A stretch of 64,000 bases of DNA from an uncultured Planctomycetales bacterium. GTDB lineage: Bacteria; Omnitrophota; Gorgyraeia; Zapsychrales; JBDRMG01. Position 1 is the stretch's first letter. Every line of letters starts with the position of its first letter. The translations under genes were made by a program, and so were the position numbers. The notes beneath the pieces were generated by a model. That model was given only the letters and a program-made list of their open reading frames with translations. It ran no database searches and was not told the origin of the DNA. This document shows positions 1 through 64,000 of the stretch, piece by piece. The stretch lies in the NCBI GenBank assembly GCA_964478715.1, contig CAYZIY010000003.1:6669-70668 (forward strand). The letters run 5' to 3'.

Positions 1-237
1 TTTCATTCAAAGACGAAATTCAAATCAGGAACCGGTTGGCCAAGTTTTTGGGCCCCGGTATCCGATTTGAATATTGAACTATACAAAGATACCGGCTTTT
101 TCATGAATCGCATTGAAGTGATTTGCGCGCGTTGCCAGGCGCATTTAGGGCATATTTTTAATGATGGCCCTCCGCCGACGGGGAAAAGATATTGTATCAA
201 TTCGAATGCGTTAAATTTTGTGGAAATGGATCAATAA
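1..237 (+). CDS. msrB: peptide-methionine (R)-S-oxide reductase MsrB, C-terminal fragment (5' end lies outside the window)
   Basis: Frame-1 translation ...[12 protein letters not shown]...[34 protein letters not shown]... ends at TAA 235-237. This is the canonical SelR/MsrB signature (GTGWPSF, HLGHVF.DGP, RYCINS). The listed minus ORF 3..200 is its antisense artefact. Confidence 0.85.
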
Positions 238-263
238 AATCAGGATGGGAAAAGGAGAAATCA

Positions 264-902
264 ATGGATCGTAGGTTATTTAAAGTCATTGCTGTTTTTG
301 GTGTTATTGTTTTTTCTGGGTGCGGTACCATTCAAAAAGTTAAAGACCATGATGAGCTGGAGACGATGGTCAGCCAGTGTCAGCGGCAATTGAAAGAAGC
401 GCAAGAGCAGCACGGTGAGACGATCAGTGAGCTGCAGCGAGCCAAAAACAATTTAGAAGAGAAATTGAAGAGCCAGATTGGAGATCAGACTGCCCGCTTA
501 GAGATGAGCGATCGTGGTCTTGTGATCACCTTTTTAGCCGAAATCTTTTTTGATTCGGGTAAGGCGATCATCCAGGAAAAAGGCATGAAGACGCTTCAAG
601 ATGTCGCCGAGGTCCTTAATGAAGATGTCGTTGATTTGAATATTGTGATTGAAGGGCATACGGATAATATCCCGATTAAATATTCCGGGTGGAAGTCGAA
701 TTGGGAGCTTTCAACCGCCCGGGCTCTGGCTGTTCTTCATTATTTTATCAGCATGTGCGATGTAAAACCGCAACGGCTGGCCATTGCCGGTTACAGTCAA
801 TATCGACCGATGGAGTCTAATGAAACTCCCAAAGGTCGGCAAAGAAACAGGAGGGTCGAGATCGTTGTTTTGCCAGTTCAGGAGAAGGTCCCGGCTCCGT
901 AA
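264..902 (+). CDS. OmpA/MotB-family lipoprotein with an N-terminal coiled coil (peptidoglycan-associated)
   Basis: GGAG ribosome-binding site before ATG 264. Lipoprotein signal MDRRLFKVIAVFGVIVFSGC. C-terminal OmpA-like motif NIVIEGHTDNIP...WELSTARALAV..GRQRNRRVEIVV. The track start at 192 is probably an over-extension. Confidence 0.75.
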   Translation: MDRRLFKVIAVFGVIVFSGCGTIQKVKDHDELETMVSQCQRQLKEAQEQHGETISELQRAKNNLEEKLKSQIGDQTARLEMSDRGLVITFLAEIFFDSGKAIIQEKGMKTLQDVAEVLNEDVVDLNIVIEGHTDNIPIKYSGWKSNWELSTARALAVLHYFISMCDVKPQRLAIAGYSQYRPMESNETPKGRQRNRRVEIVVLPVQEKVPAP

Positions 903-929
903 GATCTGTTCTGTGACGATTTTTGTTTA

Positions 930-962
930 GGGCAAGCCCTAAATAGGGCTTGCCCTTTTTGT
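930..962 (+). terminator. rho-independent terminator after the OmpA-like gene
   Basis: GGGCAAGCCC-TAAATA-GGGCTTGCCC (10-bp perfect stem) followed by TTTTTGTTT. Confidence 0.75.
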
Positions 963-1062
963 TTATACAAGATAAAATATTTATTCAAAATCGGTCCTGT
1001 ATCAACGATCTAAAAAGGAACAAAATGATTTTTAATGATTTCAACTATCAAGGAGCAGGTCT

Positions 1063-2589
1063 ATGCGTGCCGGTGTTATCGATATCGGATCGAATTCTAT
1101 TAAATGTTTGATAGCAGAAAAGGATGAGAGCAATTTAAGAATTTTGGAATCGTTAAAAAATTTCTCGCCTATTGGACGGAGCACTTTTCTTCGCGGTCGC
1201 ATCTCACAGCAAAATATAAATCAAACCATTGTTATTCTTGAGAAATATAAAGAAGTACTCAACCAATATGAAGTAACCAATATCCGGATAATTGCAACTA
1301 CAGCCGTACGTGAAGCCCGAAATCGCGAAATATTTCTTGATACAGTTTTTCGAAAAACCGATTTTCAGATCGAAGTTCTCAATGTGGGGGATGTTGTTTA
1401 TTTTATTGATAGCTATCTCTCTCATAAGTTGAAGAACAAATTTCCGATCCATACCCGTAATCTGATCATCGGTGAGCTTGGATCGGGAAGTCTCGATATC
1501 TCAATTATGAAAAAAGGTTTTACCCTTATGAATGTCGGGCTTCCGATCGGGGCCTTGCGTATCAAGCAGCTTCTCGCCCGCCTGGACGGTAGCCAAGAGG
1601 AGACTACGGAAGCTATCGGACAGTACATCGAGAATGAGTTTGTCAGCTTGAAACGAAACTTGCCCCGGATTCGCATCGATGACATTATCCTTATCGACGA
1701 AAATTACTTCCATTTGCAAAATATTTTGCCTCACAAATTTGAGGAATCCGATTTTTTCTATTTGACTCATGCAGATGCCAAAAAAGTTTTGTCTTTGGTG
1801 GTTGATAAAAGGAATGAAGAAATAGCCAGGCAATACAATTTACCGCTAGAAATCAGCGATACAATTGTGGCCTATATGATGATTCTTGAGATGTTTTTTA
1901 AAATGACTGATACGAAGAAAATTTACGTTTTGGAAACATCATTGGCGGAAGCCATTTTGGCCAATATGTTGTTTGATCTAGAGCTCAACGATAAATATAA
2001 TAAGATGAATCAATTAATTTCGGTCGCGAATTCTTTGTGCTATAAATATAACCAGGATTTAAATCATGTCCGTGCGGTTGCCAATATGGCCAAAGTTATT
2101 TTTGATAATCTGGCACCAGCGATGGGCCTAAAAGAAGAAGACGCTTTATTGCTTCTTTTGGCCGCCTATTTGCACGATATCGGACAATTTATTCATAACC
2201 GGGCGCATCACAAGCACTCCGAGTATGTTATTAATTCTTTGAATCTTTTTAGGATGACAGACCAGGAGATTAAAGTTTGCGCCTGTATTGCTCGTTATCA
2301 TCGTAAGGCTTTCCCGTCCTCCAATCATATGTATTTCAATTCTCTGCCAACCGATAAGAAAATCGTAGTTCAAAAATTGGCTTCGATTTTAAGAATGGCC
2401 GATTCACTGGATCGTTCTCATAAGCAAAAAGTCAATGATCTGGATATCGAGATCAGCGGCGAAGGAGATATCGCGATCACAGTTGATGCCAGCGGTAATT
2501 TCGTTCTGGAAAAAGCAGAATTTGCGCAAAAGAAAACATTATTCGAGGAAATTACAGGCAGTAAAGCGAACCTGATCGTCAATAACTGA
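1063..2589 (+). CDS. ppx: exopolyphosphatase / guanosine pentaphosphate phosphohydrolase (Ppx/GppA) with C-terminal HD domain
   Basis: N-terminal GVIDIGSNSIKCLIAE (Ppx/GppA actin-like ATPase fold). C-terminal HD motif LHDIGQFIHNRAHHKHS...ARYHRKAFP. The stop overlaps the ppk start (ATGA at 2589). Confidence 0.85.
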   Translation: MRAGVIDIGSNSIKCLIAEKDESNLRILESLKNFSPIGRSTFLRGRISQQNINQTIVILEKYKEVLNQYEVTNIRIIATTAVREARNREIFLDTVFRKTDFQIEVLNVGDVVYFIDSYLSHKLKNKFPIHTRNLIIGELGSGSLDISIMKKGFTLMNVGLPIGALRIKQLLARLDGSQEETTEAIGQYIENEFVSLKRNLPRIRIDDIILIDENYFHLQNILPHKFEESDFFYLTHADAKKVLSLVVDKRNEEIARQYNLPLEISDTIVAYMMILEMFFKMTDTKKIYVLETSLAEAILANMLFDLELNDKYNKMNQLISVANSLCYKYNQDLNHVRAVANMAKVIFDNLAPAMGLKEEDALLLLLAAYLHDIGQFIHNRAHHKHSEYVINSLNLFRMTDQEIKVCACIARYHRKAFPSSNHMYFNSLPTDKKIVVQKLASILRMADSLDRSHKQKVNDLDIEISGEGDIAITVDASGNFVLEKAEFAQKKTLFEEITGSKANLIVNN

Positions 2590-4622
2590 TGAATCATCAA
2601 AAGACAGAATTAAGTCCGCGAGAGAAATTTATTCACCGGGAAATCAGCTGGTTGAATTTTAATGAACGAGTGATGGACGAAGCCTCCGACTTGTCGAATC
2701 CTCTGCTAGAAAGACTGAAATTTCTGGCGATCTTTATCAATAATCTAGACGAATTCATTATGGTCCGGGTTGCGGGGTTAAGGCGACTGCTGGATTCCGG
2801 TTTTAACCAGAAGGATATTTTTGGATACTATCCTTTTGAGCTTTTCCAGGAAATTCGCTTGCGGGTTGAAGTTTTATTCCGGAAGCTTTATGACATTTTT
2901 GAATTGCTAAATAATGAGCTGAAGAAGAATAAGATTTTCATCAAGACATATGAGGGATTAACGGGGGAACAGAAGAAATACATCAATAGATTATTCGAAC
3001 AAACTATCTTTCCAACTATTACCCCCATGGCGGTGGATCAGGGGAGGCCGTTTCCTCTTCTTTCCTCGAAAACAATTGCATTTGCCGTTTCTCTTAAGCA
3101 AAACGGTAAGATTCATTTAGCTATTATTCCGGTTCCCCAATCTGCCCAACGGGTGATTCGGCTTCCCTCCGAGAGGCATCAGCTAGATTTTATTCTGCTG
3201 GATGAGGTTATCAGGGAGTTCCTTCCGAAATTTTTTCGGGGATTTGAAATTTTACACACCACCGCTTTTCGCTTGATGAGAGACAGCGAACTGTCTGTAG
3301 ACGAGGAGTTTGCTGAGCATTTGCTCAAAGCCATCGAGGAAGAATTACGCAAAAGACCTCGCGGAAAGGTTGTTTGCCTGGAACTGGAGCGTGCGTGTGA
3401 TAAGCAATTAAAGCAAATGATTTGCGAAGGGCTGGATTTTTCCGAAGAAGATGTTATTACCATAAAGGGAGACCTAGATTTGAGCTTTCTATTTGAATTA
3501 ATCCATGAGGTGGGGGATCCGCAGCTGTCTTATCCCGACTTCAAAAGAGGCCAGATAGATTATGAAGATATTTTTGAGAGAATCAAGGAATCGGATTTTC
3601 TTCTGCATCTGCCGTTTCAATCTTTTCAACCTACGGTGGATCTGATTCAATCTGCCGCTTGTGATGAGAATGTTTTAGCAATCAAAATGACATTGTATCG
3701 AACTAATGAAGATTCGGCAATTATCGCTGCTCTTAAAAAGGCCGCGGAAAACAAAAAACAGGTGACCGTCCTGGTGGAGATCAAAGCGCGGTTTGAAGAG
3801 AAGAAGAACATCAATTGGTCCCGCGAACTCGAGGAGGCTGGATGTCATGTGATTTACGGGATCGCCAATATGAAGATCCATTCCAAGATTACGCTCATTG
3901 TTCGCAAGGAAGAGGGCCGCATTCGTCGTTATGTTCATTTGTCGACCGGAAATTATAATGAAAAGACAGCCAAAATCTATAGCGATATGGGTTATTTTAC
4001 CGTTAATGACGATTTTGCACGCGACATTTCGGATGTTTTCAATGTTATTACCGGGTATTCTCTGCCGTCACGCTGGAAAAGAATTATTTCCTCCCCCAAT
4101 GATTTACGGCAATATTTTTTTGAGTTGATCAATCAGGAAATCGAATATCAGCAGAAATACAAAAATGGTCAGATTTTTGCTAAGTTTAATTCTCTTGAAG
4201 ATCCGAAAATTATCGAGAAGCTTTATGAGGCTTCGCAGGCGGGCGTAAAAATCCGCTTGGTTGTCCGCGGTATCTGCTGCTTGATTCCGGGAGTCAAAGG
4301 CTTCAGCGATAATATCGAAGTCAGAAGTATCGTGGGCCGGTTTTTGGAGCATACAAGGATTTTTATTTTTCACAACAATACCGATCAGAGGATATTTCTC
4401 TCGAGTGCTGATTGGATGCGGCGCAATCTGGATCGGCGCATTGAGCTGCTTTTTGAAATCACAAAGACTGACCTGAAAGATCATATTCGTTTTGTCATGA
4501 AAAGCTATTGGAAGGATAATGTGAAATCAAGAATATTAAAGAACGACAAAAACTACATTCCTCTAAAAGATAAGAATGAGTCATTCAACGTACAGGACAA
4601 ACTCATCGAACATTACTCCTGA
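2589..4622 (+). CDS. ppk: polyphosphate kinase 1
   Basis: 677 aa. N-terminus ...FIHREISWLNFNERVMDEA is characteristic of PPK1. Conserved PLD-like C-terminal domains (HSKITLIVR, HTRIFIF). The stop overlaps the next start (TGATG at 4620-4624). Confidence 0.9.
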   Translation: MNHQKTELSPREKFIHREISWLNFNERVMDEASDLSNPLLERLKFLAIFINNLDEFIMVRVAGLRRLLDSGFNQKDIFGYYPFELFQEIRLRVEVLFRKLYDIFELLNNELKKNKIFIKTYEGLTGEQKKYINRLFEQTIFPTITPMAVDQGRPFPLLSSKTIAFAVSLKQNGKIHLAIIPVPQSAQRVIRLPSERHQLDFILLDEVIREFLPKFFRGFEILHTTAFRLMRDSELSVDEEFAEHLLKAIEEELRKRPRGKVVCLELERACDKQLKQMICEGLDFSEEDVITIKGDLDLSFLFELIHEVGDPQLSYPDFKRGQIDYEDIFERIKESDFLLHLPFQSFQPTVDLIQSAACDENVLAIKMTLYRTNEDSAIIAALKKAAENKKQVTVLVEIKARFEEKKNINWSRELEEAGCHVIYGIANMKIHSKITLIVRKEEGRIRRYVHLSTGNYNEKTAKIYSDMGYFTVNDDFARDISDVFNVITGYSLPSRWKRIISSPNDLRQYFFELINQEIEYQQKYKNGQIFAKFNSLEDPKIIEKLYEASQAGVKIRLVVRGICCLIPGVKGFSDNIEVRSIVGRFLEHTRIFIFHNNTDQRIFLSSADWMRRNLDRRIELLFEITKTDLKDHIRFVMKSYWKDNVKSRILKNDKNYIPLKDKNESFNVQDKLIEHYS

Positions 4623-5518
4623 TGCTTTATTGTCAGTATGCCCAAGAAATATTTTGTCAACATCTGACTCAGATTGAGAAACAAAAGCGAGGAGCGCTTG
4701 CCGTCCGTGATATCGAATATCTGCATCAGTTGAGAGTCGGCATTCGCCGCCTTACCAATACACTATGGGTTTTTCAGGATCTTTTCCCCAAAAAGACATA
4801 CCAGAAGCACAAAGCCTCTCTTAAGAAATTAACCAAAGTTTTAGGTAGGGCTCGCGACCAGGATGTCAAGATTGCGCTTATTGAAAGCTATGGTGCAAAA
4901 AGTCGGGATGCTCAAATCAAAAAACACGTACAAATTTTGATCCGTACCTTAGCCGAAGAAAGACGAGAATCGCAAGAGAAGGTATCAGCCGCCATTAAAG
5001 AATTTGAGAAAGAGAAGACGACACTTGAAATTTCCAAGAGTTTAGAGAAGCCTCTGGATACTACTTCCAGACAACAGAAGATAAAAAGAATCGCCATTCA
5101 AAGGATTTCGAGTCGTATTGCGCAGATGAATCAACGCAGCCATTGCGTTCATAAGCCACAGAAGGTCAAAGAACTCCATCGATTGAGAATCGCCGTCAGA
5201 CATTTACGCTATTCTCTGGAGTCTTTTGTGTTGTTTTATGGAAAGGATATTAAGCCTTACCTTAAATACGCTAAAGGGATCCAAGGCGCTCTTGGAAAAA
5301 CACATGATCTGGATGTCTGGATTCAGCAACTTCCCGGATATGCCTCCATCGAATCCAGAAATATTGCATTCCCGGTAACATTGAGTATTCTTATTGGTGA
5401 TTGCCGTGTTTTAAGAAATAAATCCTATAGAAAATTTTTTCGCTTATGGAGTAACGCTCAAAAAGATAAAACGTGGAATAAGTGCCGTCGTTTCTTGTCC
5501 TACCACAAGCGAACATGA
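4622..5518 (+). CDS. CHAD-domain protein (conserved histidine alpha-helical domain, polyphosphate-associated)
   Basis: Helical, His/Arg-rich protein with LHQLRVGIRRL and HRLRIAVRHLRY motifs typical of CHAD. It sits immediately after ppk and is translationally coupled on both sides. Confidence 0.65.
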   Translation: MLYCQYAQEIFCQHLTQIEKQKRGALAVRDIEYLHQLRVGIRRLTNTLWVFQDLFPKKTYQKHKASLKKLTKVLGRARDQDVKIALIESYGAKSRDAQIKKHVQILIRTLAEERRESQEKVSAAIKEFEKEKTTLEISKSLEKPLDTTSRQQKIKRIAIQRISSRIAQMNQRSHCVHKPQKVKELHRLRIAVRHLRYSLESFVLFYGKDIKPYLKYAKGIQGALGKTHDLDVWIQQLPGYASIESRNIAFPVTLSILIGDCRVLRNKSYRKFFRLWSNAQKDKTWNKCRRFLSYHKRT

Positions 5519-6261
5519 GAGTGGCTGTCTTTTCAGATATTCATGCCAATTTTCCTGCCTGTCAGCGAGTTATAGGGGATGCCAAAAGCCGCAAAACTGG
5601 ATTGATGATTCAATTGGGAGACGTTCTCGGCTTTGCGCCTTATCCGGAGGAGGTCATCGCCCTTTTACAAAAAGAGAAAATCAAAAGCATTATCGGCAAT
5701 TATGATCTCAAAGTTCTCCAGTTTAGGAAAAAGATTTCTAAGTGGCTGAAGAAAAAAGATGCCGTCAAGGTGTTTTCTTTCTGGTGGAGCCATGATAATA
5801 TTAGTTCTAAAGCGAGAAAATATTTAAAGCGTCTGCCTAAGACTATGAAACTGAGTCTTGGCAAAAAAAAGGTATTTTGTGTCCATGGAAGTCCTGATGA
5901 TATGGAAGAGCCCCTGGGGCCCGACACGCCACTCAAAAGGTTGGAAAAAATCGTAGAGACCAATAAAGTCGATCTCATTCTTTGCGGGCACAGTCATGAA
6001 TTTTTTGCCAAGAAAGTCCGTGGTGTATGGCTTGTAAATCCCGGGAGTGTAGGGCGTTCCTTTGATGGCAGTGTCAAGAGTTCTTATGCGATTGTGGATA
6101 TTTCCCGGAAAAAGATATCTGTTGAACATTTTCGGATTCCTTATCCGGTGGAACAGGTGATTAAGAGGATGCAGCAGGAGAAATTTCCGCAAGAATTGTG
6201 CGTAGCTTTATCGCAAGGTAGAAGTATCGACGATATGGAAATAGATGAAGGTGATGAATGA
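5515..6261 (+). CDS. calcineurin-like metallophosphoesterase (YfcE/Mre11-type fold)
   Basis: MRVAVFSDIHANF...GNYD...CGHSHE motifs (the D..H, GNHD/E and GH.H metal ligands). ATG 5515 overlaps the CHAD stop (ATGA). The track start at 5482 is an upstream over-extension. Confidence 0.7.
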   Translation: MRVAVFSDIHANFPACQRVIGDAKSRKTGLMIQLGDVLGFAPYPEEVIALLQKEKIKSIIGNYDLKVLQFRKKISKWLKKKDAVKVFSFWWSHDNISSKARKYLKRLPKTMKLSLGKKKVFCVHGSPDDMEEPLGPDTPLKRLEKIVETNKVDLILCGHSHEFFAKKVRGVWLVNPGSVGRSFDGSVKSSYAIVDISRKKISVEHFRIPYPVEQVIKRMQQEKFPQELCVALSQGRSIDDMEIDEGDE

Positions 6262-6857
6262 TTGAAAAAGTTCAGCAATTAGCTGATAACTACGATTACG
6301 AAAAAGAGCATGCCCAACAGGTAACTCGTTTGGCTCTCAAAATATTTAACGAAACAAGGTCCTTGCATAATTTTGGAGATATTGAACGCTGGTGGCTGCA
6401 GGCCGCAAGTTTTCTACATGATATCGGCTGGAAATCAGGCCGTAAAGGGCATCATAAAGCCTCTCGCGATGCTATTTTGCATTCCATGGATTTGCCTTTT
6501 AACGAGAAAGAGAAAATGATTGTAGCACTCATTGCCCGTTATCATCGACGGGCTTTTCCGCAGGAAAAGCACAGGTATTATGCCAGTTTGGATCCGCAGT
6601 CGAAACATATTGTGGCCGTTTTGTCTTCCTTTTTGCGTATCGCTGATGGTTTGGATCGGACCCGCAGCAATGATGTGAAGGATATTAAATGCGATATTGC
6701 ACCCACCAAGGTAACGATGAAAATCATTACCGAACACTTGCCGGAAGTCGATAAGCAGGCGGGAAAAAAGAAGGGGGATCTTTTTGAGCATCTTTTTGGC
6801 CGCGAGCTGGAAATCTGCGCCCAAGATTCTTCAAAAGAGGAATACTCATTAAATTAA
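6258..6857 (+). CDS. stand-alone HD-domain phosphohydrolase, paralogous to the Ppx C-terminal HD module
   Basis: FLHDIGWKSGRKGHHKASRDAI...LIARYHRRAFP closely parallels the HD region of the ppx product in this same window (LHDIGQFIHNRAHHKHSEYVI...IARYHRKAFP). ATGA overlap with the upstream gene. Confidence 0.65.
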   Translation: MIEKVQQLADNYDYEKEHAQQVTRLALKIFNETRSLHNFGDIERWWLQAASFLHDIGWKSGRKGHHKASRDAILHSMDLPFNEKEKMIVALIARYHRRAFPQEKHRYYASLDPQSKHIVAVLSSFLRIADGLDRTRSNDVKDIKCDIAPTKVTMKIITEHLPEVDKQAGKKKGDLFEHLFGRELEICAQDSSKEEYSLN

Positions 6858-7598
6858 TTGGGGACTCCACCTTTCGATATCTGCGTTTTTTTTCCTTTGA
6901 AGAAGGTCGGTAAAGGACAACAAAGAACGGCGGGCCTCACCGATGGGAAAATCCATGATATCCCAGTGATCACTGTCTTCTCCGTCGTGATTAACGATGA
7001 CGGCTTTAAAAAGATACGCTTCTTTTAATTCCTTGAATGCGCTTCGGGCTCGTCTGGCAATGTCTTTTTGGGCTGCTTGGCCGATCGTTTTTTTTTGTTT
7101 GAGTGTCCGGCGTCTCAGTTTATTTCTCATCAGAAGAGTCAGTTGTCTGGAAAATTCTTTAGGGCCCAGATCTTTTTGAGCTTTCTGGATTTCTACTTTG
7201 CTTAATGGGGAAAGGAAGGCGCTGATTTTTGGAATTGATTTTAAGAAAGGATCGCTTAAAAGAACTTTTCCAACAAAGGGATTACCTTCAAAGAAGACAT
7301 TGGTCTTCTCTAACTGATTTTTTAATTCTAAGAATCCCAGAGCCTGAAGGTCACCGCGAACATTAAAAATCCGGTAATAGTCTTTCTTTTTCAAATTTTT
7401 AATAAATAATAAGGAGCGAAAGAAATAATCAATACCGTCTTTTTCTTCGGGGCGTGGTTTTCGCGAATTATAAAGGACGAGGGGGCGGGTTTCTGTCATT
7501 AGCTGAGGAAAAAATTTTTGAAGAGCTTTGGCAAGAGGACTTTTCCCTGCGCAAGAGGGCCCGCTAAGAATAATGAGTTTATGACGGCGGTTTCTCAT
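6849..7598 (-). CDS. guanylate-kinase-like P-loop nucleoside-monophosphate kinase
   Basis: LIILSGPSCAGKSPL (P-loop) and SRKPRPEEKDGIDYFF (Gmk-like TTRxPRxGE.DG.DY.F). ATG 7598-7596 overlaps the ROK gene stop (palindromic TCATGA). The long track N-terminus (to 7667) is unlikely to be real. Confidence 0.55.
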   Translation of the reverse strand: MRNRRHKLIILSGPSCAGKSPLAKALQKFFPQLMTETRPLVLYNSRKPRPEEKDGIDYFFRSLLFIKNLKKKDYYRIFNVRGDLQALGFLELKNQLEKTNVFFEGNPFVGKVLLSDPFLKSIPKISAFLSPLSKVEIQKAQKDLGPKEFSRQLTLLMRNKLRRRTLKQKKTIGQAAQKDIARRARSAFKELKEAYLFKAVIVNHDGEDSDHWDIMDFPIGEARRSLLSFTDLLQRKKNADIERWSPQLI

Positions 7599-8554
7599 GA
7601 TTTCACCAGATAGACAGCCCCGAGGATCACAGCATCGTCTTTCAGACGCGAAGCGACCAGGGGGCATTTAGGCAGACGTTTAAAAAACGGATCTTTATTA
7701 AATATTTTTCTGATTTCAGGAAGCATAAAGTCACCGCAAGCTTCAATGAGACCGCCGCCAAAAAGAATTTTTTCAGGATCAAAAATATGCCTGAGGCTGA
7801 TGCAAGCCAGACCCAAATTTTTACAGACTTCACGCATGATTTGAAGAGTTAGAGTGTCGTGGCGCTTAAAGGCCTTACGGAATACTTTGCTTTTGATTTG
7901 ATGAATAGATTTCCCGTTCAGCTTGGTGATAATGGATTTTCTTCCGTGTTTAATATATCTGCGGATATCTCTCTCCATGGCCCAACGGCTGGAAATGGCC
8001 TCCAGGCAACCGCTGTTTCCGCAGGTGCATTTGGGACCATTGGGGATCACAATGATATGCCCGATTTCTCCGGCAGCTCCGTGGGTACCCGTTAAGAGTT
8101 CTTTGTTGATCATGACCCCGCCGCCAATACCGGTGCCCGGAAAGATTCCAACGATATTATCGGCCTTTTGCCCCGCGCCCAGCCAGTTTTCTCCCAGAAG
8201 ACCCAAATTTACGTCGTTGCCGATTTCAACCGGACAATAAAATTTTTCTTTGATCTTTTCTCTTAAGGGAAAGTGGGAGAGATTGATATTGGGAGCTTCC
8301 AAAATGCGACCCGTTTTTGTATCCACAATGCCAGGTACGCCCACGCCGATGCCCTTGATGCTCTTTTTGGGGATGCGGACTTCTTTGCAAAGGCGTTCAG
8401 CGGTTTCAATGGTGGTTTTAGAAATTGTGTGTGCTTTTGCCCGATGAGGGGTCGGTGTCTTTACCCGGGAAAGTATCTTTCCCCGTGAGGTGGTTAGGCC
8501 GGTAAGGATTTTTGTTCCGCCAATATCGATGCCAATATAATAATTTGCTGACAT
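7595..8554 (-). CDS. ROK-family sugar kinase (glucokinase-like; possibly a polyphosphate/ATP glucokinase given its neighbours)
   Basis: N-terminal IGIDIGGTKI, ROK zinc motif CTCGNSGCLE, and GHI..IPNG. Confidence 0.75.
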   Translation of the reverse strand: MSANYYIGIDIGGTKILTGLTTSRGKILSRVKTPTPHRAKAHTISKTTIETAERLCKEVRIPKKSIKGIGVGVPGIVDTKTGRILEAPNINLSHFPLREKIKEKFYCPVEIGNDVNLGLLGENWLGAGQKADNIVGIFPGTGIGGGVMINKELLTGTHGAAGEIGHIIVIPNGPKCTCGNSGCLEAISSRWAMERDIRRYIKHGRKSIITKLNGKSIHQIKSKVFRKAFKRHDTLTLQIMREVCKNLGLACISLRHIFDPEKILFGGGLIEACGDFMLPEIRKIFNKDPFFKRLPKCPLVASRLKDDAVILGAVYLVKS

Positions 8555-8718
8555 AACTTCATTTTATTAGTTCTGAAGACGAAAGTAAAATAGTATTCTA
8601 TTAATTGTTAAAGTTATTGATCACGCAAGGAGGAGCGTTCATTAATTTGCTGTTTGGATTTCATCACTAGAGGCATGAGAATTTTCTAAATAGTAAATGA
8701 CGGAGCTTGAGGAAATTA

Positions 8719-8747
8719 TTGACACTATCTAGCCCGTAAGATAAAGT
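8719..8747 (+). promoter_or_regulatory. putative sigma70-type promoter for the Na/Pi-PhoU gene
   Basis: TTGACA (8719-8724), a 17-nt spacer, then TAAAGT (8742-8747), about 45 nt upstream of ATG 8794. Confidence 0.35.
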
Positions 8748-8793
8748 ATTACAAGTATTTTATGAAAAACTCTTCTTACATTAATATTTCTGT

Positions 8794-10476
8794 ATGTTGA
8801 CGAAAGAATTCATTTTTCAACTGATTGGCGGTTTAGGTCTCTTTTTCTTTGGTATGCGAGCGCTCTCCGAGGGATTAAAAAGAATTGCAGGAGAGCGTCT
8901 CAGGAAGATGTTGGAGGCAGTTACCAAGGTTCCCATTGTCGGTATAATGATAGGAGCCGCCGTTACGTGTCTTATTCAGTCCTCAAGCGCCACTACCGTC
9001 ATGGTTGTTGGTTTTGTCAATGCTGGTTTGCTGGCTCTCAAGCAAGCTATCAGCGTTATTATCGGCGCAAACATTGGAACAACTTTTACAGCTTGGCTTG
9101 TTTCATCCATGTCTGTTTTTAAAGTGACCCAGTATGCCCTTCCGGCCATTGGTATTGGATTTTTCATGATGGCGCTGGCTAGAAATAAAAAAAGAAAATC
9201 CTGGGGAGAGGTGATTTTTGGATTTGGTATTCTTTTCCTTGGCTTGAGCTTCATGAAGGACGCCTTTGATCCATTCAGAAGCAGTGAACAGCTCAAAGAT
9301 ATTTTTGTTCTCTTTAGCGATAATCCCCTCTTGGGTGTTTTAGTCGGGACGATTATCACCATCTTGCTGCAAAGTTCTAGTGCTACGATTGCCATTGTTC
9401 AGGTTCTTGCCTTTAATGGTCTGATCAGTTTTGAATCGGCAGTTCCCTTAATTCTAGGAGATAATATCGGAACGACCATTACGGCTCAAATGGCCGCTAT
9501 CGGCGCGAATCTGAATGCCAGGCGGGCAGCCATGTCGCATTCTCTTTTTAACGTCATTGGCGTTGCTTATATGTTATTCTTCGTCTATTCGGGAATATAT
9601 GTTCGATTTATTAATTATATTATTCCCGGTGAGTTGACTCTTAAAAATATTATGTTTTATATCGCTGTTTCACACAGTTTTTTCAATGTAATGAATGCTC
9701 TTGTTTTCTTACCGCTTATCGGGAGTTTAGCAAAAATAAGCACTTGGATGATTCCTAAGCGCAAAGGAACCATTGAGCCCGGAACTCAGTATTTAGAAAA
9801 ACATTTATTGGAGACCCCGCCAGTTGCCATGCAGCAGGCGCGCAGGGAAATCATTTATATGCTGAGCGTAGCTTCCAAGGCAATTAGAACAGCCGTCGAT
9901 GCCTTCATCAAGGTCGATAATAGAAAAATTCACGATAAAGTCATTGATTATGAGCGTATCACGGATAATCTTCAATCGGAGATCACTCAGTATTTAATCG
10001 AACTCTCGCAACGAGAATTGAGTGAAGAAGAATCCAGGGAGATTCCCGTTCTAATCCATAACGTAAACGATATCGAAAGAATTGGAGACCACTCCGAGAA
10101 TATTGCCGCTTTGGCACAAACGCGACTAGAGGAAAAACTCAATTTTACAGCCGATACAATGGAAGAATTAAAGATCATTTGGTCAGAAGTCGATAGCATG
10201 CTTGAGGAAACAGAAAAAGCTTTACGGGACAGCAGCACGGAAATAGCTCAGAAAATCCTTGAACGAGAAGGAAGAGTGAATGGATTGGAGAATAAATTTA
10301 AGCAAACGCACATTGAGCGTCTCAATAGACGTATTTGCCATCTGAATTCTAATTTCATTTTTCTTGATTTTATTGATAATTTGGAAAAAATCGCTGATCA
10401 TTTAACCAATATCGCCCAGGGTATTATTGGAAAAATGCAGTGGAGCACCTATAAGCAGGGGGAATCTAATGTTTAG
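8794..10476 (+). CDS. Na+/phosphate cotransporter (NptA family) fused to C-terminal PhoU-like domains (YjbB-like)
   Basis: Duplicated QSSSATTV / QSSSATIA motifs of Na/Pi-cotransporter II in a polytopic N-terminus. Helical C-terminal ~200 aa with PhoU-like repeats (NDIERIGDHSENIA; FIDNLEKIADHLTNIA). Confidence 0.8.
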   Translation: MLTKEFIFQLIGGLGLFFFGMRALSEGLKRIAGERLRKMLEAVTKVPIVGIMIGAAVTCLIQSSSATTVMVVGFVNAGLLALKQAISVIIGANIGTTFTAWLVSSMSVFKVTQYALPAIGIGFFMMALARNKKRKSWGEVIFGFGILFLGLSFMKDAFDPFRSSEQLKDIFVLFSDNPLLGVLVGTIITILLQSSSATIAIVQVLAFNGLISFESAVPLILGDNIGTTITAQMAAIGANLNARRAAMSHSLFNVIGVAYMLFFVYSGIYVRFINYIIPGELTLKNIMFYIAVSHSFFNVMNALVFLPLIGSLAKISTWMIPKRKGTIEPGTQYLEKHLLETPPVAMQQARREIIYMLSVASKAIRTAVDAFIKVDNRKIHDKVIDYERITDNLQSEITQYLIELSQRELSEEESREIPVLIHNVNDIERIGDHSENIAALAQTRLEEKLNFTADTMEELKIIWSEVDSMLEETEKALRDSSTEIAQKILEREGRVNGLENKFKQTHIERLNRRICHLNSNFIFLDFIDNLEKIADHLTNIAQGIIGKMQWSTYKQGESNV

Positions 10477-10642
10477 TTGGTATTGATATAAAAAGTTGAG
10501 CCTGCTATTTCTTCGTAAGAAAATTATATTCTTTGATTTTCTAGCAATATTCATAATTTTATTTATTGACAAAACACAGTGGAAACTGTTGTGAACAATC
10601 TGCTTATTCAGATATTTGATACAAAATTTTGGAGGAAAAAAC

Positions 10643-11332
10643 ATGATTAAAGGACGGATACTGATTGTTGAGGATGACCGGAACATTTCTCAATTGGTGA
10701 AGTATAATCTAGAAAAGGCAGATTATCCATGCGTTGTTACTATTACCGGAGAGCAGGCTCTCGAAGTTCTTGATCAGCAGGCTATTGATTTGATTATTCT
10801 AGATATCATGTTACCTAAAATGGATGGTTTTCAAACATGTAAGCAAATTAAGAAGAACCAGCGTCTGGCATCGATTCCTATTGTTATGTTGACAGCCAGG
10901 GGGGAAGAGGTCGATCGCATTGTGGGTCTGGAGCTGGGCGCAGATGACTACATTGTTAAACCCTTTTCGCCTCGCGAACTTGTTTTAAGAATTGACGCTA
11001 TTTTACGCCGCGGAAAACCGCAAGAAGAAAGAAAAGATATTCTGACCATAGGTCGCTTAAAGGTAGATCTTCCTCGACATAAGGTTACTTTAGCCCAGAA
11101 GGAGGTGACTTTAACGGCCATGGAATTCAAACTGCTAGTCCTTTTGGTTCATCGCAAAGGACGTGTTCAAACTCGTGATCAACTTCTGACTGATGTCTGG
11201 AATTTGGATGCGGATGTGACCACCCGGACGATCGATACTCATATTAAACGATTAAGGCAAAAACTGGGCAAATGCGGAAAAATAATTCAGACCGTCAGAG
11301 GCTATGGATATAAAATTAAGGATGATCAGTAG
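10643..11332 (+). CDS. phoB: OmpR/PhoB-family response regulator
   Basis: GGAGG ribosome-binding site then ATG 10643. ILIVEDD...LDIMLPKMDG...MLTARGEEVDRIVGLELGADDYIVKPFSPREL plus a winged-helix C-terminus (TLTAMEFKLL...RTIDTHIKRLRQKL). Located in a Pi-uptake locus. Confidence 0.8.
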   Translation: MIKGRILIVEDDRNISQLVKYNLEKADYPCVVTITGEQALEVLDQQAIDLIILDIMLPKMDGFQTCKQIKKNQRLASIPIVMLTARGEEVDRIVGLELGADDYIVKPFSPRELVLRIDAILRRGKPQEERKDILTIGRLKVDLPRHKVTLAQKEVTLTAMEFKLLVLLVHRKGRVQTRDQLLTDVWNLDADVTTRTIDTHIKRLRQKLGKCGKIIQTVRGYGYKIKDDQ

Positions 11333-11334
11333 CT

Positions 11335-13113
11335 TTGCAATTAAAAATTCATTATAAAATTACTCTCATTTTTGTCTTCATACTGGCTCTTATCTTTATT
11401 GGTCTGTTTATTAATCTTAACAAGAATCTAAAGCAAATAACTTTCCAACGTATCAGAGACCGGCTTGCCAAAGAGGCTGCTTTTTCTCAAACCATCCTTG
11501 AAGAATCTCATTTTAGAAATTTTGATTACAAAAAGATTGATGCTCTAGCCGATAAAATCAGCAATGATTTAGAAGTGCGCGTAACGATTATTGACAGGGA
11601 AGGTGTCGTCTGGGGTGATTCAGATCTGGACAATTCACAACTGAAGCAAGTTGAAAATCATCTTTATCGACCCGAAGTCCAAGACGCCATCAGCGATGGT
11701 TTTGGAGAAAGCCGAAGATTTAGCACAACTATTCAGGAAGACATGCTTTATATGGCTTATCCGTTTTCCGTTGATGATCAGGCTGGGGGGATTGTGAGGT
11801 TATCGATACCGTTGATCGAAATTCATATGCTTTCCAATAGCCTCAAGAGACTATTAGCTGTCTCTTTCGTGTGGACCTTTGCTTTGTTTATTCTCGTCAG
11901 TTTTTTTGCTTCTTTGTTTATTTCAAAACCAATCAATAGTATTTCAAGAATTGCGATGAATATTGCCCATGGCGATTTCTCGCAAAAGGCGTTAGTAAAT
12001 AGCAAGGATGAAATAGGCGATTTGGCCAAGGCTGTCAATGAGATGTCGGAGCAAATCCGATTACGGATTGAAGAAATAACGGCGAGTCGAACCCGCCTTG
12101 AAGCGGTTTTTTTGAGCATGTTTGAAGGCGTTATGATTGTTGATGCTAAAGGCTTAATCATACTCGTTAATCAATCTCTCAAAGATTTTTTGGGTATCAA
12201 CGAGGATCCTTTAGGTAAAAGACCTTTGGAAGTTGTGAGAAACTTGGAGATTCAGGAAGTAGCAGATAATGTGTTGTATCTAAAAGAAGGGATTGAATCA
12301 AGAGAATTGACGGTTCTTATTTCAGATCAGGAAAAAACACTTCTCATTCACGGCGCTCCCATCCAAAGAAAAGGTCATAATGAGGGTGCAGTTTTAGTCT
12401 TTCACGACATAACAGAAATCCGCTGTCTTGAAAAAATTCGTCAGGATTTTGTAGCCAATGTATCACATGAACTTAGAACGCCGGTCACTAATATTAAAGG
12501 CTACGCTGAAACATTAATTGAGGGTGCTTTAAGAGATAAAAAGAATGCTGAATCTTTTTTGAAAATTATTTATCGAGAATCCAGTAGGCTGGCAAATTTG
12601 ATTAGCGATTTGCTGGATTTGACGCAGATCGAAACAGGAAAACTTAAATTATCGCTTAGCGAATGCTCCCTTTATCCAATTGTTGAGCGTGTTCTTGCTG
12701 GGCTGAGCATAAAAATGAAAGAAAAAAATTTGACTGTAAAAAATGAAATAACTCAGGATTTACCCAAAGTTAAAGTGGATGTTGTAAGTGTTACGCAGGT
12801 TTTTTTAAATCTTATTGAGAATGCTATAAAATATAATCAAGAGAATGGGGAAATTATTATCACAGCCAAAGAATCCAATGGACAGGTGAAAATTTTTATA
12901 AAAGATACTGGTATTGGGATACCGGAAAAAGATATTCCGAGGATTTTTGAGCGTTTTTACCGCGTGGATAAGGCTCGTTCCAGAGAGATGGGAGGGACTG
13001 GTCTTGGCTTATCCATTGTCAAGCATATTATCCAGGCTCATCATGGGGAAATATTCGTAAATAGTGAATTAACTAAGGGTTCCGAGTTTTCATTTACTCT
13101 TTACAAAGCTTAA
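11335..13113 (+). CDS. phoR: PhoR-like sensor histidine kinase (TM-HAMP-PAS-HisKA-HATPase)
   Basis: TTG start 3 nt after the phoB stop. Two TM segments, a PAS region, H-box VANVSHELRTPVTNIKGY, and N/G boxes (NAIKYN, DTGIGI, GGTGLGLSI). Confidence 0.8.
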   Translation: MQLKIHYKITLIFVFILALIFIGLFINLNKNLKQITFQRIRDRLAKEAAFSQTILEESHFRNFDYKKIDALADKISNDLEVRVTIIDREGVVWGDSDLDNSQLKQVENHLYRPEVQDAISDGFGESRRFSTTIQEDMLYMAYPFSVDDQAGGIVRLSIPLIEIHMLSNSLKRLLAVSFVWTFALFILVSFFASLFISKPINSISRIAMNIAHGDFSQKALVNSKDEIGDLAKAVNEMSEQIRLRIEEITASRTRLEAVFLSMFEGVMIVDAKGLIILVNQSLKDFLGINEDPLGKRPLEVVRNLEIQEVADNVLYLKEGIESRELTVLISDQEKTLLIHGAPIQRKGHNEGAVLVFHDITEIRCLEKIRQDFVANVSHELRTPVTNIKGYAETLIEGALRDKKNAESFLKIIYRESSRLANLISDLLDLTQIETGKLKLSLSECSLYPIVERVLAGLSIKMKEKNLTVKNEITQDLPKVKVDVVSVTQVFLNLIENAIKYNQENGEIIITAKESNGQVKIFIKDTGIGIPEKDIPRIFERFYRVDKARSREMGGTGLGLSIVKHIIQAHHGEIFVNSELTKGSEFSFTLYKA

Positions 13114-13146
13114 AACTGCTTGATTCTCTAAGTTTACATTTCTTTT

Positions 13147-13185
13147 TCTACATTTCACAGAAAGTTCACACAAATTACTTATATT
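13147..13185 (+). promoter_or_regulatory. candidate Pho box: direct 7-bp repeats TTCACAG-AAAG-TTCACAC with 11-bp periodicity, plus a downstream -10-like TTATAT
   Basis: TCTACAT, TTCACAG (13154-60), 4-bp A-rich spacer, TTCACAC (13165-71) and another TTTACA at 13133. This is the same 7+4+7 architecture as enterobacterial Pho boxes, although the bases differ. Confidence 0.4.
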
Positions 13186-13235
13186 CCTCATATTTTCCTA
13201 CTATAAAGAATTTAGCTTGAATTAAAAGAAGGGAG

Positions 13236-13445
13236 GTGAAGAAAGATATCCTTCAAGTTATGACATCTTTAGATAGACATTATATTATTTCACGGTTGCA
13301 AAATGAGATTCAACATTTAGAGAATCTACTTATAGATATTCAGAATATTAAAGATAAAAACCGTGGTGAGTGTCATTATATTTCCAGATCCTTAGAGGGG
13401 GCGGAAGTAAATTTAAGGATTCTCAGGAAGTTTATTAACAGTTAA
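13236..13445 (+). CDS. small hypothetical protein (69 aa)
   Basis: ORF with an upstream GGAGG, lying between phoR and the porin gene. No recognisable motifs. Confidence 0.3.
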   Translation: MKKDILQVMTSLDRHYIISRLQNEIQHLENLLIDIQNIKDKNRGECHYISRSLEGAEVNLRILRKFINS

Positions 13446-13458
13446 TTGGGAGGTTTAT

Positions 13459-14745
13459 ATGAAAAGAGTTTTGTTTTTATCAAGTCTCATAATAAGCATT
13501 ATTGTCGGAAGTGCGTCTTTGTCTTTGGCCGGAGGCGAAATAGATGTGCTGGTTAATAAGTTGGTTGAAAAAGGTATCCTGACCCCGCTTGAGGCTCAAG
13601 TCATTCTTGATGAAACGAAGGTCGAAGTTTCTAAATCCATATCGGAACAAGACCACTCAACATTGCCCTCTTGGATTCAAAAAATAAAACTAAGCGGTGA
13701 CTTTCGCTTAAGACATCAATATGAGCGAAAAGCCAATGAACTTCAATCGAGAAACAGGGGGCGGATTCGTTATCGCCTGGGCATCGATGCGAAGATTTTT
13801 AATAATTTGAAAGTAGGCGCTGGATTAGCTTCGGGAGGTGATGACCCTCGATCTACAAATCAAACATTCGATGATAGCTTTGATACGGGTGATATCCGGC
13901 TTGATTATGCTTATGCGGAATATATGCCTACACGATGGTCTTCGGTTATCGGAGGAAAGTTCAAAAGGAAGGACTATCTCTGGGCCCCAACCGATCTTTT
14001 ATGGGATGGGGACATTAATCCCGAAGGTGGCTCTTTAGCGCTTTTCAATACTTTTGACTTTGAACCCGAATTGGATTGGTTTATTAATAGTGGAATCTGG
14101 GTGGTGGAAGAACTCAATAGCGATAATGATTCCGTTATTCAAGAAAGCGGGTTGGAAGACGATGTCGATCCATTTATGACTTATGTGCAGGGTGGTTTAA
14201 AATGGGCCGATGAAAACCTGGATGTCAAAGCAGCCGCCATCTATTACGGCTTCAATGGATTTCAGGGAGTTGATTTTCCATGGAGCAAAGACACCAACAC
14301 AAAATTTGGCGGTTCACCCGGATTTTTAGTTTATGATTATGATTCCTACGGATTTTCTGCTGAATTCGGGATGAAAGAACCTCTGAATATTACTTTTTTT
14401 GAGCGAGTAGCTGTGTTTGGAGACTATATTAATAATGTCGATCCGGAGGCGGATCATGCTGGGTGGGCAGCTGGACTCAAATTCGGCAATAAAAAAATCA
14501 AAGAACCAGGACAATGGCAGTGCAAGTATACTTATTCCTGGCTACAAAAAGATGCCTGGCCGGATATATTTCCGGATTCCGATCGCTATGGGGGCTCGAC
14601 CGATGTCAAAGGTCACGAAGCTGCCTTTAGCTATGGTTTAATGAACAACGTGACACTGGGATTCGATTATTATAATACAGACAAAATTGTAGGTACTTCT
14701 CAAAAAGAACATCTGGCACAGACGGATATCCTTATCAAGTTCTAG
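13459..14745 (+). CDS. outer-membrane beta-barrel porin, probably phosphate-selective (OprO/OprP-like role)
   Basis: Signal peptide MKRVLFLSSLIISIIVGSASLSLAG. Alternating amphipathic beta-strand pattern. C-terminal ...DILIKF (terminal Phe typical of outer-membrane barrels). Sits directly upstream of pstS. Confidence 0.55.
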   Translation: MKRVLFLSSLIISIIVGSASLSLAGGEIDVLVNKLVEKGILTPLEAQVILDETKVEVSKSISEQDHSTLPSWIQKIKLSGDFRLRHQYERKANELQSRNRGRIRYRLGIDAKIFNNLKVGAGLASGGDDPRSTNQTFDDSFDTGDIRLDYAYAEYMPTRWSSVIGGKFKRKDYLWAPTDLLWDGDINPEGGSLALFNTFDFEPELDWFINSGIWVVEELNSDNDSVIQESGLEDDVDPFMTYVQGGLKWADENLDVKAAAIYYGFNGFQGVDFPWSKDTNTKFGGSPGFLVYDYDSYGFSAEFGMKEPLNITFFERVAVFGDYINNVDPEADHAGWAAGLKFGNKKIKEPGQWQCKYTYSWLQKDAWPDIFPDSDRYGGSTDVKGHEAAFSYGLMNNVTLGFDYYNTDKIVGTSQKEHLAQTDILIKF

Positions 14746-14812
14746 AAGAGTACTAGAAGGGGATATTTTTGTTTTTTTAAATAAGAGATATGATAAGAAA
14801 GGAGCTATAAAC

Positions 14813-15688
14813 ATGAAGAAAATTACCAGAATTGTACTAGCGACAGGAATGGCCTTATTCTTTGCGGTAGCGGTTTGCCGGGCGGATATGATTCAGATTA
14901 AGGGATCTGACACCCTGATCAATCTTGTTCAAAGATTATCAGAAGTTTATATGTATCAAAATCCAGGCAAAGTTATTGCCATTACCGGTGGAGGATCCGG
15001 AACGGGGATCGCGGCTCTTATTAATGGAAAATGCGATATCGCCAATGCCTCTCGTTTGATGAAAGCCAAAGAAGTTGACCAGGCCAATAGTGCCGGAGTT
15101 AATCCCCAAAGAGTGGTTATTGCTATGGACGGCCTGAGTGTTATTGTTAATTCCAATAATTCTGTCAGTCAGTTGACTATTGATCAGCTCGGAAAGATTT
15201 TTCGTGGTGAAGTTACCAATTGGTCTGAAATTGGTGGAAATGATATGCCTATTACGCTTTATGGCAGACAATCCAATTCCGGTACTTTCGTTTTTTTCCG
15301 TGAACAAGTCGTTAAGGGAGATTATTCCCAGAAAATGAATAGAATGAACGGAAATGCTCAAATCGTGGAAGCTGTCAAGCAGGATGCTTCCGGCATCGGG
15401 TATGTCGGGGTTGGCTATGTTAAAGAAGCCACCGGTATTTCGGTCTTAAAGGTTGCTGCTCGTGCCGGAGCTCCTTACGCCTCTCCGTTAAATTCGGATG
15501 AAGTTAAAAGCGGTGTCTATCCCATTGCCAGACCTTTAAATCAGTATGTGAACGGAATGCCTTCTGGAGCTGTACGGGATTTTATTGCTTTTGAGCTGTC
15601 TTCGGAAGGGCAGAAGATTGTTGAGGAAGAAGGCTTTTTTCCGCTTCCTCCGGAGTATCGGGAATATAATCAAAGATTAGAATTTTAA
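14813..15688 (+). CDS. pstS: phosphate ABC transporter substrate-binding protein
   Basis: Signal peptide. ITGGGSGTGIAALINGKCDIANASR and GYVGVGYV motifs of the PstS/PBP family. Confidence 0.85.
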   Translation: MKKITRIVLATGMALFFAVAVCRADMIQIKGSDTLINLVQRLSEVYMYQNPGKVIAITGGGSGTGIAALINGKCDIANASRLMKAKEVDQANSAGVNPQRVVIAMDGLSVIVNSNNSVSQLTIDQLGKIFRGEVTNWSEIGGNDMPITLYGRQSNSGTFVFFREQVVKGDYSQKMNRMNGNAQIVEAVKQDASGIGYVGVGYVKEATGISVLKVAARAGAPYASPLNSDEVKSGVYPIARPLNQYVNGMPSGAVRDFIAFELSSEGQKIVEEEGFFPLPPEYREYNQRLEF

Positions 15689-15761
15689 GAAAATCAATAA
15701 TAAAATTGTTTGGCTAAACTATAATTGATGATCCTTAAAAAGAAAAAGAGGCCATGTATTG

Positions 15762-16643
15762 ATGAATACAAGAGTAAAAGATAATATTATCCATGGCCTC
15801 TTTTTCTTTAATGGGATTATTGTTGTCTTTGTTCTTTTAGGGATTTTTTCTCTGCTGGTTTATACGTCTGTACCGGCGTTCAAGGAAATCAATCTTCTGG
15901 AATTTCTGACCGGAACTGTATGGAATCCGACCTCTTTTACAAAAGAGGTTTACGGGATTGTTCCTATGCTAGTCAGTACGTTTATGATTACTCTGGGGGC
16001 TTTAGTCATTGCGATTCCTCTGGGCATCGGTACAGCGGCATATCTGTCCGATGTGGCCAGTCCGCGAGTCAGGGAAATCACAAAACCTATTGTTGAGATA
16101 TTGGCTTCAATCCCATCGGTTGTTATCGGTTTTTTGGGTATTGTCCTTGTCGGACCTTTGATTTCCAAAATATTTAATACAAATAATGGATTGAATGCTG
16201 TTAATGGATCGATTTTGCTTGCCGTTATGGCGCTGCCAACAATTATTAGTATTTCTGAAGATGCCTTACGCAGCGTGCCGGCCTCCTATGAGCAGGCTTC
16301 GTTCGCATTGGGCGCGACAAAATGGCAGACTGTTATTAAAGTTAAAGTGCCGGCGGCTTTATCCGGCATTATCGCTGCCTCTATGTTGGGAATGGGTCGG
16401 GCCATCGGAGAGACTATGACCGTATTAATGGCTACCGGTTGCGCACCGGCTATGCCGGAAAGTTTTCTGGATTCTGTTCGCACCATGACGGCGACGATTG
16501 CTATTGAATTAGGTGAAGTTCCTTACAATACGACACATTATTATGCTCTATTCGGAGTTGGTCTCGTTCTTTTTATCATTACTTTTTTTATTAATCTAAT
16601 TTCAGACATCATTTTACATAAACACGAAAAAGTTAATCGATGA
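15762..16643 (+). CDS. pstC: phosphate ABC transporter permease PstC
   Basis: Polytopic. ATLAYLSDVASP..EI..SIP.VV and EASFALGATKWQT (PstC/PstA EAA-like loop). Confidence 0.85.
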   Translation: MNTRVKDNIIHGLFFFNGIIVVFVLLGIFSLLVYTSVPAFKEINLLEFLTGTVWNPTSFTKEVYGIVPMLVSTFMITLGALVIAIPLGIGTAAYLSDVASPRVREITKPIVEILASIPSVVIGFLGIVLVGPLISKIFNTNNGLNAVNGSILLAVMALPTIISISEDALRSVPASYEQASFALGATKWQTVIKVKVPAALSGIIAASMLGMGRAIGETMTVLMATGCAPAMPESFLDSVRTMTATIAIELGEVPYNTTHYYALFGVGLVLFIITFFINLISDIILHKHEKVNR

Positions 16644-17494
16644 AACCTAAGAAAGTCGAACAATTTGTTGGGTTTTTATTTTTAAGATCTTGCATGTTTT
16701 TTGTCCTCTTGGCTCTTTTTGTCATTTTATATGATATTTTCACTAAAGGATCGGGGATTATCAACTGGGAATTCTTAAGCCAGATGCCGCGTAAGGGAAT
16801 GACCGAGGGTGGCATTTTTCCGGCGGTTGTAGGAACTTTTTATGTTACCATTATAACAGCAATCCTAGCTATTCCTTTAGGCATGGGATGCGCAATTTAT
16901 CTCAATGAGTATGCTATAGAAAATAAGATTACCAGACTTATCAGAATGTCGATCCGTAATTTATCAGGTGTTCCTTCAATTGTTTACGGGTTATTTGGCG
17001 TTGTGCTTTTCGTGCAAATGTTGAATTTGGACACCTCGATTCTCTCAGCTGGATTGACTTTGGGCTTGATGACTCTACCTTGGACAATCACGGCTTCCGA
17101 AGAAGCCTTAAAGGCAGTTCCTGATTCCTACCGGGAAGGATCTCTAGCGCTTGGGGCTTCCAAATGGCAGACGATCTGGACCAATGTTTTACCTTACGCT
17201 ATTCCGGGTATGCTCACAGGGACCATTTTGGGGCTGGCTAGAGCTGCTGGAGAAACAGCCCCGATTCTTTTTACTGGAGCGGCCTTCTTTCTGCCGTTTT
17301 TGCCAAAATCCTGGTCAGACCAATTTATGGCTCTACCGTATCATTTGTATATTATGGCCACTCAGCATCATGCTATTGCCAGGGTGAGGCCGATTGCCTA
17401 TGGGACAGCACTGGTTTTGATTGTTTTGGTTTTTGGGATGAATTTATTTGCTATAATACTGCGTTATCGGTTAAGAAAGGTTAGAAAGGAATGA
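16640..17494 (+). CDS. pstA: phosphate ABC transporter permease PstA
   Basis: AIYLNEYA...[22 protein letters not shown]...[18 protein letters not shown] overlap with pstC. Confidence 0.85.
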
Positions 17495-18339
17495 CAACGT
17501 TGGAAAAGAGAGAGAAACGTATAAATAATATCCAGATACGGATTGAAAAGAATGAAAACCAATCCGATGAATCCATCGATCAAGGCATTTTGAAAATTCA
17601 AACCAAAGATTTTAATTTCTATTATGGAGATGTGCAGGCTCTCAAAAATATAAACATCGATGTATATCGCAATACAGTTGCGGGTATTATTGGTCCTTCG
17701 GGTTGCGGCAAATCAACATTTCTGCGTTGTATCAATCGCATGAACGATATTATTCCGAATATCAAATGCGAAGGGAAAATCAATATTGATAATAAGAATA
17801 TTTATGATGACGATATTGATGTGGTTGATTTAAGAAGAAAAGTTGGCATGGTTTTTCAGAAATCCAATCCTTTTCCCAAGTCTATTTTTGATAATGTGGC
17901 CTATGGGTTGCGGATTAACGGAATTCGAGATGCGAATTTTATCAGACAGAGAGTTGAAAAGAGCTTGCGGGATGCGGCTATATGGGATGAAATTAAAGAT
18001 CGTTTTAATAAAAGTGCATTTGAACTCTCCGGAGGACAACAGCAGCGGTTATGTATCGCTAGGGCTCTTGCTGTTCAGCCAGAGATTTTGCTCTTAGACG
18101 AGCCGGCTTCCGCACTGGATCCTATCGCTACGTCTAAAATCGAGGAACTCATTCATGAACTGAAGAAGAAATACACGATCGTTATTGTGACCCACAACAT
18201 GCAGCAAGCGGCCCGTGTTTCAGATTACACGGCTTTCTTTATGCTGGGAGAATTAATTGAGTATGATACATCGACCAGAATATTTACTAATCCATCGAAT
18301 AAGATCACCGAAGATTATGTGACGGGGAGATTTGGTTAA
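17491..18339 (+). CDS. pstB: phosphate ABC transporter ATP-binding protein PstB
   Basis: Walker [36 protein letters not shown], and the PstB-specific FRCINRMND motif. Confidence 0.9.
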
Positions 18340-18342
18340 ACT

Positions 18343-19428
18343 ATGAAGAGCATACTTTTTGTGTGTATTGAAAATTCTTGCCGAAGCCAAATGGCGGAAG
18401 GATTCGCCCGTCATTTAGGGAAAGGCATTGTTGTCGTAGACAGCGCCGGATCCAATCCCGCATCAAGCGTTGATTCTCTGGCTGTTGAAGCAATGAGGGA
18501 GGTAGGGATTGATATTTCAAAAAGACATTCTAAAGGATTTCATCAACTGACTTCTAAGAATTATAACTATGTGATAACATTAGGATGTAAAGATAAATGT
18601 CCTTTTTTGCCAGCAGACAAAAATTTTGACTGGAATATTTGTGACCCCAAAGGTGAAGATTTAGAAATCTACAGAATTGTTCGCAATGAGATTCAAGAAC
18701 ATGTCCGCGCCTTAATCAGTGAGATCACTATGGAAAATACAAAATTGGAAAGAGCAAGGAATGAAAGACATATTGATGAAGAGCTGGATAAGCTGAATAC
18801 AAACTTGCTGAAAATGGCTACGCTAACCGAAGAAGCGATTCATAAGTCCATCGAATCTCTAAAGGAACGCAATAGAGAGCTAGCTGAGCTGACAATCGAA
18901 AATGATAAAAAGATTGACGAGCTTGAAAATATAATTGAAGAAGGCTGTATTGAGCTTTTAGCTTTATTTCAGCCGGTAGCCAAAGACCTTCGTTTTATCA
19001 CAACGGGAATGCGAATCAATATGGAATTAGAGCGCATAGGCGATCTTACGGTTAATATTTGTCAGCGGGTAATCGAAATAGCAGATTATCCTCTTGTTAA
19101 ACCACTGGTTGATATTCCAAAATTAGCTGAAAATTCTAAACATATGGTTAAATTAGCTATCGATTCATTCGTTCGCCATGATCAGCAACTTGCTAAGCAA
19201 GTTATTTTTAGCGATGGGGAGTCGAATCGACTCAGAACGTCTATTATTGAAGAACTCGTTCATGAATATATGGTGAAAGACGGATCTATTTGTCCCCGTG
19301 CCGTTCCCTTGCTTCTTATCGCCCGAGACTTAGAGCGCATTTCCGATCACGCTTCCTCGATCGCCGAAGATGTGATCTACATGATTCAGGCAAAAATTGT
19401 TAAGCATCACCCCGAACGTCTTGCCTGA
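18343..19428 (+). CDS. fusion protein: N-terminal ArsC/LMW-PTP-fold (thioredoxin-coupled arsenate-reductase-like) domain + C-terminal PhoU
   Basis: N-terminal ~130 aa: LFVCIENSCRSQMAEGFAR (CX5R P-loop), AMREVGIDIS, VITLGCKDKCPF and NICDP. This is close to Bacillus-type ArsC, including the two downstream redox Cys. Residues ~135-361: two PhoU repeats (MELERIGDLTVNICQRV; DLERISDHASSIAEDV). Starts 4 nt after the pstB stop. Confidence 0.75.
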   Translation: MKSILFVCIENSCRSQMAEGFARHLGKGIVVVDSAGSNPASSVDSLAVEAMREVGIDISKRHSKGFHQLTSKNYNYVITLGCKDKCPFLPADKNFDWNICDPKGEDLEIYRIVRNEIQEHVRALISEITMENTKLERARNERHIDEELDKLNTNLLKMATLTEEAIHKSIESLKERNRELAELTIENDKKIDELENIIEEGCIELLALFQPVAKDLRFITTGMRINMELERIGDLTVNICQRVIEIADYPLVKPLVDIPKLAENSKHMVKLAIDSFVRHDQQLAKQVIFSDGESNRLRTSIIEELVHEYMVKDGSICPRAVPLLLIARDLERISDHASSIAEDVIYMIQAKIVKHHPERLA

Positions 19429-19617
19429 TTCTTCTTTTCGAATTTTTTCCAAACGTATACGATGTTGATTTTGCCATTAGTTATCTACTAGACATTATCA
19501 TGAAAGATAGGCAACAGAAGGTTTGTTGTATTGATGAGCCTATTTTGAGTCTGGATTTTGCTTGCTTTTAAGCAAAGAGGGCATTATATTAAAATTTAGA
19601 AAATTCTGGACAAAGAC

Positions 19618-20868
19618 ATGGAGCTCAAAGAGAAATTTATTGAATCGATTGTTGAAGCGACTGAGGAATCATTCATGATGATTTTGGCCTTAACGCCTCA
19701 GCGTATTGATGGAATAGCTTCTTTAAGTCAACCCGGCCGTCTCATATGTAGCATAGAATTCTCCGGGAGCATCAAAGGCGCTATCGCTGTCAGCCTCTCC
19801 AACGAAGCGGCTTGTCAGCTGGCTTCCAAAATGCTCGAAGTCGAGATCAATGTAATCAACAAAGATGTGACGTATGCGATTGGGGAGTTTCTCAATACGA
19901 TTGTTTCAGGGGTGAGCGTGCGCTTGGCTTCTATTCCGCATATCTTTGATGCTTATTCTCCGGAGATTGTGAAAGGCAGTGAATTTGAGCAAACGATGAA
20001 AATACATGTTCATTATATTCATATGGGATTTCGTACAGAAATATTCAATTTTGATATGGTCGGTTATTATCGATTCCCTGACGAGGAAATGAAGCCGCCT
20101 CCGGCTGATGAAGAAAAGAGTTTCGACAGTGTGCTTGGTAATTCTTTAACGGTAAGCGATCAAACTGAAGATTTTTTGGATCAATCGACTCCCGAACAAA
20201 ATCATCCCCAGCATTCACCGGAAGCGGTCCAGGAAAAAATTCCGGAAGGTGAGAGCGAGAAATCAAAAGTTCATTCTATTCTCAAGGCCATTCTGAAGGC
20301 CGAAGATGAAGCCGTGGAAGAGGAAACGAAAGATAAATGCGATAAATCACCATCGGTGAATGAAATGATTTACACTGCTGGTAAAGCAGGGGAGCCTTCC
20401 GATAAAAATCTATTGCCTCGGCAAATATTAAAAAAAGAAGAAATAGAACAAAAACAGCAGAAAGAACAAGAGGGGTCTTCGGGACCAGAGAAAGAAAGTA
20501 AGGAAATAGAACCAAATCCGGAACAATCGGAGAGAAAAAAACAGGAGCAAAATGTTGATCAAGAGGAGCCGGATCTTTCAGAACCCCTACGGGAATCGCA
20601 TCAGATATCTGCTAAATCTAAAGAGACGCGGACAATAGATAAACAAGAAATCGCAAAAGCCCTAGAGAAATTGCTGGAAAAACCCGGTGACAAGTTTGAT
20701 CCTGCTGAAATTAAAGAACTTTTGGCTCCTTTGCTGAAATTGGATCACGTGGACTTAAGTCTCCCCGCTTCGACACAAGTAGATATGTCTAAAGATGTTC
20801 AGCTAGAATCGGAATCCGTCCGCAAGCTGGATGAATTGATCAAAAAAAACCGCAGTCTTCATCGTTAA
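19618..20868 (+). CDS. CheX/CheC-like fold domain protein with a long acidic/Lys-rich low-complexity C-terminal tail
   Basis: N-terminal ~150 aa (...SIEFSGSIKGAIAVSLSNEAACQLASKMLE...YAIGEFLNTIVSG...) resembles CheX. The C-terminal ~250 aa is E/K/Q/P-rich with repeated EKE/KQE motifs and is likely disordered. Confidence 0.4.
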   Translation: MELKEKFIESIVEATEESFMMILALTPQRIDGIASLSQPGRLICSIEFSGSIKGAIAVSLSNEAACQLASKMLEVEINVINKDVTYAIGEFLNTIVSGVSVRLASIPHIFDAYSPEIVKGSEFEQTMKIHVHYIHMGFRTEIFNFDMVGYYRFPDEEMKPPPADEEKSFDSVLGNSLTVSDQTEDFLDQSTPEQNHPQHSPEAVQEKIPEGESEKSKVHSILKAILKAEDEAVEEETKDKCDKSPSVNEMIYTAGKAGEPSDKNLLPRQILKKEEIEQKQQKEQEGSSGPEKESKEIEPNPEQSERKKQEQNVDQEEPDLSEPLRESHQISAKSKETRTIDKQEIAKALEKLLEKPGDKFDPAEIKELLAPLLKLDHVDLSLPASTQVDMSKDVQLESESVRKLDELIKKNRSLHR

Positions 20869-20915
20869 ATTTTAGAAATTATATTATTCCATCCTGTTTG
20901 GAAAAATTTTTCTGC

Positions 20916-20944
20916 TTGAGATCGAATGCCAAAATCGCTATAAT
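20916..20944 (+). promoter_or_regulatory. sigma70-type promoter for trxA
   Basis: TTGAGA (20916-21), a 17-nt spacer, then TATAAT (20939-44), 42 nt upstream of the trxA ATG. A GGAGG ribosome-binding site follows. Confidence 0.6.
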
Positions 20945-20986
20945 AATTCATCTTAATAGAATTACAATTTAAAAGGAGGATGCTTT

Positions 20987-21313
20987 ATGGCTGCAGTAAA
21001 AGTGACTCAGGATTCGTTTGAGCAGGAAGTTTTAAATTCCGATAAACCTGTTTTAGTCGATTTTTGGGCAGAATGGTGCGGACCCTGCAAGATGATTGCT
21101 CCTATTATTGATGAGCTGGCAGTAGAATTTGAAGGAAAAGTTAAATTTTGTAAAGCTAATGTCGATGAAGTCCAGCAGTTGGCAACCCAATATAGCGTTA
21201 TGTCAATTCCCACCCTTGTCTTTTTTAAGGACGGGAAACCGGTGGATCAGGTGATCGGTGCTCAGGGCAAAGATCAGTTGATGAATAAAATTAACCAGCA
21301 TGTTTCCGCTTAA
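20987..21313 (+). CDS. trxA: thioredoxin
   Basis: 108 aa, WAEWCGPCKMIAP active site, typical TrxA length. Confidence 0.9.
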   Translation: MAAVKVTQDSFEQEVLNSDKPVLVDFWAEWCGPCKMIAPIIDELAVEFEGKVKFCKANVDEVQQLATQYSVMSIPTLVFFKDGKPVDQVIGAQGKDQLMNKINQHVSA

Positions 21314-21353
21314 GCGGAAGAAATTGACGAGTTTATCGAATAGGGACAAAAAA

Positions 21354-21710
21354 ATGTATTTAACATTTTGCCGTGCAAAGATTGCTCGGGCCAAGGTCAC
21401 TGAAGCCGAGCTCTATTATGAAGGTAGCATCACCATTGATGAAGCCATTCTTGAAGCCGCCAATATTTATCCAGGTGAAAAGGTAGAGATCCTTAATCTC
21501 AATAATGGTAATCGAACCGAAACTTATGTGATTGTTGGGGAAAGGGACTCGGGCCAAATTTGTCTTAATGGCCCGGCGGCTCGATTAGGATATGTCGGAG
21601 ATGAACTGATTATATTGAGTTATGCGTTGGTTGAGAAAAAGGATATCGAAAAAGAAAAAACAAAAGTGGTTTATTTAGATGATCGCAACAAAGTTAAAAA
21701 TTCGCGTTGA
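21354..21710 (+). CDS. panD: aspartate 1-decarboxylase
   Basis: MYLTFCRAKIARAKVTEAELYYEGSITIDEAILEAANIYPGEKVEILNLNNGNRTETYVI matches the PanD family (MLxxKxHRAxVTxAxLxYxGS). The track start at 21300 is over-extended. Confidence 0.8.
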   Translation: MYLTFCRAKIARAKVTEAELYYEGSITIDEAILEAANIYPGEKVEILNLNNGNRTETYVIVGERDSGQICLNGPAARLGYVGDELIILSYALVEKKDIEKEKTKVVYLDDRNKVKNSR

Positions 21711-22236
21711 AGGCGACCCCTGTCTTCGCAAAAAATCCAAGAAAGTCGCTGAAATGAATTCCAGCGAACGTCTGCTGGTGGCCTCGATGATCAAAACCAT
21801 GCACGAGAACAACGGTATTGGTTTGGCCGCTCCTCAGGTTGGCCTTAATAAACAAATCTTTGTCGTTGATATCGGTGAAAGCCCCATGGCTTTTGTGAAT
21901 CCTCAAATCCTTTCTAAGAAAGGTATGGATGTGATGGAGGAGGGATGCCTGAGTCTTCCGGGCGTAACGGTTAAAGTCAAGCGGCCACAAACGATTAAGG
22001 TGAGGTATTGCGACGAACAAAACAGAGAATACACCAAAGAATTCAGCGATTTGATGGCCAAGGTTATTTTGCATGAAAATGATCATTTGCAGGGTAAATT
22101 AATTATTGATTATGCTGGTTTTCGTCAACGAATTCGTTATCACCGGCAATTGAGGGAACTTCTTAAACAAGCAACAGAAGAGCAGTCGTCTTTACAAACG
22201 CCAGGTACTGATGAAAAAGCTCCCCCCTTGGTTTAG
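21679..22236 (+). CDS. def: peptide deformylase
   Basis: The three PDF motifs GIGLAAPQVG, EGCLSLPG and HENDHLQG. Confidence 0.85.
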   Translation: MIATKLKIRVEGDPCLRKKSKKVAEMNSSERLLVASMIKTMHENNGIGLAAPQVGLNKQIFVVDIGESPMAFVNPQILSKKGMDVMEEGCLSLPGVTVKVKRPQTIKVRYCDEQNREYTKEFSDLMAKVILHENDHLQGKLIIDYAGFRQRIRYHRQLRELLKQATEEQSSLQTPGTDEKAPPLV

Positions 22237-23101
22237 ACAAGACATACCTGATTCTCATATTATCCGAAAGCTTAAAGTCCAATTAAGTGAAACCGGACTT
22301 TCTACTGTATGCCAGAGCGCGCGATGCCCTAATCTGGGTATTTGCTGGAAAGAGAATTCTGCGACGTTTATGATTTTGGGGGATCACTGTACCCGAGAAT
22401 GTCGGTTTTGTGCTGTGACAAATGCTGCCCCCAGAGAGATAGATCCCCGGGAACCAGAGAAAATTATGGAGGTGGTTTCTCGTTTGGGTTTGCAATATGT
22501 CGTTATTACATCTGTAACCCGTGATGATTTGCCGGATGGGGGCGCTCATCATTTTGCTCAAACGATTAAGGCTCTCAAGCGGATACCGGGACTTATCGGC
22601 GTGGAGGCTTTGATTCCTGATTTCCAGGGTAATGAAGATAGTTTGGAAATTATCGTTAAAGAGGCCTTGAGTGTTTGCAATCATAACTGCGAAACGGTTG
22701 AGCGATTGACTCCTCAGATTCGTAAAGGAGCAGATTACCAAAGATCTTTGCGGGTGCTAGAAAGAGCCAAGCAGTTTCGGCCGTCTCTTATTACCAAATC
22801 AGGATTTATGGTCGGCCTGGGGGAAACGGAGAAGGAGATCATTTCCCTGATGAGAGATATTGCCCTAACCGGATGTGATATTCTCACCATTGGTCAATAT
22901 TTATCACCCTCCCAGGGTGAACGGCATCTGCCGGTTGATCGATTTGCCTCTCCTCAGCAATTTGATAATTATCGATCCTGGGCTTTTGAGATGGGTTTTA
23001 AAGTTGTCGAGAGCGGCCCATTGGTGCGCAGTTCCTATAGAGCCAAAGAATCCTTTTTAACCTGTCGCGAGACTTGTCAACTCAAGGAGGCGATAGCATA
23101 G
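22211..23101 (+). CDS. lipA: lipoyl synthase
   Basis: KLPPWFRQ N-terminus. CPNLGICW auxiliary cluster. CTRECRFCAV radical-SAM cluster. Confidence 0.85.
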   Translation: MKKLPPWFRQDIPDSHIIRKLKVQLSETGLSTVCQSARCPNLGICWKENSATFMILGDHCTRECRFCAVTNAAPREIDPREPEKIMEVVSRLGLQYVVITSVTRDDLPDGGAHHFAQTIKALKRIPGLIGVEALIPDFQGNEDSLEIIVKEALSVCNHNCETVERLTPQIRKGADYQRSLRVLERAKQFRPSLITKSGFMVGLGETEKEIISLMRDIALTGCDILTIGQYLSPSQGERHLPVDRFASPQQFDNYRSWAFEMGFKVVESGPLVRSSYRAKESFLTCRETCQLKEAIA

Positions 23102-23105
23102 AGTT

Positions 23106-24098
23106 ATGAAGAAAATCGCTAGGAACATTATTTCTTTTTTGGTCAAATTGAGTTTCAGCGGTGCTCTCCTTGCCTATCTGTTCCATAAGATGGATTTTGA
23201 AAAGACGCTGGAAACTCTCAAGAAAGCGGATTTGAATTATATTTTATTGGCGGCATTCTTCTTTCTGATTGTTAATGTCATTCTTTTAATCCGCTGGTCC
23301 TTTTTCTTAAAGGCTTTAAATCTGCAGGTATCTTTTTTGACCGCGGCCCGATGTTTGTTTATCGGGTTGTTTTTCAATCTGTTTTTTCCTACTTCTACCG
23401 GCGGAGATGTGATGAAGATTTGGTTTCTTTTTAAAAACACGGAAGAAAAAGGAAAGGCCGTGGCCTCTGTCGTGGCTGACCGGCTTTGGGGATTTCTGTC
23501 GATTGTTCTAATCGGTACCGTAGCCTATTTAGCGGGTCATCATTTATTTCAGGATCAAATTTTGCTTTTAGCTATTCTGATTCTGGCCACCGTGAGTTTT
23601 TCGGCGGCTTTTGTCCTTTTTCATGAAAAATCTTACACGTTTTGTTGCCGCATTTTTAGCCCTTTTCCTAAATTGAAAGAAAACTTGATTCGCTTTCATC
23701 ACACTATTGCACTGCTTAAAAATAAAAAATGGGATCTTTTGATTCCTGTGGCCTACTCTTGTTTAGGGCAGATTTTTTTTGCTTTTACATTTTATTTTAT
23801 CGCCAAAGCTCTGCATCAGGATATTAATATTGTCTACTTTCTGATTTTTGTGCCTTTAATATGCGTGGTTTCCTCGCTGCCATCTATTGCCGGTTTGGGA
23901 TTTCGTGATTTCGGAGCCGCTTATCTGTTTGCGAAAGTCGGCATGGCCACCGGAACAGCCGTAAGCATGACTTTAATCAATTTTGTTTTTATGCTGGCCA
24001 TTGGATTGGTCGGGGGAGTCATTTATGTCTTTGCATTATCTCCTAGACGGATACAACATCACCAAGCAGATTCCGCAGCTCTCCCGGAAGAAACATAA
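23106..24098 (+). CDS. polytopic membrane protein of the UPF0104 / lysylphosphatidylglycerol-synthase-TM (flippase-like) family
   Basis: ~8 TM segments. The conserved P.STGGDVMKIWFL (P...GG[DE]) motif of that family. Confidence 0.5.
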   Translation: MKKIARNIISFLVKLSFSGALLAYLFHKMDFEKTLETLKKADLNYILLAAFFFLIVNVILLIRWSFFLKALNLQVSFLTAARCLFIGLFFNLFFPTSTGGDVMKIWFLFKNTEEKGKAVASVVADRLWGFLSIVLIGTVAYLAGHHLFQDQILLLAILILATVSFSAAFVLFHEKSYTFCCRIFSPFPKLKENLIRFHHTIALLKNKKWDLLIPVAYSCLGQIFFAFTFYFIAKALHQDINIVYFLIFVPLICVVSSLPSIAGLGFRDFGAAYLFAKVGMATGTAVSMTLINFVFMLAIGLVGGVIYVFALSPRRIQHHQADSAALPEET

Positions 24099-24531
24099 GG
24101 GAGAACGCGAAAGTCTGATTCACTTGATCGAAACCGTTCGGCCGCAAGGAAGCATCAAAAACAAGGTCACTGTCGTCTGGGATGGTCGGGCAGGGATGGA
24201 TGCCTTGACGGATCGTTCTCACAAAATCGTGAGCAGCATTTTCAGTAAAGAGATTTCTGCCGATGACCGGATTCGGGAATTTGTTCGATCGTTTAAGCAT
24301 AAAAAACAACTGATTGTCGTTACCGATGATAAGGAGCTGAAATTTTCGATCAGGGCTTTGGGGGCCCGTGTCAGTTGTGTAAAAGATTTTCTCGACAAAT
24401 GCTCAGTATCGACAGAAAAGAAAAATAAACGAAAGAAAAGAGATCCTTCCGATCGCAAATATATATCTAAATCGGCAGAGCATGAAATTAATGAGGAACT
24501 AAAAAAGATCTGGATTGATTCGAGAGACTGA
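24028..24531 (+). CDS. NYN-domain (YacP-like) predicted RNase
   Basis: LLDGYNI...VTVVWDG...LIVVTDDKEL..IRALGARV matches the YacP/Rae1 NYN pattern. Basic C-terminal tail. Start uncertain (overlaps the upstream gene). Confidence 0.6.
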   Translation, partial: SLHYLLDGYNITKQIPQLSRKKHKGERESLIHLIETVRPQGSIKNKVTVVWDGRAGMDALTDRSHKIVSSIFSKEISADDRIREFVRSFKHKKQLIVVTDDKELKFSIRALGARVSCVKDFLDKCSVSTEKKNKRKKRDPSDRKYISKSAEHEINEELKKIWIDSRD

Positions 24532-24537
24532 TTATTC

Positions 24538-25308
24538 ATGAGGCATTTAGTGGAGTATCTAATCGGTTTTATCGCGGGCATTGGTCAGGCTGTTTTATTT
24601 CTGCTCTCTGTGATCCGTTATATTCTAAAGGGCCGAATCAGATTCAAAGAGGTTCTCAAGCAGATTTACGAACAGGGCATGCAGTCGGTGGTTGTGGTGG
24701 CCTTGGCGTCTTTGGCTTCGGGCGTTGTTTTAGCCCTTCAGGGTCATGTTATGTTGAATCGCTTCGGAGCCAAAGAATATATTGCTCATCTGGTGGCGCT
24801 TTCTTTAGTGAGGGAATTGAGCCCGGTTTTTTCATCTTTTATTTTTTCAGGAAAGGCTGGAGCGCGCGTGACCGCGGAACTGGGATCAATGAATGTCAAC
24901 GATCAGATTATGGCGGTTCGAACTATGGGGGTTGATCCAATCGAATTTCTGATTGTTCCTCGAATGGTAGCGTCTTTCCTGGTATTGCCTATTCTGGTTG
25001 TGATTTCTGAAGTTATCGGGATTGCCGGTGGCTATTTTGTGGGAATCTTTGAAGCGAACATTCCGGGGACTTTTTATATTAATCAAACGCTGCGGGCTAT
25101 TGATTTTACCGATTTCTTCAGTGGATTTATTAAGTCGTTTTTCTTTGCAGGAATTATCGGCTGGGTTTGCTGCTATCAGGGGTTTACGACCAAGGGAGGA
25201 TCCTTGGGAGTTGGAAAATATACGACCAAAGCAGTGGCTTTATCATATATCCTGGTTGTTTTAGCCGATGTTTTTTTGACAAAAATTATTTTAACATTTT
25301 GGCATTAA
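24538..25308 (+). CDS. mlaE: ABC transporter permease MlaE (Ttg2B family)
   Basis: 256 aa polytopic protein of the MlaE family, immediately upstream of the MlaF-type ATPase and MlaD-type MCE genes. Confidence 0.8.
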   Translation: MRHLVEYLIGFIAGIGQAVLFLLSVIRYILKGRIRFKEVLKQIYEQGMQSVVVVALASLASGVVLALQGHVMLNRFGAKEYIAHLVALSLVRELSPVFSSFIFSGKAGARVTAELGSMNVNDQIMAVRTMGVDPIEFLIVPRMVASFLVLPILVVISEVIGIAGGYFVGIFEANIPGTFYINQTLRAIDFTDFFSGFIKSFFFAGIIGWVCCYQGFTTKGGSLGVGKYTTKAVALSYILVVLADVFLTKIILTFWH

Positions 25309-25326
25309 TCCAGGGAGGGAGGATCC

Positions 25327-25674
25327 GTGAATAGACATTTTTTAGTAATGACCTTGACTCTTGCGTTAGCATTCTTTTTAAGTTCTTGCGAAACAACTCA
25401 AAAACAGAGGATAGATGAAATTGATTTTATTGTCCCCGAGGTTGAGGCCAGATGGATACGGGAAGGTGAGTCTATTGAATTTGAAGGGGAGAAATGGTAC
25501 CCTCAGGATTCCCTTGATTATCTTAGAGATGACGAAGTTTATTATTTGGGCGATTATAGGAATGTCCAGTTTTTCGTTGAAAAAATAGATGTTCGACCCT
25601 ATGATCGACTCTATACAAAATTTGGACAATATCAATTTCGGGTTTTTCAAAAAGAGGACTATCGCGAGAATTGA
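25327..25674 (+). CDS. small lipoprotein of unknown function, inserted between mlaE and mlaF
   Basis: Lipobox LALAFFLSSC. No recognisable domain. Confidence 0.4.
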   Translation: MNRHFLVMTLTLALAFFLSSCETTQKQRIDEIDFIVPEVEARWIREGESIEFEGEKWYPQDSLDYLRDDEVYYLGDYRNVQFFVEKIDVRPYDRLYTKFGQYQFRVFQKEDYREN

Positions 25675-26396
25675 TCAGGGCGGAGAATATATCCATAGCG
25701 TTGGGGGGGCATGTCATTTTTGATCGGCTGAGTTTCGATATTGCTGATGGCCAGCTTTTTGTCATTTTAGGTCAAAGCGGTGCAGGGAAAAGCGTTCTTT
25801 TAAGACACCTTATCGGATTGATGAAACCGGATCAAGGAAGTATTATTATCGACGGACTGTGTATTTCTGATCTTTCGGAAAGACGACTTTTGGACGTCCG
25901 GAAGAATATTGGCTATTTGTTTCAGGACGGGGCCTTGTTTGATTTTATGAATATCTATGAGAATCTGGCTTTTCCTCTTGAAGAACATACGCTACTGAAG
26001 AGAAAAAATATCACCCAAAAAGTAAAAAATATCCTGCATCAAGTGGGATTAGAAGGTGTTGAAAATATGTTTCCGATAGAGTTAAGCGGAGGAATGCGTA
26101 AACGTGCTGCTTTAGCTCGGTCCGTGATTTTGGACTGTCAATATCTTTTTTGTGATGAACCGACATCGGGATTGGATCCCAAGCGGAGCTATGAAATTGC
26201 TAATTTAATTCGGGAAATGACGAGAAATAGTAACCGAACTACGGTGATGACATCCCACGATATTCCTAATTCATTGCGCATTGCGGATCGGTTGGCTATT
26301 TTGCAAAACGGGACATTTGCAGCAGTCGGCAGCAAAGACGATTTGGTCTCTTCAAAAGATCCCTTTGTGTGTGACTTTCTGAATAAATATCGTTAA
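25671..26396 (+). CDS. mlaF: ABC transporter ATP-binding protein MlaF
   Basis: Walker A GQSGAGKS. LSGGMRKRAALAR. DEPTSGLD. TTG start overlapping the upstream stop. Confidence 0.8.
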   Translation: MIRAENISIALGGHVIFDRLSFDIADGQLFVILGQSGAGKSVLLRHLIGLMKPDQGSIIIDGLCISDLSERRLLDVRKNIGYLFQDGALFDFMNIYENLAFPLEEHTLLKRKNITQKVKNILHQVGLEGVENMFPIELSGGMRKRAALARSVILDCQYLFCDEPTSGLDPKRSYEIANLIREMTRNSNRTTVMTSHDIPNSLRIADRLAILQNGTFAAVGSKDDLVSSKDPFVCDFLNKYR

Positions 26397-26410
26397 ATAG
26401 GGGAGGATCC

Positions 26411-27004
26411 ATGGATAAAAGAGAATTTGTCAAAAGGCTTTATGCCGGGATATTCCTCATCATCGGCATAGCCTTAATTGTGGTTGTGATCTTGGCTATT
26501 GGGATGGAAAAAGGATTAACCCAACCCAAATTTCAGATAAGCGTTGTCTTTCGGGAAGTCGGGGGATTATCTATCGGCGCTCCCGTGCGCCTTTCCGGTG
26601 TAAATGTGGGAACGGTTGGTTCCATCGATTTTTTGGAAAACAAGTTTCAGGGGCGGGGTGTTATTGTCAATTTGCTAGTTTTTACCCGATATCGGAAACA
26701 GCTGGAGAAGGCGAAAAGATTTATGATAAAAACAGAAGGCGTGCTGGGGGAGAAGATTGTCAAGATCAGTTCTTCGCAGTATGGAGAACAGATAGACTTC
26801 ACCCAACCCATTATCGGGGAAGATCCTCTGGATGTGCAGGATTTGGCGGAGAAATTCGGCGATACCGCCAAATCGCTGACGGCGACCAGCGAAGGGATTC
26901 GCAAAATAGTCTTTGAGCTAAGAGAAATAGGGCGCACTTCTAAGAGATTGCTCGATCGCATTGAGCGCAGATTGATCGAGGGTAATCTGTTTCGAGTTTT
27001 CTAA
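26411..27004 (+). CDS. mlaD: MCE-domain protein MlaD
   Basis: N-terminal TM then MCE core VVFREVGGLSIGAPVRLSGVNVGTVGSIDF. Confidence 0.75.
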   Translation: MDKREFVKRLYAGIFLIIGIALIVVVILAIGMEKGLTQPKFQISVVFREVGGLSIGAPVRLSGVNVGTVGSIDFLENKFQGRGVIVNLLVFTRYRKQLEKAKRFMIKTEGVLGEKIVKISSSQYGEQIDFTQPIIGEDPLDVQDLAEKFGDTAKSLTATSEGIRKIVFELREIGRTSKRLLDRIERRLIEGNLFRVF

Positions 27005-27036
27005 AATCAAATAATCAAAAACAAAGAGAGGAAAAA

Positions 27037-28113
27037 GTGGACAGTATCAAATTATTTGGAATGACAATTTCTCCCTGGATATTCTATCCTATGCTTTATC
27101 TTTTGTGGGTCACGGTCCTCCTGATTGTTAAAAAAATTGTGTTTTCGGCTGTGCAAAAAATTGCGCAAAAGACGAAAACAAAAGTCGATGACATCTTTTT
27201 GGAATCGGCAGATTTCCCGCTTCTTCTGATTATCTTTACCAGCGGTGGAGCTATCATCGAGCGGTTGCTTCCCTTGGCGACAGAGGCGGAATTAACCCGT
27301 TATTTCTTTATTGGTTTTAAAGCGGTCACAATTTTTGCGGTCATATTATTCTTTGATAAATTTATCAGCAAGCTGCTAAAAAATTATTCGGCAAAAGTAG
27401 AAATTCTCAAAACGTCCGGCGGAGTCGCTCAGGGTATGGCCCGTATTGTGGTCATCGGTTTGGGCCTGTTGATTTTGTTGGATAGCTTTGGCGTGTCGAT
27501 TACACCCATTATCGCCTCTTTAGGAATTGGGTCTTTGGCGGTAGCCCTGGCTCTTCAGCCCACCCTTGAAAATTTTTTCTCAGGGATACAGTTGGTCGCT
27601 GACAAACCGATTGTAGTCGGCCAATTTATCAAGCTGGAAAGCGGCGAGGAAGGTTATGTGCATAAAATCGGCTGGCGCTCCAGCTGGATCCGGATGCTGC
27701 CCAATAATATGGTGGTCATACCTAACAAGGTCTTGGTTAATTCCAAGATCATAAATTATTATTATCCTTCGACCGATATGGCCGTGTTAGTTCAGGTGGG
27801 AGTTCATTATCAATCCGATTTGGAGAAAGTGGAAAGAGTGACGATTGATGTAGGCAAGCAAACTATGAGGGAAGTTCAAGGCGGGGTGGCCGACTTTGAG
27901 CCTTTTATCCGCTATCATACTTTTGATTCCTCCAGTATTAATTTTACGGTGATTCTACGGGCCCAAGAGTTTGTGGATAATTATCTGGTCAAGCACGAAT
28001 TCATCAAGCGGTTGCAGAAAAGGTATGCCCAGGAAGATATCACGATTCCCTATCCGATTCGGGCTATCAATTATGAACAGGAAAAATCTTTTGAAAAACC
28101 CCCGAAAAAGTAA
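27037..28113 (+). CDS. mscS: MscS-family small-conductance mechanosensitive channel
   Basis: Three TM segments, then the conserved KPIVVGQFIKLESGEEGYVHKIGWRSSWIRMLPNNMVVIPNKVLVNSKIINY beta-domain. Confidence 0.8.
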   Translation: MDSIKLFGMTISPWIFYPMLYLLWVTVLLIVKKIVFSAVQKIAQKTKTKVDDIFLESADFPLLLIIFTSGGAIIERLLPLATEAELTRYFFIGFKAVTIFAVILFFDKFISKLLKNYSAKVEILKTSGGVAQGMARIVVIGLGLLILLDSFGVSITPIIASLGIGSLAVALALQPTLENFFSGIQLVADKPIVVGQFIKLESGEEGYVHKIGWRSSWIRMLPNNMVVIPNKVLVNSKIINYYYPSTDMAVLVQVGVHYQSDLEKVERVTIDVGKQTMREVQGGVADFEPFIRYHTFDSSSINFTVILRAQEFVDNYLVKHEFIKRLQKRYAQEDITIPYPIRAINYEQEKSFEKPPKK

Positions 28114-28128
28114 AAGGACGGTTGTCTT

Positions 28129-28422
28129 ATGTTTATGCTCGGGAATCTTTTTAGCGCTTTAGCCCACCTGGTGGATATAGCTTTAACGATTCTCTATTGG
28201 CTTATTCTCATCAGGGCTCTGATTAGCTGGGTGAATCCGGATCCGTTTAATCCGATTGTGCAATTTCTTTATCGCATGACGGAGCCGATTCTAAGCCCGA
28301 TCAGACACTTTTTGCCAATGTCATCGATTGATCTGTCTCCTTTGATTGCTTTTTTTGCAATTATGTTTTTACGATATTTTCTTGTGCAAACATTGTGGGA
28401 TTTAGGAAGGACGCTGCGATAA
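28129..28422 (+). CDS. yggT: YggT-family membrane protein
   Basis: LILIRALISWVNPDPFNPIVQFLYRMTEPILSPIR is the YGGT (Ycf19) family signature. Confidence 0.7.
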   Translation: MFMLGNLFSALAHLVDIALTILYWLILIRALISWVNPDPFNPIVQFLYRMTEPILSPIRHFLPMSSIDLSPLIAFFAIMFLRYFLVQTLWDLGRTLR

Positions 28423-28439
28423 ATTGATTTAAAAAAGGA

Positions 28440-28727
28440 GTGATGATGCTTGATAAAATGAAACAAATGATGGATATGAAAAGGAAAGCCGATGAAATCA
28501 AGCGTGAGCTGGAATCATCGGAAATGGAAATCAATAATACGGGGGCTATTAGGATCGTGATCAACGGAGCCCAAAATATTAAATCCATAAAGATTGATCA
28601 TAATTTCTATCAAGAGCAACCGGGAAAACTGGAGAAGGATCTGGTGTTGTGCACCAATGCGGCTGTTAAGAAGTCGCAGGAATTAGCTGCTCAAAAAATG
28701 AAACAGGCGGTGGGGATGCCGTTTTAA
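28440..28727 (+). CDS. ybaB: nucleoid-associated protein YbaB/EbfC
   Basis: ~95 aa. M(K/Q)QMMDMKRK... then GAIRIVINGAQNIKSIKID... and C-terminal ...VGMPF, matching the YbaB family. Confidence 0.8.
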   Translation: MMMLDKMKQMMDMKRKADEIKRELESSEMEINNTGAIRIVINGAQNIKSIKIDHNFYQEQPGKLEKDLVLCTNAAVKKSQELAAQKMKQAVGMPF

Positions 28728-28762
28728 ATTAAAGAGAACCATCAATAAATAAAGGAGGGACT

Positions 28763-28996
28763 ATGCCTTACGACAAGTCGCTGGATCAGGAGATATTTAA
28801 AGAAACAAAAGATCTAGGGGAGACCAAGATCACGGTTGGAGTTTTTTCCTATAACAATGGAGAAAAAAAGATGCAGATCTCCCGAGAAAACAAAAATAGA
28901 AATGATGAATGGCAGTTTGTCAAGCTGGGACGCCTGACTAAAGATGAGGCCCAGGAAATCATTCCTCTTATGCAGCAAGCCGTGGAAAGTATGTAA
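28763..28996 (+). CDS. small hypothetical protein (possibly a PC4/YdbC-like ssDNA-binding fold)
   Basis: 77 aa, KITVGVFSYNNGEKKMQISRENKNRNDEWQFVKLGRLTKDEA. Assigned by weak resemblance only. Confidence 0.25.
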   Translation: MPYDKSLDQEIFKETKDLGETKITVGVFSYNNGEKKMQISRENKNRNDEWQFVKLGRLTKDEAQEIIPLMQQAVESM

Positions 28997-29011
28997 ATAA
29001 AGAAACTTTTA

Positions 29012-29048
29012 AGCCCCGTTCTCAATATAAGAACGGGGCTTAATTTTT
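29012..29048 (+). terminator. rho-independent terminator
   Basis: AGCCCCGTTC-loop-GAACGGGGCT (10-bp stem) followed by TAATTTTT. Confidence 0.7.
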
Positions 29049-29049
29049 A

Positions 29050-31101
29050 ATGATGAAAAATTCCAATAATCAGAAACAGAAGTTATCTTTGATTAATTCT
29101 TTCGGTTTTCTTTGCCAGGATCGCATGGTGGTTTTTCTCTCGATTAGTTTTCTCGGGCTTCTTGTTTACTTAAGGAGCTTTTTCGTCGATTTTACTTTTG
29201 ATGATTATGGCGTTATTGTTAATAATCCTTTAATCAAAAATTTTGATTTAGAAATATTTTGGCAACATTATAAAACACGATTCTTAACCAATTTGAGTTT
29301 TGTTCTGAATTATCAAATTCACGGTCTCGATATTTTTGGATGGCATCTTTTGAATCTCATCATTCATATGGGGAATTCCTTTTGGGCCTATCTTTTGACC
29401 AATCAATTGTTAACAGTATCGGGCAAGGGGCAAAAAGGGTGTGATTGCCGGCCAAGCATCATTGCTTTCTTTGTGAGCCTGATTTTTCTACTGCATCCGA
29501 TTCAAACCCAGGCGGTGACCTATATTGTTCAGCGGGCAACACTTTTGGCCACGTTTTTTTATCTCTCAGCTGTTTATTGTTTTGTGCGTTCTTTTACGGA
29601 GAATAAATATTTATATCTTTTTATTGCTCTTTTTTGCGCACTTTTGGGTATGTTCACAAAACCTATTATCATCACACTTCCCGTTATTTTGGTTCTTTTA
29701 ACGTTTCTTTTTCCGAAAATGATCAAAGCACAAATTGCCGGAAAACGAATGATTATTTTAATCGGTTGCTTTCTACCCGTTCTTATCATTCCTCTGGGTC
29801 TTTATGGCCTTGAACGTTTAAGACATGAGATTGCCCAAGGAATGCAGGTGAGCTCTCCTTTAACCTATGCTTTAACGCAGCTTAATGTCTTATTGACTTA
29901 TCTGAGGCTTTTAATATTTCCCGTTGAACAGAATCTCGACTATGACTATCCTTTGGCGCGAAACCTTTTTGAATTTCCAACGCTTATTTCATTTGTGATA
30001 TTTTTGACCATTATTGTTTGCACGCTATTTCTGCTCAAAAGAAAAAAGCTGTTTTCTTTTGGCATTCTATGGTTTTTGATTACATTGGCTCCTCAGTCGA
30101 GTTTTTTTCCCTTAAGGGACGCTATTTTCGAGCATAGATTATACTTAAGCTCTTTTGGATTTGCTCTTTCTGCGGTCTTGATATTATTAAATTTTTTGGG
30201 TTGGAGAAAAATGACAGTTGTTATGATTGCCGTCAGTTGCCTTTTAGCTGTTCTCACTTTTCAGCGCAATGCTGTCTGGAGTGATCCGCTCTTTTTTTTA
30301 AAGGATGTCGTTAGAAAATCACCTCAGAAAGCTCGGCCTCATCATAATTTGGGATTCTTTTACGCCCAGAGAGGCAATCTTCAGGAGGCGCAAAGAGAAT
30401 TTCAAAGAGCTCTTGAGCTTGATCCGGGCAATGTCCGCTTGGCTTATAATCTGGGGATGATTTATCTAAGAGAAAATCAACTAGAAAAAGCAGAAAATTT
30501 ATTTCGCCGTTTGATTCAAGATGTTCCTGAATATCCGGATCCTTATACCGGTTTAGCGCTGACATTGAAAAGACAAGATCAATTAAAAGAAGCCATCAAA
30601 TATTTTCAGGAAGCGATTATGCGTGATCCGTTTCAAACGGCCGCTTTGATGGGTATGGGAAATATTTCTCAAGAGAATCGTGATTTTGAAAAAGCGGAAG
30701 AATATTTTAAAGAAGTTATTCAGCTGAAACCAGAAGACGCCCTGAGTTATTATAATCTGGGGAATCTTTACTATCAGAAAAAGCAGTGGTCTGAAGCCGA
30801 GGAGTTATATCTTCAAGCCCTCAAGCGTGATCCAGGTCTGGCCAGAGCATTGAATAATTTAGGACTCATTTATTTTTCTCAACATAAAAATATTAACAAG
30901 GCTAGCTATTATTTCCGACAGGCTGTCTATGCTAATCCCCTTTTAGCTGATGCTTATTTCAATTTCGCTAATTCATTGTATGCTTTAGGGCGTCCAGAAG
31001 AAGCTCATCGAATGGCCGCAACGGCAGTTAGGCTTTATCGTCAGCAAAACAAAATAAAAAGGGCAGAGACTATTGAGAAAATCTTGTCGCGGGATGGATA
31101 A
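29050..31101 (+). CDS. TMTC-like protein: N-terminal polytopic DUF1736/PMT-like GT-C domain + C-terminal TPR array (candidate polyprenol-P-sugar-dependent protein glycosyltransferase)
   Basis: ~11 TM segments with FTFDDYGVIVNNP near TM1 and LLHPIQTQAVTYIVQRATLLATFFYL. The C-terminal ~270 aa contain at least 7 TPRs (YNLGMIYL, YYNLGNLYYQ, etc.). Same architecture as eukaryotic TMTC1-4. Confidence 0.65.
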   Translation: MMKNSNNQKQKLSLINSFGFLCQDRMVVFLSISFLGLLVYLRSFFVDFTFDDYGVIVNNPLIKNFDLEIFWQHYKTRFLTNLSFVLNYQIHGLDIFGWHLLNLIIHMGNSFWAYLLTNQLLTVSGKGQKGCDCRPSIIAFFVSLIFLLHPIQTQAVTYIVQRATLLATFFYLSAVYCFVRSFTENKYLYLFIALFCALLGMFTKPIIITLPVILVLLTFLFPKMIKAQIAGKRMIILIGCFLPVLIIPLGLYGLERLRHEIAQGMQVSSPLTYALTQLNVLLTYLRLLIFPVEQNLDYDYPLARNLFEFPTLISFVIFLTIIVCTLFLLKRKKLFSFGILWFLITLAPQSSFFPLRDAIFEHRLYLSSFGFALSAVLILLNFLGWRKMTVVMIAVSCLLAVLTFQRNAVWSDPLFFLKDVVRKSPQKARPHHNLGFFYAQRGNLQEAQREFQRALELDPGNVRLAYNLGMIYLRENQLEKAENLFRRLIQDVPEYPDPYTGLALTLKRQDQLKEAIKYFQEAIMRDPFQTAALMGMGNISQENRDFEKAEEYFKEVIQLKPEDALSYYNLGNLYYQKKQWSEAEELYLQALKRDPGLARALNNLGLIYFSQHKNINKASYYFRQAVYANPLLADAYFNFANSLYALGRPEEAHRMAATAVRLYRQQNKIKRAETIEKILSRDG

Positions 31102-31171
31102 TTTCTTATGTGGGTTGATGAGAAATCAGGATTTTGTTAGAATGAAACAAAAATGAAAAAAAGGAGTCGAT

Positions 31172-31645
31172 ATGTCCGGAGATATTTATCTTTCCAAACA
31201 AGGTTTCCAGAAGCTGAACGAAGATCTTCAAAGATTGAAGACCAAAGAGCGGCAGAAGATCGCCAGAGCGCTTGAAGAAGCGCGTTTGCAGGGCGATCTG
31301 TCTGAAAACGCCGAATACGATGCCGCTAAAGAGGCCCAGGCTCATAATGAAGCCAGGATCGCAGGTCTCGAATCAAAAATCAGCAGGGCCAAGATTATTG
31401 ATAATGAAAACATCCCAAGGGATGCCGCTTATATTGGGGCTTTGGTTACTTTACTTGATCTTGAAACGGATGAAGAAATTCGTTACAGTTTGGTCTCCCA
31501 GGAGGAAGCCGATTTTGATCAGGGAAAAATTTCGATCACATCTCCTGTCGGCAAAGCGCTTTTGGGAAAGAAGCTTAATGAAGAAGTCTCCATCCAGGTT
31601 CCGGCCGGAGAGCTGAAATATAAAATCATCAAGATTGAGAGGTAG
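31172..31645 (+). CDS. greA: transcription elongation factor GreA
   Basis: MSGDIYLSKQGFQKLNEDLQRLK...DLSENAEYDAAKEAQA... coiled coil plus an FKBP-like C-terminal domain. 157 aa. Confidence 0.85.
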   Translation: MSGDIYLSKQGFQKLNEDLQRLKTKERQKIARALEEARLQGDLSENAEYDAAKEAQAHNEARIAGLESKISRAKIIDNENIPRDAAYIGALVTLLDLETDEEIRYSLVSQEEADFDQGKISITSPVGKALLGKKLNEEVSIQVPAGELKYKIIKIER

Positions 31646-31658
31646 CTGGGCTCTGCTC

Positions 31659-32993
31659 TTAGATTTTTTTTGCCAAAAAAGAGCTACTTATCCACCAGAG
31701 GACCAAGGGCAGGGCAGCGACCATGATGCGTTTCAGGGATGTTGCAAGCCACCAAAGAATATTCCAATGGGTATTAATAAAGTAAAATAGAAAAATACTC
31801 AATCCATAAAATACAAGAAAACCTGGAATTAAAAGAAGATAGTTTTTCAAGCTTCGCTTTGCGGAGATCAAAAAACCCACCGCGCAAAGAATCCAGATTC
31901 CCATCCAATTGTCATTGGTCAATTCGAAACCCACAAATGACAAAATTACTTTCAGCCGATAGAGACTGATAGGGCGGGTCTCTGAGAGCAGGCCATTTAC
32001 AAACAATTGATCACCGGGGGAATACAATAAATAAAAAATGATTGTCGGTAAGGAAGCTAGTAGAAAAGTTCCTGCAAAAATTAAGATGTTATCTATTCTC
32101 TCTTTGCGCAAGAGTTGGACAGCGAGAAAGGAAACGATAATAAAAGCAGCAATGGTTCCTTCGGATTTTGTAAAACTTAAAAGACCCAAAAAGAAAGAAG
32201 ATAAAATGAGGGATTTTTGTTGTTCGGTCACAAAGAAATGCCGGACGCAAAAGAGACTGGCCAGTAAGAAGTAGGCGATGAGAATATCCGCGTATTGAAT
32301 GGTTGCCCAGGTTAAGAAAACCGGCAGAGTGGCCAGGAAAAGGGCAGGCAAGACACTGATCAAACGCCGGCAGGATCGACGGATGCAAATCCATAAAAGA
32401 GAGCAGGTCAGAAAACTGTAAGCAACGGACGTCCACATCGGGCCGCGGAAAAGCGGTTCTCTTTGGAATATCCACGCCCACACATTTATCAAAGGTAAAA
32501 GAAGCGGATAATGAGGACGGGAATCAAGAAGGTGCGGACCGAACAGGTTGGTCCAGTAAGGGCCGGCGCGCAGGAGAAATCTCGCCTTGAAATTCCAAAC
32601 GACCCACGCATCCCAACCGCCGTAAAGATAAACACGCGCTGAAATATAAATCGGTATAAGACAAACCCCTAGCAAGGATATCGAAATGAGATCATTACGG
32701 GAGATCTGTTTTTCAGTTTTCTCAGTGATGTTTTCTGCTTTTGCCTGAATCCATCTGATGATAGAAAAGGTTATAAGCAAAATTACGTGAAGAGAAACCA
32801 GAGCTACAAAATTTATTTGATTAAAGAAAACCAGGTGAAGAAAATTGAGCCATCCGCTAATGCCAAGCCCTAGACCCATTCCTAAAAAGAGGCGTTCAAG
32901 AAAATCAAAGGGTTGCTCTTTTTCATTCAAGCAGCTGAGTACTAAAAAACCGAGCGCAAAAGAGATCACATAGGGGATTGCCAGCATCATCAT
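31659..32993 (-). CDS. polytopic (~12 TM) membrane protein, possible GT-C-fold glycosyltransferase
   Basis: 444 aa, highly hydrophobic with aromatic-rich loops. No soluble domain. Divergent from the sugar-modification operon. Confidence 0.35.
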   Translation of the reverse strand: MMMLAIPYVISFALGFLVLSCLNEKEQPFDFLERLFLGMGLGLGISGWLNFLHLVFFNQINFVALVSLHVILLITFSIIRWIQAKAENITEKTEKQISRNDLISISLLGVCLIPIYISARVYLYGGWDAWVVWNFKARFLLRAGPYWTNLFGPHLLDSRPHYPLLLPLINVWAWIFQREPLFRGPMWTSVAYSFLTCSLLWICIRRSCRRLISVLPALFLATLPVFLTWATIQYADILIAYFLLASLFCVRHFFVTEQQKSLILSSFFLGLLSFTKSEGTIAAFIIVSFLAVQLLRKERIDNILIFAGTFLLASLPTIIFYLLYSPGDQLFVNGLLSETRPISLYRLKVILSFVGFELTNDNWMGIWILCAVGFLISAKRSLKNYLLLIPGFLVFYGLSIFLFYFINTHWNILWWLATSLKRIMVAALPLVLWWISSSFLAKKI

Positions 32994-33451
32994 TATTTTT
33001 TTGCCAGAATAATTCCAAAGTTATTTATTTTGATGGCCCGAGCGTCGATTTCCTCAAGTTTTTCTTGAGCTTTCTGGTTAGATGAGAAATCCAAAAACAT
33101 ATATTCGTATTCGGTGGCTTCTTTAACCAGAACCGCCGGAGCCAGGGCGAATTGAGCCCGCAGAAAACGCTTCAGATATTTGGGCTTATTTAAATCATAA
33201 TCGGAAAGATATCCTATGTATTGTTGATCTTTGAGCTCTGTATCGAGCCCCGCGAAGCGAAGGCCCGGGAAATAAACCAGGTGCGGTTTATAGAGTTTGT
33301 GCCAGTCATTCTGTATGCGGGAGATAAAGTCAAGGAGATTAAGGAGGATTAAGACAATAAAGAGGGCAGTAAAGATTTTCCTTTGGTTTCCGATTTGTTT
33401 AAGCCAATTTAAAAAGGTGAAGAATTGCGACGTTATCTGCTTTCTGTTCAT
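32993..33451 (-). CDS. hypothetical protein with one TM segment, co-oriented and overlapping (ATGA) with the downstream membrane protein
   Basis: ORF only. Likely start MNRKQITSQFF... (the track extension to 33574 would overlap the divergent gene). Confidence 0.3.
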   Translation of the reverse strand: MNRKQITSQFFTFLNWLKQIGNQRKIFTALFIVLILLNLLDFISRIQNDWHKLYKPHLVYFPGLRFAGLDTELKDQQYIGYLSDYDLNKPKYLKRFLRAQFALAPAVLVKEATEYEYMFLDFSSNQKAQEKLEEIDARAIKINNFGIILAKK

Positions 33452-33563
33452 TCTTATTATTTTAGCACAAAGTGCGCTGAAAATGTAATTGTGAAATATC
33501 TCTTTAAAGCAGAGTCCATCATGGTTATAATACTGCCAGATTAAACAATGAAAAGATCGAAAG

Positions 33564-34586
33564 ATGTGCCACATGATTAAGATAGGAATTATCGGTTGCG
33601 GTTACTGGGGCCCGAATCATGTCCGGATATTCTCGCAACTGACTCAATCTGAAGTTGTTATGTGCGCTGATTCCAGTGTTGAAAGATTACAGTGGCTAAA
33701 AGGGCTCTATTCTCAGGTTCAAACAACGGAATATTATCAGGATATACTCAGCAATCCAGAAATCGAAGCGGTTGTTATCGCCACGCCTACCGAAACCCAT
33801 TATCAGATTTCGAAAGAAGCCCTTGAAGCCAATAAACATGTTCTTTGTGAAAAGCCTTTAAGTCTTCGCAGTCAGGAATGCCTTGATCTCGAGAAACTCG
33901 CCAAAAAAAATGAAAAAATTCTAATGGTCGGGCATATCTTTATTTTTCACCAGGGGATTCTTAAACTGAAGGAATATATCTCCCAAGGGGTGATTGGTCG
34001 CGTTCTTTATGCTCATTCCCAAAGAACCAATCTGGGACCGTTTCGCTACGATGTCAATGCTTTGTGGGATTTAGCCCCTCATGATGTGTCGATCTTCAAT
34101 TATTTGTTGGATGCGGCGCCTGTGCGCGCGTCGGCTTGCGGTCAAGAATATTTAGGCACGTCCCATGAAGATCTGGCTTTTGCCACTTTAGAGTATCCCG
34201 ATAATGTGTTAGTTAATATACACGTGAGCTGGTTGGATCCCCGGAAAGTTAGACGTCTGACTATTGTTGGAGATCAAAAAATGATGACCTGGGATGATCT
34301 TGATAATCTGGGTCCTATTAAGCTTTATGATAAGCATGTGCAGCGCACTAAAACATTTTATCAGACTTACGGAGAATTTCAGCTGCTCTCCAAAGAGGGC
34401 AGTATTACGATCCCTAATGTCAAAAATACCGAACCTTTAAAGACCCAGGCGATTTATTTTCTTGATTGCATTAATAATGGGCGGCAACCGGTACTTACCG
34501 ATGCGCAAAAAGCGCTGAGAGTCGTTAAGGCATTATCTGCCATTCAAAAATCGATACAACAAAAAGGGCAATCTGTAGATGTTTAA
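33564..34586 (+). CDS. Gfo/Idh/MocA-family NAD(P)-dependent sugar oxidoreductase (UDP-sugar dehydrogenase-like)
   Basis: N-terminal Rossmann IGIIGCGYWGPNHVRIF. EKP motif (LCEKPL). GFOR-family C-terminal domain. Confidence 0.8.
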   Translation: MCHMIKIGIIGCGYWGPNHVRIFSQLTQSEVVMCADSSVERLQWLKGLYSQVQTTEYYQDILSNPEIEAVVIATPTETHYQISKEALEANKHVLCEKPLSLRSQECLDLEKLAKKNEKILMVGHIFIFHQGILKLKEYISQGVIGRVLYAHSQRTNLGPFRYDVNALWDLAPHDVSIFNYLLDAAPVRASACGQEYLGTSHEDLAFATLEYPDNVLVNIHVSWLDPRKVRRLTIVGDQKMMTWDDLDNLGPIKLYDKHVQRTKTFYQTYGEFQLLSKEGSITIPNVKNTEPLKTQAIYFLDCINNGRQPVLTDAQKALRVVKALSAIQKSIQQKGQSVDV

Positions 34587-35159
34587 ATGGAGAAATCGAT
34601 GTCTGAGAAAGATTTTTGGCACCCTGTAGCGGTGATCGAACAAAATGCAAAAATCGGTTTCGGAACCAGGATATGGGCTTTTTCCAATATCAAAAGCGGT
34701 GCTTTTATTGGTAGCCATTGCAATATCTGTGATCATTGCTATGTCGAGGGGGGTGCTGTGATCGGTGATCGGGTAACGATCAAAAACGGAGTCAGCGTTT
34801 TTAAAGGCATCACCATAGAAGATGATGTTTTTTGCGGGACAAACGTTGTCTTTATCAACGATCGTAATCCTAGGAGCCGTAAAAAAGACTGGGTGCTGGA
34901 AAAGACAGTGGTGAAGAAGGGTGCCGCTATCGGAAGTAATGCGACGGTCCTTTGCGGTGTTACAATAGGTGAATATGCTCTCATTGGAGCCGGAAGCGTG
35001 GTGACAAGGGATGTCGCGGCGTATTCCGTTGTCGCAGGAAATCCGGCGCGTTTTAAAGGATTTGCCTGTGTCTGCGGTAAAACACTAAATGATACATTGA
35101 TCTGTTCCTGCGGCAGGATCTATAAGAAAAATGGACGAAATCTTACGCTTCAGAAGTAA
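34587..35159 (+). CDS. left-handed beta-helix (hexapeptide-repeat) sugar N/O-acetyltransferase (WbpD/NeuD-like) with a C-terminal Cys-rich tail
   Basis: Repeating [LIV]G..x..x hexapeptides (IGSHCNICDHCYVEGGAVIGDRVTIKNGVSV...). FINDRNPR motif. The tail CVCGKTLNDTLICSCGR is zinc-ribbon-like. Confidence 0.75.
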   Translation: MEKSMSEKDFWHPVAVIEQNAKIGFGTRIWAFSNIKSGAFIGSHCNICDHCYVEGGAVIGDRVTIKNGVSVFKGITIEDDVFCGTNVVFINDRNPRSRKKDWVLEKTVVKKGAAIGSNATVLCGVTIGEYALIGAGSVVTRDVAAYSVVAGNPARFKGFACVCGKTLNDTLICSCGRIYKKNGRNLTLQK

Positions 35160-35886
35160 AATTCTTATCTCACCCGTTGCTTTTAATGAATATATCAAAT
35201 TAAAAAATGTTATTAGCAGATTTTTACAATCTCCTTTTTATGGGCAAGTAGATTATCTGGTCGTCGATGACGGTTCTACAGATGAAACGCCGCAGATGAT
35301 TTGTTCTTTTGCCGATAGAGGCGTCAAGACTTTACGTCACGAAAAGCAGAGGGGCGTGGGAGCGGCCATTCGCAGCGTCATTGATTATGCTCGCGCTCAT
35401 AGTTATGACATTTTGGTAATTATGGCTGGGAATGATAAAGATAATCCCGATGAAATTGGCGATTTGATTGATCCTATCGAACAAGAGGGATTTGATCTGG
35501 TGCAGGGATCACGATATATCAAAGGAAACCGGGGAATCGGTGGTGATATGCCTTTTTATCGCAAGATAGCTACCCGCTTGCATCCGTTATTATTCTCTCT
35601 TTTTGTAGGCAAGAAAGTGACAGATTCGACTAATGGATTTCGGGCCATGCGCTTATCGCTTTTTGATGATGAGAGGATCAATATCAATCAGTCGTGGCTG
35701 GATCATTATGAACTGGAACCTTATATTCTTTTTAAAGCCATTTGTTTGGGATACCGGTATACCGAAGTTCCTGTTACTAAGATTTATCCGCCCAAGAAGC
35801 TCGGCGTGACCAAGATGCGACCGATTACCGGATGGTGGAGTATTCTCAAGCCTATTTTTTATCTGGGATTGGGAATTCGGAAATAA
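35131..35886 (+). CDS. GT2-family polyprenol-phosphate sugar synthase (DPM1/GtrB/ArnC-like)
   Basis: LVVDDGSTDETP (DXD-like). VQGSRYIKGNRGIGGDMPFYRKIATRL is the characteristic GSRY...R..S of Dol-P-Man/Und-P-sugar synthases. Only 251 aa, with no C-terminal TM. Confidence 0.6.
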   Translation: MDEILRFRSKILISPVAFNEYIKLKNVISRFLQSPFYGQVDYLVVDDGSTDETPQMICSFADRGVKTLRHEKQRGVGAAIRSVIDYARAHSYDILVIMAGNDKDNPDEIGDLIDPIEQEGFDLVQGSRYIKGNRGIGGDMPFYRKIATRLHPLLFSLFVGKKVTDSTNGFRAMRLSLFDDERININQSWLDHYELEPYILFKAICLGYRYTEVPVTKIYPPKKLGVTKMRPITGWWSILKPIFYLGLGIRK

Positions 35887-35889
35887 AGT

Positions 35890-36594
35890 ATGAAAAAATG
35901 TGTCCGTTGCCAAATTGATTACGAAGATGACAGCCGTGTTCGTTGCCTGTATTGTGATTCAAAATTGATGGACGGCCGGCTGGATCGGCTCTTTCGCAGT
36001 GCAACTGAAACACAGGTGATCAATAAGCTGATCGCTGAAGATCATAGGATCAATCATGAACGCGTGGAGCATCTGATCGGAAGTTATTTTCGCAGTAAAT
36101 CTTTTTCCTTTCTCTATGCGTTTAATCGTCAACAGTATAAAATGGGGAAGAGATTTAAGCGAATCTTTGTGCAACCATTAGATTTTTCTACAATTATCAG
36201 GCTACCATGGTTTGCCATCAATCTTTTGGATTCGATAGTTCTCCGATTATTTTTCAGAACCTATTGCCCTCAATGTGATTTCAAGTGCAAGAAATTTCTT
36301 GGGCAAACTTTTCACACTAAAGAAGAGTGTTCCTATAATCAGGAATATTCAAGGATACTTAATGAAATTATGACCGGAAGTATTATTCTCAATGAATCCC
36401 GATATAAAAGACAGATGTTCAAAAAATTGCAAGCAGGAGAACGTAGTGCCTATTTCGATCTATGTTCGAAAAAGAGGGATTTTGAAATCTTTATCGATAT
36501 GGTCGTGATTTTGATTTCTATCGCACTTATTATCTATGTGTTTATTCAGTTGATCATGCCGACGCTGGCTGTCGCTTTTGATTTTTATTGGTAA
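35890..36594 (+). CDS. hypothetical zinc-ribbon protein with a C-terminal TM anchor
   Basis: N-terminal CVRCQ...CLYCDS. Second Cys cluster CPQCDFKCKKF. C-terminal hydrophobic helix VVILISIALIIYVFIQLIM. Confidence 0.35.
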   Translation: MKKCVRCQIDYEDDSRVRCLYCDSKLMDGRLDRLFRSATETQVINKLIAEDHRINHERVEHLIGSYFRSKSFSFLYAFNRQQYKMGKRFKRIFVQPLDFSTIIRLPWFAINLLDSIVLRLFFRTYCPQCDFKCKKFLGQTFHTKEECSYNQEYSRILNEIMTGSIILNESRYKRQMFKKLQAGERSAYFDLCSKKRDFEIFIDMVVILISIALIIYVFIQLIMPTLAVAFDFYW

Positions 36595-36618
36595 AACATC
36601 AAGTAAGGAGGAAAGAAA

Positions 36619-36870
36619 ATGAGGAAAATATTGATGATCGGACTGTTGCTCGCAGTCGTCGGGTGCGCCTATACCCAGGAAGAGGTGAAAGAATTTGTGA
36701 GAGACCCGCACTATATGCAGTATCAGCAGAAATTGAATGATGTTGAACGTCTTTATCTTGATGATAAGATTTCTTATCCCGAGTACTTAAAACGCAAAGA
36801 GCAGATAGATAATCAATACACCAAAGAGGTTCAAAACAGAGAAGGGATCATTCATGGATCTACGGAATGA
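36619..36870 (+). CDS. small lipoprotein (83 aa)
   Basis: Lipobox LLLAVVGCAY. GGAGG ribosome-binding site. Confidence 0.4.
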   Translation: MRKILMIGLLLAVVGCAYTQEEVKEFVRDPHYMQYQQKLNDVERLYLDDKISYPEYLKRKEQIDNQYTKEVQNREGIIHGSTE

Positions 36871-36891
36871 TTTCTCTCGGCGATTAAAACA

Positions 36892-37617
36892 ATGAAATTA
36901 TTCGGTAAAAATCCAGTTGCGCAGCGTTTAAAAAGCAACCCACAAAGCATTAAAAAAATCTATGTTCAGGAAGGTTTTAATGAATATGCTTATGTGGCCA
37001 AGAAGGCGCGTAAGTGGTCTTTGCCGCTTTATACGGTGACTCGCTCCAAAATGGCGAAAATCGCTCGCAGTCTCAATACTCAGGGAATTCTAGCCGAAGT
37101 GGAAAGTTTCTCTTATGTTCCTTATGAAGATTTGTTCCCAGGGGTTGTAAAGAAGAAAGAGACTCTAGTGTTTTTAGATAATCTGAATGATCCTCAGAAT
37201 TTCGGAGCGATTATTCGCAGCCTGGCCTGTTTGGGCGGATTTGTTCTTGTCATTCCCCGTCATCATTCGGTTGAAGTGACCGAAGCCGTTTTGCGGATTG
37301 CATCCGGCGGTGAGAGTTTTGTTCCCGTTACAAAAGTTTCTAATTTAAACCAGGCTGTTGGCTTGGCGAGAGAAGCCGGCTATTGGATTGCCGGAACTGT
37401 TGTTGAGGGCGGAGAGGATTTGACCGAGAAGGAGCTTGTTTTTCCTCTTGCGCTGGTTATTGGGTCCGAACACAAAGGAATTCGGCCAGTTTTAAAAAAG
37501 TCGTGCGATGTACTTTTATCTTTGCCCATTAAAGAGCCGCGTTTGTCTTTGAATGTCGCTTCGGCTACAACGATCTTTTGCTATGAAATTAGTAAACAAA
37601 AGAAAAAAAATATCTAA
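36892..37617 (+). CDS. rlmB: SpoU/TrmH-family RNA 2'-O-methyltransferase (RlmB-like)
   Basis: DPQNFGAIIRSLACLGG...ALVIGSEHKGIRP...LSLPI...LNVASATTIFCYEI (SPOUT knot motifs). Confidence 0.75.
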   Translation: MKLFGKNPVAQRLKSNPQSIKKIYVQEGFNEYAYVAKKARKWSLPLYTVTRSKMAKIARSLNTQGILAEVESFSYVPYEDLFPGVVKKKETLVFLDNLNDPQNFGAIIRSLACLGGFVLVIPRHHSVEVTEAVLRIASGGESFVPVTKVSNLNQAVGLAREAGYWIAGTVVEGGEDLTEKELVFPLALVIGSEHKGIRPVLKKSCDVLLSLPIKEPRLSLNVASATTIFCYEISKQKKKNI

Positions 37618-38203
37618 AAAAAAGGCGGTTGCCTCAGCGGCAGCAATCAATTTTTTCGCTGAATCCGGTTTACTTAAAAGGGTCAAAAGAAGCGGCTGGT
37701 GGGTGGCCGGTATCAAAGATCCGGAATCCGTGGCTGAGCATTCATTTCGAACAGCGGTGATCGGTTATTATCTGGCCCATCTGGAAAAAGCGGATCCCTA
37801 TCCTGTTATCGTCATGGCCCTCTTTAATGATATCCATGAAGCCCGCATCAATGATCTGCATAAAATGGGACATTCTTATATTGATTTCAAGCAAGCCGAA
37901 AAAAAAGTCTTTCGGGAGCAGATTCACAATCTTAAAGATTCGGTTAAAGAAGAACTTTTCGCACTAAGAAGTTGCTACGATGAACAATGCACGAAGGAAG
38001 CTCTGATTGCGCGTGATGCGGATATTCTGGAATGCCTGTTTCAGGCCAGGGAATATCTTGACAGCGGATATCTTGAAGCCAGGAGTTTCTTTAAGCGAGC
38101 ACCTTCTTATCTAAAAACAAAAAGCGCAAAAAAATTCTGGAAACAGATCAAAAACTGGAATAGTCATGATTGGTGGAAAGATATTGTTAAATTCGAGCGC
38201 TGA
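37583..38203 (+). CDS. HD-domain phosphohydrolase (YfbR/HDDC2-like 5'-deoxynucleotidase family)
   Basis: RSGWWVAGIKDPESVAEHSFRTAVIGYYLAH...LFNDIHEARINDL matches the YfbR-like HD family. Start chosen at MKLVNKRKK (the track start overlaps rlmB). Confidence 0.6.
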   Translation: MKLVNKRKKISKKKAVASAAAINFFAESGLLKRVKRSGWWVAGIKDPESVAEHSFRTAVIGYYLAHLEKADPYPVIVMALFNDIHEARINDLHKMGHSYIDFKQAEKKVFREQIHNLKDSVKEELFALRSCYDEQCTKEALIARDADILECLFQAREYLDSGYLEARSFFKRAPSYLKTKSAKKFWKQIKNWNSHDWWKDIVKFER

Positions 38204-38993
38204 AAGAACCATTTTCTTCCCGAGATTATTGGGGCTGTTTTGTTGTCTATCGTTGATTTATTTTATTAGCGGATGCGCCAGATTGGGAGCGTATAATCCA
38301 GCTACGGGCCGGCGGGAATTTATTGCCATTTCGACGCAGACTGAAATTGCCTTAGGAGAAGATCTTCACCTAAAAATTATCGATAAAGAACAGCTCTCTA
38401 AAAATCCGGTTAAACAAAATCGTTTAGAGCGTGTCGGCCAGCGGCTGGCGGCTGTTTCTGATCGTCAGGATTATGATTACCATTTCTATGTGATCAATCA
38501 GGAAGAAATGAATGCCTATACGATTCCGGGTGGACATATTTATGTGTATTCCGGCCTGATGAACCAGTTGGAAAAGGATGAGGAGCTTGCGGCTGTAGTC
38601 GCTCATGAAATCGGTCATTGTGCGGCCAAGCATACGGCCAAGCGTTTCCAGGCTGCTTTGGGATACAGTCTGATCAGCGCGATTGTTTTCAGTCAGGTGG
38701 ATGTGGATGATCGCACCCGAGCGACCGTTTCGATTGCATCCAATACGGCCGTTCAGCTGGCTACCCTTGCTTACTCCCGCCAGGATGAATATGAGGCCGA
38801 TCGTTTGGCCGTTAAATATATGTACTTGGCAGGCTATGATTTAGATGGTATGATAAAAACATTGGAGTTTCTCAAGCAGGAATCCAGGGGGCCGCGTGTT
38901 CCTTTAATTTTAAGAACACATCCGTATATTGAAGATCGTTTGAAGGCGGTCTATCAGGAGGTAAATTTGGCTCCTGAGAAATACAGTCTGTGA
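38166..38993 (+). CDS. M48-family zinc metallopeptidase lipoprotein (BepA/Ste24-like)
   Basis: Lipobox LIYFISGCARL. HEIGHCAAKH (HExxH). Downstream E...D ligand region. Confidence 0.75.
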   Translation: MIGGKILLNSSAERTIFFPRLLGLFCCLSLIYFISGCARLGAYNPATGRREFIAISTQTEIALGEDLHLKIIDKEQLSKNPVKQNRLERVGQRLAAVSDRQDYDYHFYVINQEEMNAYTIPGGHIYVYSGLMNQLEKDEELAAVVAHEIGHCAAKHTAKRFQAALGYSLISAIVFSQVDVDDRTRATVSIASNTAVQLATLAYSRQDEYEADRLAVKYMYLAGYDLDGMIKTLEFLKQESRGPRVPLILRTHPYIEDRLKAVYQEVNLAPEKYSL

Positions 38994-39298
38994 GAGGTTT
39001 CTTTATGGAACGGATCGGCATTGTTGCCAGTAAAATCGCTAGGGGAAACTTATTTTTATACAATCTCTTTGTTGTCTTGCTGATTCTTCTTTTTTCTGTT
39101 CTGGTATTTCTCATTTGTGCCGCTGCTTTGCTTTTAATTTTTATCATTGTTGACTACCTTCAAAGAGTGCAAATTAGCCCCGAGCTTTATCAGGGATGGA
39201 TTCCGTTTATTATTGGATGGTTTTCGAGCTTAGGCCTGATTATTGCCGTTTTTGCTTTATTCGCTCTGCTTAAAAATATCAAATTCAAGAAGAAATAG
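38990..39298 (+). CDS. small two-TM membrane protein
   Basis: 102 aa hydrophobic ORF, overlapping its neighbours by ATGA. Confidence 0.3.
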   Translation: MRGFFMERIGIVASKIARGNLFLYNLFVVLLILLFSVLVFLICAAALLLIFIIVDYLQRVQISPELYQGWIPFIIGWFSSLGLIIAVFALFALLKNIKFKKK

Positions 39299-39305
39299 AA
39301 TTTCG

Positions 39306-41606
39306 ATGACACCTGCAGCTATATCTGACCAACGAGAGATTCTTGAGAATCTACCCGTTGGAGTTTTTCGTCAAACGCCTACTACTAAGGGGCGTTTTCT
39401 TTTTATCAATGACACATTAGCGCAAATGCTTGAAGGCCATCAATCTGAAATTGCAAAATATAAACCCGCTCAATTATTTTTGCAGAAACAAAAATATCAG
39501 CGACTGATCACCGCCGTTAAAAGCAAAGGTCTTATTAAAAATAAAGAAATGACACTCAAGACCTGCCAGGATAAAGAGATGGATTGCCGGATAACGGGAC
39601 AGGCGATCAAAGGCGTCCGGGGTAAAATCGAGGCGATTGATTTTGTGATCGAAAATATAACCGTTGTTAAGCGCGTCCAGAGAGATTTACTCGAATCAAG
39701 AGAACTCTTTAGAGTAGTTTTCGACAATTCAGCGATCGCCATAACGGTCGTCGATAAGAGCGAAAAGATTATCGCCTGGAATCCTTTTGCCGAAAAGCTG
39801 CTCAAAATGAACAAAGAGGATCTTTTTAATAAGAATGTTAAAGATTTTTACCCTCTTTCGGAATGGCGCCGTATTCGGTCTCAAAGAGTGCGGCAGAAAG
39901 GCGTCCTTGAAGATTTAGAAACAAAAGTGATTCTTAAAAACGGCAAGTTGATCGATGTGGCTCTTTCTATATCGGTCTTAAAAGATGCAGAAGGCAAAGT
40001 AATTGGGGCGATCGGCATTATGAGCGATATTACCAAAAGAAAGATCGCCGAGAAGAAGCTCAAAGACAGCGAGAACAAAATTCGAGTTATTCTCAATAAT
40101 TCAGCGGCGGCCATGACGCTTCTGGATGACAAAGAACGGTTGATTTCCTGGAATAAATACACAGAGCAGCTTTTGGGGATGACTCAGAAGGAATTGTATT
40201 TAAAGCCGGTGAGCAGAATTTATCCTAAAGATGAGTGGGAGAAGATTCGCTCCTTCAATATAAGGGAATCAGGTTCCAAGCATCATATTGAGACGAGAAT
40301 CATCAGGAAAGACAACGCGATTATCGATGTCGATCTCTCCGTGAATGTGCTTAAAGACAGTGAAAGCAGGATTATTGGTTCTGTGGGTATCATGCAGGAT
40401 ATTTCGGAAAGAAAAAAAGTTGAGCAAGAATTGATTCAGGCTAAAATTGTAGCCGAAGAAGCTAATCAAGCCAAGAGCCTTTTTTTGGCCAATGTTTCTC
40501 ATGAGGTTCGCACACCCATGAATGCTATTTTGGGTATGGTTGACATGACATTAGATACGCAATTAACAAGCGAACAGAAAGAGAATTTGCAGACGGTTAA
40601 GGATGCGGCGGATAATCTTTTGGGATTAATCAATGATATCTTGGATTTATCCCGAATTGAGGCTGGTAAGACCAGGTTGGAGATTATTCCTTTCGAGATC
40701 GAAGAGGTCGTTAAAAGTGTATGTCGGGGTCTGCATGTTTTAGCCCGCAATAAAAATCTGGAGCTTGTTTGGGAGATTGATCCCGAAATTCCTCACACTA
40801 TTTTGGGAGATCCAACCCGAATCCGTCAGATCATCATTAATTTGGTCAATAATGCGATCAAGTTTACCAGTAAGGGCCAGATTCAGGTTCGTGTGGAATG
40901 GGAAAGAAATATAGAGAAACAATGCTGCCTGAATTTTTCAGTAAAAGATCAGGGTATCGGGATCCCTGCGGATAAATGTGCCGAAATATTTGACGCTTTT
41001 GTACAGGCCGATGATTCGATCACCAGGCGTTATGGCGGGACCGGTTTGGGTTTGGCCATCTCAAAAAGACTGGTAGAAATGATGGGAGGAACTATTTGGG
41101 TCGAGAGCCGGGAATCTCAAGGTAGCACATTTTCTTTTACCGCCTATTTCGATATTGTCGATAAGCCCGATCAGGCTTTGCCAAAAAGGAAGACGACCTT
41201 GATTATTCCTGAGGCCGATGATGATCTTACGGCTCTTAAAGTCCTTTTGGCTGAAGATAATCTTGTGAATCAAAAAATCATATCCAAGATGTTGGGCAAG
41301 CGTGGTTGGGATGTGATCCAGGTAGAAAACGGCCAAGAGGTTTTGGGGATTATTTCCAAAGAGGACGTGGATCTGATTCTTATGGATGTCCAGATGCCGG
41401 TCATGGACGGGCTGGAGGCGACACGCTTGATCAGGCAAGGCGAAAAGCAAACTGGGAAACATATCGCGATTGTGGCTCTGACCGCCCGGGCGATGGATGA
41501 AGATAAAAAGAAATGTCTTGATATCGGAATGGATGGCTATGTCTCTAAGCCGGTGGATCGAATGAAACTATTTGAAACCATTAAACAGGTGTTAAAGAAA
41601 GGATGA
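39306..41606 (+). CDS. hybrid sensor histidine kinase (multiple PAS - HisKA - HATPase - receiver)
   Basis: Three PAS-like segments (ITKRKIAEKKL / ISERKKVEQEL linkers). H-box ANVSHEVRTPMNAILG. N/G boxes. C-terminal receiver LLAEDNLVNQK...DLILMDVQMPVMDG...ALTA. Confidence 0.8.
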   Translation: MTPAAISDQREILENLPVGVFRQTPTTKGRFLFINDTLAQMLEGHQSEIAKYKPAQLFLQKQKYQRLITAVKSKGLIKNKEMTLKTCQDKEMDCRITGQAIKGVRGKIEAIDFVIENITVVKRVQRDLLESRELFRVVFDNSAIAITVVDKSEKIIAWNPFAEKLLKMNKEDLFNKNVKDFYPLSEWRRIRSQRVRQKGVLEDLETKVILKNGKLIDVALSISVLKDAEGKVIGAIGIMSDITKRKIAEKKLKDSENKIRVILNNSAAAMTLLDDKERLISWNKYTEQLLGMTQKELYLKPVSRIYPKDEWEKIRSFNIRESGSKHHIETRIIRKDNAIIDVDLSVNVLKDSESRIIGSVGIMQDISERKKVEQELIQAKIVAEEANQAKSLFLANVSHEVRTPMNAILGMVDMTLDTQLTSEQKENLQTVKDAADNLLGLINDILDLSRIEAGKTRLEIIPFEIEEVVKSVCRGLHVLARNKNLELVWEIDPEIPHTILGDPTRIRQIIINLVNNAIKFTSKGQIQVRVEWERNIEKQCCLNFSVKDQGIGIPADKCAEIFDAFVQADDSITRRYGGTGLGLAISKRLVEMMGGTIWVESRESQGSTFSFTAYFDIVDKPDQALPKRKTTLIIPEADDDLTALKVLLAEDNLVNQKIISKMLGKRGWDVIQVENGQEVLGIISKEDVDLILMDVQMPVMDGLEATRLIRQGEKQTGKHIAIVALTARAMDEDKKKCLDIGMDGYVSKPVDRMKLFETIKQVLKKG

Positions 41607-41610
41607 ACAG

Positions 41611-41955
41611 ATGCCGGATATTATTGATCTGAATGAGGTCATGGATCGGGTGGAAGGAGATAAGGACTTATTGATCGAGCTGATCGAGATATTTTTAAGC
41701 GATTATCCGATTCGGATGGACAACCTGAGGAAGGCTGAGCAAGAGAATAATATTGACGAAATCAAAAATGTCGCCCACTCTCTGAAAGGGGCTTCGGCCA
41801 ATATTTCCGCCAAGCCTATTTCGCAAATATTTTTGGAAATCGAGACCAAGGCCAAAGAGGGCCAGTCGATAGACATGATGTCCTGTGATCAGAGGCTGGA
41901 ATCATTGATGAATGAGCTTAAGGCCTATTTGGAAAATTTGAAAAACCAGAGCTAA
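41611..41955 (+). CDS. Hpt (histidine phosphotransfer) domain protein
   Basis: 114 aa with HSLKGASANISA. Follows the hybrid kinase after a 4-nt gap. Confidence 0.7.
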   Translation: MPDIIDLNEVMDRVEGDKDLLIELIEIFLSDYPIRMDNLRKAEQENNIDEIKNVAHSLKGASANISAKPISQIFLEIETKAKEGQSIDMMSCDQRLESLMNELKAYLENLKNQS

Positions 41956-42013
41956 TCCTTCAAGCTTAAATTAGACGGTTTATTTGAAGCATCTCCTCAT
42001 CGATTAACTTTCC

Positions 42014-44023
42014 ATGAATATTTCCAGAATAAAAATGATTCGTTTTCTTCTTCTGTTGGGTATTTTGGGGCTGCTCCTTTACAGTATGAGCATGCAGGCG
42101 GGATTCCAGTATGACGATTACAAGATGCTTGTCAACAATCCCTTTCTCAGGCAGACGAAAGATATCTTTTTAATTTGGAAATTTGATCCCACCCGTTTTC
42201 TGGCACATTACTCTTTTGCTTTCAACAGTACTTTAGCAAAAGATGATCTTTTCAGTTATCATTTGATCAATGTTCTATTACATATAGCTACAACATGGGC
42301 GTCGTTTTTTTTCTTAAGACAACTCTTTTCATTTTGCCAAGAAGATCAACATAAAGGAAATAAAAGCCTCTGGATCATATTTTTCTCTTGCTGTCTTTTT
42401 TTATGTCACCCTTTGCAAACGGAGGCAGTGACTTACATTGTCCAAAGATCGACGGTGCTGGTGGCCCTGTTCGTTTTCCTTTCACTGACAAACTATCTTC
42501 TTTATCGACAGCTTCGTAGAAAATTCCATTATGTTTTAAGTCTTTTTTTTGCATTCTTGGGGACGATGGCTAAGCCGAACATTATTATTCTTCCGATTTT
42601 GATCCTCCTTATTGAAAGCATGGCTTCCTCTCAAAAAAGGCGAGACGTTAAAGAAACACTGCGCGAGGTTTTACCATATTTTTTGGTTATTATTTTGGTT
42701 GCGGGTTATATTCTCATTTGGCGCTATGGGTCTTTGCAGATCCAAGGGATCTTTGATGTGACCCGCGAAACGGATAAAATCGGCCGATTTGAATATTTTC
42801 TTACACAGCTGACCGTTGTCGTCCGCTATATTGGCCTTATGTTTTTGCCCATCAGTCAAAATCTCGATTACGATATTGCCATCATGAGAAATCCTTTCGC
42901 TGTTGAAGTTTTCTTTAGTTTTATCATTTTGTCAGCGATTTTGATCTGGGCTTTACGGATGAAGAAGAACCAGCCGCTTATTTATTTTTCCTGCTTATGG
43001 TTTTTTATTACCTTGATTCCCGAATCAAGTATTTTTCCGTTATCGGATGTCATGTTTGAACATCGTCTGTATTTGCCGCTCTTTGGTTTTACGCTGCTTA
43101 TTTCTTATGCGATAATTCAATGCATTGACAAAAAGCGATTATTTATCATTGTCCTTAGTGTGATTGTTGCTTTTTTCTCTTTTTTGACGGTTAAGCGAAA
43201 TTTTCTTTGGGCTGATCAGAGGGCCTTGCTTGAAGATACACTTGAAAAATCTCCGCAGAAGGCCAGGCCCTACAATAATCTTGGTGATTATTATTTTCAG
43301 CGGGGACATTTTGAGATTGCCGAACAATTTATCAGAGACGGCATTTTAAAAGAGCCGGATGAGGCCGGTTTCTATTATAATTTGGGTGTTGTTTTACAGA
43401 ATCAGGGTCGTTGGCAAGAGGCCAAAGAATATTACCGCAAGGCCATTGATATGGACCCGTTTCGCATTACGCCTTATTGTTATTTAAATATGGGAAATTT
43501 GTTCTTGATTGAGAATAATCTCGACAAAGCCCAGCAATATTGGCAAAGTGCCGCTAATTTGTATCCGCGCTTCTTTGAGGCCTATATCAATCTGGGTAAT
43601 CTCTATGTTAAGAAGGAGAATTATGAGCAGGCCCTACAGATGTATCAAAAGGCTCTGGAAATATTTCCTGTCGAACTTGATGCGCTCAATGGACTGGCTT
43701 CGAGCTTGGTCTTGATGGAGGATTATAGGCAGGCGCATCTATGGTATGAAAAAATACTAGAAATGTATCCGGATAATATTATGGTCTATAATAACTTAGG
43801 GAATTTATATGTTCGCATGGGAGAACTAGAAAAAGCAGAGGAAGTTTTACTAAAAGCCATCAATCTAAAAGAAGACCACATTCCAAGTTATGAAAATTTG
43901 GCTAATGTTTATCGGGGTCTTAAAAAACCGGAAAAAGCCCGGCGGGCTTTAAAGCAGGCTGCGAGGATTTGCGAAGAAAACAATCGCCCAAAAGAGGTAG
44001 AGAGAATACGGAAAAGGCTGTAG
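42014..44023 (+). CDS. TMTC-like protein, paralog 2 (DUF1736/GT-C membrane domain + TPR array)
   Basis: FQYDDYKMLVNNP and LCHPLQTEAVTYIVQRSTVLVALFVFLSL parallel the 29050 gene. C-terminal TPRs (YNNLGDYYFQRG, YYNLGVVLQNQG, YINLGNLYVKKE...). Confidence 0.65.
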   Translation: MNISRIKMIRFLLLLGILGLLLYSMSMQAGFQYDDYKMLVNNPFLRQTKDIFLIWKFDPTRFLAHYSFAFNSTLAKDDLFSYHLINVLLHIATTWASFFFLRQLFSFCQEDQHKGNKSLWIIFFSCCLFLCHPLQTEAVTYIVQRSTVLVALFVFLSLTNYLLYRQLRRKFHYVLSLFFAFLGTMAKPNIIILPILILLIESMASSQKRRDVKETLREVLPYFLVIILVAGYILIWRYGSLQIQGIFDVTRETDKIGRFEYFLTQLTVVVRYIGLMFLPISQNLDYDIAIMRNPFAVEVFFSFIILSAILIWALRMKKNQPLIYFSCLWFFITLIPESSIFPLSDVMFEHRLYLPLFGFTLLISYAIIQCIDKKRLFIIVLSVIVAFFSFLTVKRNFLWADQRALLEDTLEKSPQKARPYNNLGDYYFQRGHFEIAEQFIRDGILKEPDEAGFYYNLGVVLQNQGRWQEAKEYYRKAIDMDPFRITPYCYLNMGNLFLIENNLDKAQQYWQSAANLYPRFFEAYINLGNLYVKKENYEQALQMYQKALEIFPVELDALNGLASSLVLMEDYRQAHLWYEKILEMYPDNIMVYNNLGNLYVRMGELEKAEEVLLKAINLKEDHIPSYENLANVYRGLKKPEKARRALKQAARICEENNRPKEVERIRKRL

Positions 44024-44027
44024 TTGT

Positions 44028-45044
44028 TTGCCAATGGTTAAGAAAATACTTATCGGCTTATTTATTATTATCATCGCACTCTATATAGGAATCTCTTCGA
44101 TTCTTAATGGCAAGGATGCGACCGCGTTTTTGGTCAAGACACTTATCGAAAGGGCGAATCACAATATTGACATCAAGGACATTTCTATCGGAGAACAATC
44201 CTTTAATGGTTTTGCGGACGTCTCGGGTAAAGATTTCCAAATGTCATTTTCTTATCTGGATCAAAGAGTTCGCATTGGGATCAAGAAATTTGATGTTAAT
44301 AATATCTTTAATTTTGTGTTTGCTCAGGATTCTTTGAATGTGCTTTTGCGGGAAGCCGTTGTGCAGCATCCTTACGGAACGATGCAAAAAATCAATATCG
44401 ATTTGTTTTTTAGTCAAGGATCTCAGAATTTTCTTCAGGGTTTGCTTGGGGTCAAAAGAATGGAATTTTTTGGGCTTAAAGGGGAAAACCTTCAGGCAAC
44501 ATTTCAGATCAATCGACAGGGTTTAGCCAGCAGTCGTTTTTCGATTGATACTTATCGGGGATGGCTATCCGGTGACGCGTCGGCTCAATTGAGAGATCCG
44601 TTTGTTTATCAAGTCGATATGGATATAGGCCATGTCAATCTGAGGCTACTGGAAGATATCGATAGCTCTCTCAATAATTATATCAAAGGAGCTATCACGG
44701 GCTCTGTTTTTCTCAAGGCAGAAAATAATACCATTGACAATCTAATGCTCGACTTGCATACTGTTTCTGATGCTTCGATAAAAGCCGGATTGCTTGCTTT
44801 GTTGCTAGCGCAGATTCCCGATCAGTTAAAAAGTGAAGAATTAAAGATCTTGATTAGAAATAATGGAGATCTCCCTTTGGATCGGGCTAGCCTGGAACTT
44901 GAGAATTTCAGCGTAGATCAAGCTACATTGAGATTGGATTTATTGAGCAAAAAATATTATTTGAATTCCCAATTGACTATCGATTTACGCTTGGGGGATG
45001 AGTTTACTAATGCATTTCAATCACTGAGAGGGATTCTGCAGTAA
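44028..45044 (+). CDS. N-terminally anchored hypothetical protein, candidate short YdbH/AsmA-like protein
   Basis: Single N-terminal TM (ILIGLFIIIIALYIGI), then a predicted beta-rich domain. Assigned by position upstream of the YnbE-like and YdbL-like genes. Confidence 0.3.
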   Translation: MPMVKKILIGLFIIIIALYIGISSILNGKDATAFLVKTLIERANHNIDIKDISIGEQSFNGFADVSGKDFQMSFSYLDQRVRIGIKKFDVNNIFNFVFAQDSLNVLLREAVVQHPYGTMQKINIDLFFSQGSQNFLQGLLGVKRMEFFGLKGENLQATFQINRQGLASSRFSIDTYRGWLSGDASAQLRDPFVYQVDMDIGHVNLRLLEDIDSSLNNYIKGAITGSVFLKAENNTIDNLMLDLHTVSDASIKAGLLALLLAQIPDQLKSEELKILIRNNGDLPLDRASLELENFSVDQATLRLDLLSKKYYLNSQLTIDLRLGDEFTNAFQSLRGILQ

Positions 45045-45052
45045 AAGGAGGT

Positions 45053-45298
45053 TTGGCGATGTGTTCGAGTAGGCTATTAAAAAGAAGTTTTTGCACGATA
45101 TTTTTGTGCGTTATGTCAAGCGGATGCACAGTAAAGGCTGTTGGTGATCCGGAAAGACCCATTACGATTCGGGCGCATATCACTGTCGATATAAAAGAGC
45201 TAAAAAGTACGGCTACAGACATAGAAGATTTTGTCAGCGGAAAGAAAGATGAAAAGGCACTTCCCCTAGAAGAGAAAAAAGGAGGTCAAAATGAATAA
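45053..45298 (+). CDS. YnbE-like small lipoprotein
   Basis: Lipobox VMSSGC. ERPITIRAHITVDIKEL resembles the YnbE family PITINMNVKI..HEI core. Confidence 0.45.
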   Translation: MAMCSSRLLKRSFCTIFLCVMSSGCTVKAVGDPERPITIRAHITVDIKELKSTATDIEDFVSGKKDEKALPLEEKKGGQNE

Positions 45299-45704
45299 AA
45301 AAGGATTTGTTTTGATGATAATTGTTTTGATAAGCTGTGTGTCTTTGAGTATGCAGGCTTGGGGAAAGACCGACTATACGATCAAAGAAATGACTCCGGA
45401 GATTGAGCAGGCCCTGGAAAACAGAAGAGAGCGCTATGATAGCGTTCGCTCTTTGAAAAACCGTGGATTGATTGGAGAGAATAACCGCGGGTATCTGGAG
45501 ACTCTCTCCAATATCCAAGAAGGTCAGGCTGTTGTTGAGGATGAAAATCAAGATCGACGGACGATCTATCTAGCTATTGCCCGGCAAAATGCATTGGAAG
45601 GTTCTTTGAATATCATCGAAAATACTTTTGCTGAAGTCAAAAGAGATCAGGCCCAAGAAGGAGACTGGATTCAGGCCCCGGACGGTCAATGGATTAAAAA
45701 ATAG
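45291..45704 (+). CDS. YdbL-like (DUF1318) periplasmic protein
   Basis: Signal peptide. GLIGENNRGYLE ... RRTIYLAIARQNA ... GDWIQAPDGQWIKK matches the YdbL/DUF1318 pattern. Confidence 0.45.
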   Translation: MNKKGFVLMIIVLISCVSLSMQAWGKTDYTIKEMTPEIEQALENRRERYDSVRSLKNRGLIGENNRGYLETLSNIQEGQAVVEDENQDRRTIYLAIARQNALEGSLNIIENTFAEVKRDQAQEGDWIQAPDGQWIKK

Positions 45705-45802
45705 TTTGATTGATGCCAGATATTCTTATTTTGAGTGAAAGGATTTTTTAGTGACTCATGTTAAAAAAATAAGCAATAATTAAATATCATTTTCAATGCC
45801 TT

Positions 45803-46486
45803 ATGCCTACTTTTAATCTTGTAGCTTCGATGTTTTCTTTTTTGATTGTCGGGATTATTGTTTTCTTGTTGTTTTGGCCCGAGGAATCGAGAAAAAAAAT
45901 AAAGAATACAGTTCAAAGAAAGAAAACGATTCAGCCTTTTGGCAAAGACTGGAAGAAGGTGGCCTTAAGACTGGAGCGTTATACCTATTCATTGAAGAAA
46001 CAGATTGAAATGGTTGAGAACGAAAACAAAAAGGTTTTGCGTGAGATAGCCGTCGAAAAATTAAGAAATCAGAAACTCAAGGACCGCCTCAAGCAGGAAA
46101 AACAATGGTTGACCAAGGATAAGGAGACATTGAACCGCCTTGGTCAGGAGATGCACCAGATGAAAGCAGATCTCCATAAGGCTCAGCAGGAGAGGGAGAA
46201 TGAGTTTGGTTACCGCTTAAAGCTGGAACGCCAGAACAAGGAAGGTCGGGATCAGTTGAAAAAGCTACAACTTGAAAACCGTCGTCTTGTGGTAAAAATG
46301 ATGAAAGAGGAAGCCCAGAACAAGGAGCGGGAACAGGAAGCGGTTGAGCTGAGACGGGTCAATCGAGAACTTGAAAAAGAAAGCGAGGAGGCGACCTTCG
46401 TAGCCAAAAGCGAATATGAAAATATGAAGAAACAATTAGAAGCCAAAGAGAAGGAGCTTGAGCGCATTCTTAGAGAGAAGAGATAG
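45803..46486 (+). CDS. membrane-anchored coiled-coil protein
   Basis: N-terminal TM, then ~190 aa of K/E/Q/R-rich heptad-like sequence. Confidence 0.4.
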   Translation: MPTFNLVASMFSFLIVGIIVFLLFWPEESRKKIKNTVQRKKTIQPFGKDWKKVALRLERYTYSLKKQIEMVENENKKVLREIAVEKLRNQKLKDRLKQEKQWLTKDKETLNRLGQEMHQMKADLHKAQQERENEFGYRLKLERQNKEGRDQLKKLQLENRRLVVKMMKEEAQNKEREQEAVELRRVNRELEKESEEATFVAKSEYENMKKQLEAKEKELERILREKR

Positions 46487-46520
46487 TAGTTGGCATTACC
46501 AAAATTCAAGTCCGATTTGC

Positions 46521-47690
46521 ATGTTTTCCAACCGAACAAACTGGCCGCATAGTTCCAATCAACTGATCAGTCTTTTTGAGGATTACCAAAAGCAGGGCAT
46601 GGATATCGTCAATCTGACGGAATCCAATCCTTTGTGTTGCGAGTTTCGCCTGCCTTTTCAAGAGCTGTTGCGGTTTTTTGATAATCATAACAATTTTTCC
46701 TATTCTCCTGCTGCTCATGGTCAACTGAATGCCTGTCAGGCTGTTTGCAGGTATTATCAGAAAAAAGGAATCAAGATTAATCCGGAAAACATTTTTTTGA
46801 CGGCCAGCACATCCGAATCCTACGGAGCTCTTTTTCGCCTGTTGTGTAATCCCGGTGACCGAGCTTTGATCGCAAAACCGGGTTATCCACTTTTTGAATG
46901 CTTAAGTCGAATTCATGATGTTGGGCTGGATTATTACGGTCTTGAATTTAAAAATGCATGGCGGATTGATTTTTCAGAACTTGAGAATTCCATTGACGAT
47001 CGTTTAAAGATGCTGATTGTTGTTAATCCCAATAATCCAACGGGTTCTTTCTTAACGGCCTCAGAAGTTGTTCGGCTTTCAGAGATTGCCCGTTATAATA
47101 ATGTGGCCTTAATTTGCGATGAGGTTTTTCTAGACTATGCTTATGATGATAGTTTTCAAACTCTCAGCCTGGCTTCCAATGTCGAATGTCTCACATTTAC
47201 CTTAAGTGGTATATCGAAATGTTTAGCCATGCCGCAAATGAAATGTGGATGGATGATTCTCTCGGGTCCCAAAGAACGTGCTGCCGAGGCGAAGCGCCGG
47301 CTGGAGATCATTCTTGACAGTACCCTTTCGATAGGAACGCCGGTTCAAAATGCTTTGGACGGTTGGTTTGGATTCATGCAAGATATCCAAAAAGAAATCA
47401 GGACAAGGCTCAAAGATAATCTTGAATTTCTGAAGCAGTCTTTAGAGGGTTCCGGATGCCGGTCTTTAAACGGAAAAGGAGGTTGGTATGCGGTCATTCG
47501 TCTGCCGGATACGGTTGACGAAGATAAACTTTGCCTTAAATTGCTTACAGCAGACGGCGTGTTTATGTATCCCGGTTATTTCTTTGACTGCGAAGGGTTT
47601 CAAGCAGTTATTGTTAGTTTGTTGTGTCCTATCGCTAATTTTCAGCGGGGAATCAGGGCTTTGATTCACCAGGTCAATGGCCATCTTTAG
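46521..47690 (+). CDS. class I/II PLP-dependent aminotransferase
   Basis: DIVNLTESNP..., LTASTSESYGALFRLLCNPGD, PNNPTG, DEVFLDYAY, and K in LSGISKCLAMP. Start uncertain (46458-46599). Confidence 0.7.
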   Translation: MFSNRTNWPHSSNQLISLFEDYQKQGMDIVNLTESNPLCCEFRLPFQELLRFFDNHNNFSYSPAAHGQLNACQAVCRYYQKKGIKINPENIFLTASTSESYGALFRLLCNPGDRALIAKPGYPLFECLSRIHDVGLDYYGLEFKNAWRIDFSELENSIDDRLKMLIVVNPNNPTGSFLTASEVVRLSEIARYNNVALICDEVFLDYAYDDSFQTLSLASNVECLTFTLSGISKCLAMPQMKCGWMILSGPKERAAEAKRRLEIILDSTLSIGTPVQNALDGWFGFMQDIQKEIRTRLKDNLEFLKQSLEGSGCRSLNGKGGWYAVIRLPDTVDEDKLCLKLLTADGVFMYPGYFFDCEGFQAVIVSLLCPIANFQRGIRALIHQVNGHL

Positions 47691-47752
47691 GGCTTTAAAA
47701 AGATGACGGATTTTGGTATGATGAGTTCACTAAAAATAAAGGAGTTTGCGTT

Positions 47753-48229
47753 ATGGGACAGAGACCCAGTTGGGATGAATATTTTCTAAAATTAGCCATG
47801 CTGGTCTCGGAGAGATCGACCTGCCCGCGGATGCATTGCGGATGTGTTTTAGTTAAGGGAAAGCATTTGATCGCTACCGGATATAACGGTTCCATACCCG
47901 GAGATGCCCATTGTAATGATACCGGGTGCATGATTGTGGATAATCACTGCGTGAGGACTGTTCATGCGGAGATGAATGCCTTGGTCCAGGCCGCAAAATA
48001 CGGAAACAGCGTCGATGGGGCAACGGCTTATGTGACCAATATGCCTTGTACGGCTTGTGCCAAGGCTATTATTTCCGCCGGTATTACGCGTGTTGTCATT
48101 TTCTCTGATTTCCATGATACATTAGCGACTGATTTTTTTAAAAAGGCCGGTATTCAGATAGATAAAGTGGCGATGCCAAAGACAGAGATCGATTATCATC
48201 TGGACCAATACTCGTCTGCTCGCCAGTAG
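47753..48229 (+). CDS. dCMP deaminase (ComEB-type cytidine/deoxycytidylate deaminase)
   Basis: HAEMNAL...PCTACAKAII zinc-binding motifs. 158 aa. Confidence 0.8.
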   Translation: MGQRPSWDEYFLKLAMLVSERSTCPRMHCGCVLVKGKHLIATGYNGSIPGDAHCNDTGCMIVDNHCVRTVHAEMNALVQAAKYGNSVDGATAYVTNMPCTACAKAIISAGITRVVIFSDFHDTLATDFFKKAGIQIDKVAMPKTEIDYHLDQYSSARQ

Positions 48230-48253
48230 AACTTAGGTTGTACTTCAAAGGAT

Positions 48254-49396
48254 TTGATGGATATTCAAACAAAAGCCGTTCACGGTTTTCAAAAGAAAGA
48301 TGCGGATTATCGACCGGTTGTCTCCCCGATTTATTCTAGCGCTTCTTTTTGTTTCGAAAGTATTCAAAAGAAACCGCTTTATGATTATTCCCGCTTAAAT
48401 AATCCGACGCGACAGGATCTGGAAGAAAATATAGCTGCCTTGGAAAGCGGTCACTGCGCTATTGCAACGGGCAGCGGTATGGCCGCTATTACAACTGTTC
48501 TTTTTCTCTGTCGGCCAAAAGATCATGTGATCGCCAATAGGGATCTTTACAGCGGAACGCGCTTTCTTTTTCAGGATGTTTTTACCAAGATGGGAATCGA
48601 ATATTCTTTTGTTGATTGTCGGGAAAGCGAGCAAGTCAAGCAGGCGATAAGACCGAATACAAAGATGATCTGGATGGAAACACCCTCCAATCCGCTTCTT
48701 CATGTCCTCGATATTCCTGAGACGGTTGCACTGGCCAAAGAAAATAACATCTTGACGGTTGTCGATAATACGTTTCTTTCTCCTTATTTTCAAAGGCCCT
48801 TTGAATTCGGAGCTGATCTGGTAGTTCATTCCAGCACCAAGTATTTAAATGGACACCAAGATATTATCGGTGGAGTTATTGTCTTGCGCGAAAAGCAATG
48901 GGAAAAATCCTTGAAATCATTAGCCGTTAATTTGGGGGTGACCCAGTCTCCTTATGAAGCCTGGCTGACGCATCGAGGACTAAAAACCTTGGGGCCGCGT
49001 ATGGAGATGCACCAGCGAAACGGTTTGCATATTTCTAACTTTCTTAAAAACCAACCTTTAGTAAAAAATATCCGTTATCCGGGATTGAATACGCATCCTC
49101 AGTTCGAATTGATTAAAAAGCAAATGAAAGGCTTCGGCGGAGTGATCACCTTTGATCTGGAGACGGAAAAACTTCCGCTGGAGAAGTTTTTCTCACGGTT
49201 AAAAATATTTAAACTGGCCGAATCTTTGGGGGGAGTCCAGTCTTTGATTGAAGCGCCTTATTATATGAGCCATTCCTGTCTCGGAGAAGAGCACTTGAAA
49301 AAGACGGAAATCAAGCCGCAAACAGTTAGAATTGCCGCTGGCATTGAGACACCCAAAGATTTGATAGAAGATTTAAAGAACGCCTTGGAAGTATAG
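48254..49396 (+). CDS. Cys/Met-metabolism PLP enzyme (cystathionine gamma-synthase / beta-lyase / methionine gamma-lyase family)
   Basis: SSTKYLNGHQDIIGGVIV (PLP lysine). ESLGGVQSLIEAP. ~380 aa. Confidence 0.8.
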   Translation: MMDIQTKAVHGFQKKDADYRPVVSPIYSSASFCFESIQKKPLYDYSRLNNPTRQDLEENIAALESGHCAIATGSGMAAITTVLFLCRPKDHVIANRDLYSGTRFLFQDVFTKMGIEYSFVDCRESEQVKQAIRPNTKMIWMETPSNPLLHVLDIPETVALAKENNILTVVDNTFLSPYFQRPFEFGADLVVHSSTKYLNGHQDIIGGVIVLREKQWEKSLKSLAVNLGVTQSPYEAWLTHRGLKTLGPRMEMHQRNGLHISNFLKNQPLVKNIRYPGLNTHPQFELIKKQMKGFGGVITFDLETEKLPLEKFFSRLKIFKLAESLGGVQSLIEAPYYMSHSCLGEEHLKKTEIKPQTVRIAAGIETPKDLIEDLKNALEV

Positions 49397-49432
49397 AGTT
49401 AGCTTAATATTCATGAAGAGACAGGCGGGCCA

Positions 49433-50209
49433 TTGGTGGTTTATAGCAAGATGAAATATCTTAGTGCATTCTTTCTTTACTTCGCTTTCTTTTGGTTGAT
49501 GGGTGCGGGGTCCATAGAGCTTTCCGATATTGAAACGGCTTTGATTCAGGAAAGATATCAGGAAGCCGAGAATATGGTCCAGAGTTTTATTGATAGCTAT
49601 CCGCTTCAAGACGAATATCAGCAGGCTCTTTATTATTTGGGATTGATTCGCTTGCGCCAGGGGCAATATCCGAAGGCTCGCGAGACGTTTCGAATTTGCC
49701 TGCAAGACACATTTCGAAGGCCTATTTATGATAAAGCATATATTGGTCTGATTGATTCGTATTATCTCGAAGGGAATTTCAAAGAAGGCCTGAAATTGGC
49801 TGAGGAGCTCTATGAACATAAACCCGATAGCGAGATTTTAAGTCTTGTTTATCTGAAGATAGCTCGTGGGAACCTTAAACTCTCTCGATGGAAAAAGGCC
49901 CGGCAATATTTGCGCAAGATTATTAATAAATATCCGGAAAGTCTTGAGGCGCATTTGGCCGAACAGCTAATGGATGAAGAGAAGTACTTTGCCGTCCAAG
50001 TCGGATCTTTTTTGGATCGCGAAAGGGCGGAAAGATTGCTTGCGGAGCTTAGATCCAAAGGGCAATATGCCTATATTGTCGAGACAACGGATCCTGAAGA
50101 AAAAACTTTTTATCGCGTCAGAGTCGGCGAGATGACGGATTTACAGCAAGCTAATCGACTTAAAGAAAGATTAAACAGTTTCGGTTATCCTACCCGTATC
50201 TATCCCTGA
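49433..50209 (+). CDS. TPR-like + SPOR-domain protein (septal peptidoglycan binding)
   Basis: Signal peptide. TPR-like helices. C-terminal YFAVQVGSFLDRERAERLLAELRSKGQYAYIVET...FYRVRVGEMTDLQQANRLKERL matches the SPOR domain. Confidence 0.6.
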   Translation: MVVYSKMKYLSAFFLYFAFFWLMGAGSIELSDIETALIQERYQEAENMVQSFIDSYPLQDEYQQALYYLGLIRLRQGQYPKARETFRICLQDTFRRPIYDKAYIGLIDSYYLEGNFKEGLKLAEELYEHKPDSEILSLVYLKIARGNLKLSRWKKARQYLRKIINKYPESLEAHLAEQLMDEEKYFAVQVGSFLDRERAERLLAELRSKGQYAYIVETTDPEEKTFYRVRVGEMTDLQQANRLKERLNSFGYPTRIYP

Positions 50210-51135
50210 TGAATTCCAAAACAATCATTTTTATCGTTGGCCCGACGGCCGTGGGCAAGTCCGATGTGGCTTATCTCTTGGCCAAAAAAATTGATGCAGA
50301 GATTATTTCCTGCGATTCAATGCAGGTATATAAGAATATTCACATCGCTAGCAATAAGCCGTCTCCAGTTGTGCTCAAAAAGATTCCGCATCACTGTCTG
50401 GATCTTATCGATATTTCCAAAGAATTCAATGTCGCAGACTTTTATAAAAGAGCTAATCGCGCTGTGAGGGGTATTCATCGAAAGGGAAAATCGGTTATTG
50501 TTTGCGGTGGTAGCGGGCTATATATGGCCATTCTTCTCGATGGGATTTTTAGCGCAGGCGCTTTTAGCAAGCGCGTTCGACAAAAACTCCTCAAACAGGT
50601 CAAAGAGAAATCAGGGCGGTCTCTGTTTGATCAATTGAAGAAGAGGGATCCGCAAGCGGCCCAGAATATTCATCCGAATGATGCAAAAAAGATTGTTCGC
50701 GCCCTGGAAGTCTGCCTGGTTGCGGATCAGCCCTTTTCAAGGATAAAGAAAAAAAGGGAAGGGCTTTGGGGAAAATATTCGGTTCGGATATTTTGCCTTT
50801 CGAAAAATCGGCCAGAGCTTTATCAATGCATTAATCAAAGAGTTGATCATATGTTTAAAAAGCAGTTGGTGAAAGAAATCAAAAATCTACATGAAGAAAA
50901 ATGGAGCCAAACCGCACAGGCATTGATCGGAGTCAAGGAGATCAGAGATTATCTTAACGGGAAATGCTGCTTGGATGAGGCCAAGAGATTGATTCAAAGA
51001 AATACCAGACGGCTGGCGAAAAGGCAGTTGACCTGGTTTCGCAAAGATAAGCGATTAGAATGGATAGATGTCGATTCTTTGACCCCTGCGCGTGTGGCCG
51101 AAGAGATTACTCGACGATTGGAGAAAGAGCAGTGA
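50209..51135 (+). CDS. miaA: tRNA dimethylallyltransferase
   Basis: IFIVGPTAVGKSDVAYLLAKKIDAEIISCDSMQVYK (P-loop then DSMQVY). Confidence 0.85.
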   Translation: MNSKTIIFIVGPTAVGKSDVAYLLAKKIDAEIISCDSMQVYKNIHIASNKPSPVVLKKIPHHCLDLIDISKEFNVADFYKRANRAVRGIHRKGKSVIVCGGSGLYMAILLDGIFSAGAFSKRVRQKLLKQVKEKSGRSLFDQLKKRDPQAAQNIHPNDAKKIVRALEVCLVADQPFSRIKKKREGLWGKYSVRIFCLSKNRPELYQCINQRVDHMFKKQLVKEIKNLHEEKWSQTAQALIGVKEIRDYLNGKCCLDEAKRLIQRNTRRLAKRQLTWFRKDKRLEWIDVDSLTPARVAEEITRRLEKEQ

Positions 51136-52367
51136 GCGAAAGAATTTGTATCGTCACAATTGATTTTAACAGGCGCAATGACTGGTTGCCTGAAGATATC
51201 GCCGATGAATTAAAAGAGCTCGTTTCCTCTTGCGGTGGTAGACCAGCGCATTCATTAATCTGCCGCTGCCCCAAGCCGACCCCGGATTTATTGCTCGGAA
51301 GCGGAAAGGTTAAAGAGATTAAAGAGTGCTGTGTAGAACACAATATTGATACGGTTATTTTCAGTGTGGATCTTAAAGGCAATCAGCAGCGGAATTTAGA
51401 AGAGATCCTTGGTGTTAAAACGATTGACCGTACGCAGTTGATCCTGGATATTTTTGCCAAGCGGGCCAAAAGTCAAGAGGGCCGCGTGCAGGTCGAGCTC
51501 GCCCAGCTTCAATATTTGAGGCCTCGATTGGTTGGGAAGGGGGTTGAGCTCTCTCGACTGGGCGGTGGCATCGGGACATTAGGGCCTGGTGAAACCAAAC
51601 TCGAGACAGATCGACGACGTATTGAAACACGCATTGCCAAATTAAAGAAAGAACTCAAAGAAATCAGCCAAAACAGACATTTGAGAAGAAAAAAGAGAAT
51701 AAAAAAACAGATTCCTACGGTAGCTTTGGTTGGCTATACCAATGCAGGGAAATCTACTTTGCTTAATACGCTGACGGAATCCAAGCAGATGACGCGAAAT
51801 GGACTTTTCACCACTCTGGATCCCATCACGCGGCAGCTGACCCTTTCGAATCATCAAACGATCGTTTTATCCGATACCGTCGGATTCATGGTTAATTTAC
51901 CGCATCATTTGATCGAGGCTTTTAAGGCCACTCTGGAAGAGGTTATTGAGGCGGATCTTCTGTTGCATGTTCTGGATGTGAGCCATCCAAAGTTTAGACT
52001 GCTTCACGATGCCGTGATCCAGGTCCTGCGGGATCTGGACGCCTCCGATAAAACCATGTTGACGGTTTTTAATAAAATTGATCTTTTGCAAGACCGAAAG
52101 TGGCTTTGTGATCTTGAAAAGAATTATGATCATGCGGTCGCCGTTTCAGCCTTGAAGAAAGAAAATATCGATCAATGTAATGAAAAGATATCCAGTCTTT
52201 TACGTAAGACCATGATCGAAATCGATGTGACACTTCCTCTTCATCGGATGGATCTTGTTCATCGTCTTCACCAGGAAGGTGAGATTCACTTGATTGAGTA
52301 TAAGGCCGATTCTATTCACATTTGTGCCGTTGTTCCTATCCACATTGCCCATCAATACAACGCTTAA
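51134..52367 (+). CDS. hflX: GTPase HflX
   Basis: GTG start overlapping the miaA stop (GTGA). HflX N-domain. G1 GYTNAGKST, G3 DTVGF, NKID. Confidence 0.85.
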
Positions 52368-52483
52368 AAGACAAATCGAAAGTCAGCGAAATATTATTCT
52401 ACATTTTCTGGGAAAAATATATCGGGTTGTTAACCATACTTGCACGACGAGAAATTGATCAAAAAGAAAAACTTAAAAGAAAG

Positions 52484-52510
52484 CGTTTTCGCAAAAACGG
52501 CATTTTCTTT
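52484..52510 (+). terminator. weak rho-independent terminator downstream of hflX
   Basis: CGTTTT-CGCA-AAAACG hairpin followed by GCATTTTCTTT. Confidence 0.45.
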
Positions 52511-52538
52511 AGTTATTCCTGCGGAAGGACAATATATA

Positions 52539-52567
52539 TTGCATACTTTAATTAGAAGACAATTATA
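52539..52567 (+). promoter_or_regulatory. putative promoter driving the riboswitch leader and giant-adhesin operon
   Basis: TTGCAT (52539-44), a 17-nt spacer, then ATTATA/TTATAG (52562-68). Confidence 0.35.
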
Positions 52568-52619
52568 GCGTTTTGCCGATAAACCCGTAAAGTCGGGCCC
52601 GGCGGAGCCAAAGACGAAA

Positions 52620-52770
52620 GAGCTTTGGCGAAGACGGGGGCTAAACCATCGCAAGATGGCGACGCAAAGTTAAGGGTCCTTGCATTTTCAAGGATAGCCT
52701 AACTGCCGAAACAAAGACAGCTAGACTAAATGAACCTATTCCTTGGTGCAGGAATAGGTTTTTTACTTTA
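52620..52770 (+). promoter_or_regulatory. candidate c-di-GMP-I (GEMM) riboswitch with an intrinsic-terminator expression platform
   Basis: GGGGGCUAAACC, then hairpin CCAUC-GCAA-GAUGG (GNRA loop), then CGACGCAAAG, then a second hairpin GGUCCUUG-CAUUUUC-CAAGGAU, then AGCC. This parallels the Vibrio Vc2 aptamer ...GGGCAAACCAUUCGAAAGAGUGGGACGCAAAGCC... Followed by terminator CCTATTCC-TTGGTGCA-GGAATAGG TTTTTT (52735-52764). Confidence 0.5.
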
Positions 52771-52789
52771 AATACCCAACGGAGACAAA

Positions 52790-52987
52790 ATGGATAGTTT
52801 TGTTATGACTGAAGAACAAATTCATGAATGGGTTAATCGGATGCAAATAAATAAAAGAAAGCCTTTTCTTCATGATAAGGATTTTCAAATAAAAGCTTGG
52901 CAGATTCATCAAAATTATTGCATGTTTGAAAGGAAGGCAGGGGTTTTGAAAATAACCCCTGTTTTTTTATGTGGGAGGCAAACATGA
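52790..52987 (+). CDS. small ORF (65 aa) translationally coupled (ATGA) to the giant adhesin gene
   Basis: GGAGA ribosome-binding site 5 nt upstream. Stop TGA 52985-87 overlaps ATG 52984 of the giant ORF. No recognisable motif. Confidence 0.3.
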   Translation: MDSFVMTEEQIHEWVNRMQINKRKPFLHDKDFQIKAWQIHQNYCMFERKAGVLKITPVFLCGRQT

Positions 52988-55900
52988 AAAAAACATTTCC
53001 CTATCTTTTGGCATTCTTAATGGCTTTATGGAGTCCAGCTAAGGGCTTCTCATTGGAAATCACCCATGTTTCCGGTTGTGCTGAGGTCGATACAGATTAT
53101 CAATGTGTTGAAATCGCCAGTTGTCAAGATCTTACTCAATCTAACACATATTATTTGCTGGCGGACGATATTGTTACCGGTGGAACGTGTTTTACCAATC
53201 ACGTCAGCAATATTCACTTGGATCTTAACAGCTATACCGTCAGTTATGCTCAGACGGAACCGGGACATGCCTTTTATGAACAATGGTCTAATCGGGATAA
53301 TGTTACGATTGAAAATGGCTTCATGATTGGCGGCTATCAGAACAATAGTCACGCTCTTTATTGGGTTACAGACGGATCAGACAACCTTGTCATTCGCAAT
53401 TTGAGCTTAAGCGTTGCCGGGGTCGAGACAAGCGGTATTAAAATCGGTACGGGCAATAATCTTGAGATTCATCATGTGAATATTGAAATGGATTCAGATA
53501 AAGCCGATCCATGCTCTCATTATGGAGAACCGATCGCTGGCATAAGCCTCGCTCATCGTGGAGGCGATATTGATATTCACCATAACTTTGTGACTGGAAC
53601 CGGAATGACTGGAATTGTCACTTCCAGCTGCGGGACCTATACCGAACCTCTAGAAATTCACAACAACTATATTAGTACATGGAGTCCGGTCAGGGACGGT
53701 TATGCTATTGGGATTTCGGGTACTAATAATAGCTGCTCGGACGGAACATTGATTTACGATAATACGATCAATCAACAAAACGGCCGAGGGATTATTGTTG
53801 ATGGATGGACCGGCAATGAATCTTACGGACCGGGAAATATCGAAATGTACGGCAATCATATTACGGTCAAAGAAGGGTGGGACTGCGAATATGATCGACC
53901 AGGTACAGCCGCAGGCATCCGACTAAGGTTTGGTGCTCATGATGTCTATGCGCACGACAATGAGATTTACGGTTTGGCCGGCACAGGTGTAGCTGTGGGA
54001 TCAGAGCCAGGTAAAGATGGAGCCACCGCCATTGGAATTTATTCGGGAAGCAGTCTTCCTTACGGGCTCAATAATCGATTTGAGAATAATTATGTGGAGG
54101 TTTCCACCAATGATGCCCGTTATCCGGCTATTGGCCTTTATGTCGCCGGAGGAGATCAAAATACCTCAGCGGCTTTTTCCCAGTTTTTAAACAATACTAT
54201 CGTTAGTAATAACAAACCGATCAGGATTGGATATAGCGATGGAGGAGGGTCTCAGGCCGATTTTGACTCCAACACCATTGTTCGTGGAGATAATCCCTTA
54301 GATTTTCATACCTACACGGTTGGATACTGGATTTTCGGTGCGCATCATATCGATTTTCTTGATTCGATCGTTGAAGGAGGCGCTAGCGCTCAGGATATTG
54401 TTTTTGACAGCGCCTGCGAAGGATCGTGCGCGAATTATGAAAATATCACCTTATCCTGGACTCTAAATTTGCAAGTTGAAAATAGTGGTGCCAATAGGAT
54501 TGAGGGAGCCAGTGTGCAAATCACAGATTCTGATAACCAAATAGTGGCTCAAGGTCAGACGGACGCACAGGGTCTGTTTAGTCAGACTCTAGTTGAGAAA
54601 AGCTTTGAGGGTATTCTTCAACCCGATGAGTTTATTCATACGCCTCATGAAATTCAAATTGAAAAAGCCGGTTATCAGACATATTCAGATTCGCTTGTCA
54701 TGGATTCAACAAAAACAGTGATTGTCAATCTTCAGGAAGGAAGTTCGAATCAGGCGCCCATTCTTGAACCTCTTACGGAATGGTCTGTCTTTACTGGTGA
54801 GAGTATTGAAATACTTGTCTCGGCTATAGATCCTGATAATGATCCTATAGAGCTTAGCGCTTCAACACTTCCTAGCGGAGCCCAATTCTTAGATTATGCA
54901 AACGGGACTGGAATTTTTAGCTGGATTCCTTCCGTGGATGGACTTTATTCGATCAGCTTCACAGCATCCGACGGTTATCTAAGTGATATAGAAACGTTAC
55001 AGATTGCCGTTCTTGCAGGCGCACCAGAAGGCAATCAGGCTCCCGTCTTATCTGAAATCAGCGATCAAACGGGGTACCCTTTTGAGCTTTTGACGTTTGA
55101 GGTGACAGCTACCGACTCTGATGATGATCTCTTAACTTATTGGGCCGAGAATCTTCCCAATGGAGCCGATTTTATGGATCAGACATTCATCTGGTTTCCC
55201 GATGATACTCAATTAGGTACTCACACAATAACGTTTTTTGTCAGCGATGGGGAATATACAGATTCCCAAGATGTAACAGTGACCATTCAAGACAGCGCCG
55301 GATGCGTTTATCCTCAGACGTATCCGCATCCCGACGGCTCATGCCGTGTGTTGCCGCATATTAATGTGGCCGGGGTATCTTATAGCAATCCTGATACAGA
55401 CCAAGAATATGACTGGCGAGTAGAGCATTATGATCTTCTCCTTTTTACTTTTGGGTCCTATGTTCTCGATGAATTTATTGGCGTTAAAGAAAGGTCGCCA
55501 GGATTGGTTTCTCTTAGATATGACAATATGCATTCTCACATCATGTATCACGATAGAAAAATGAATGCACTGGATGATTGGATTGAGAATCACCCAGAAT
55601 ATGGAGTTTTTGAAGATTATTTTCTTCATTATAAATATGATTGTATTCAAGCTGGAATTGAAAGAAAAGGCTGGAATCCCGATGAGGATTTGAATGTCAA
55701 TCACATTAGAGATGGTTATGAAGCAAACCCACAAACAGATCCTATTGATCCAAACCGCAGCGCTGACTTCAAGCATGAAAGCAGAATAATGACCAGATAT
55801 AACCGGACAGATCGTGTTTTTGCTAATGTGGGGCATGCTGGCTATCAAGCTTTTAATGCGCAATTTTCTTATGATGAAGTTCATACAGCCGATGTTCCAA

Positions 55901-58900
55901 GCATTGGCTATGATTTTGATGGAATGTTTGTGGATAATACAAATACTTATGCTTTTATGTGGGACAGTGTTCCAGACAATGAAGTTTTAGAATATCCGGA
56001 TGATCCTCAAAGAGAAGAAGATTGGCATGAGGATATGGTTGAAACTTTTGCTGCCGTCAAGGCCCAATTAGCTGATAAAAAACTCTATATTAATACGATA
56101 TATTTTCATCTTCCACAATACTTCCCAGTCACCGACGGTGATTTTAAGGAATATGTTATTCACGGCCGTTCTAGTATGGGAGGCGGCGAACCTTATTATA
56201 TGCATTTGGCAAGATTGGCAACAGAAGCAGAGCAATATTCTGTGTTAACAGTAGCTAATTATACTGATGAAAGCGGAAATCCGTTATATACGTTTTCAGA
56301 AGATAGGTATAAAATTTTCACCTTAGCCCAATATTATTTATTGCATAGTCCTTATACGTACTTTAACTATCAGGTAGGAAATACCTCATGGAATCATGAC
56401 TTACATGCGCAGTGGTTTGAGGCGATGGGATACAATATTGGAATTCCTATTGGTGATGAGTATATTTATGCCACAGATAATCAACCTAATGGGCAGGCCG
56501 CTGTCTATGCGCGGGAATTCACCAATGGGCTTGTTTTGGCAAAATTCAAACCGAATTGGGTGAATGACTTTGATCAACCATCGACGCATGATTTAGGCGG
56601 AAGCTATAAGCTTTTGGGTGTCGATGGATCTCTGGGGCCGGTGATCAATCAAATCACTTTGCGCAATTCACAAGCTGCTATTCTGATTCCTGCGAGCAGT
56701 GGCGGTGAAAATTACCCACCAGTTCTACAGCCAATCGGAAACAGAGAAGTGCTGGAAGGAGCCACACTTAACTTTAGTGTCTCGGCGAGTGATCCCAATG
56801 GAGATGTTCTTACCTATACAGCCGAAAATATTCCCGCGGGTTCAAATTTCTCGAATCAAACATTTACCTGGACACCGGGCTATGATCAAGCCGGAACTTA
56901 CTCTGTGAATTTTATTGTCAGTGACGGGGAATTAAGCGACAGTGAACAGATCCAAATCGCCGTTGTCGATAATGATCCTGATACCCAAGCGCCGTCAATT
57001 CCTCAGAATTTTACTGCCCAGGCTTTGTCAGGTGTCCAAGTGCAGCTAACTTGGGAGGTGTCAACAGATAATGTAGGCGTTACAGGCTATCATATTTACC
57101 GCGATGGAGCTGAAGTAGCAACTACGACAACAACGTCTTACCTTGATTCAAGCCTGGAGCAGTTAACGAGATATTCATACGAAATCTCTGCTTATGACGC
57201 AAGCGGAAATGAATCTGCGCTCTCAGATGCAGTCGATGTCACAACGCCTGGAACAACGACCGTCGAAGTGATCGGTTTAGTTCGAGAAGATTGCAGTGGA
57301 TATTCCAATTGCTATTCATCATTGACTCAGTGGGAGTCCAGCTATGGCGGCGTAGATTTTGGATCTTGCCCCCACGGTGATCTAGTCTGCGCTGATGCGG
57401 TGGCCATAGCGCAGATAGACGGCATTTGGAATAGTCCCGAAACCGGCCGAGTTGTGATCGACGGATGGACAACAGACGAGGATCATTATATCAAGATTTT
57501 TACTGCCCCTGAAGCCAGACATGACGGCAAATGGAACGAATCAAAATATCGCCTGGAAGGCTCTCATCTGTGGACACCCATTCTTCAAGTCAGTGAAGAT
57601 TATGTGGTTATCGATGGCCTGCAAATATTCAATAGCGCTACTCAAAATCAACCGGTGGGTGTTGTGATTGATAACCGTTCTACATTAGGAGGGGATGTTC
57701 GTATTAAAAATAATATTATACGATTTCCCAAAGAGGTTTTGCCGTATCAGGCTGGCATTACGCTAAGGATTGATCCTCAGACAACGGTAAAAGTTCTAAA
57801 CAATATCATTATCAATCCCTACGATGGTATTTCGGCCGCTCCCTGGAGCGGAGATAAAGGAACGTATGTGATTTATAATAATACTCTTGTCGACCCCAAG
57901 CGGTATGGGATTCAGTGCGCCTTTGAAGGCAGCGGTCAGGGCGCCCTTTTACTTAAGAACAATCTCGTTCAGGGTATCAATACTAATTATGATATTTATG
58001 GATCCTCAAATCTTAATCTCTTTGAGCACGCGGCTAATATTTCGGAAGATGCCTCATCGCCTGACGATGCGCTCAGAAACAAACAGGCTCTGTTCGTTGA
58101 GGAAGCTCTCGATGATTTTCATCTTTCCGAAAGCGATATCACAGCTAAGGACATGGGTGTGGATTTAAGCAATAATAGTTACGCTCCCTTTGACAATGAT
58201 ATTGACGGTGAAAATCGAGCATCACTTTGGGATATCGGCGCGGATGAGTATGTTTCTTCTGCTGTCAATCATCCGCCGGTTCTAGAAACGATCGATCCCC
58301 AGGAAGGCTTTATCGGTGATCCGATTATTTTTGAGGCGACAGCGACAGATCCCGATGGGGATGTCTTGAACTATTCGGCGACCGGACTTCCAGCTGGAGC
58401 GATTTTTGAGAATCAGGTTTTCAGCTGGACTCCTGACGAGACCCAAGAGGGTCAACATCAAATAACTGTTACGGTTGACGATGGAGATCTTGATGATTCT
58501 CAAGTGGTTTCTATTACCGTTGTTGGGATTAATGATCCTCCGATTCTTGAGCCAATCGGCAACAAAATTGTGAACGAAGGCGAGGAATTAAGTTTTACCA
58601 TCAATGCTATGGATCCGGATGAAGACGGTATTCTTTTGACTATCTCGACCGAGATCCCGGATGTTGTTCTTACAGATAATGGAAACGGCACAGCTGATTT
58701 CAGCTGGATACCTGGCTATGATCAAGCCGGCAGTTATCAAGCGACCTTTAACGCTCAGGATGAAGGCGGCTTAACAGATCAAGAGACAATCACCATTGAA
58801 GTCTATGGAACAAACCGGCCGCCTGAAATTGATCAGATCTCGGATCAAACAATTAATGAGGGAGAGGAGCTTATTTTTGATGTAATGGCTATAGATCCTG

Positions 58901-61900
58901 ATGATGACGGAATTCTTCTTAGCATGAGCGGCTTGGACGATGCTTCCTTTGTTGATTACGGCGATGGCTCAGGAACCTTTAGCTGGAGTCCAGATTTTAC
59001 TCAATCAGGTAATTATCAGGCGGTCTTTACAGCCCAGGACGATGGGGGTTTGAGTGATCAGGTTCAGGTTAGCATTCAGGTTGTTAATGTCAACCAGCCC
59101 CCAATCCTTGATCCTGTTGGCGATCAATCCGTGAATGAAGGCCAATTTCTCGACATCACTCTCAGCGCTATTGATCCTGACGGAGAAACACTGATTTACT
59201 CGGCTGCTGATCTTCCGCAAGGCGCCGCACTAATCGAGAATCAATTAACCTGGACGCCTACGTATGATCAATCCGGTTCTTATCCGGTCACCTTAAGAGT
59301 TGAAGACTTAGGGGGTCTGATTGATTCTGAGACAATAACGATTACCGTTGATCACATCAACAGAGCTCCTATTCTTGATCCCATCGGTAACCATCAGGTG
59401 GCTGAAGGCAATACAATATCGATTACGTTGAGTGCTTTTGATCCAGATGGAGATCTTTTAAACTATCATGTACGCAATGAGCCTCAAGGGGCAAGTCTGA
59501 TAGGTCACGTCTTTAGCTGGACGCCTGGTTACTCAGATGCCGGAAATTATGAAGTGACTTTTAGTGTAGATGATGGACAGCTGAATGATATTGAGGAAAT
59601 TATTATTAGCGTTGGAAATATAAATCGGCCTCCGGAATTTGATATCATCAGCCCTCAGGTCGTGGATGAAAATCAGATCTTGTTGTTCATGCTGAGCGCT
59701 TCAGATCCCGATGGCGACAATTTGATTTACAATTCCATCGGCTTACCGATAGGTTCTTCTTTTGATTCAGCAACCAAAGAATTTACATGGACGCCCGATT
59801 ATGATCAGGCAGGTACTCATGTTGCAGAATTCAGTGTGACCGATGGAGATCTTAGCGATACTCTCACCGTCGAGATTGCTGTAATGGATGTCAACAGGAC
59901 ACCAACCCTCGAACCTTTGCAGGCAGAATATAGCGTTAATGAAAACGAAGTCTTCATCATTTCCTTGGATGCCTCTGATCCTGATCAGGATGCTTTAAGC
60001 TTGACCATGCAGCCGGCTTTAGAGGGCGCTAGAATTGATAATCAAATACTAAGTTGGCTGCCGAGCTTTGAGCAAGCCGGCGTTTATGAAGTGACCTTTA
60101 CGGTGAGTGATGGAGATCTTTCTGACCAGCAAACGACAACGCTCATTGTTAACAATATCAACCGGGCTCCGGTCTTTGAACCCATCGGTAACCAGGAAGT
60201 TGAGGAAGGAGAGAGCCTTTCCATAATTCTCAACGCTTCTGACCCCGATGGAGACGATTTGACATTTACTTCATCTGATTTACCGGACGGTTCTTCGATT
60301 GGCGGAGAAAACGGAAATATCTTTCTCTGGTCTCCCACGCATACCCAGTCAGGAGTTTATGAGGTGACCATAACGGTTACCGATTCACAACTCACTGGTT
60401 CACAGATGAGTGAGATAACTGTTGTAAATATCAATCGGGCACCTGTTCTTGATCCTATCGAAAATCAATCGATTCAGGAAGGGGAAACGCTGGAAATCCA
60501 GCTTTCAGGAACGGATCCCGACGGAGATGCACTGACATACTCAGCTTCCAATCTTCCCGAAGGCGCTAATTTCTCAAGCGCAAGCGGACTTTTTCAATGG
60601 ACACCAACATTTGATCAAAACGGAACTTACATACTTATTTTTGTTGTCAGTGATGGTGAATTAACTGATTCTCAAGAGGCAACGTTGACAGTGATTAATA
60701 ATAACCGGATACCTTCTTTAGATCCTATCGGGCCCAAAGAAGTCCATGAAAACTCAAATCTCACCTTTCAGATCAATGGATCAGATCCTGATGGGGATAG
60801 CTTGCAGTTTACAGCCAAGCAACTTCCTGAAGGAGCGAACTTCACAAATCAGATATTCAGCTGGACTCCAAATTATGATCAGGAAGGGGAATACTTTGTC
60901 ACCTTTACAGTAGATGATGGACAGCTCTCTGATTCTGAAGAAATCTTTATCACTGTCTATGGATCCAACAGAGCTCCTGTCTTGGATCCAATTGGAGATA
61001 GAACGGTTGACGAGGGAGATCTTTTAACTTTTACAGTCACAGCCACTGATCCTGACGGTCATCCTTTAACGTACTCAGCTTCTAATCTTCCAGAAGGCGC
61101 TACCTTTGCAAATCAAGCTTTCAGCTGGACTCCTGACTTTGGTCAATCTGGAAGTTATGAGGTCACTTTCACCGTGATGGATACTAGTGAGCTTCTCATT
61201 CTGGATGATTCAGAGACAATCACGATTACAGTCAATGATGTGAATCGGGCACCTGTGCTGGATCCCATAGGAAATCAATCGATTCAGGAAGGGGAAACGC
61301 TGGAAATCCAGCTTTCGGGAACGGATCCCGACGGAGATGTATTGACATACTCGGCTTTAGGTCTTCCTGAAGGCGCTGACTTCTTTGAAGACTTAGGGCT
61401 GTTTACTTGGACACCAACCTTCGGAGAGCAAGGAATCTACACTTTATCTTTTATTCTCAGCGACGGTTCTTTGACTGACGAAGAGTCTATTTCTATTTCT
61501 GTTGGCAATGTGAATCAACCACCTGTTTTAGACCCTATTGATGATCAGGCAGTTTTAGAGGGAGAACAGATCAGCATCCAGCTTGCCGCCAGCGATCCGG
61601 ATGGACAGACATTAATCTATTTCGCAGAAAATCTTCCTCAGGGAGCTGATCTTTTATCGGAGAATGGTTTGTTTGAATGGATTCCCGGATTTGATCAGTC
61701 GGGTGAGTATATTGTTACCTTGGGCGTGACAGACGGAGTATTAGAAGATACACAGGATGTCATTTTGACGATCACCAATGTCAATCGCGCGCCTCAAATC
61801 AGCCCTGTTGAACAACAGGAAGTTCATGAGAATCAAAATCTAAGCTTCTCTATTACTGCGGATGATCCCGACGGGGATATCATAACCTATTCGGCTCAGG

Positions 61901-64000
61901 GATTACCCAGCGGAGCTCAGTTTACGGATCAAACTTTCAATTGGACCCCTGATTATGAGCAGAAAGGAACCTATCAGGTAGGTTTTACGGCCAGTGATGG
62001 TGAGCTGTCAGGTTCAATGACCGTTACGATAATTGTCTATGGAACCAATCGGCCGCCGGTTTTAAGTCCGATCCACGATCAAATCATTGAGGAGGCCGAT
62101 TTATTATCCTTCGATGTTATAGGCAGTGATCCCGATGGAAATTCTCTTAGTTACAGAGCTTCGGGTTTGCCTCAAGGGGCCATCTTTGAAAACCAGGTCT
62201 TCAGCTGGATTCCGACATATGATCAAGCTGGAAGCTATGAGGTTACCTTTACGGTTATGGATACCAGTGAATTAATGGTTCTGGAAGACAGCGAGACGAT
62301 CACTATCACCGTTGTCAATGTCAATCGAGCACCGGTTTTGGAGTCAATCCCTAATCAGGAAATAGAAGAAGGGCAGCAGCTTACTTTTAGTATCGCGGCC
62401 ACAGATCCTGATGATGATTCCTTAACATTCACTGCTGGAGATTTACCGCAGGGTGCTCAGTTTGAAAATCAAATCTTCAGTTGGATTCCCGCAAATGAGC
62501 AAGTCGGAGTCCATGAGGTTACTTTTAATGTCAGCGATGGAGCATTGTCTGATTCCCAAACAATTTCGATTGTCGTTACAGAAATTGTCATACCACCGGA
62601 AAATCATCCGCCGGTTCTTGATCCTATCGGGAATAAGGAGATGGACGAAGGCCAGCAATTGAGTTTTGTTGTCACCGCTTCTGATCCTGATGGAGATCAG
62701 CTGATGATTTCTGCTTCTCATATTCCCTTCGGCGCACAATTTAACGAACAATCCGGTCTATTTGAATGGACACCCTCTTATGAGCAGGCCGGAGAATATC
62801 AAATAACTTTTATAGTATCGGACGGTCAGTTGCGCGATTCAGAAGCCATCACAATTAATGTAAGAGACGTGAATCTTGCACCGATTTTGGAACCCATTGG
62901 TGACAAAAGAGTTGAAATCAGAACAGAACTCAGCTTTCAAGTAATGGGTTTAGATCCAGACAATGATTCGCTATCCTATTCTGTCAATGGTTTGCCGCAG
63001 GGAGCCAAATTCAAAAATCAATTATTCCGCTGGAAACCATCCAAAGAACAGGTAGGCCAGTATCAACTGGAATTCTTTGTCAGCGATGGCCAGTTGCGGG
63101 ACAGCGAGATGATTCAAATTAATGTGTATGAAACCAATACTGATCCTAGCGAAAATCAGCCGCCTATTTTAGATGCCATTGGCAATAAAACTGTCGCGGC
63201 CGAAGATTTGCTCAGGTTTCGTATTAAATCGATAGATCCCGACGGAGATCTCTTGATTCTGGTCGTTCGCGATTTGCCTGCTGGTGCGTCAATGGATGAT
63301 GATCTCTTTCAATGGAGACCCACAGACGATCAAGTCGGACAATATTTCGTCACATTTATTGTCACCGAAGGGGTTTATGACGAATCGGGGGTGCTGATTG
63401 CCGCTGATGGTGCTTATAGTGATCAGGAGACTGTTAAGATCAAGGTCTTTAAAGGGGAGCAACCGCAGCCGCGTTCAACGGAGAACGAAACACAGATACT
63501 GGAAGGTGAATCAGGCCAGGATTCGGCAAATGGGACGGATGGTGATGATCTGTCTCAAACGTCATCCTATTATGGGGGTTTAGCGTATATAGTTTCCGAT
63601 GACAATGAAAAACAAGAGATGACCCTCCAGCAATCAGACAAAACAGCAAAGGGAAATTCTGCAAAAAGCAAAACTAGAAAGAATAACAGAGCGCCTGTCA
63701 TTTTGACCAATGATCAAACAGAACTGGAAGAGGGAACACAAGCAGTCATTCAGGTTTTTGCCAGCGATCCTGACCAGGATTCTTTGGTTCTTTCAACAGA
63801 AGAACTGCCCTTGGGAGCCGTATTTGTGGATCGGGGCGATGGCATCGGAGAGATTGTTTGGAATCCTTATGATGATCAGGTGGGTGAGCATACAATCAAT
63901 GTGATTGTGACAGACGGCCAGGTTCAGGACACAAAAAGCATCAATTTTATGATCAATAAGGCCAGTGATGCCCCAGATGAAGGGAATTTGCCTGAGGAAT
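52984..64000 (+). CDS. giant secreted multi-domain surface protein (adhesin-like), 5' portion of >3,670 codons: signal peptide, beta-helix, CarboxypepD_reg-like, cadherin-like repeats, unknown ~470-aa domain, FN3, second beta-helix, >=21 further cadherin-like (He_PIG/dystroglycan-type) repeats. The 3' end is outside the window.
   Basis: Frame 1 is open from ATG 52984 (GGGAGG ribosome-binding site 8 nt upstream) to the window end. I translated line-by-line and found no stops. Signal peptide MKKTFPYLLAFLMALWSPAKG. Repeats of the form N[RQ][AP]P.[LI][DE]PIGN..V.EGE.L.F...A.DPDGD.L.Y.A..LP.GA.F....F.WTP...Q.G.Y.V.F.V.DG.L.D. FN3 consensus ...GYHIYRDGAEVATTTTTSY...YSYEISAYDASGNES. Absent from the supplied ORF track because no stop codon occurs in the window. 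Confidence 0.85.
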   Translation, partial: MKKTFPYLLAFLMALWSPAKGFSLEITHVSGCAEVDTDYQCVEIASCQDLTQSNTYYLLADDIVTGGTCFTNHVSNIHLDLNSYTVSYAQTEPGHAFYEQWSNRDNVTIENGFMIGGYQNNSHALYWVTDGSDNLVIRNLSLSVAGVETSGIKIGTGNNLEIHHVNIEMDSDKADPCSHYGEPIAGISLAHRGGDIDIHHNFVTGTGMTGIVTSSCGTYTEPLEIHNNYISTWSPVRDGYAIGISGTNNSCSDGTLIYDNTINQQNGRGIIVDGWTGNESYGPGNIEMYGNHITVKEGWDCEYDRPGTAAGIRLRFGAHDVYAHDNEIYGLAGTGVAVGSEPGKDGATAIGIYSGSSLPYGLNNRFENNYVEVSTNDARYPAIGLYVAGGDQNTSAAFSQFLNNTIVSNNKPIRIGYSDGGGSQADFDSNTIVRGDNPLDFHTYTVGYWIFGAHHIDFLDSIVEGGASAQDIVFDSACEGSCANYENITLSWTLNLQVENSGANRIEGASVQITDSDNQIVAQGQTDAQGLFSQTLVEKSFEGILQPDEFIHTPHEIQIEKAGYQTYSDSLVMDSTKTVIVNLQEGSSNQAPILEPLTEWSVFTGESIEILVSAIDPDNDPIELSASTLPSGAQFLDYANGTGIFSWIPSVDGLYSISFTASDGYLSDIETLQIAVLAGAPEGNQAPVLSEISDQTGYPFELLTFEVTATDSDDDLLTYWAENLPNGADFMDQTFIWFPDDTQLGTHTITFFVSDGEYTDSQDVTVTIQDSAGCVYPQTYPHPDGSCRVLPHINVAGVSYSNPDTDQEYDWRVEHYDLLLFTFGSYVLDEFIGVKERSPGLVSLRYDNMHSHIMYHDRKMNALDDWIENHPEYGVFEDYFLHYKYDCIQAGIERKGWNPDEDLNVNHIRDGYEANPQTDPIDPNRSADFKHESRIMTRYNRTDRVFANVGHAGYQAFNAQFSYDEVHTADVPSIGYDFDGMFVDNTNTYAFMWDSVPDNEVLEYPDDPQREEDWHEDMVETFAAVKAQLADKKLYINTIYFHLPQYFPVTDGDFKEYVIHGRSSMGGGEPYYMHLARLATEAEQYSVLTVANYTDESGNPLYTFSEDRYKIFTLAQYYLLHSPYTYFNYQVGNTSWNHDLHAQWFEAMGYNIGIPIGDEYIYATDNQPNGQAAVYAREFTNGLVLAKFKPNWVNDFDQPSTHDLGGSYKLLGVDGSLGPVINQITLRNSQAAILIPASSGGENYPPVLQPIGNREVLEGATLNFSVSASDPNGDVLTYTAENIPAGSNFSNQTFTWTPGYDQAGTYSVNFIVSDGELSDSEQIQIAVVDNDPDTQAPSIPQNFTAQALSGVQVQLTWEVSTDNVGVTGYHIYRDGAEVATTTTTSYLDSSLEQLTRYSYEISAYDASGNESALSDAVDVTTPGTTTVEVIGLVREDCSGYSNCYSSLTQWESSYGGVDFGSCPHGDLVCADAVAIAQIDGIWNSPETGRVVIDGWTTDEDHYIKIFTAPEARHDGKWNESKYRLEGSHLWTPILQVSEDYVVIDGLQIFNSATQNQPVGVVIDNRSTLGGDVRIKNNIIRFPKEVLPYQAGITLRIDPQTTVKVLNNIIINPYDGISAAPWSGDKGTYVIYNNTLVDPKRYGIQCAFEGSGQGALLLKNNLVQGINTNYDIYGSSNLNLFEHAANISEDASSPDDALRNKQALFVEEALDDFHLSESDITAKDMGVDLSNNSYAPFDNDIDGENRASLWDIGADEYVSSAVNHPPVLETIDPQEGFIGDPIIFEATATDPDGDVLNYSATGLPAGAIFENQVFSWTPDETQEGQHQITVTVDDGDLDDSQVVSITVVGINDPPILEPIGNKIVNEGEELSFTINAMDPDEDGILLTISTEIPDVVLTDNGNGTADFSWIPGYDQAGSYQATFNAQDEGGLTDQETITIEVYGTNRPPEIDQISDQTINEGEELIFDVMAIDPDDDGILLSMSGLDDASFVDYGDGSGTFSWSPDFTQSGNYQAVFTAQDDGGLSDQVQVSIQVVNVNQPPILDPVGDQSVNEGQFLDITLSAIDPDGETLIYSAADLPQGAALIENQLTWTPTYDQSGSYPVTLRVEDLGGLIDSETITITVDHINRAPILDPIGNHQVAEGNTISITLSAFDPDGDLLNYHVRNEPQGASLIGHVFSWTPGYSDAGNYEVTFSVDDGQLNDIEEIIISVGNINRPPEFDIISPQVVDENQILLFMLSASDPDGDNLIYNSIGLPIGSSFDSATKEFTWTPDYDQAGTHVAEFSVTDGDLSDTLTVEIAVMDVNRTPTLEPLQAEYSVNENEVFIISLDASDPDQDALSLTMQPALEGARIDNQILSWLPSFEQAGVYEVTFTVSDGDLSDQQTTTLIVNNINRAPVFEPIGNQEVEEGESLSIILNASDPDGDDLTFTSSDLPDGSSIGGENGNIFLWSPTHTQSGVYEVTITVTDSQLTGSQMSEITVVNINRAPVLDPIENQSIQEGETLEIQLSGTDPDGDALTYSASNLPEGANFSSASGLFQWTPTFDQNGTYILIFVVSDGELTDSQEATLTVINNNRIPSLDPIGPKEVHENSNLTFQINGSDPDGDSLQFTAKQLPEGANFTNQIFSWTPNYDQEGEYFVTFTVDDGQLSDSEEIFITVYGSNRAPVLDPIGDRTVDEGDLLTFTVTATDPDGHPLTYSASNLPEGATFANQAFSWTPDFGQSGSYEVTFTVMDTSELLILDDSETITITVNDVNRAPVLDPIGNQSIQEGETLEIQLSGTDPDGDVLTYSALGLPEGADFFEDLGLFTWTPTFGEQGIYTLSFILSDGSLTDEESISISVGNVNQPPVLDPIDDQAVLEGEQISIQLAASDPDGQTLIYFAENLPQGADLLSENGLFEWIPGFDQSGEYIVTLGVTDGVLEDTQDVILTITNVNRAPQISPVEQQEVHENQNLSFSITADDPDGDIITYSAQGLPSGAQFTDQTFNWTPDYEQKGTYQVGFTASDGELSGSMTVTIIVYGTNRPPVLSPIHDQIIEEADLLSFDVIGSDPDGNSLSYRASGLPQGAIFENQVFSWIPTYDQAGSYEVTFTVMDTSELMVLEDSETITITVVNVNRAPVLESIPNQEIEEGQQLTFSIAATDPDDDSLTFTAGDLPQGAQFENQIFSWIPANEQVGVHEVTFNVSDGALSDSQTISIVVTEIVIPPENHPPVLDPIGNKEMDEGQQLSFVVTASDPDGDQLMISASHIPFGAQFNEQSGLFEWTPSYEQAGEYQITFIVSDGQLRDSEAITINVRDVNLAPILEPIGDKRVEIRTELSFQVMGLDPDNDSLSYSVNGLPQGAKFKNQLFRWKPSKEQVGQYQLEFFVSDGQLRDSEMIQINVYETNTDPSENQPPILDAIGNKTVAAEDLLRFRIKSIDPDGDLLILVVRDLPAGASMDDDLFQWRPTDDQVGQYFVTFIVTEGVYDESGVLIAADGAYSDQETVKIKVFKGEQPQPRSTENETQILEGESGQDSANGTDGDDLSQTSSYYGGLAYIVSDDNEKQEMTLQQSDKTAKGNSAKSKTRKNNRAPVILTNDQTELEEGTQAVIQVFASDPDQDSLVLSTEELPLGAVFVDRGDGIGEIVWNPYDDQVGEHTINVIVTDGQVQDTKSINFMINKASDAPDEGNLPEE
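58264..63426 (+). repeat. tandem array of ~270-282-nt coding repeats (about 19 consecutive cadherin-like domain units), then a low-complexity linker and a further unit from 63694
   Basis: Unit boundaries (NRAPVLDPIGN-type) at ~58264, 58540, 58812, 59092, 59365, 59626, 59893, 60166, 60436, 60706, 60973, 61246, 61513, 61783, 62053, 62323, 62611, 62878 and 63160. Units 60436-60700 and 61246-61510 share ~90-nt near-identical DNA. Confidence 0.8.

What the first reader, a model, noticed from the sequence alone, without database searches (positions are those of the whole stretch)
55290..56700. Unassigned ~470-aa domain embedded between cadherin-like repeats of the giant protein (possible enzymatic module)
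Between the second and third cadherin-like units lies a Trp/Tyr/His-rich region with no internal repeats: ...VAGVSYSNPDTDQEYDWRVEHYDLLLFTFGSY...NMHSHIMYHDRKMNALDDWIENHPEYGVF...YFHLPQYFPVTDGDFKEYVIHGRSSMGGGEPYYMHLARLA...NYQVGNTSWNHDLHAQWFEAMGYNIGIPIGDE... The composition is typical of a TIM-barrel or glycoside-hydrolase-like catalytic domain, not a structural repeat. An adhesin carrying a built-in glycan-active domain would be unusual.
Basis: inference. Interest (0 to 1): 0.55.

Follow-up and report, generated by a model that had tools for sequence, protein, structure and literature searches.

The report
Divergent GH168-like glycosidase domain, giant protein
The unassigned stretch is a genuine TIM-barrel glycoside-hydrolase domain, a distant and uncharacterised cousin of the GH168 fucan-cutting enzymes that keeps both catalytic acids, and it is built into a 3,759-residue repeat-rich surface protein of an Omnitrophota-like bacterium whose gene lies behind a c-di-GMP riboswitch.

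Summary
Window 55291-56703 encodes residues 770-1240 of one ORF (ATG 52984; 3,759 aa in full). The stretch is non-repetitive, Tyr/His-rich, and lies between the second and third Ig/cadherin-like units. Pfam GHL15 matches above threshold, though weakly and partially. An exhaustive search finds 366 homologues (best 34% identity). An alignment-based AlphaFold model (pLDDT 90.8) is a (β/α)8 barrel plus a C-terminal β-sandwich. Its best PDB matches are all GH168 endo-α-1,3-fucanases, and profile-profile probability against GH168 is 98.8%. The GH168 nucleophile and acid/base align with D984 and E1056, which are about 98% conserved in the domain's own family. It is not a typical GH168. The invariant Glu-Lys "polar knuckle" is missing, about 75 residues are inserted between β2 and β3, the C-terminal domain is larger, and the barrel is very acidic (pI 4.6, against a median of 8.3 in the GH168 set). 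No sulfatase or polysaccharide-utilisation genes are nearby. The most likely reading is an active retaining glycosidase of an uncharacterised sister clade, with unknown and probably non-sulfated substrate, displayed on a surface protein. GH domains in large Omnitrophota proteins are already reported, so interest is moderate.

The parts
52629..52710 (+). c-di-GMP-I riboswitch aptamer in the leader of the giant gene
   Evidence: Rfam RF01051, 59.6 bits (gathering 35), E about 4e-11, full-length model match.
52732..52767 (+). Terminator-like hairpin plus U-run directly after the aptamer (putative expression platform)
   Evidence: 12-bp stem found by the terminator scan. It is also the dominant stem in the MFE and centroid folds.
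52984..63999 (+). Giant ORF (aa 1-3672 of 3759; runs off the window). Order: signal peptide, β-helix-like region, CarboxypepD_reg-like, 2 Ig-like units, GH domain, Ig-like unit, fn3, second β-helix-like region, about 19 Ig/cadherin-like repeats
   Evidence: Identity to P0001.
54748..55287 (+). Ig/cadherin-like units 1 and 2 (aa 589-768) flanking the domain on its N-terminal side
   Evidence: Pfam Big_9 4.8e-13, He_PIG 1.2e-9, Cadherin_5 1.4e-7.
55291..56703 (+). The finding: GHL15/GH168-superfamily glycoside-hydrolase domain (aa 770-1240)
   Evidence: Pfam GHL15 35.2 bits. 366 homologues. AF2 pLDDT 90.8, pTM 0.91. Foldseek top hits are GH168. hhalign 98.8%.
55360..56457 (+). (β/α)8 catalytic barrel (aa 793-1158)
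   Evidence: Secondary-structure order in the AF2 model and alignment to the GH168 barrel.
55528..55785 (+). Clade-specific insertion between β2 and β3 (aa 849-934), carrying conserved E877, H882 and R934; absent from GH168
   Evidence: The hhalign gap leaves about 75 query residues unaligned between about aa 871 and 945. pLDDT is 92-97 there. Conservation is E 62/69, H 67/71, R 76/80.
55933..55935 (+). GAT codon of D984 (domain D215), predicted catalytic nucleophile at the end of β4 in motif FDGMFVD
   Evidence: Aligns with D180 of Fun168E and Asp167 of MeGH168 (PMC12210190). D in 79/81 homologues. Codon checked.
56149..56151 (+). GAA codon of E1056 (domain E287), predicted general acid/base on β6 in motif DGDFKEY
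   Evidence: Aligns with E250 of Fun168E and Glu237 of MeGH168. E in 87/88 homologues. Codon checked.
56458..56694 (+). C-terminal β-sandwich subdomain (aa 1159-1237), with near-invariant R1177
   Evidence: AF2 strands 391-467. R408 is R in 89/91 homologues and aligns with the invariant R368 of GH168.
56716..57234 (+). Ig-like unit 3 (aa 1245-1327) and fn3 (aa 1339-1417) flanking the domain on its C-terminal side
   Evidence: Pfam He_PIG 5.6e-19, Big_9 4e-15, fn3 1.9e-5.

Best explanation
Residues 770-1240 form a catalytically competent, retaining glycoside-hydrolase domain of the GHL15/GH168 (β/α)8-barrel superfamily. It belongs to a small, uncharacterised sister clade rather than to the GH168 sulfated-fucan endo-1,3-fucanases proper. 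Inferred mechanism: double displacement, with D984 (end of β4) as nucleophile and E1056 (β6) as general acid/base. Y846, N848, N1037 and W1144 would line the -1 subsite as in GH168. The clade-specific β2-β3 insertion (E877, H882, R934) would replace the missing GH168 Glu-Lys 'polar knuckle' and so change which sugar and linkage is recognised. The barrel is strongly acidic and no sulfatases are nearby, so the substrate is more likely a neutral or cationic α-linked glycan than a sulfated fucan. Candidates are a matrix, capsule or host/prey envelope polysaccharide. The domain lies in the N-terminal 'head' of a Sec-exported 3,759-aa protein, whose roughly 19 C-terminal Ig/cadherin-like repeats would act as an extended stalk. 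The gene follows a c-di-GMP-I riboswitch, so enzyme and stalk are probably produced under c-di-GMP control, during surface or host attachment. Shown: fold, homology, conservation of the catalytic pair, domain architecture, riboswitch. Inferred: activity, stereochemistry, substrate class, role of the insertion, stalk geometry, direction of riboswitch control.
For: Pfam GHL15 scores above the gathering threshold. An exhaustive phmmer search finds 366 homologues, 94 of them at E<=1e-10. The AF2 model built on 92 sequences has pLDDT 90.8 and shows a (β/α)8 barrel plus β-sandwich. The top 12 Foldseek PDB hits are all GH168 (E 6.5e-16 to 8e-12, TM 0.63-0.69 on the target), followed by GH13, GH66, GH31 and GH36. 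The family profile hits GH168 chains at E 6e-17 to 1e-13, and hhalign gives 98.8% over 279 columns. D984 and E1056 align with catalytic residues confirmed by mutagenesis (PMC12534559; PMC12210190) and are conserved in 79/81 and 87/88 homologues. The -1 subsite equivalents N1037 (84/87), W1144 (87/92) and Y846 (62/67) are also conserved. Homologues carry CBM4_9, dockerin, fn3 and T9SS tails, which are typical of secreted carbohydrate-active enzymes. Against fucanase specificity: E77/K78 of GH168 align with T822/F823, and those columns are variable in the clade. The barrel has pI 4.6 and net charge -35, and the clade median pI is 4.9, against 8.3 for the GH168 set. The riboswitch scores 59.6 bits and is followed by a terminator-like hairpin. 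GH domains and c-di-GMP links in large Omnitrophota proteins have precedent. The nearest Ppk1 relatives are Omnitrophota MAGs.
Against: No enzyme of this clade has been characterised, so activity and substrate are inference only. Identity to GH168 is 12-17%, and a pairwise search against the PDB finds nothing. Model coordinates could not be inspected, so the spatial proximity of D984 and E1056 and the shape and charge of the cleft are unverified. The global pI is only a crude proxy for cleft electrostatics. This particular domain departs from its own clade at two usually aromatic positions near β3: W to N940, and W/Y/F to V945. That could weaken substrate binding. A second terminator-like hairpin lies about 20 nt upstream of the start codon, so the riboswitch-to-gene link is not straightforward. 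The window has no neighbouring carbohydrate-utilisation genes that would hint at a substrate.
Confidence: 0.6

Rival explanations
1. It is a bona fide GH168 endo-α-1,3-L-fucanase that cleaves sulfated fucan or fucoidan, merely very divergent in sequence.
For: GH168 structures are the best structural and profile matches. The catalytic pair is retained, as are the GH168 -1 subsite residues that contact the 2-O-sulfate, namely Y-x-N (Y846/N848), plus N1037 and W1144 (PMC12534559). GH168 is internally very diverse, down to 18% identity (PMC11685898).
Against: The strictly conserved Lys 'polar knuckle' (K66A is inactive) and the adjacent Glu are replaced by F823 and T822. GHL15 scores 35 bits over a partial profile, whereas true GH168 proteins score 179-210 bits over the full length. 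The barrel has net charge -35, whereas GH168 needs a positively charged crevice. No sulfatases, fucosidases or PUL genes occur in 53 kb upstream. Homologues occur in archaeal-type, phage-like and non-PUL contexts.
Confidence: 0.1
2. The barrel is a catalytically inactive, lectin-like carbohydrate-binding module. It would serve the giant protein purely as an adhesive head.
For: It is embedded in an adhesin-like repeat protein. This copy has lost two aromatic residues that are conserved in its clade (N940, V945). It has no close orthologue, with the best match at 34% identity. Both features are compatible with relaxed or altered function.
Against: All near-invariant polar residues of the clade, including the nucleophile and the acid/base, are retained in this copy. 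Inactive GH-derived lectins usually lose at least one catalytic carboxylate.
Confidence: 0.12
3. It is a cell-wall (peptidoglycan or pseudomurein-type) glycan hydrolase used to breach prey or host envelopes. This is analogous to the GHL10 domain of the C. difficile S-layer protein Cwp19 and to the proposed role of giant Omnitrophota proteins.
For: The family profile also hits Cwp19 (E 2.9e-5), which lyses M. luteus cells (PMC5765458). Omnitrophota giant proteins with GH domains are proposed to degrade prey cell walls. One homologue is phage-encoded, one carries PG_binding_1, and close homologues occur on archaeal-type and small-genome-like contigs.
Against: Cwp19 is far more distant than GH168. 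The barrel families with a β4 Asp nucleophile that match best act on α-linked glycans, whereas peptidoglycan is β-1,4-linked. There is no direct evidence. This rival overlaps with the best explanation, since it is one possible substrate class.
Confidence: 0.15

Closest known systems
CAZy GH168 endo-α-1,3-L-fucanases (Fun168A/D/E, WfGH168_II, MeGH168, Rho5174, PbFucA; PDB 8YA6, 9JOC, 9JOM, 9JOS, 9NHF, 9F9V, 8RG3)
   Same: (β/α)8 barrel followed by a C-terminal β subdomain. Asp nucleophile at the end of β4 in a DG-x-F-x-D motif, and Glu acid/base on β6. Conserved Y-x-N (β2), Asn (β5), Trp (after β8) and Arg in the C-terminal subdomain. hhalign probability 98.8%, Foldseek E down to 6.5e-16.
   Different: Only 12-17% identity, and no pairwise hit. 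Lacks the invariant Glu-Lys polar knuckle. Has about 75 extra residues between β2 and β3, carrying its own conserved E/H/R. The C-terminal β-sandwich is about 80 aa rather than 3-4 strands. The barrel is acidic rather than basic. It is not in a fucoidan PUL. It is embedded in a 3,759-aa repeat protein rather than being a 370-420-aa stand-alone enzyme.
Pfam PF14885 GHL15 (Naumoff's hypothetical glycoside hydrolase family 15, now represented by GH168)
   Same: The domain scores above the gathering threshold (35.2 against 27).
   Different: The match covers only profile positions 86-270 of 271. True GH168 proteins score 179-210 bits over positions 1-270. Only 21 of 92 members of the domain's own clade reach E<=1e-3.
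Cwp19 of Clostridioides difficile (GHL10 TIM-barrel glycosidase fused to cell-wall-binding repeats)
   Same: A GHL-type TIM-barrel hydrolase carried by a surface-displayed, repeat-containing protein. There is weak profile similarity (E 2.9e-5).
   Different: It belongs to a different GHL family, is much more distant, has peptidoglycan-lytic activity, and is a much smaller protein (PMC5765458).
Giant Omnitrophota proteins ('Archaeovorins') with embedded glycosyl hydrolase, peptidase and GGDEF domains
   Same: The same phylum is inferred (Ppk1 62% identical to Omnitrophota MAGs). A very long ORF mixes enzymatic modules, and there is a link to c-di-GMP signalling.
   Different: Those proteins are 30,000 aa or longer with different domain sets (GT, methyltransferase, NUDIX, SecA-like). 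This one is 3,759 aa, has a Sec signal, is dominated by He_PIG/Big_9 repeats, and its c-di-GMP link is a riboswitch rather than PilZ or GGDEF.
c-di-GMP-I riboswitch-controlled surface adhesins (e.g. B. thuringiensis CbpA; C. difficile surface proteins)
   Same: A GEMM-I aptamer followed by a terminator-like hairpin lies upstream of a large surface-protein gene (PMC7423583, PMC6200980).
   Different: The phylum differs. The regulated protein carries a glycosidase domain. A 65-codon ORF and a second terminator-like hairpin lie between the aptamer and the gene.

Membership tests
Pfam GHL15 (PF14885) | Score at or above the curated gathering threshold | tested here: met
   35.2 bits against the 27-bit cut-off, E 1.7e-8, but only profile positions 86-270 of 271. 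GH168 controls P0154 and P0177 score 179 and 210 bits over the full length.
CAZy GH168 | (β/α)8 barrel with a small C-terminal β subdomain packed on the barrel | tested here: met
   The AF2 model (pLDDT 90.8) shows the barrel strands plus a β-sandwich at 391-467. Foldseek TM is 0.63-0.69 normalised on GH168 targets. The subdomain here is larger, at about 80 aa.
CAZy GH168 | Strictly conserved Asp (β4, nucleophile) and Glu (β6, acid/base) | tested here: met
   D984 aligns with D180 (Fun168E) and Asp167 (MeGH168). E1056 aligns with E250 and Glu237. They are conserved in 79/81 and 87/88 members of the clade. Spatial proximity was not checked because no coordinates were accessible.
CAZy GH168 | Strictly conserved Lys 'polar knuckle' (K66 of WfGH168_II) with adjacent Glu after β1, described as a most distinctive family trait (PMC12534559) | tested here: not met
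   The invariant E77/K78 of the GH168 alignment A2 align with T822/F823. The corresponding clade columns are variable (G/N/A, G/P/T, D/H/P), with no conserved Lys or Arg within ±3 positions.
CAZy GH168 | Conserved -1 subsite residues Y99, N101, N218, W332 (WfGH168_II numbering) | tested here: met
   Y846, N848, N1037 and W1144 align with Y109, N111, N226 and W344 of Fun168E. Within the clade the counts are Y 62/67, N1037 84/87 and W 87/92, but the N848 position is Asn in only 23/65.
CAZy GH168 | Significant direct sequence similarity to a characterised member (basis of CAZy assignment; dbCAN GH168 HMM) | tested here: inconclusive
   phmmer of the domain against all PDB chains, including 8 distinct GH168 sequences, gave no GH168 hit at E<=10. 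Only profile-level methods connect them. The dbCAN/CAZy HMM is not available here.
CAZy GH168 | Positively charged substrate crevice suited to a polyanionic sulfated fucan | tested here: inconclusive
   Only global charge could be computed. The barrel has pI 4.6 and charge -35, and the clade median pI is 4.9. The GH168 set has median pI 8.3. The cleft electrostatics were not computed.
CAZy GH168 | Endo-α-1,3-L-fucanase activity on sulfated fucan | not testable with these tools
   This requires enzymology.
GH114 / GH166 (Ega3, PelA hydrolase domain) exopolysaccharide α-1,4-galactosaminidases | Detectable sequence-profile similarity to solved members | tested here: not met
   The clade profile against the PDB gives PelA E 1.6 (not significant) and no Ega3 or Sph3 hit. 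The 'GH114 TIM-barrel' names in the hit list are automatic names of GH168 proteins.
Rfam RF01051 c-di-GMP-I riboswitch (leader of the gene) | Covariance-model score at or above gathering, with a full-length aptamer | tested here: met
   59.6 bits against 35, model positions 1-87 of 87, with conserved GACGCAAAG and CUGCCGAA segments. Ligand binding was not tested.

The most novel reading that the evidence does not exclude
The domain and its roughly 366 relatives form a new glycoside-hydrolase family, sister to GH168. In it, a structured β2-β3 insertion (conserved Glu/His/Arg) replaces the GH168 Glu-Lys polar knuckle and retargets the barrel from sulfated fucan to a neutral or cationic cell-surface or matrix glycan. 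In this Omnitrophota-like bacterium the domain would be the cutting head of a c-di-GMP-riboswitch-controlled stalked surface protein, used to attach to and breach a host, prey or biofilm glycan layer.
Probability: 0.3. Interest if true: 0.6.

Novelty: new variant of a known kind. Interest (0 to 1): 0.4.

Why it matters
If the domain is active, it opens an uncharacterised clade of TIM-barrel glycosidases. The clade has about 366 cluster representatives among 1.84 billion proteins. Its members come from uncultivated bacteria, an archaeal-type contig and a phage-like contig. Its only characterised relatives are the fucoidan-degrading GH168 enzymes, and it lacks their hallmark substrate-recognition residue. 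Defining its substrate would extend the GH168/GHL15 sequence-function map. It would also give a concrete biochemical handle on what the large repeat-rich surface proteins of Omnitrophota do. These organisms are uncultured and suspected of host-dependent or predatory lifestyles. The c-di-GMP riboswitch in front of the gene offers a testable regulatory link between second-messenger signalling and display of a surface enzyme. If the domain instead proves to be an ordinary fucanase or an inactive lectin, the finding is routine domain annotation.

Tried and rejected
- Single-sequence AlphaFold gave an unusable model (pLDDT 30).
- The word-indexed homology search with the domain found nothing. With the family alignment it found only 3 proteins.
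- phmmer of the domain against PDB sequences gave only noise, MYG1 at E 0.4. NCBIfam gave no hit and PHROGs none.
- The Foldseek BFVD viral library returned only generic TIM-barrel glycosidases at low TM.
- The search for related loci with the family alignment failed because there was no sufficiently conserved stretch. With the single domain it found no relative in GTDB representative genomes.
- Exact-sequence contig look-ups for the window's HflX, for P0001 and for P0152 found nothing. The source genome and sample type therefore remain unknown, and taxonomy rests on Ppk1 similarity only.
- The two other non-repeat regions of the ORF (aa 22-500 and 1430-1770) gave no PDB sequence hit and no Pfam hit above threshold.
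- A halophile explanation for the acidity was considered and rejected, because cytoplasmic proteins of the window have pI 5.6-10.
- GH114/PelA-type membership was considered and rejected.
- A relaxed Rfam search of the leader found no second credible RNA family.

Full report
**Observation.** The window holds one very long open frame on the + strand, running from ATG 52984 to the window end. The start is preceded by GGGAGG and encodes MKKTFPYLLAFLMALWSPAKG, which resembles a signal peptide. The frame is identical to the first 3,672 residues of a 3,759-aa protein (P0001). That protein is known from a single NCBI contig of 162 kb and forms a singleton cluster. Pfam finds two Big_9/He_PIG/Cadherin_5 units directly before the stretch (aa 589-673 and 686-768). 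Directly after it come one more unit (aa 1245-1327) and an fn3. About 19 further such units fill aa 1760-3470. The stretch has no internal repeat and no similarity to the rest of the protein. It is enriched in Tyr (8.3% against 3.4%) and His (4.2% against 1.4%), but barely in Trp (1.7% against 1.3%). The antisense ORF at 55339-55884 matches no family.

**What the domain is.**
- Pfam GHL15 (PF14885, 'hypothetical glycosyl hydrolase family 15') matches at 35.2 bits against a cut-off of 27, covering only profile positions 86-270.
- NCBIfam, a pairwise search of PDB sequences and the word-indexed protein search found nothing.
- The exhaustive phmmer search of 1.84 billion cluster representatives found 366 proteins at E<=1e-3 and 94 at E<=1e-10. 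The best non-self match has only 34% identity.
- An alignment of the domain with 91 of these proteins (A1) turned an unusable single-sequence model (pLDDT 30) into a confident one (pLDDT 90.8, pTM 0.91).
- That model is a (β/α)8 barrel (about aa 793-1158) followed by a β-sandwich of about 80 residues (aa 1159-1237).
- Foldseek against the PDB puts twelve GH168 endo-α-1,3-fucanase chains on top (9JOS, 9JP3, 9F9V, 9JP2, 9JOC, 8YA6, 9JOF, 9JOG, 9NHF, 9JOO, 8RG5). Their E-values run from 6.5e-16 to 8e-12, TM is 0.63-0.69 on the target, and identity is 12-17%.
- GH13, GH66, GH31 and GH36 α-glycosidases follow in the Foldseek list.
- The A1 profile hits the same GH168 chains by sequence (E 5.8e-17 to 1e-13). 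It hits Cwp19 (GHL10, 2.9e-5) and GH66 more weakly, and PelA not significantly.
- I retrieved 243 GH168 proteins with a sequence reconstructed from the 9JOM alignment. All listed proteins are annotated PF14885, and they include the W. fucanilytica and Flagellimonas (Muricauda) eckloniae enzymes.
- An alignment of 25 of them (A2) compared with A1 by hhalign gives 98.8% probability, E 9.3e-17, 279 aligned columns and 15% identity.

**Catalytic machinery.** In GH168 the nucleophile is an Asp at the end of β4 and the acid/base is a Glu on β6. These are D172/E243 in WfGH168_II, where mutants are inactive (PMC12534559), and Asp167/Glu237 in MeGH168 (PMC12210190). Both the HMM alignments and hhalign place these on D984 (motif FDGMFVD) and E1056 (motif DGDFKEY) of the ORF. 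Within the domain's own clade these columns are Asp in 79/81 and Glu in 87/88 sequences. In the model D984 ends strand 211-215 and E1056 lies in strand 283-290. Further GH168 -1 subsite residues are also matched:
- Y846 and N848 (GH168 Y-x-N after β2);
- N1037 (β5, Asn in 84/87);
- W1144 (after β8, Trp in 87/92);
- R1177 in the C-terminal subdomain (Arg in 89/91, aligned to an invariant Arg of GH168).

**Why it is not an ordinary GH168.**
1. The Glu-Lys pair after β1 aligns with T822/F823, and those clade columns are variable. The Lys is the 'polar knuckle'. It is strictly conserved, K66A is inactive, and the authors describe it as among the most distinctive traits of the family. The pair is invariant E77/K78 in A2.
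2. About 75 residues between β2 and β3 have no GH168 counterpart. They are predicted with pLDDT 92-97 and carry clade-specific conserved E877, H882 and R934.
3. The C-terminal subdomain is an 80-residue sandwich rather than three or four strands.
4. True GH168 proteins score 179-210 bits over the whole GHL15 profile. This domain scores 35 bits and its closest relatives score 0-36 bits. Only 21 of 92 clade members reach E<=1e-3.
5. GH168 enzymes present a positively charged crevice to a polyanion, and the GH168 set has median pI 8.3. This barrel has pI 4.6 and net charge -35, and the clade median pI is 4.9. Cytoplasmic proteins of the window are not acidic, so this is not a genome-wide bias.
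6. The 53 kb upstream contain no sulfatase, fucosidase or polysaccharide-utilisation genes. They hold a phosphate regulon, TPR proteins, sensor kinases, MiaA, HflX and a small glycosyltransferase cluster.

**Homologues elsewhere.** Typical clade members are 450-900-aa proteins. Some carry DUF11, CBM4_9 (inserted between barrel and sandwich in P0005), Ig_Rha78A_N, fn3, dockerin, CHU_C/Por_Secre_tail or PG_binding_1. These are hallmarks of secreted carbohydrate-active enzymes. None of the top 150 hits exceeds about 2,000 aa, so embedding in a 3,759-aa repeat protein is exceptional within the clade. The genomic contexts I could read are varied:
- an archaeal-type contig carrying RNase P Rpp14 (P0003);
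- a bacterial contig of housekeeping genes (P0004);
- a marine-type contig without CAZyme neighbours (P0153);
- a phage-like contig where the homologue follows the large terminase (P0147).

One cultured organism, Photobacterium lutimaris, has a member annotated as hypothetical. None of these contexts looks like a fucoidan locus.

**Surroundings and regulation.** Ppk1 of the window is 62% identical to Ppk1 of two Candidatus Omnitrophota MAGs, which are its best matches among GTDB representative genomes. The domain itself has no relative there. A c-di-GMP-I riboswitch aptamer lies at 52629-52710 (59.6 bits against 35). It is immediately followed by a 12-bp terminator-like hairpin with a U-run (52732-52767). 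Next comes a 65-codon ORF with no family match (52790-52987), whose stop overlaps the giant ORF's start (ATGA). Inside its 3' end there is a second strong terminator-like hairpin (52938-52961 plus T7), just before the RBS. Riboswitch control of the giant gene is therefore likely but not simple. c-di-GMP riboswitches upstream of surface adhesins are known in Firmicutes (PMC7423583, PMC6200980). GH domains and c-di-GMP-related domains in giant Omnitrophota proteins have been described (bioRxiv 10.1101/2023.11.21.568195).

**Most likely mechanism.** Fold, homology and the conserved catalytic pair are shown. From the established behaviour of barrel glycosidases with a β4 Asp nucleophile (GH168, GH29, GH107 and GH151, and more distantly GH13, GH27, GH31, GH36 and GH66), I infer a retaining double-displacement hydrolase acting on an α-linked glycan. 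D984 would be the nucleophile and E1056 the acid/base. From the loss of the knuckle, the new conserved insertion, the acidity and the genomic context, I infer a substrate other than sulfated fucan. A neutral or cationic surface or matrix polysaccharide is the most plausible class. The domain lies in a roughly 1,760-residue N-terminal region. That region also holds two unassigned regions with β-helix-like sequence repeats; the only Pfam support is a sub-threshold Beta_helix match in the second one. The Ig-like repeat array behind it would serve as a spacer. This geometry and the biological role (attachment to, and local digestion of, a host, prey or biofilm glycan layer under c-di-GMP control) are hypotheses.

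**Rivals.** The first is a highly divergent true fucanase, which I rate unlikely because a defining residue is missing and the charge is wrong. The second is an inactive lectin-like barrel, also unlikely because every conserved catalytic and subsite residue is retained, although two clade-typical aromatics (N940, V945) are lost in this copy. The third is a cell-wall glycan hydrolase by analogy with Cwp19 and the Omnitrophota predation hypothesis. This is possible and is a special case of the main explanation.

**Verdict.** The domain is a new variant of a known kind: a peripheral member of the GHL15/GH168 superfamily that fails one defining GH168 feature. It sits in an unusual but not unprecedented host protein. 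Interest is moderate, because the fold and catalytic chemistry are conventional. What is open, and testable, is the substrate of an uncharacterised clade and its use by an uncultured phylum.

Noticed in passing
window 52629-52767 (+): A c-di-GMP-I riboswitch (RF01051, 59.6 bits) is followed by a 12-bp terminator-like hairpin and U-run, about 270 nt upstream of the giant ORF. This implies that c-di-GMP controls this surface protein in an Omnitrophota-like genome.
   Followed up: partly
window 52938-52968 (+): A second strong intrinsic-terminator-like element (CAGGGGTT-TTGAAAAT-AACCCCTG followed by TTTTTTT) lies only about 20 nt upstream of the 11-kb gene's start codon, just before its RBS. It is unexplained, and no Rfam family fits the 52760-52980 spacer.
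   Followed up: partly
window 52790-52987 (+): A 65-codon ORF (MDSFVMTEEQIHEWVNRMQINKRK...) lies between the riboswitch and the giant gene. Its TGA overlaps the giant ORF's ATG (ATGA), which suggests translational coupling. It has no Pfam match, and the second hairpin lies inside its 3' end, so its reality is uncertain.
   Followed up: partly
window 53047-54483 and 57271-58293 (+), ORF aa 22-500 and 1430-1770: Two further non-repeat regions of the same ORF show parallel-β-helix-like sequence repeats (N-x-I/V-x-x-N type). Only the second has any Pfam support, a sub-threshold Beta_helix match (23.2 bits against a cut-off of 25.9). There is no PDB sequence hit. They may be additional polysaccharide-binding or polysaccharide-cleaving modules.
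   Followed up: partly
L025 10001-11365 (phage-like contig, Logan SRR31323275): A 454-aa member of the same glycosidase clade (226 bits to the clade profile) is encoded right after a large terminase subunit on a phage-like contig. A neighbouring gene has a weak disaggregatase-repeat match. It may be a phage-borne glycan depolymerase.
   Followed up: partly
L026 4231-6318 / L027 687-2774: The third-best homologue (P0003, 30% identity) lies on contigs carrying archaeal-type RNase P Rpp14. The clade therefore appears to span bacteria, archaea and phages.
   Followed up: no
ORF aa 1761-3400 (window 58264-63183): The Ig/cadherin-like repeat array is extremely acidic (pI 4.05, net charge about -246, K+R 2.1%). 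Nearly every unit has a recurring D-P-D-G-D type motif, suggestive of Ca2+-dependent rigidification.
   Followed up: no
window 1-19428: The first 19 kb form a dense phosphate-homeostasis region. It holds exopolyphosphatase, polyphosphate kinase 1, a Na/Pi cotransporter-PhoU fusion, a PhoR/PnpS-like kinase, a porin, a pstS/C/A/B-like ABC transporter and a PhoU-LMW phosphatase fusion.
   Followed up: no
window 31659-35886: A small glycan-modification cluster is present: a PMT_2-type glycosyltransferase (- strand), a GFO/IDH/MocA oxidoreductase, a hexapeptide acyltransferase and a GT2. These are the only other carbohydrate-related genes in the window, 17 kb upstream of the giant gene.
   Followed up: no
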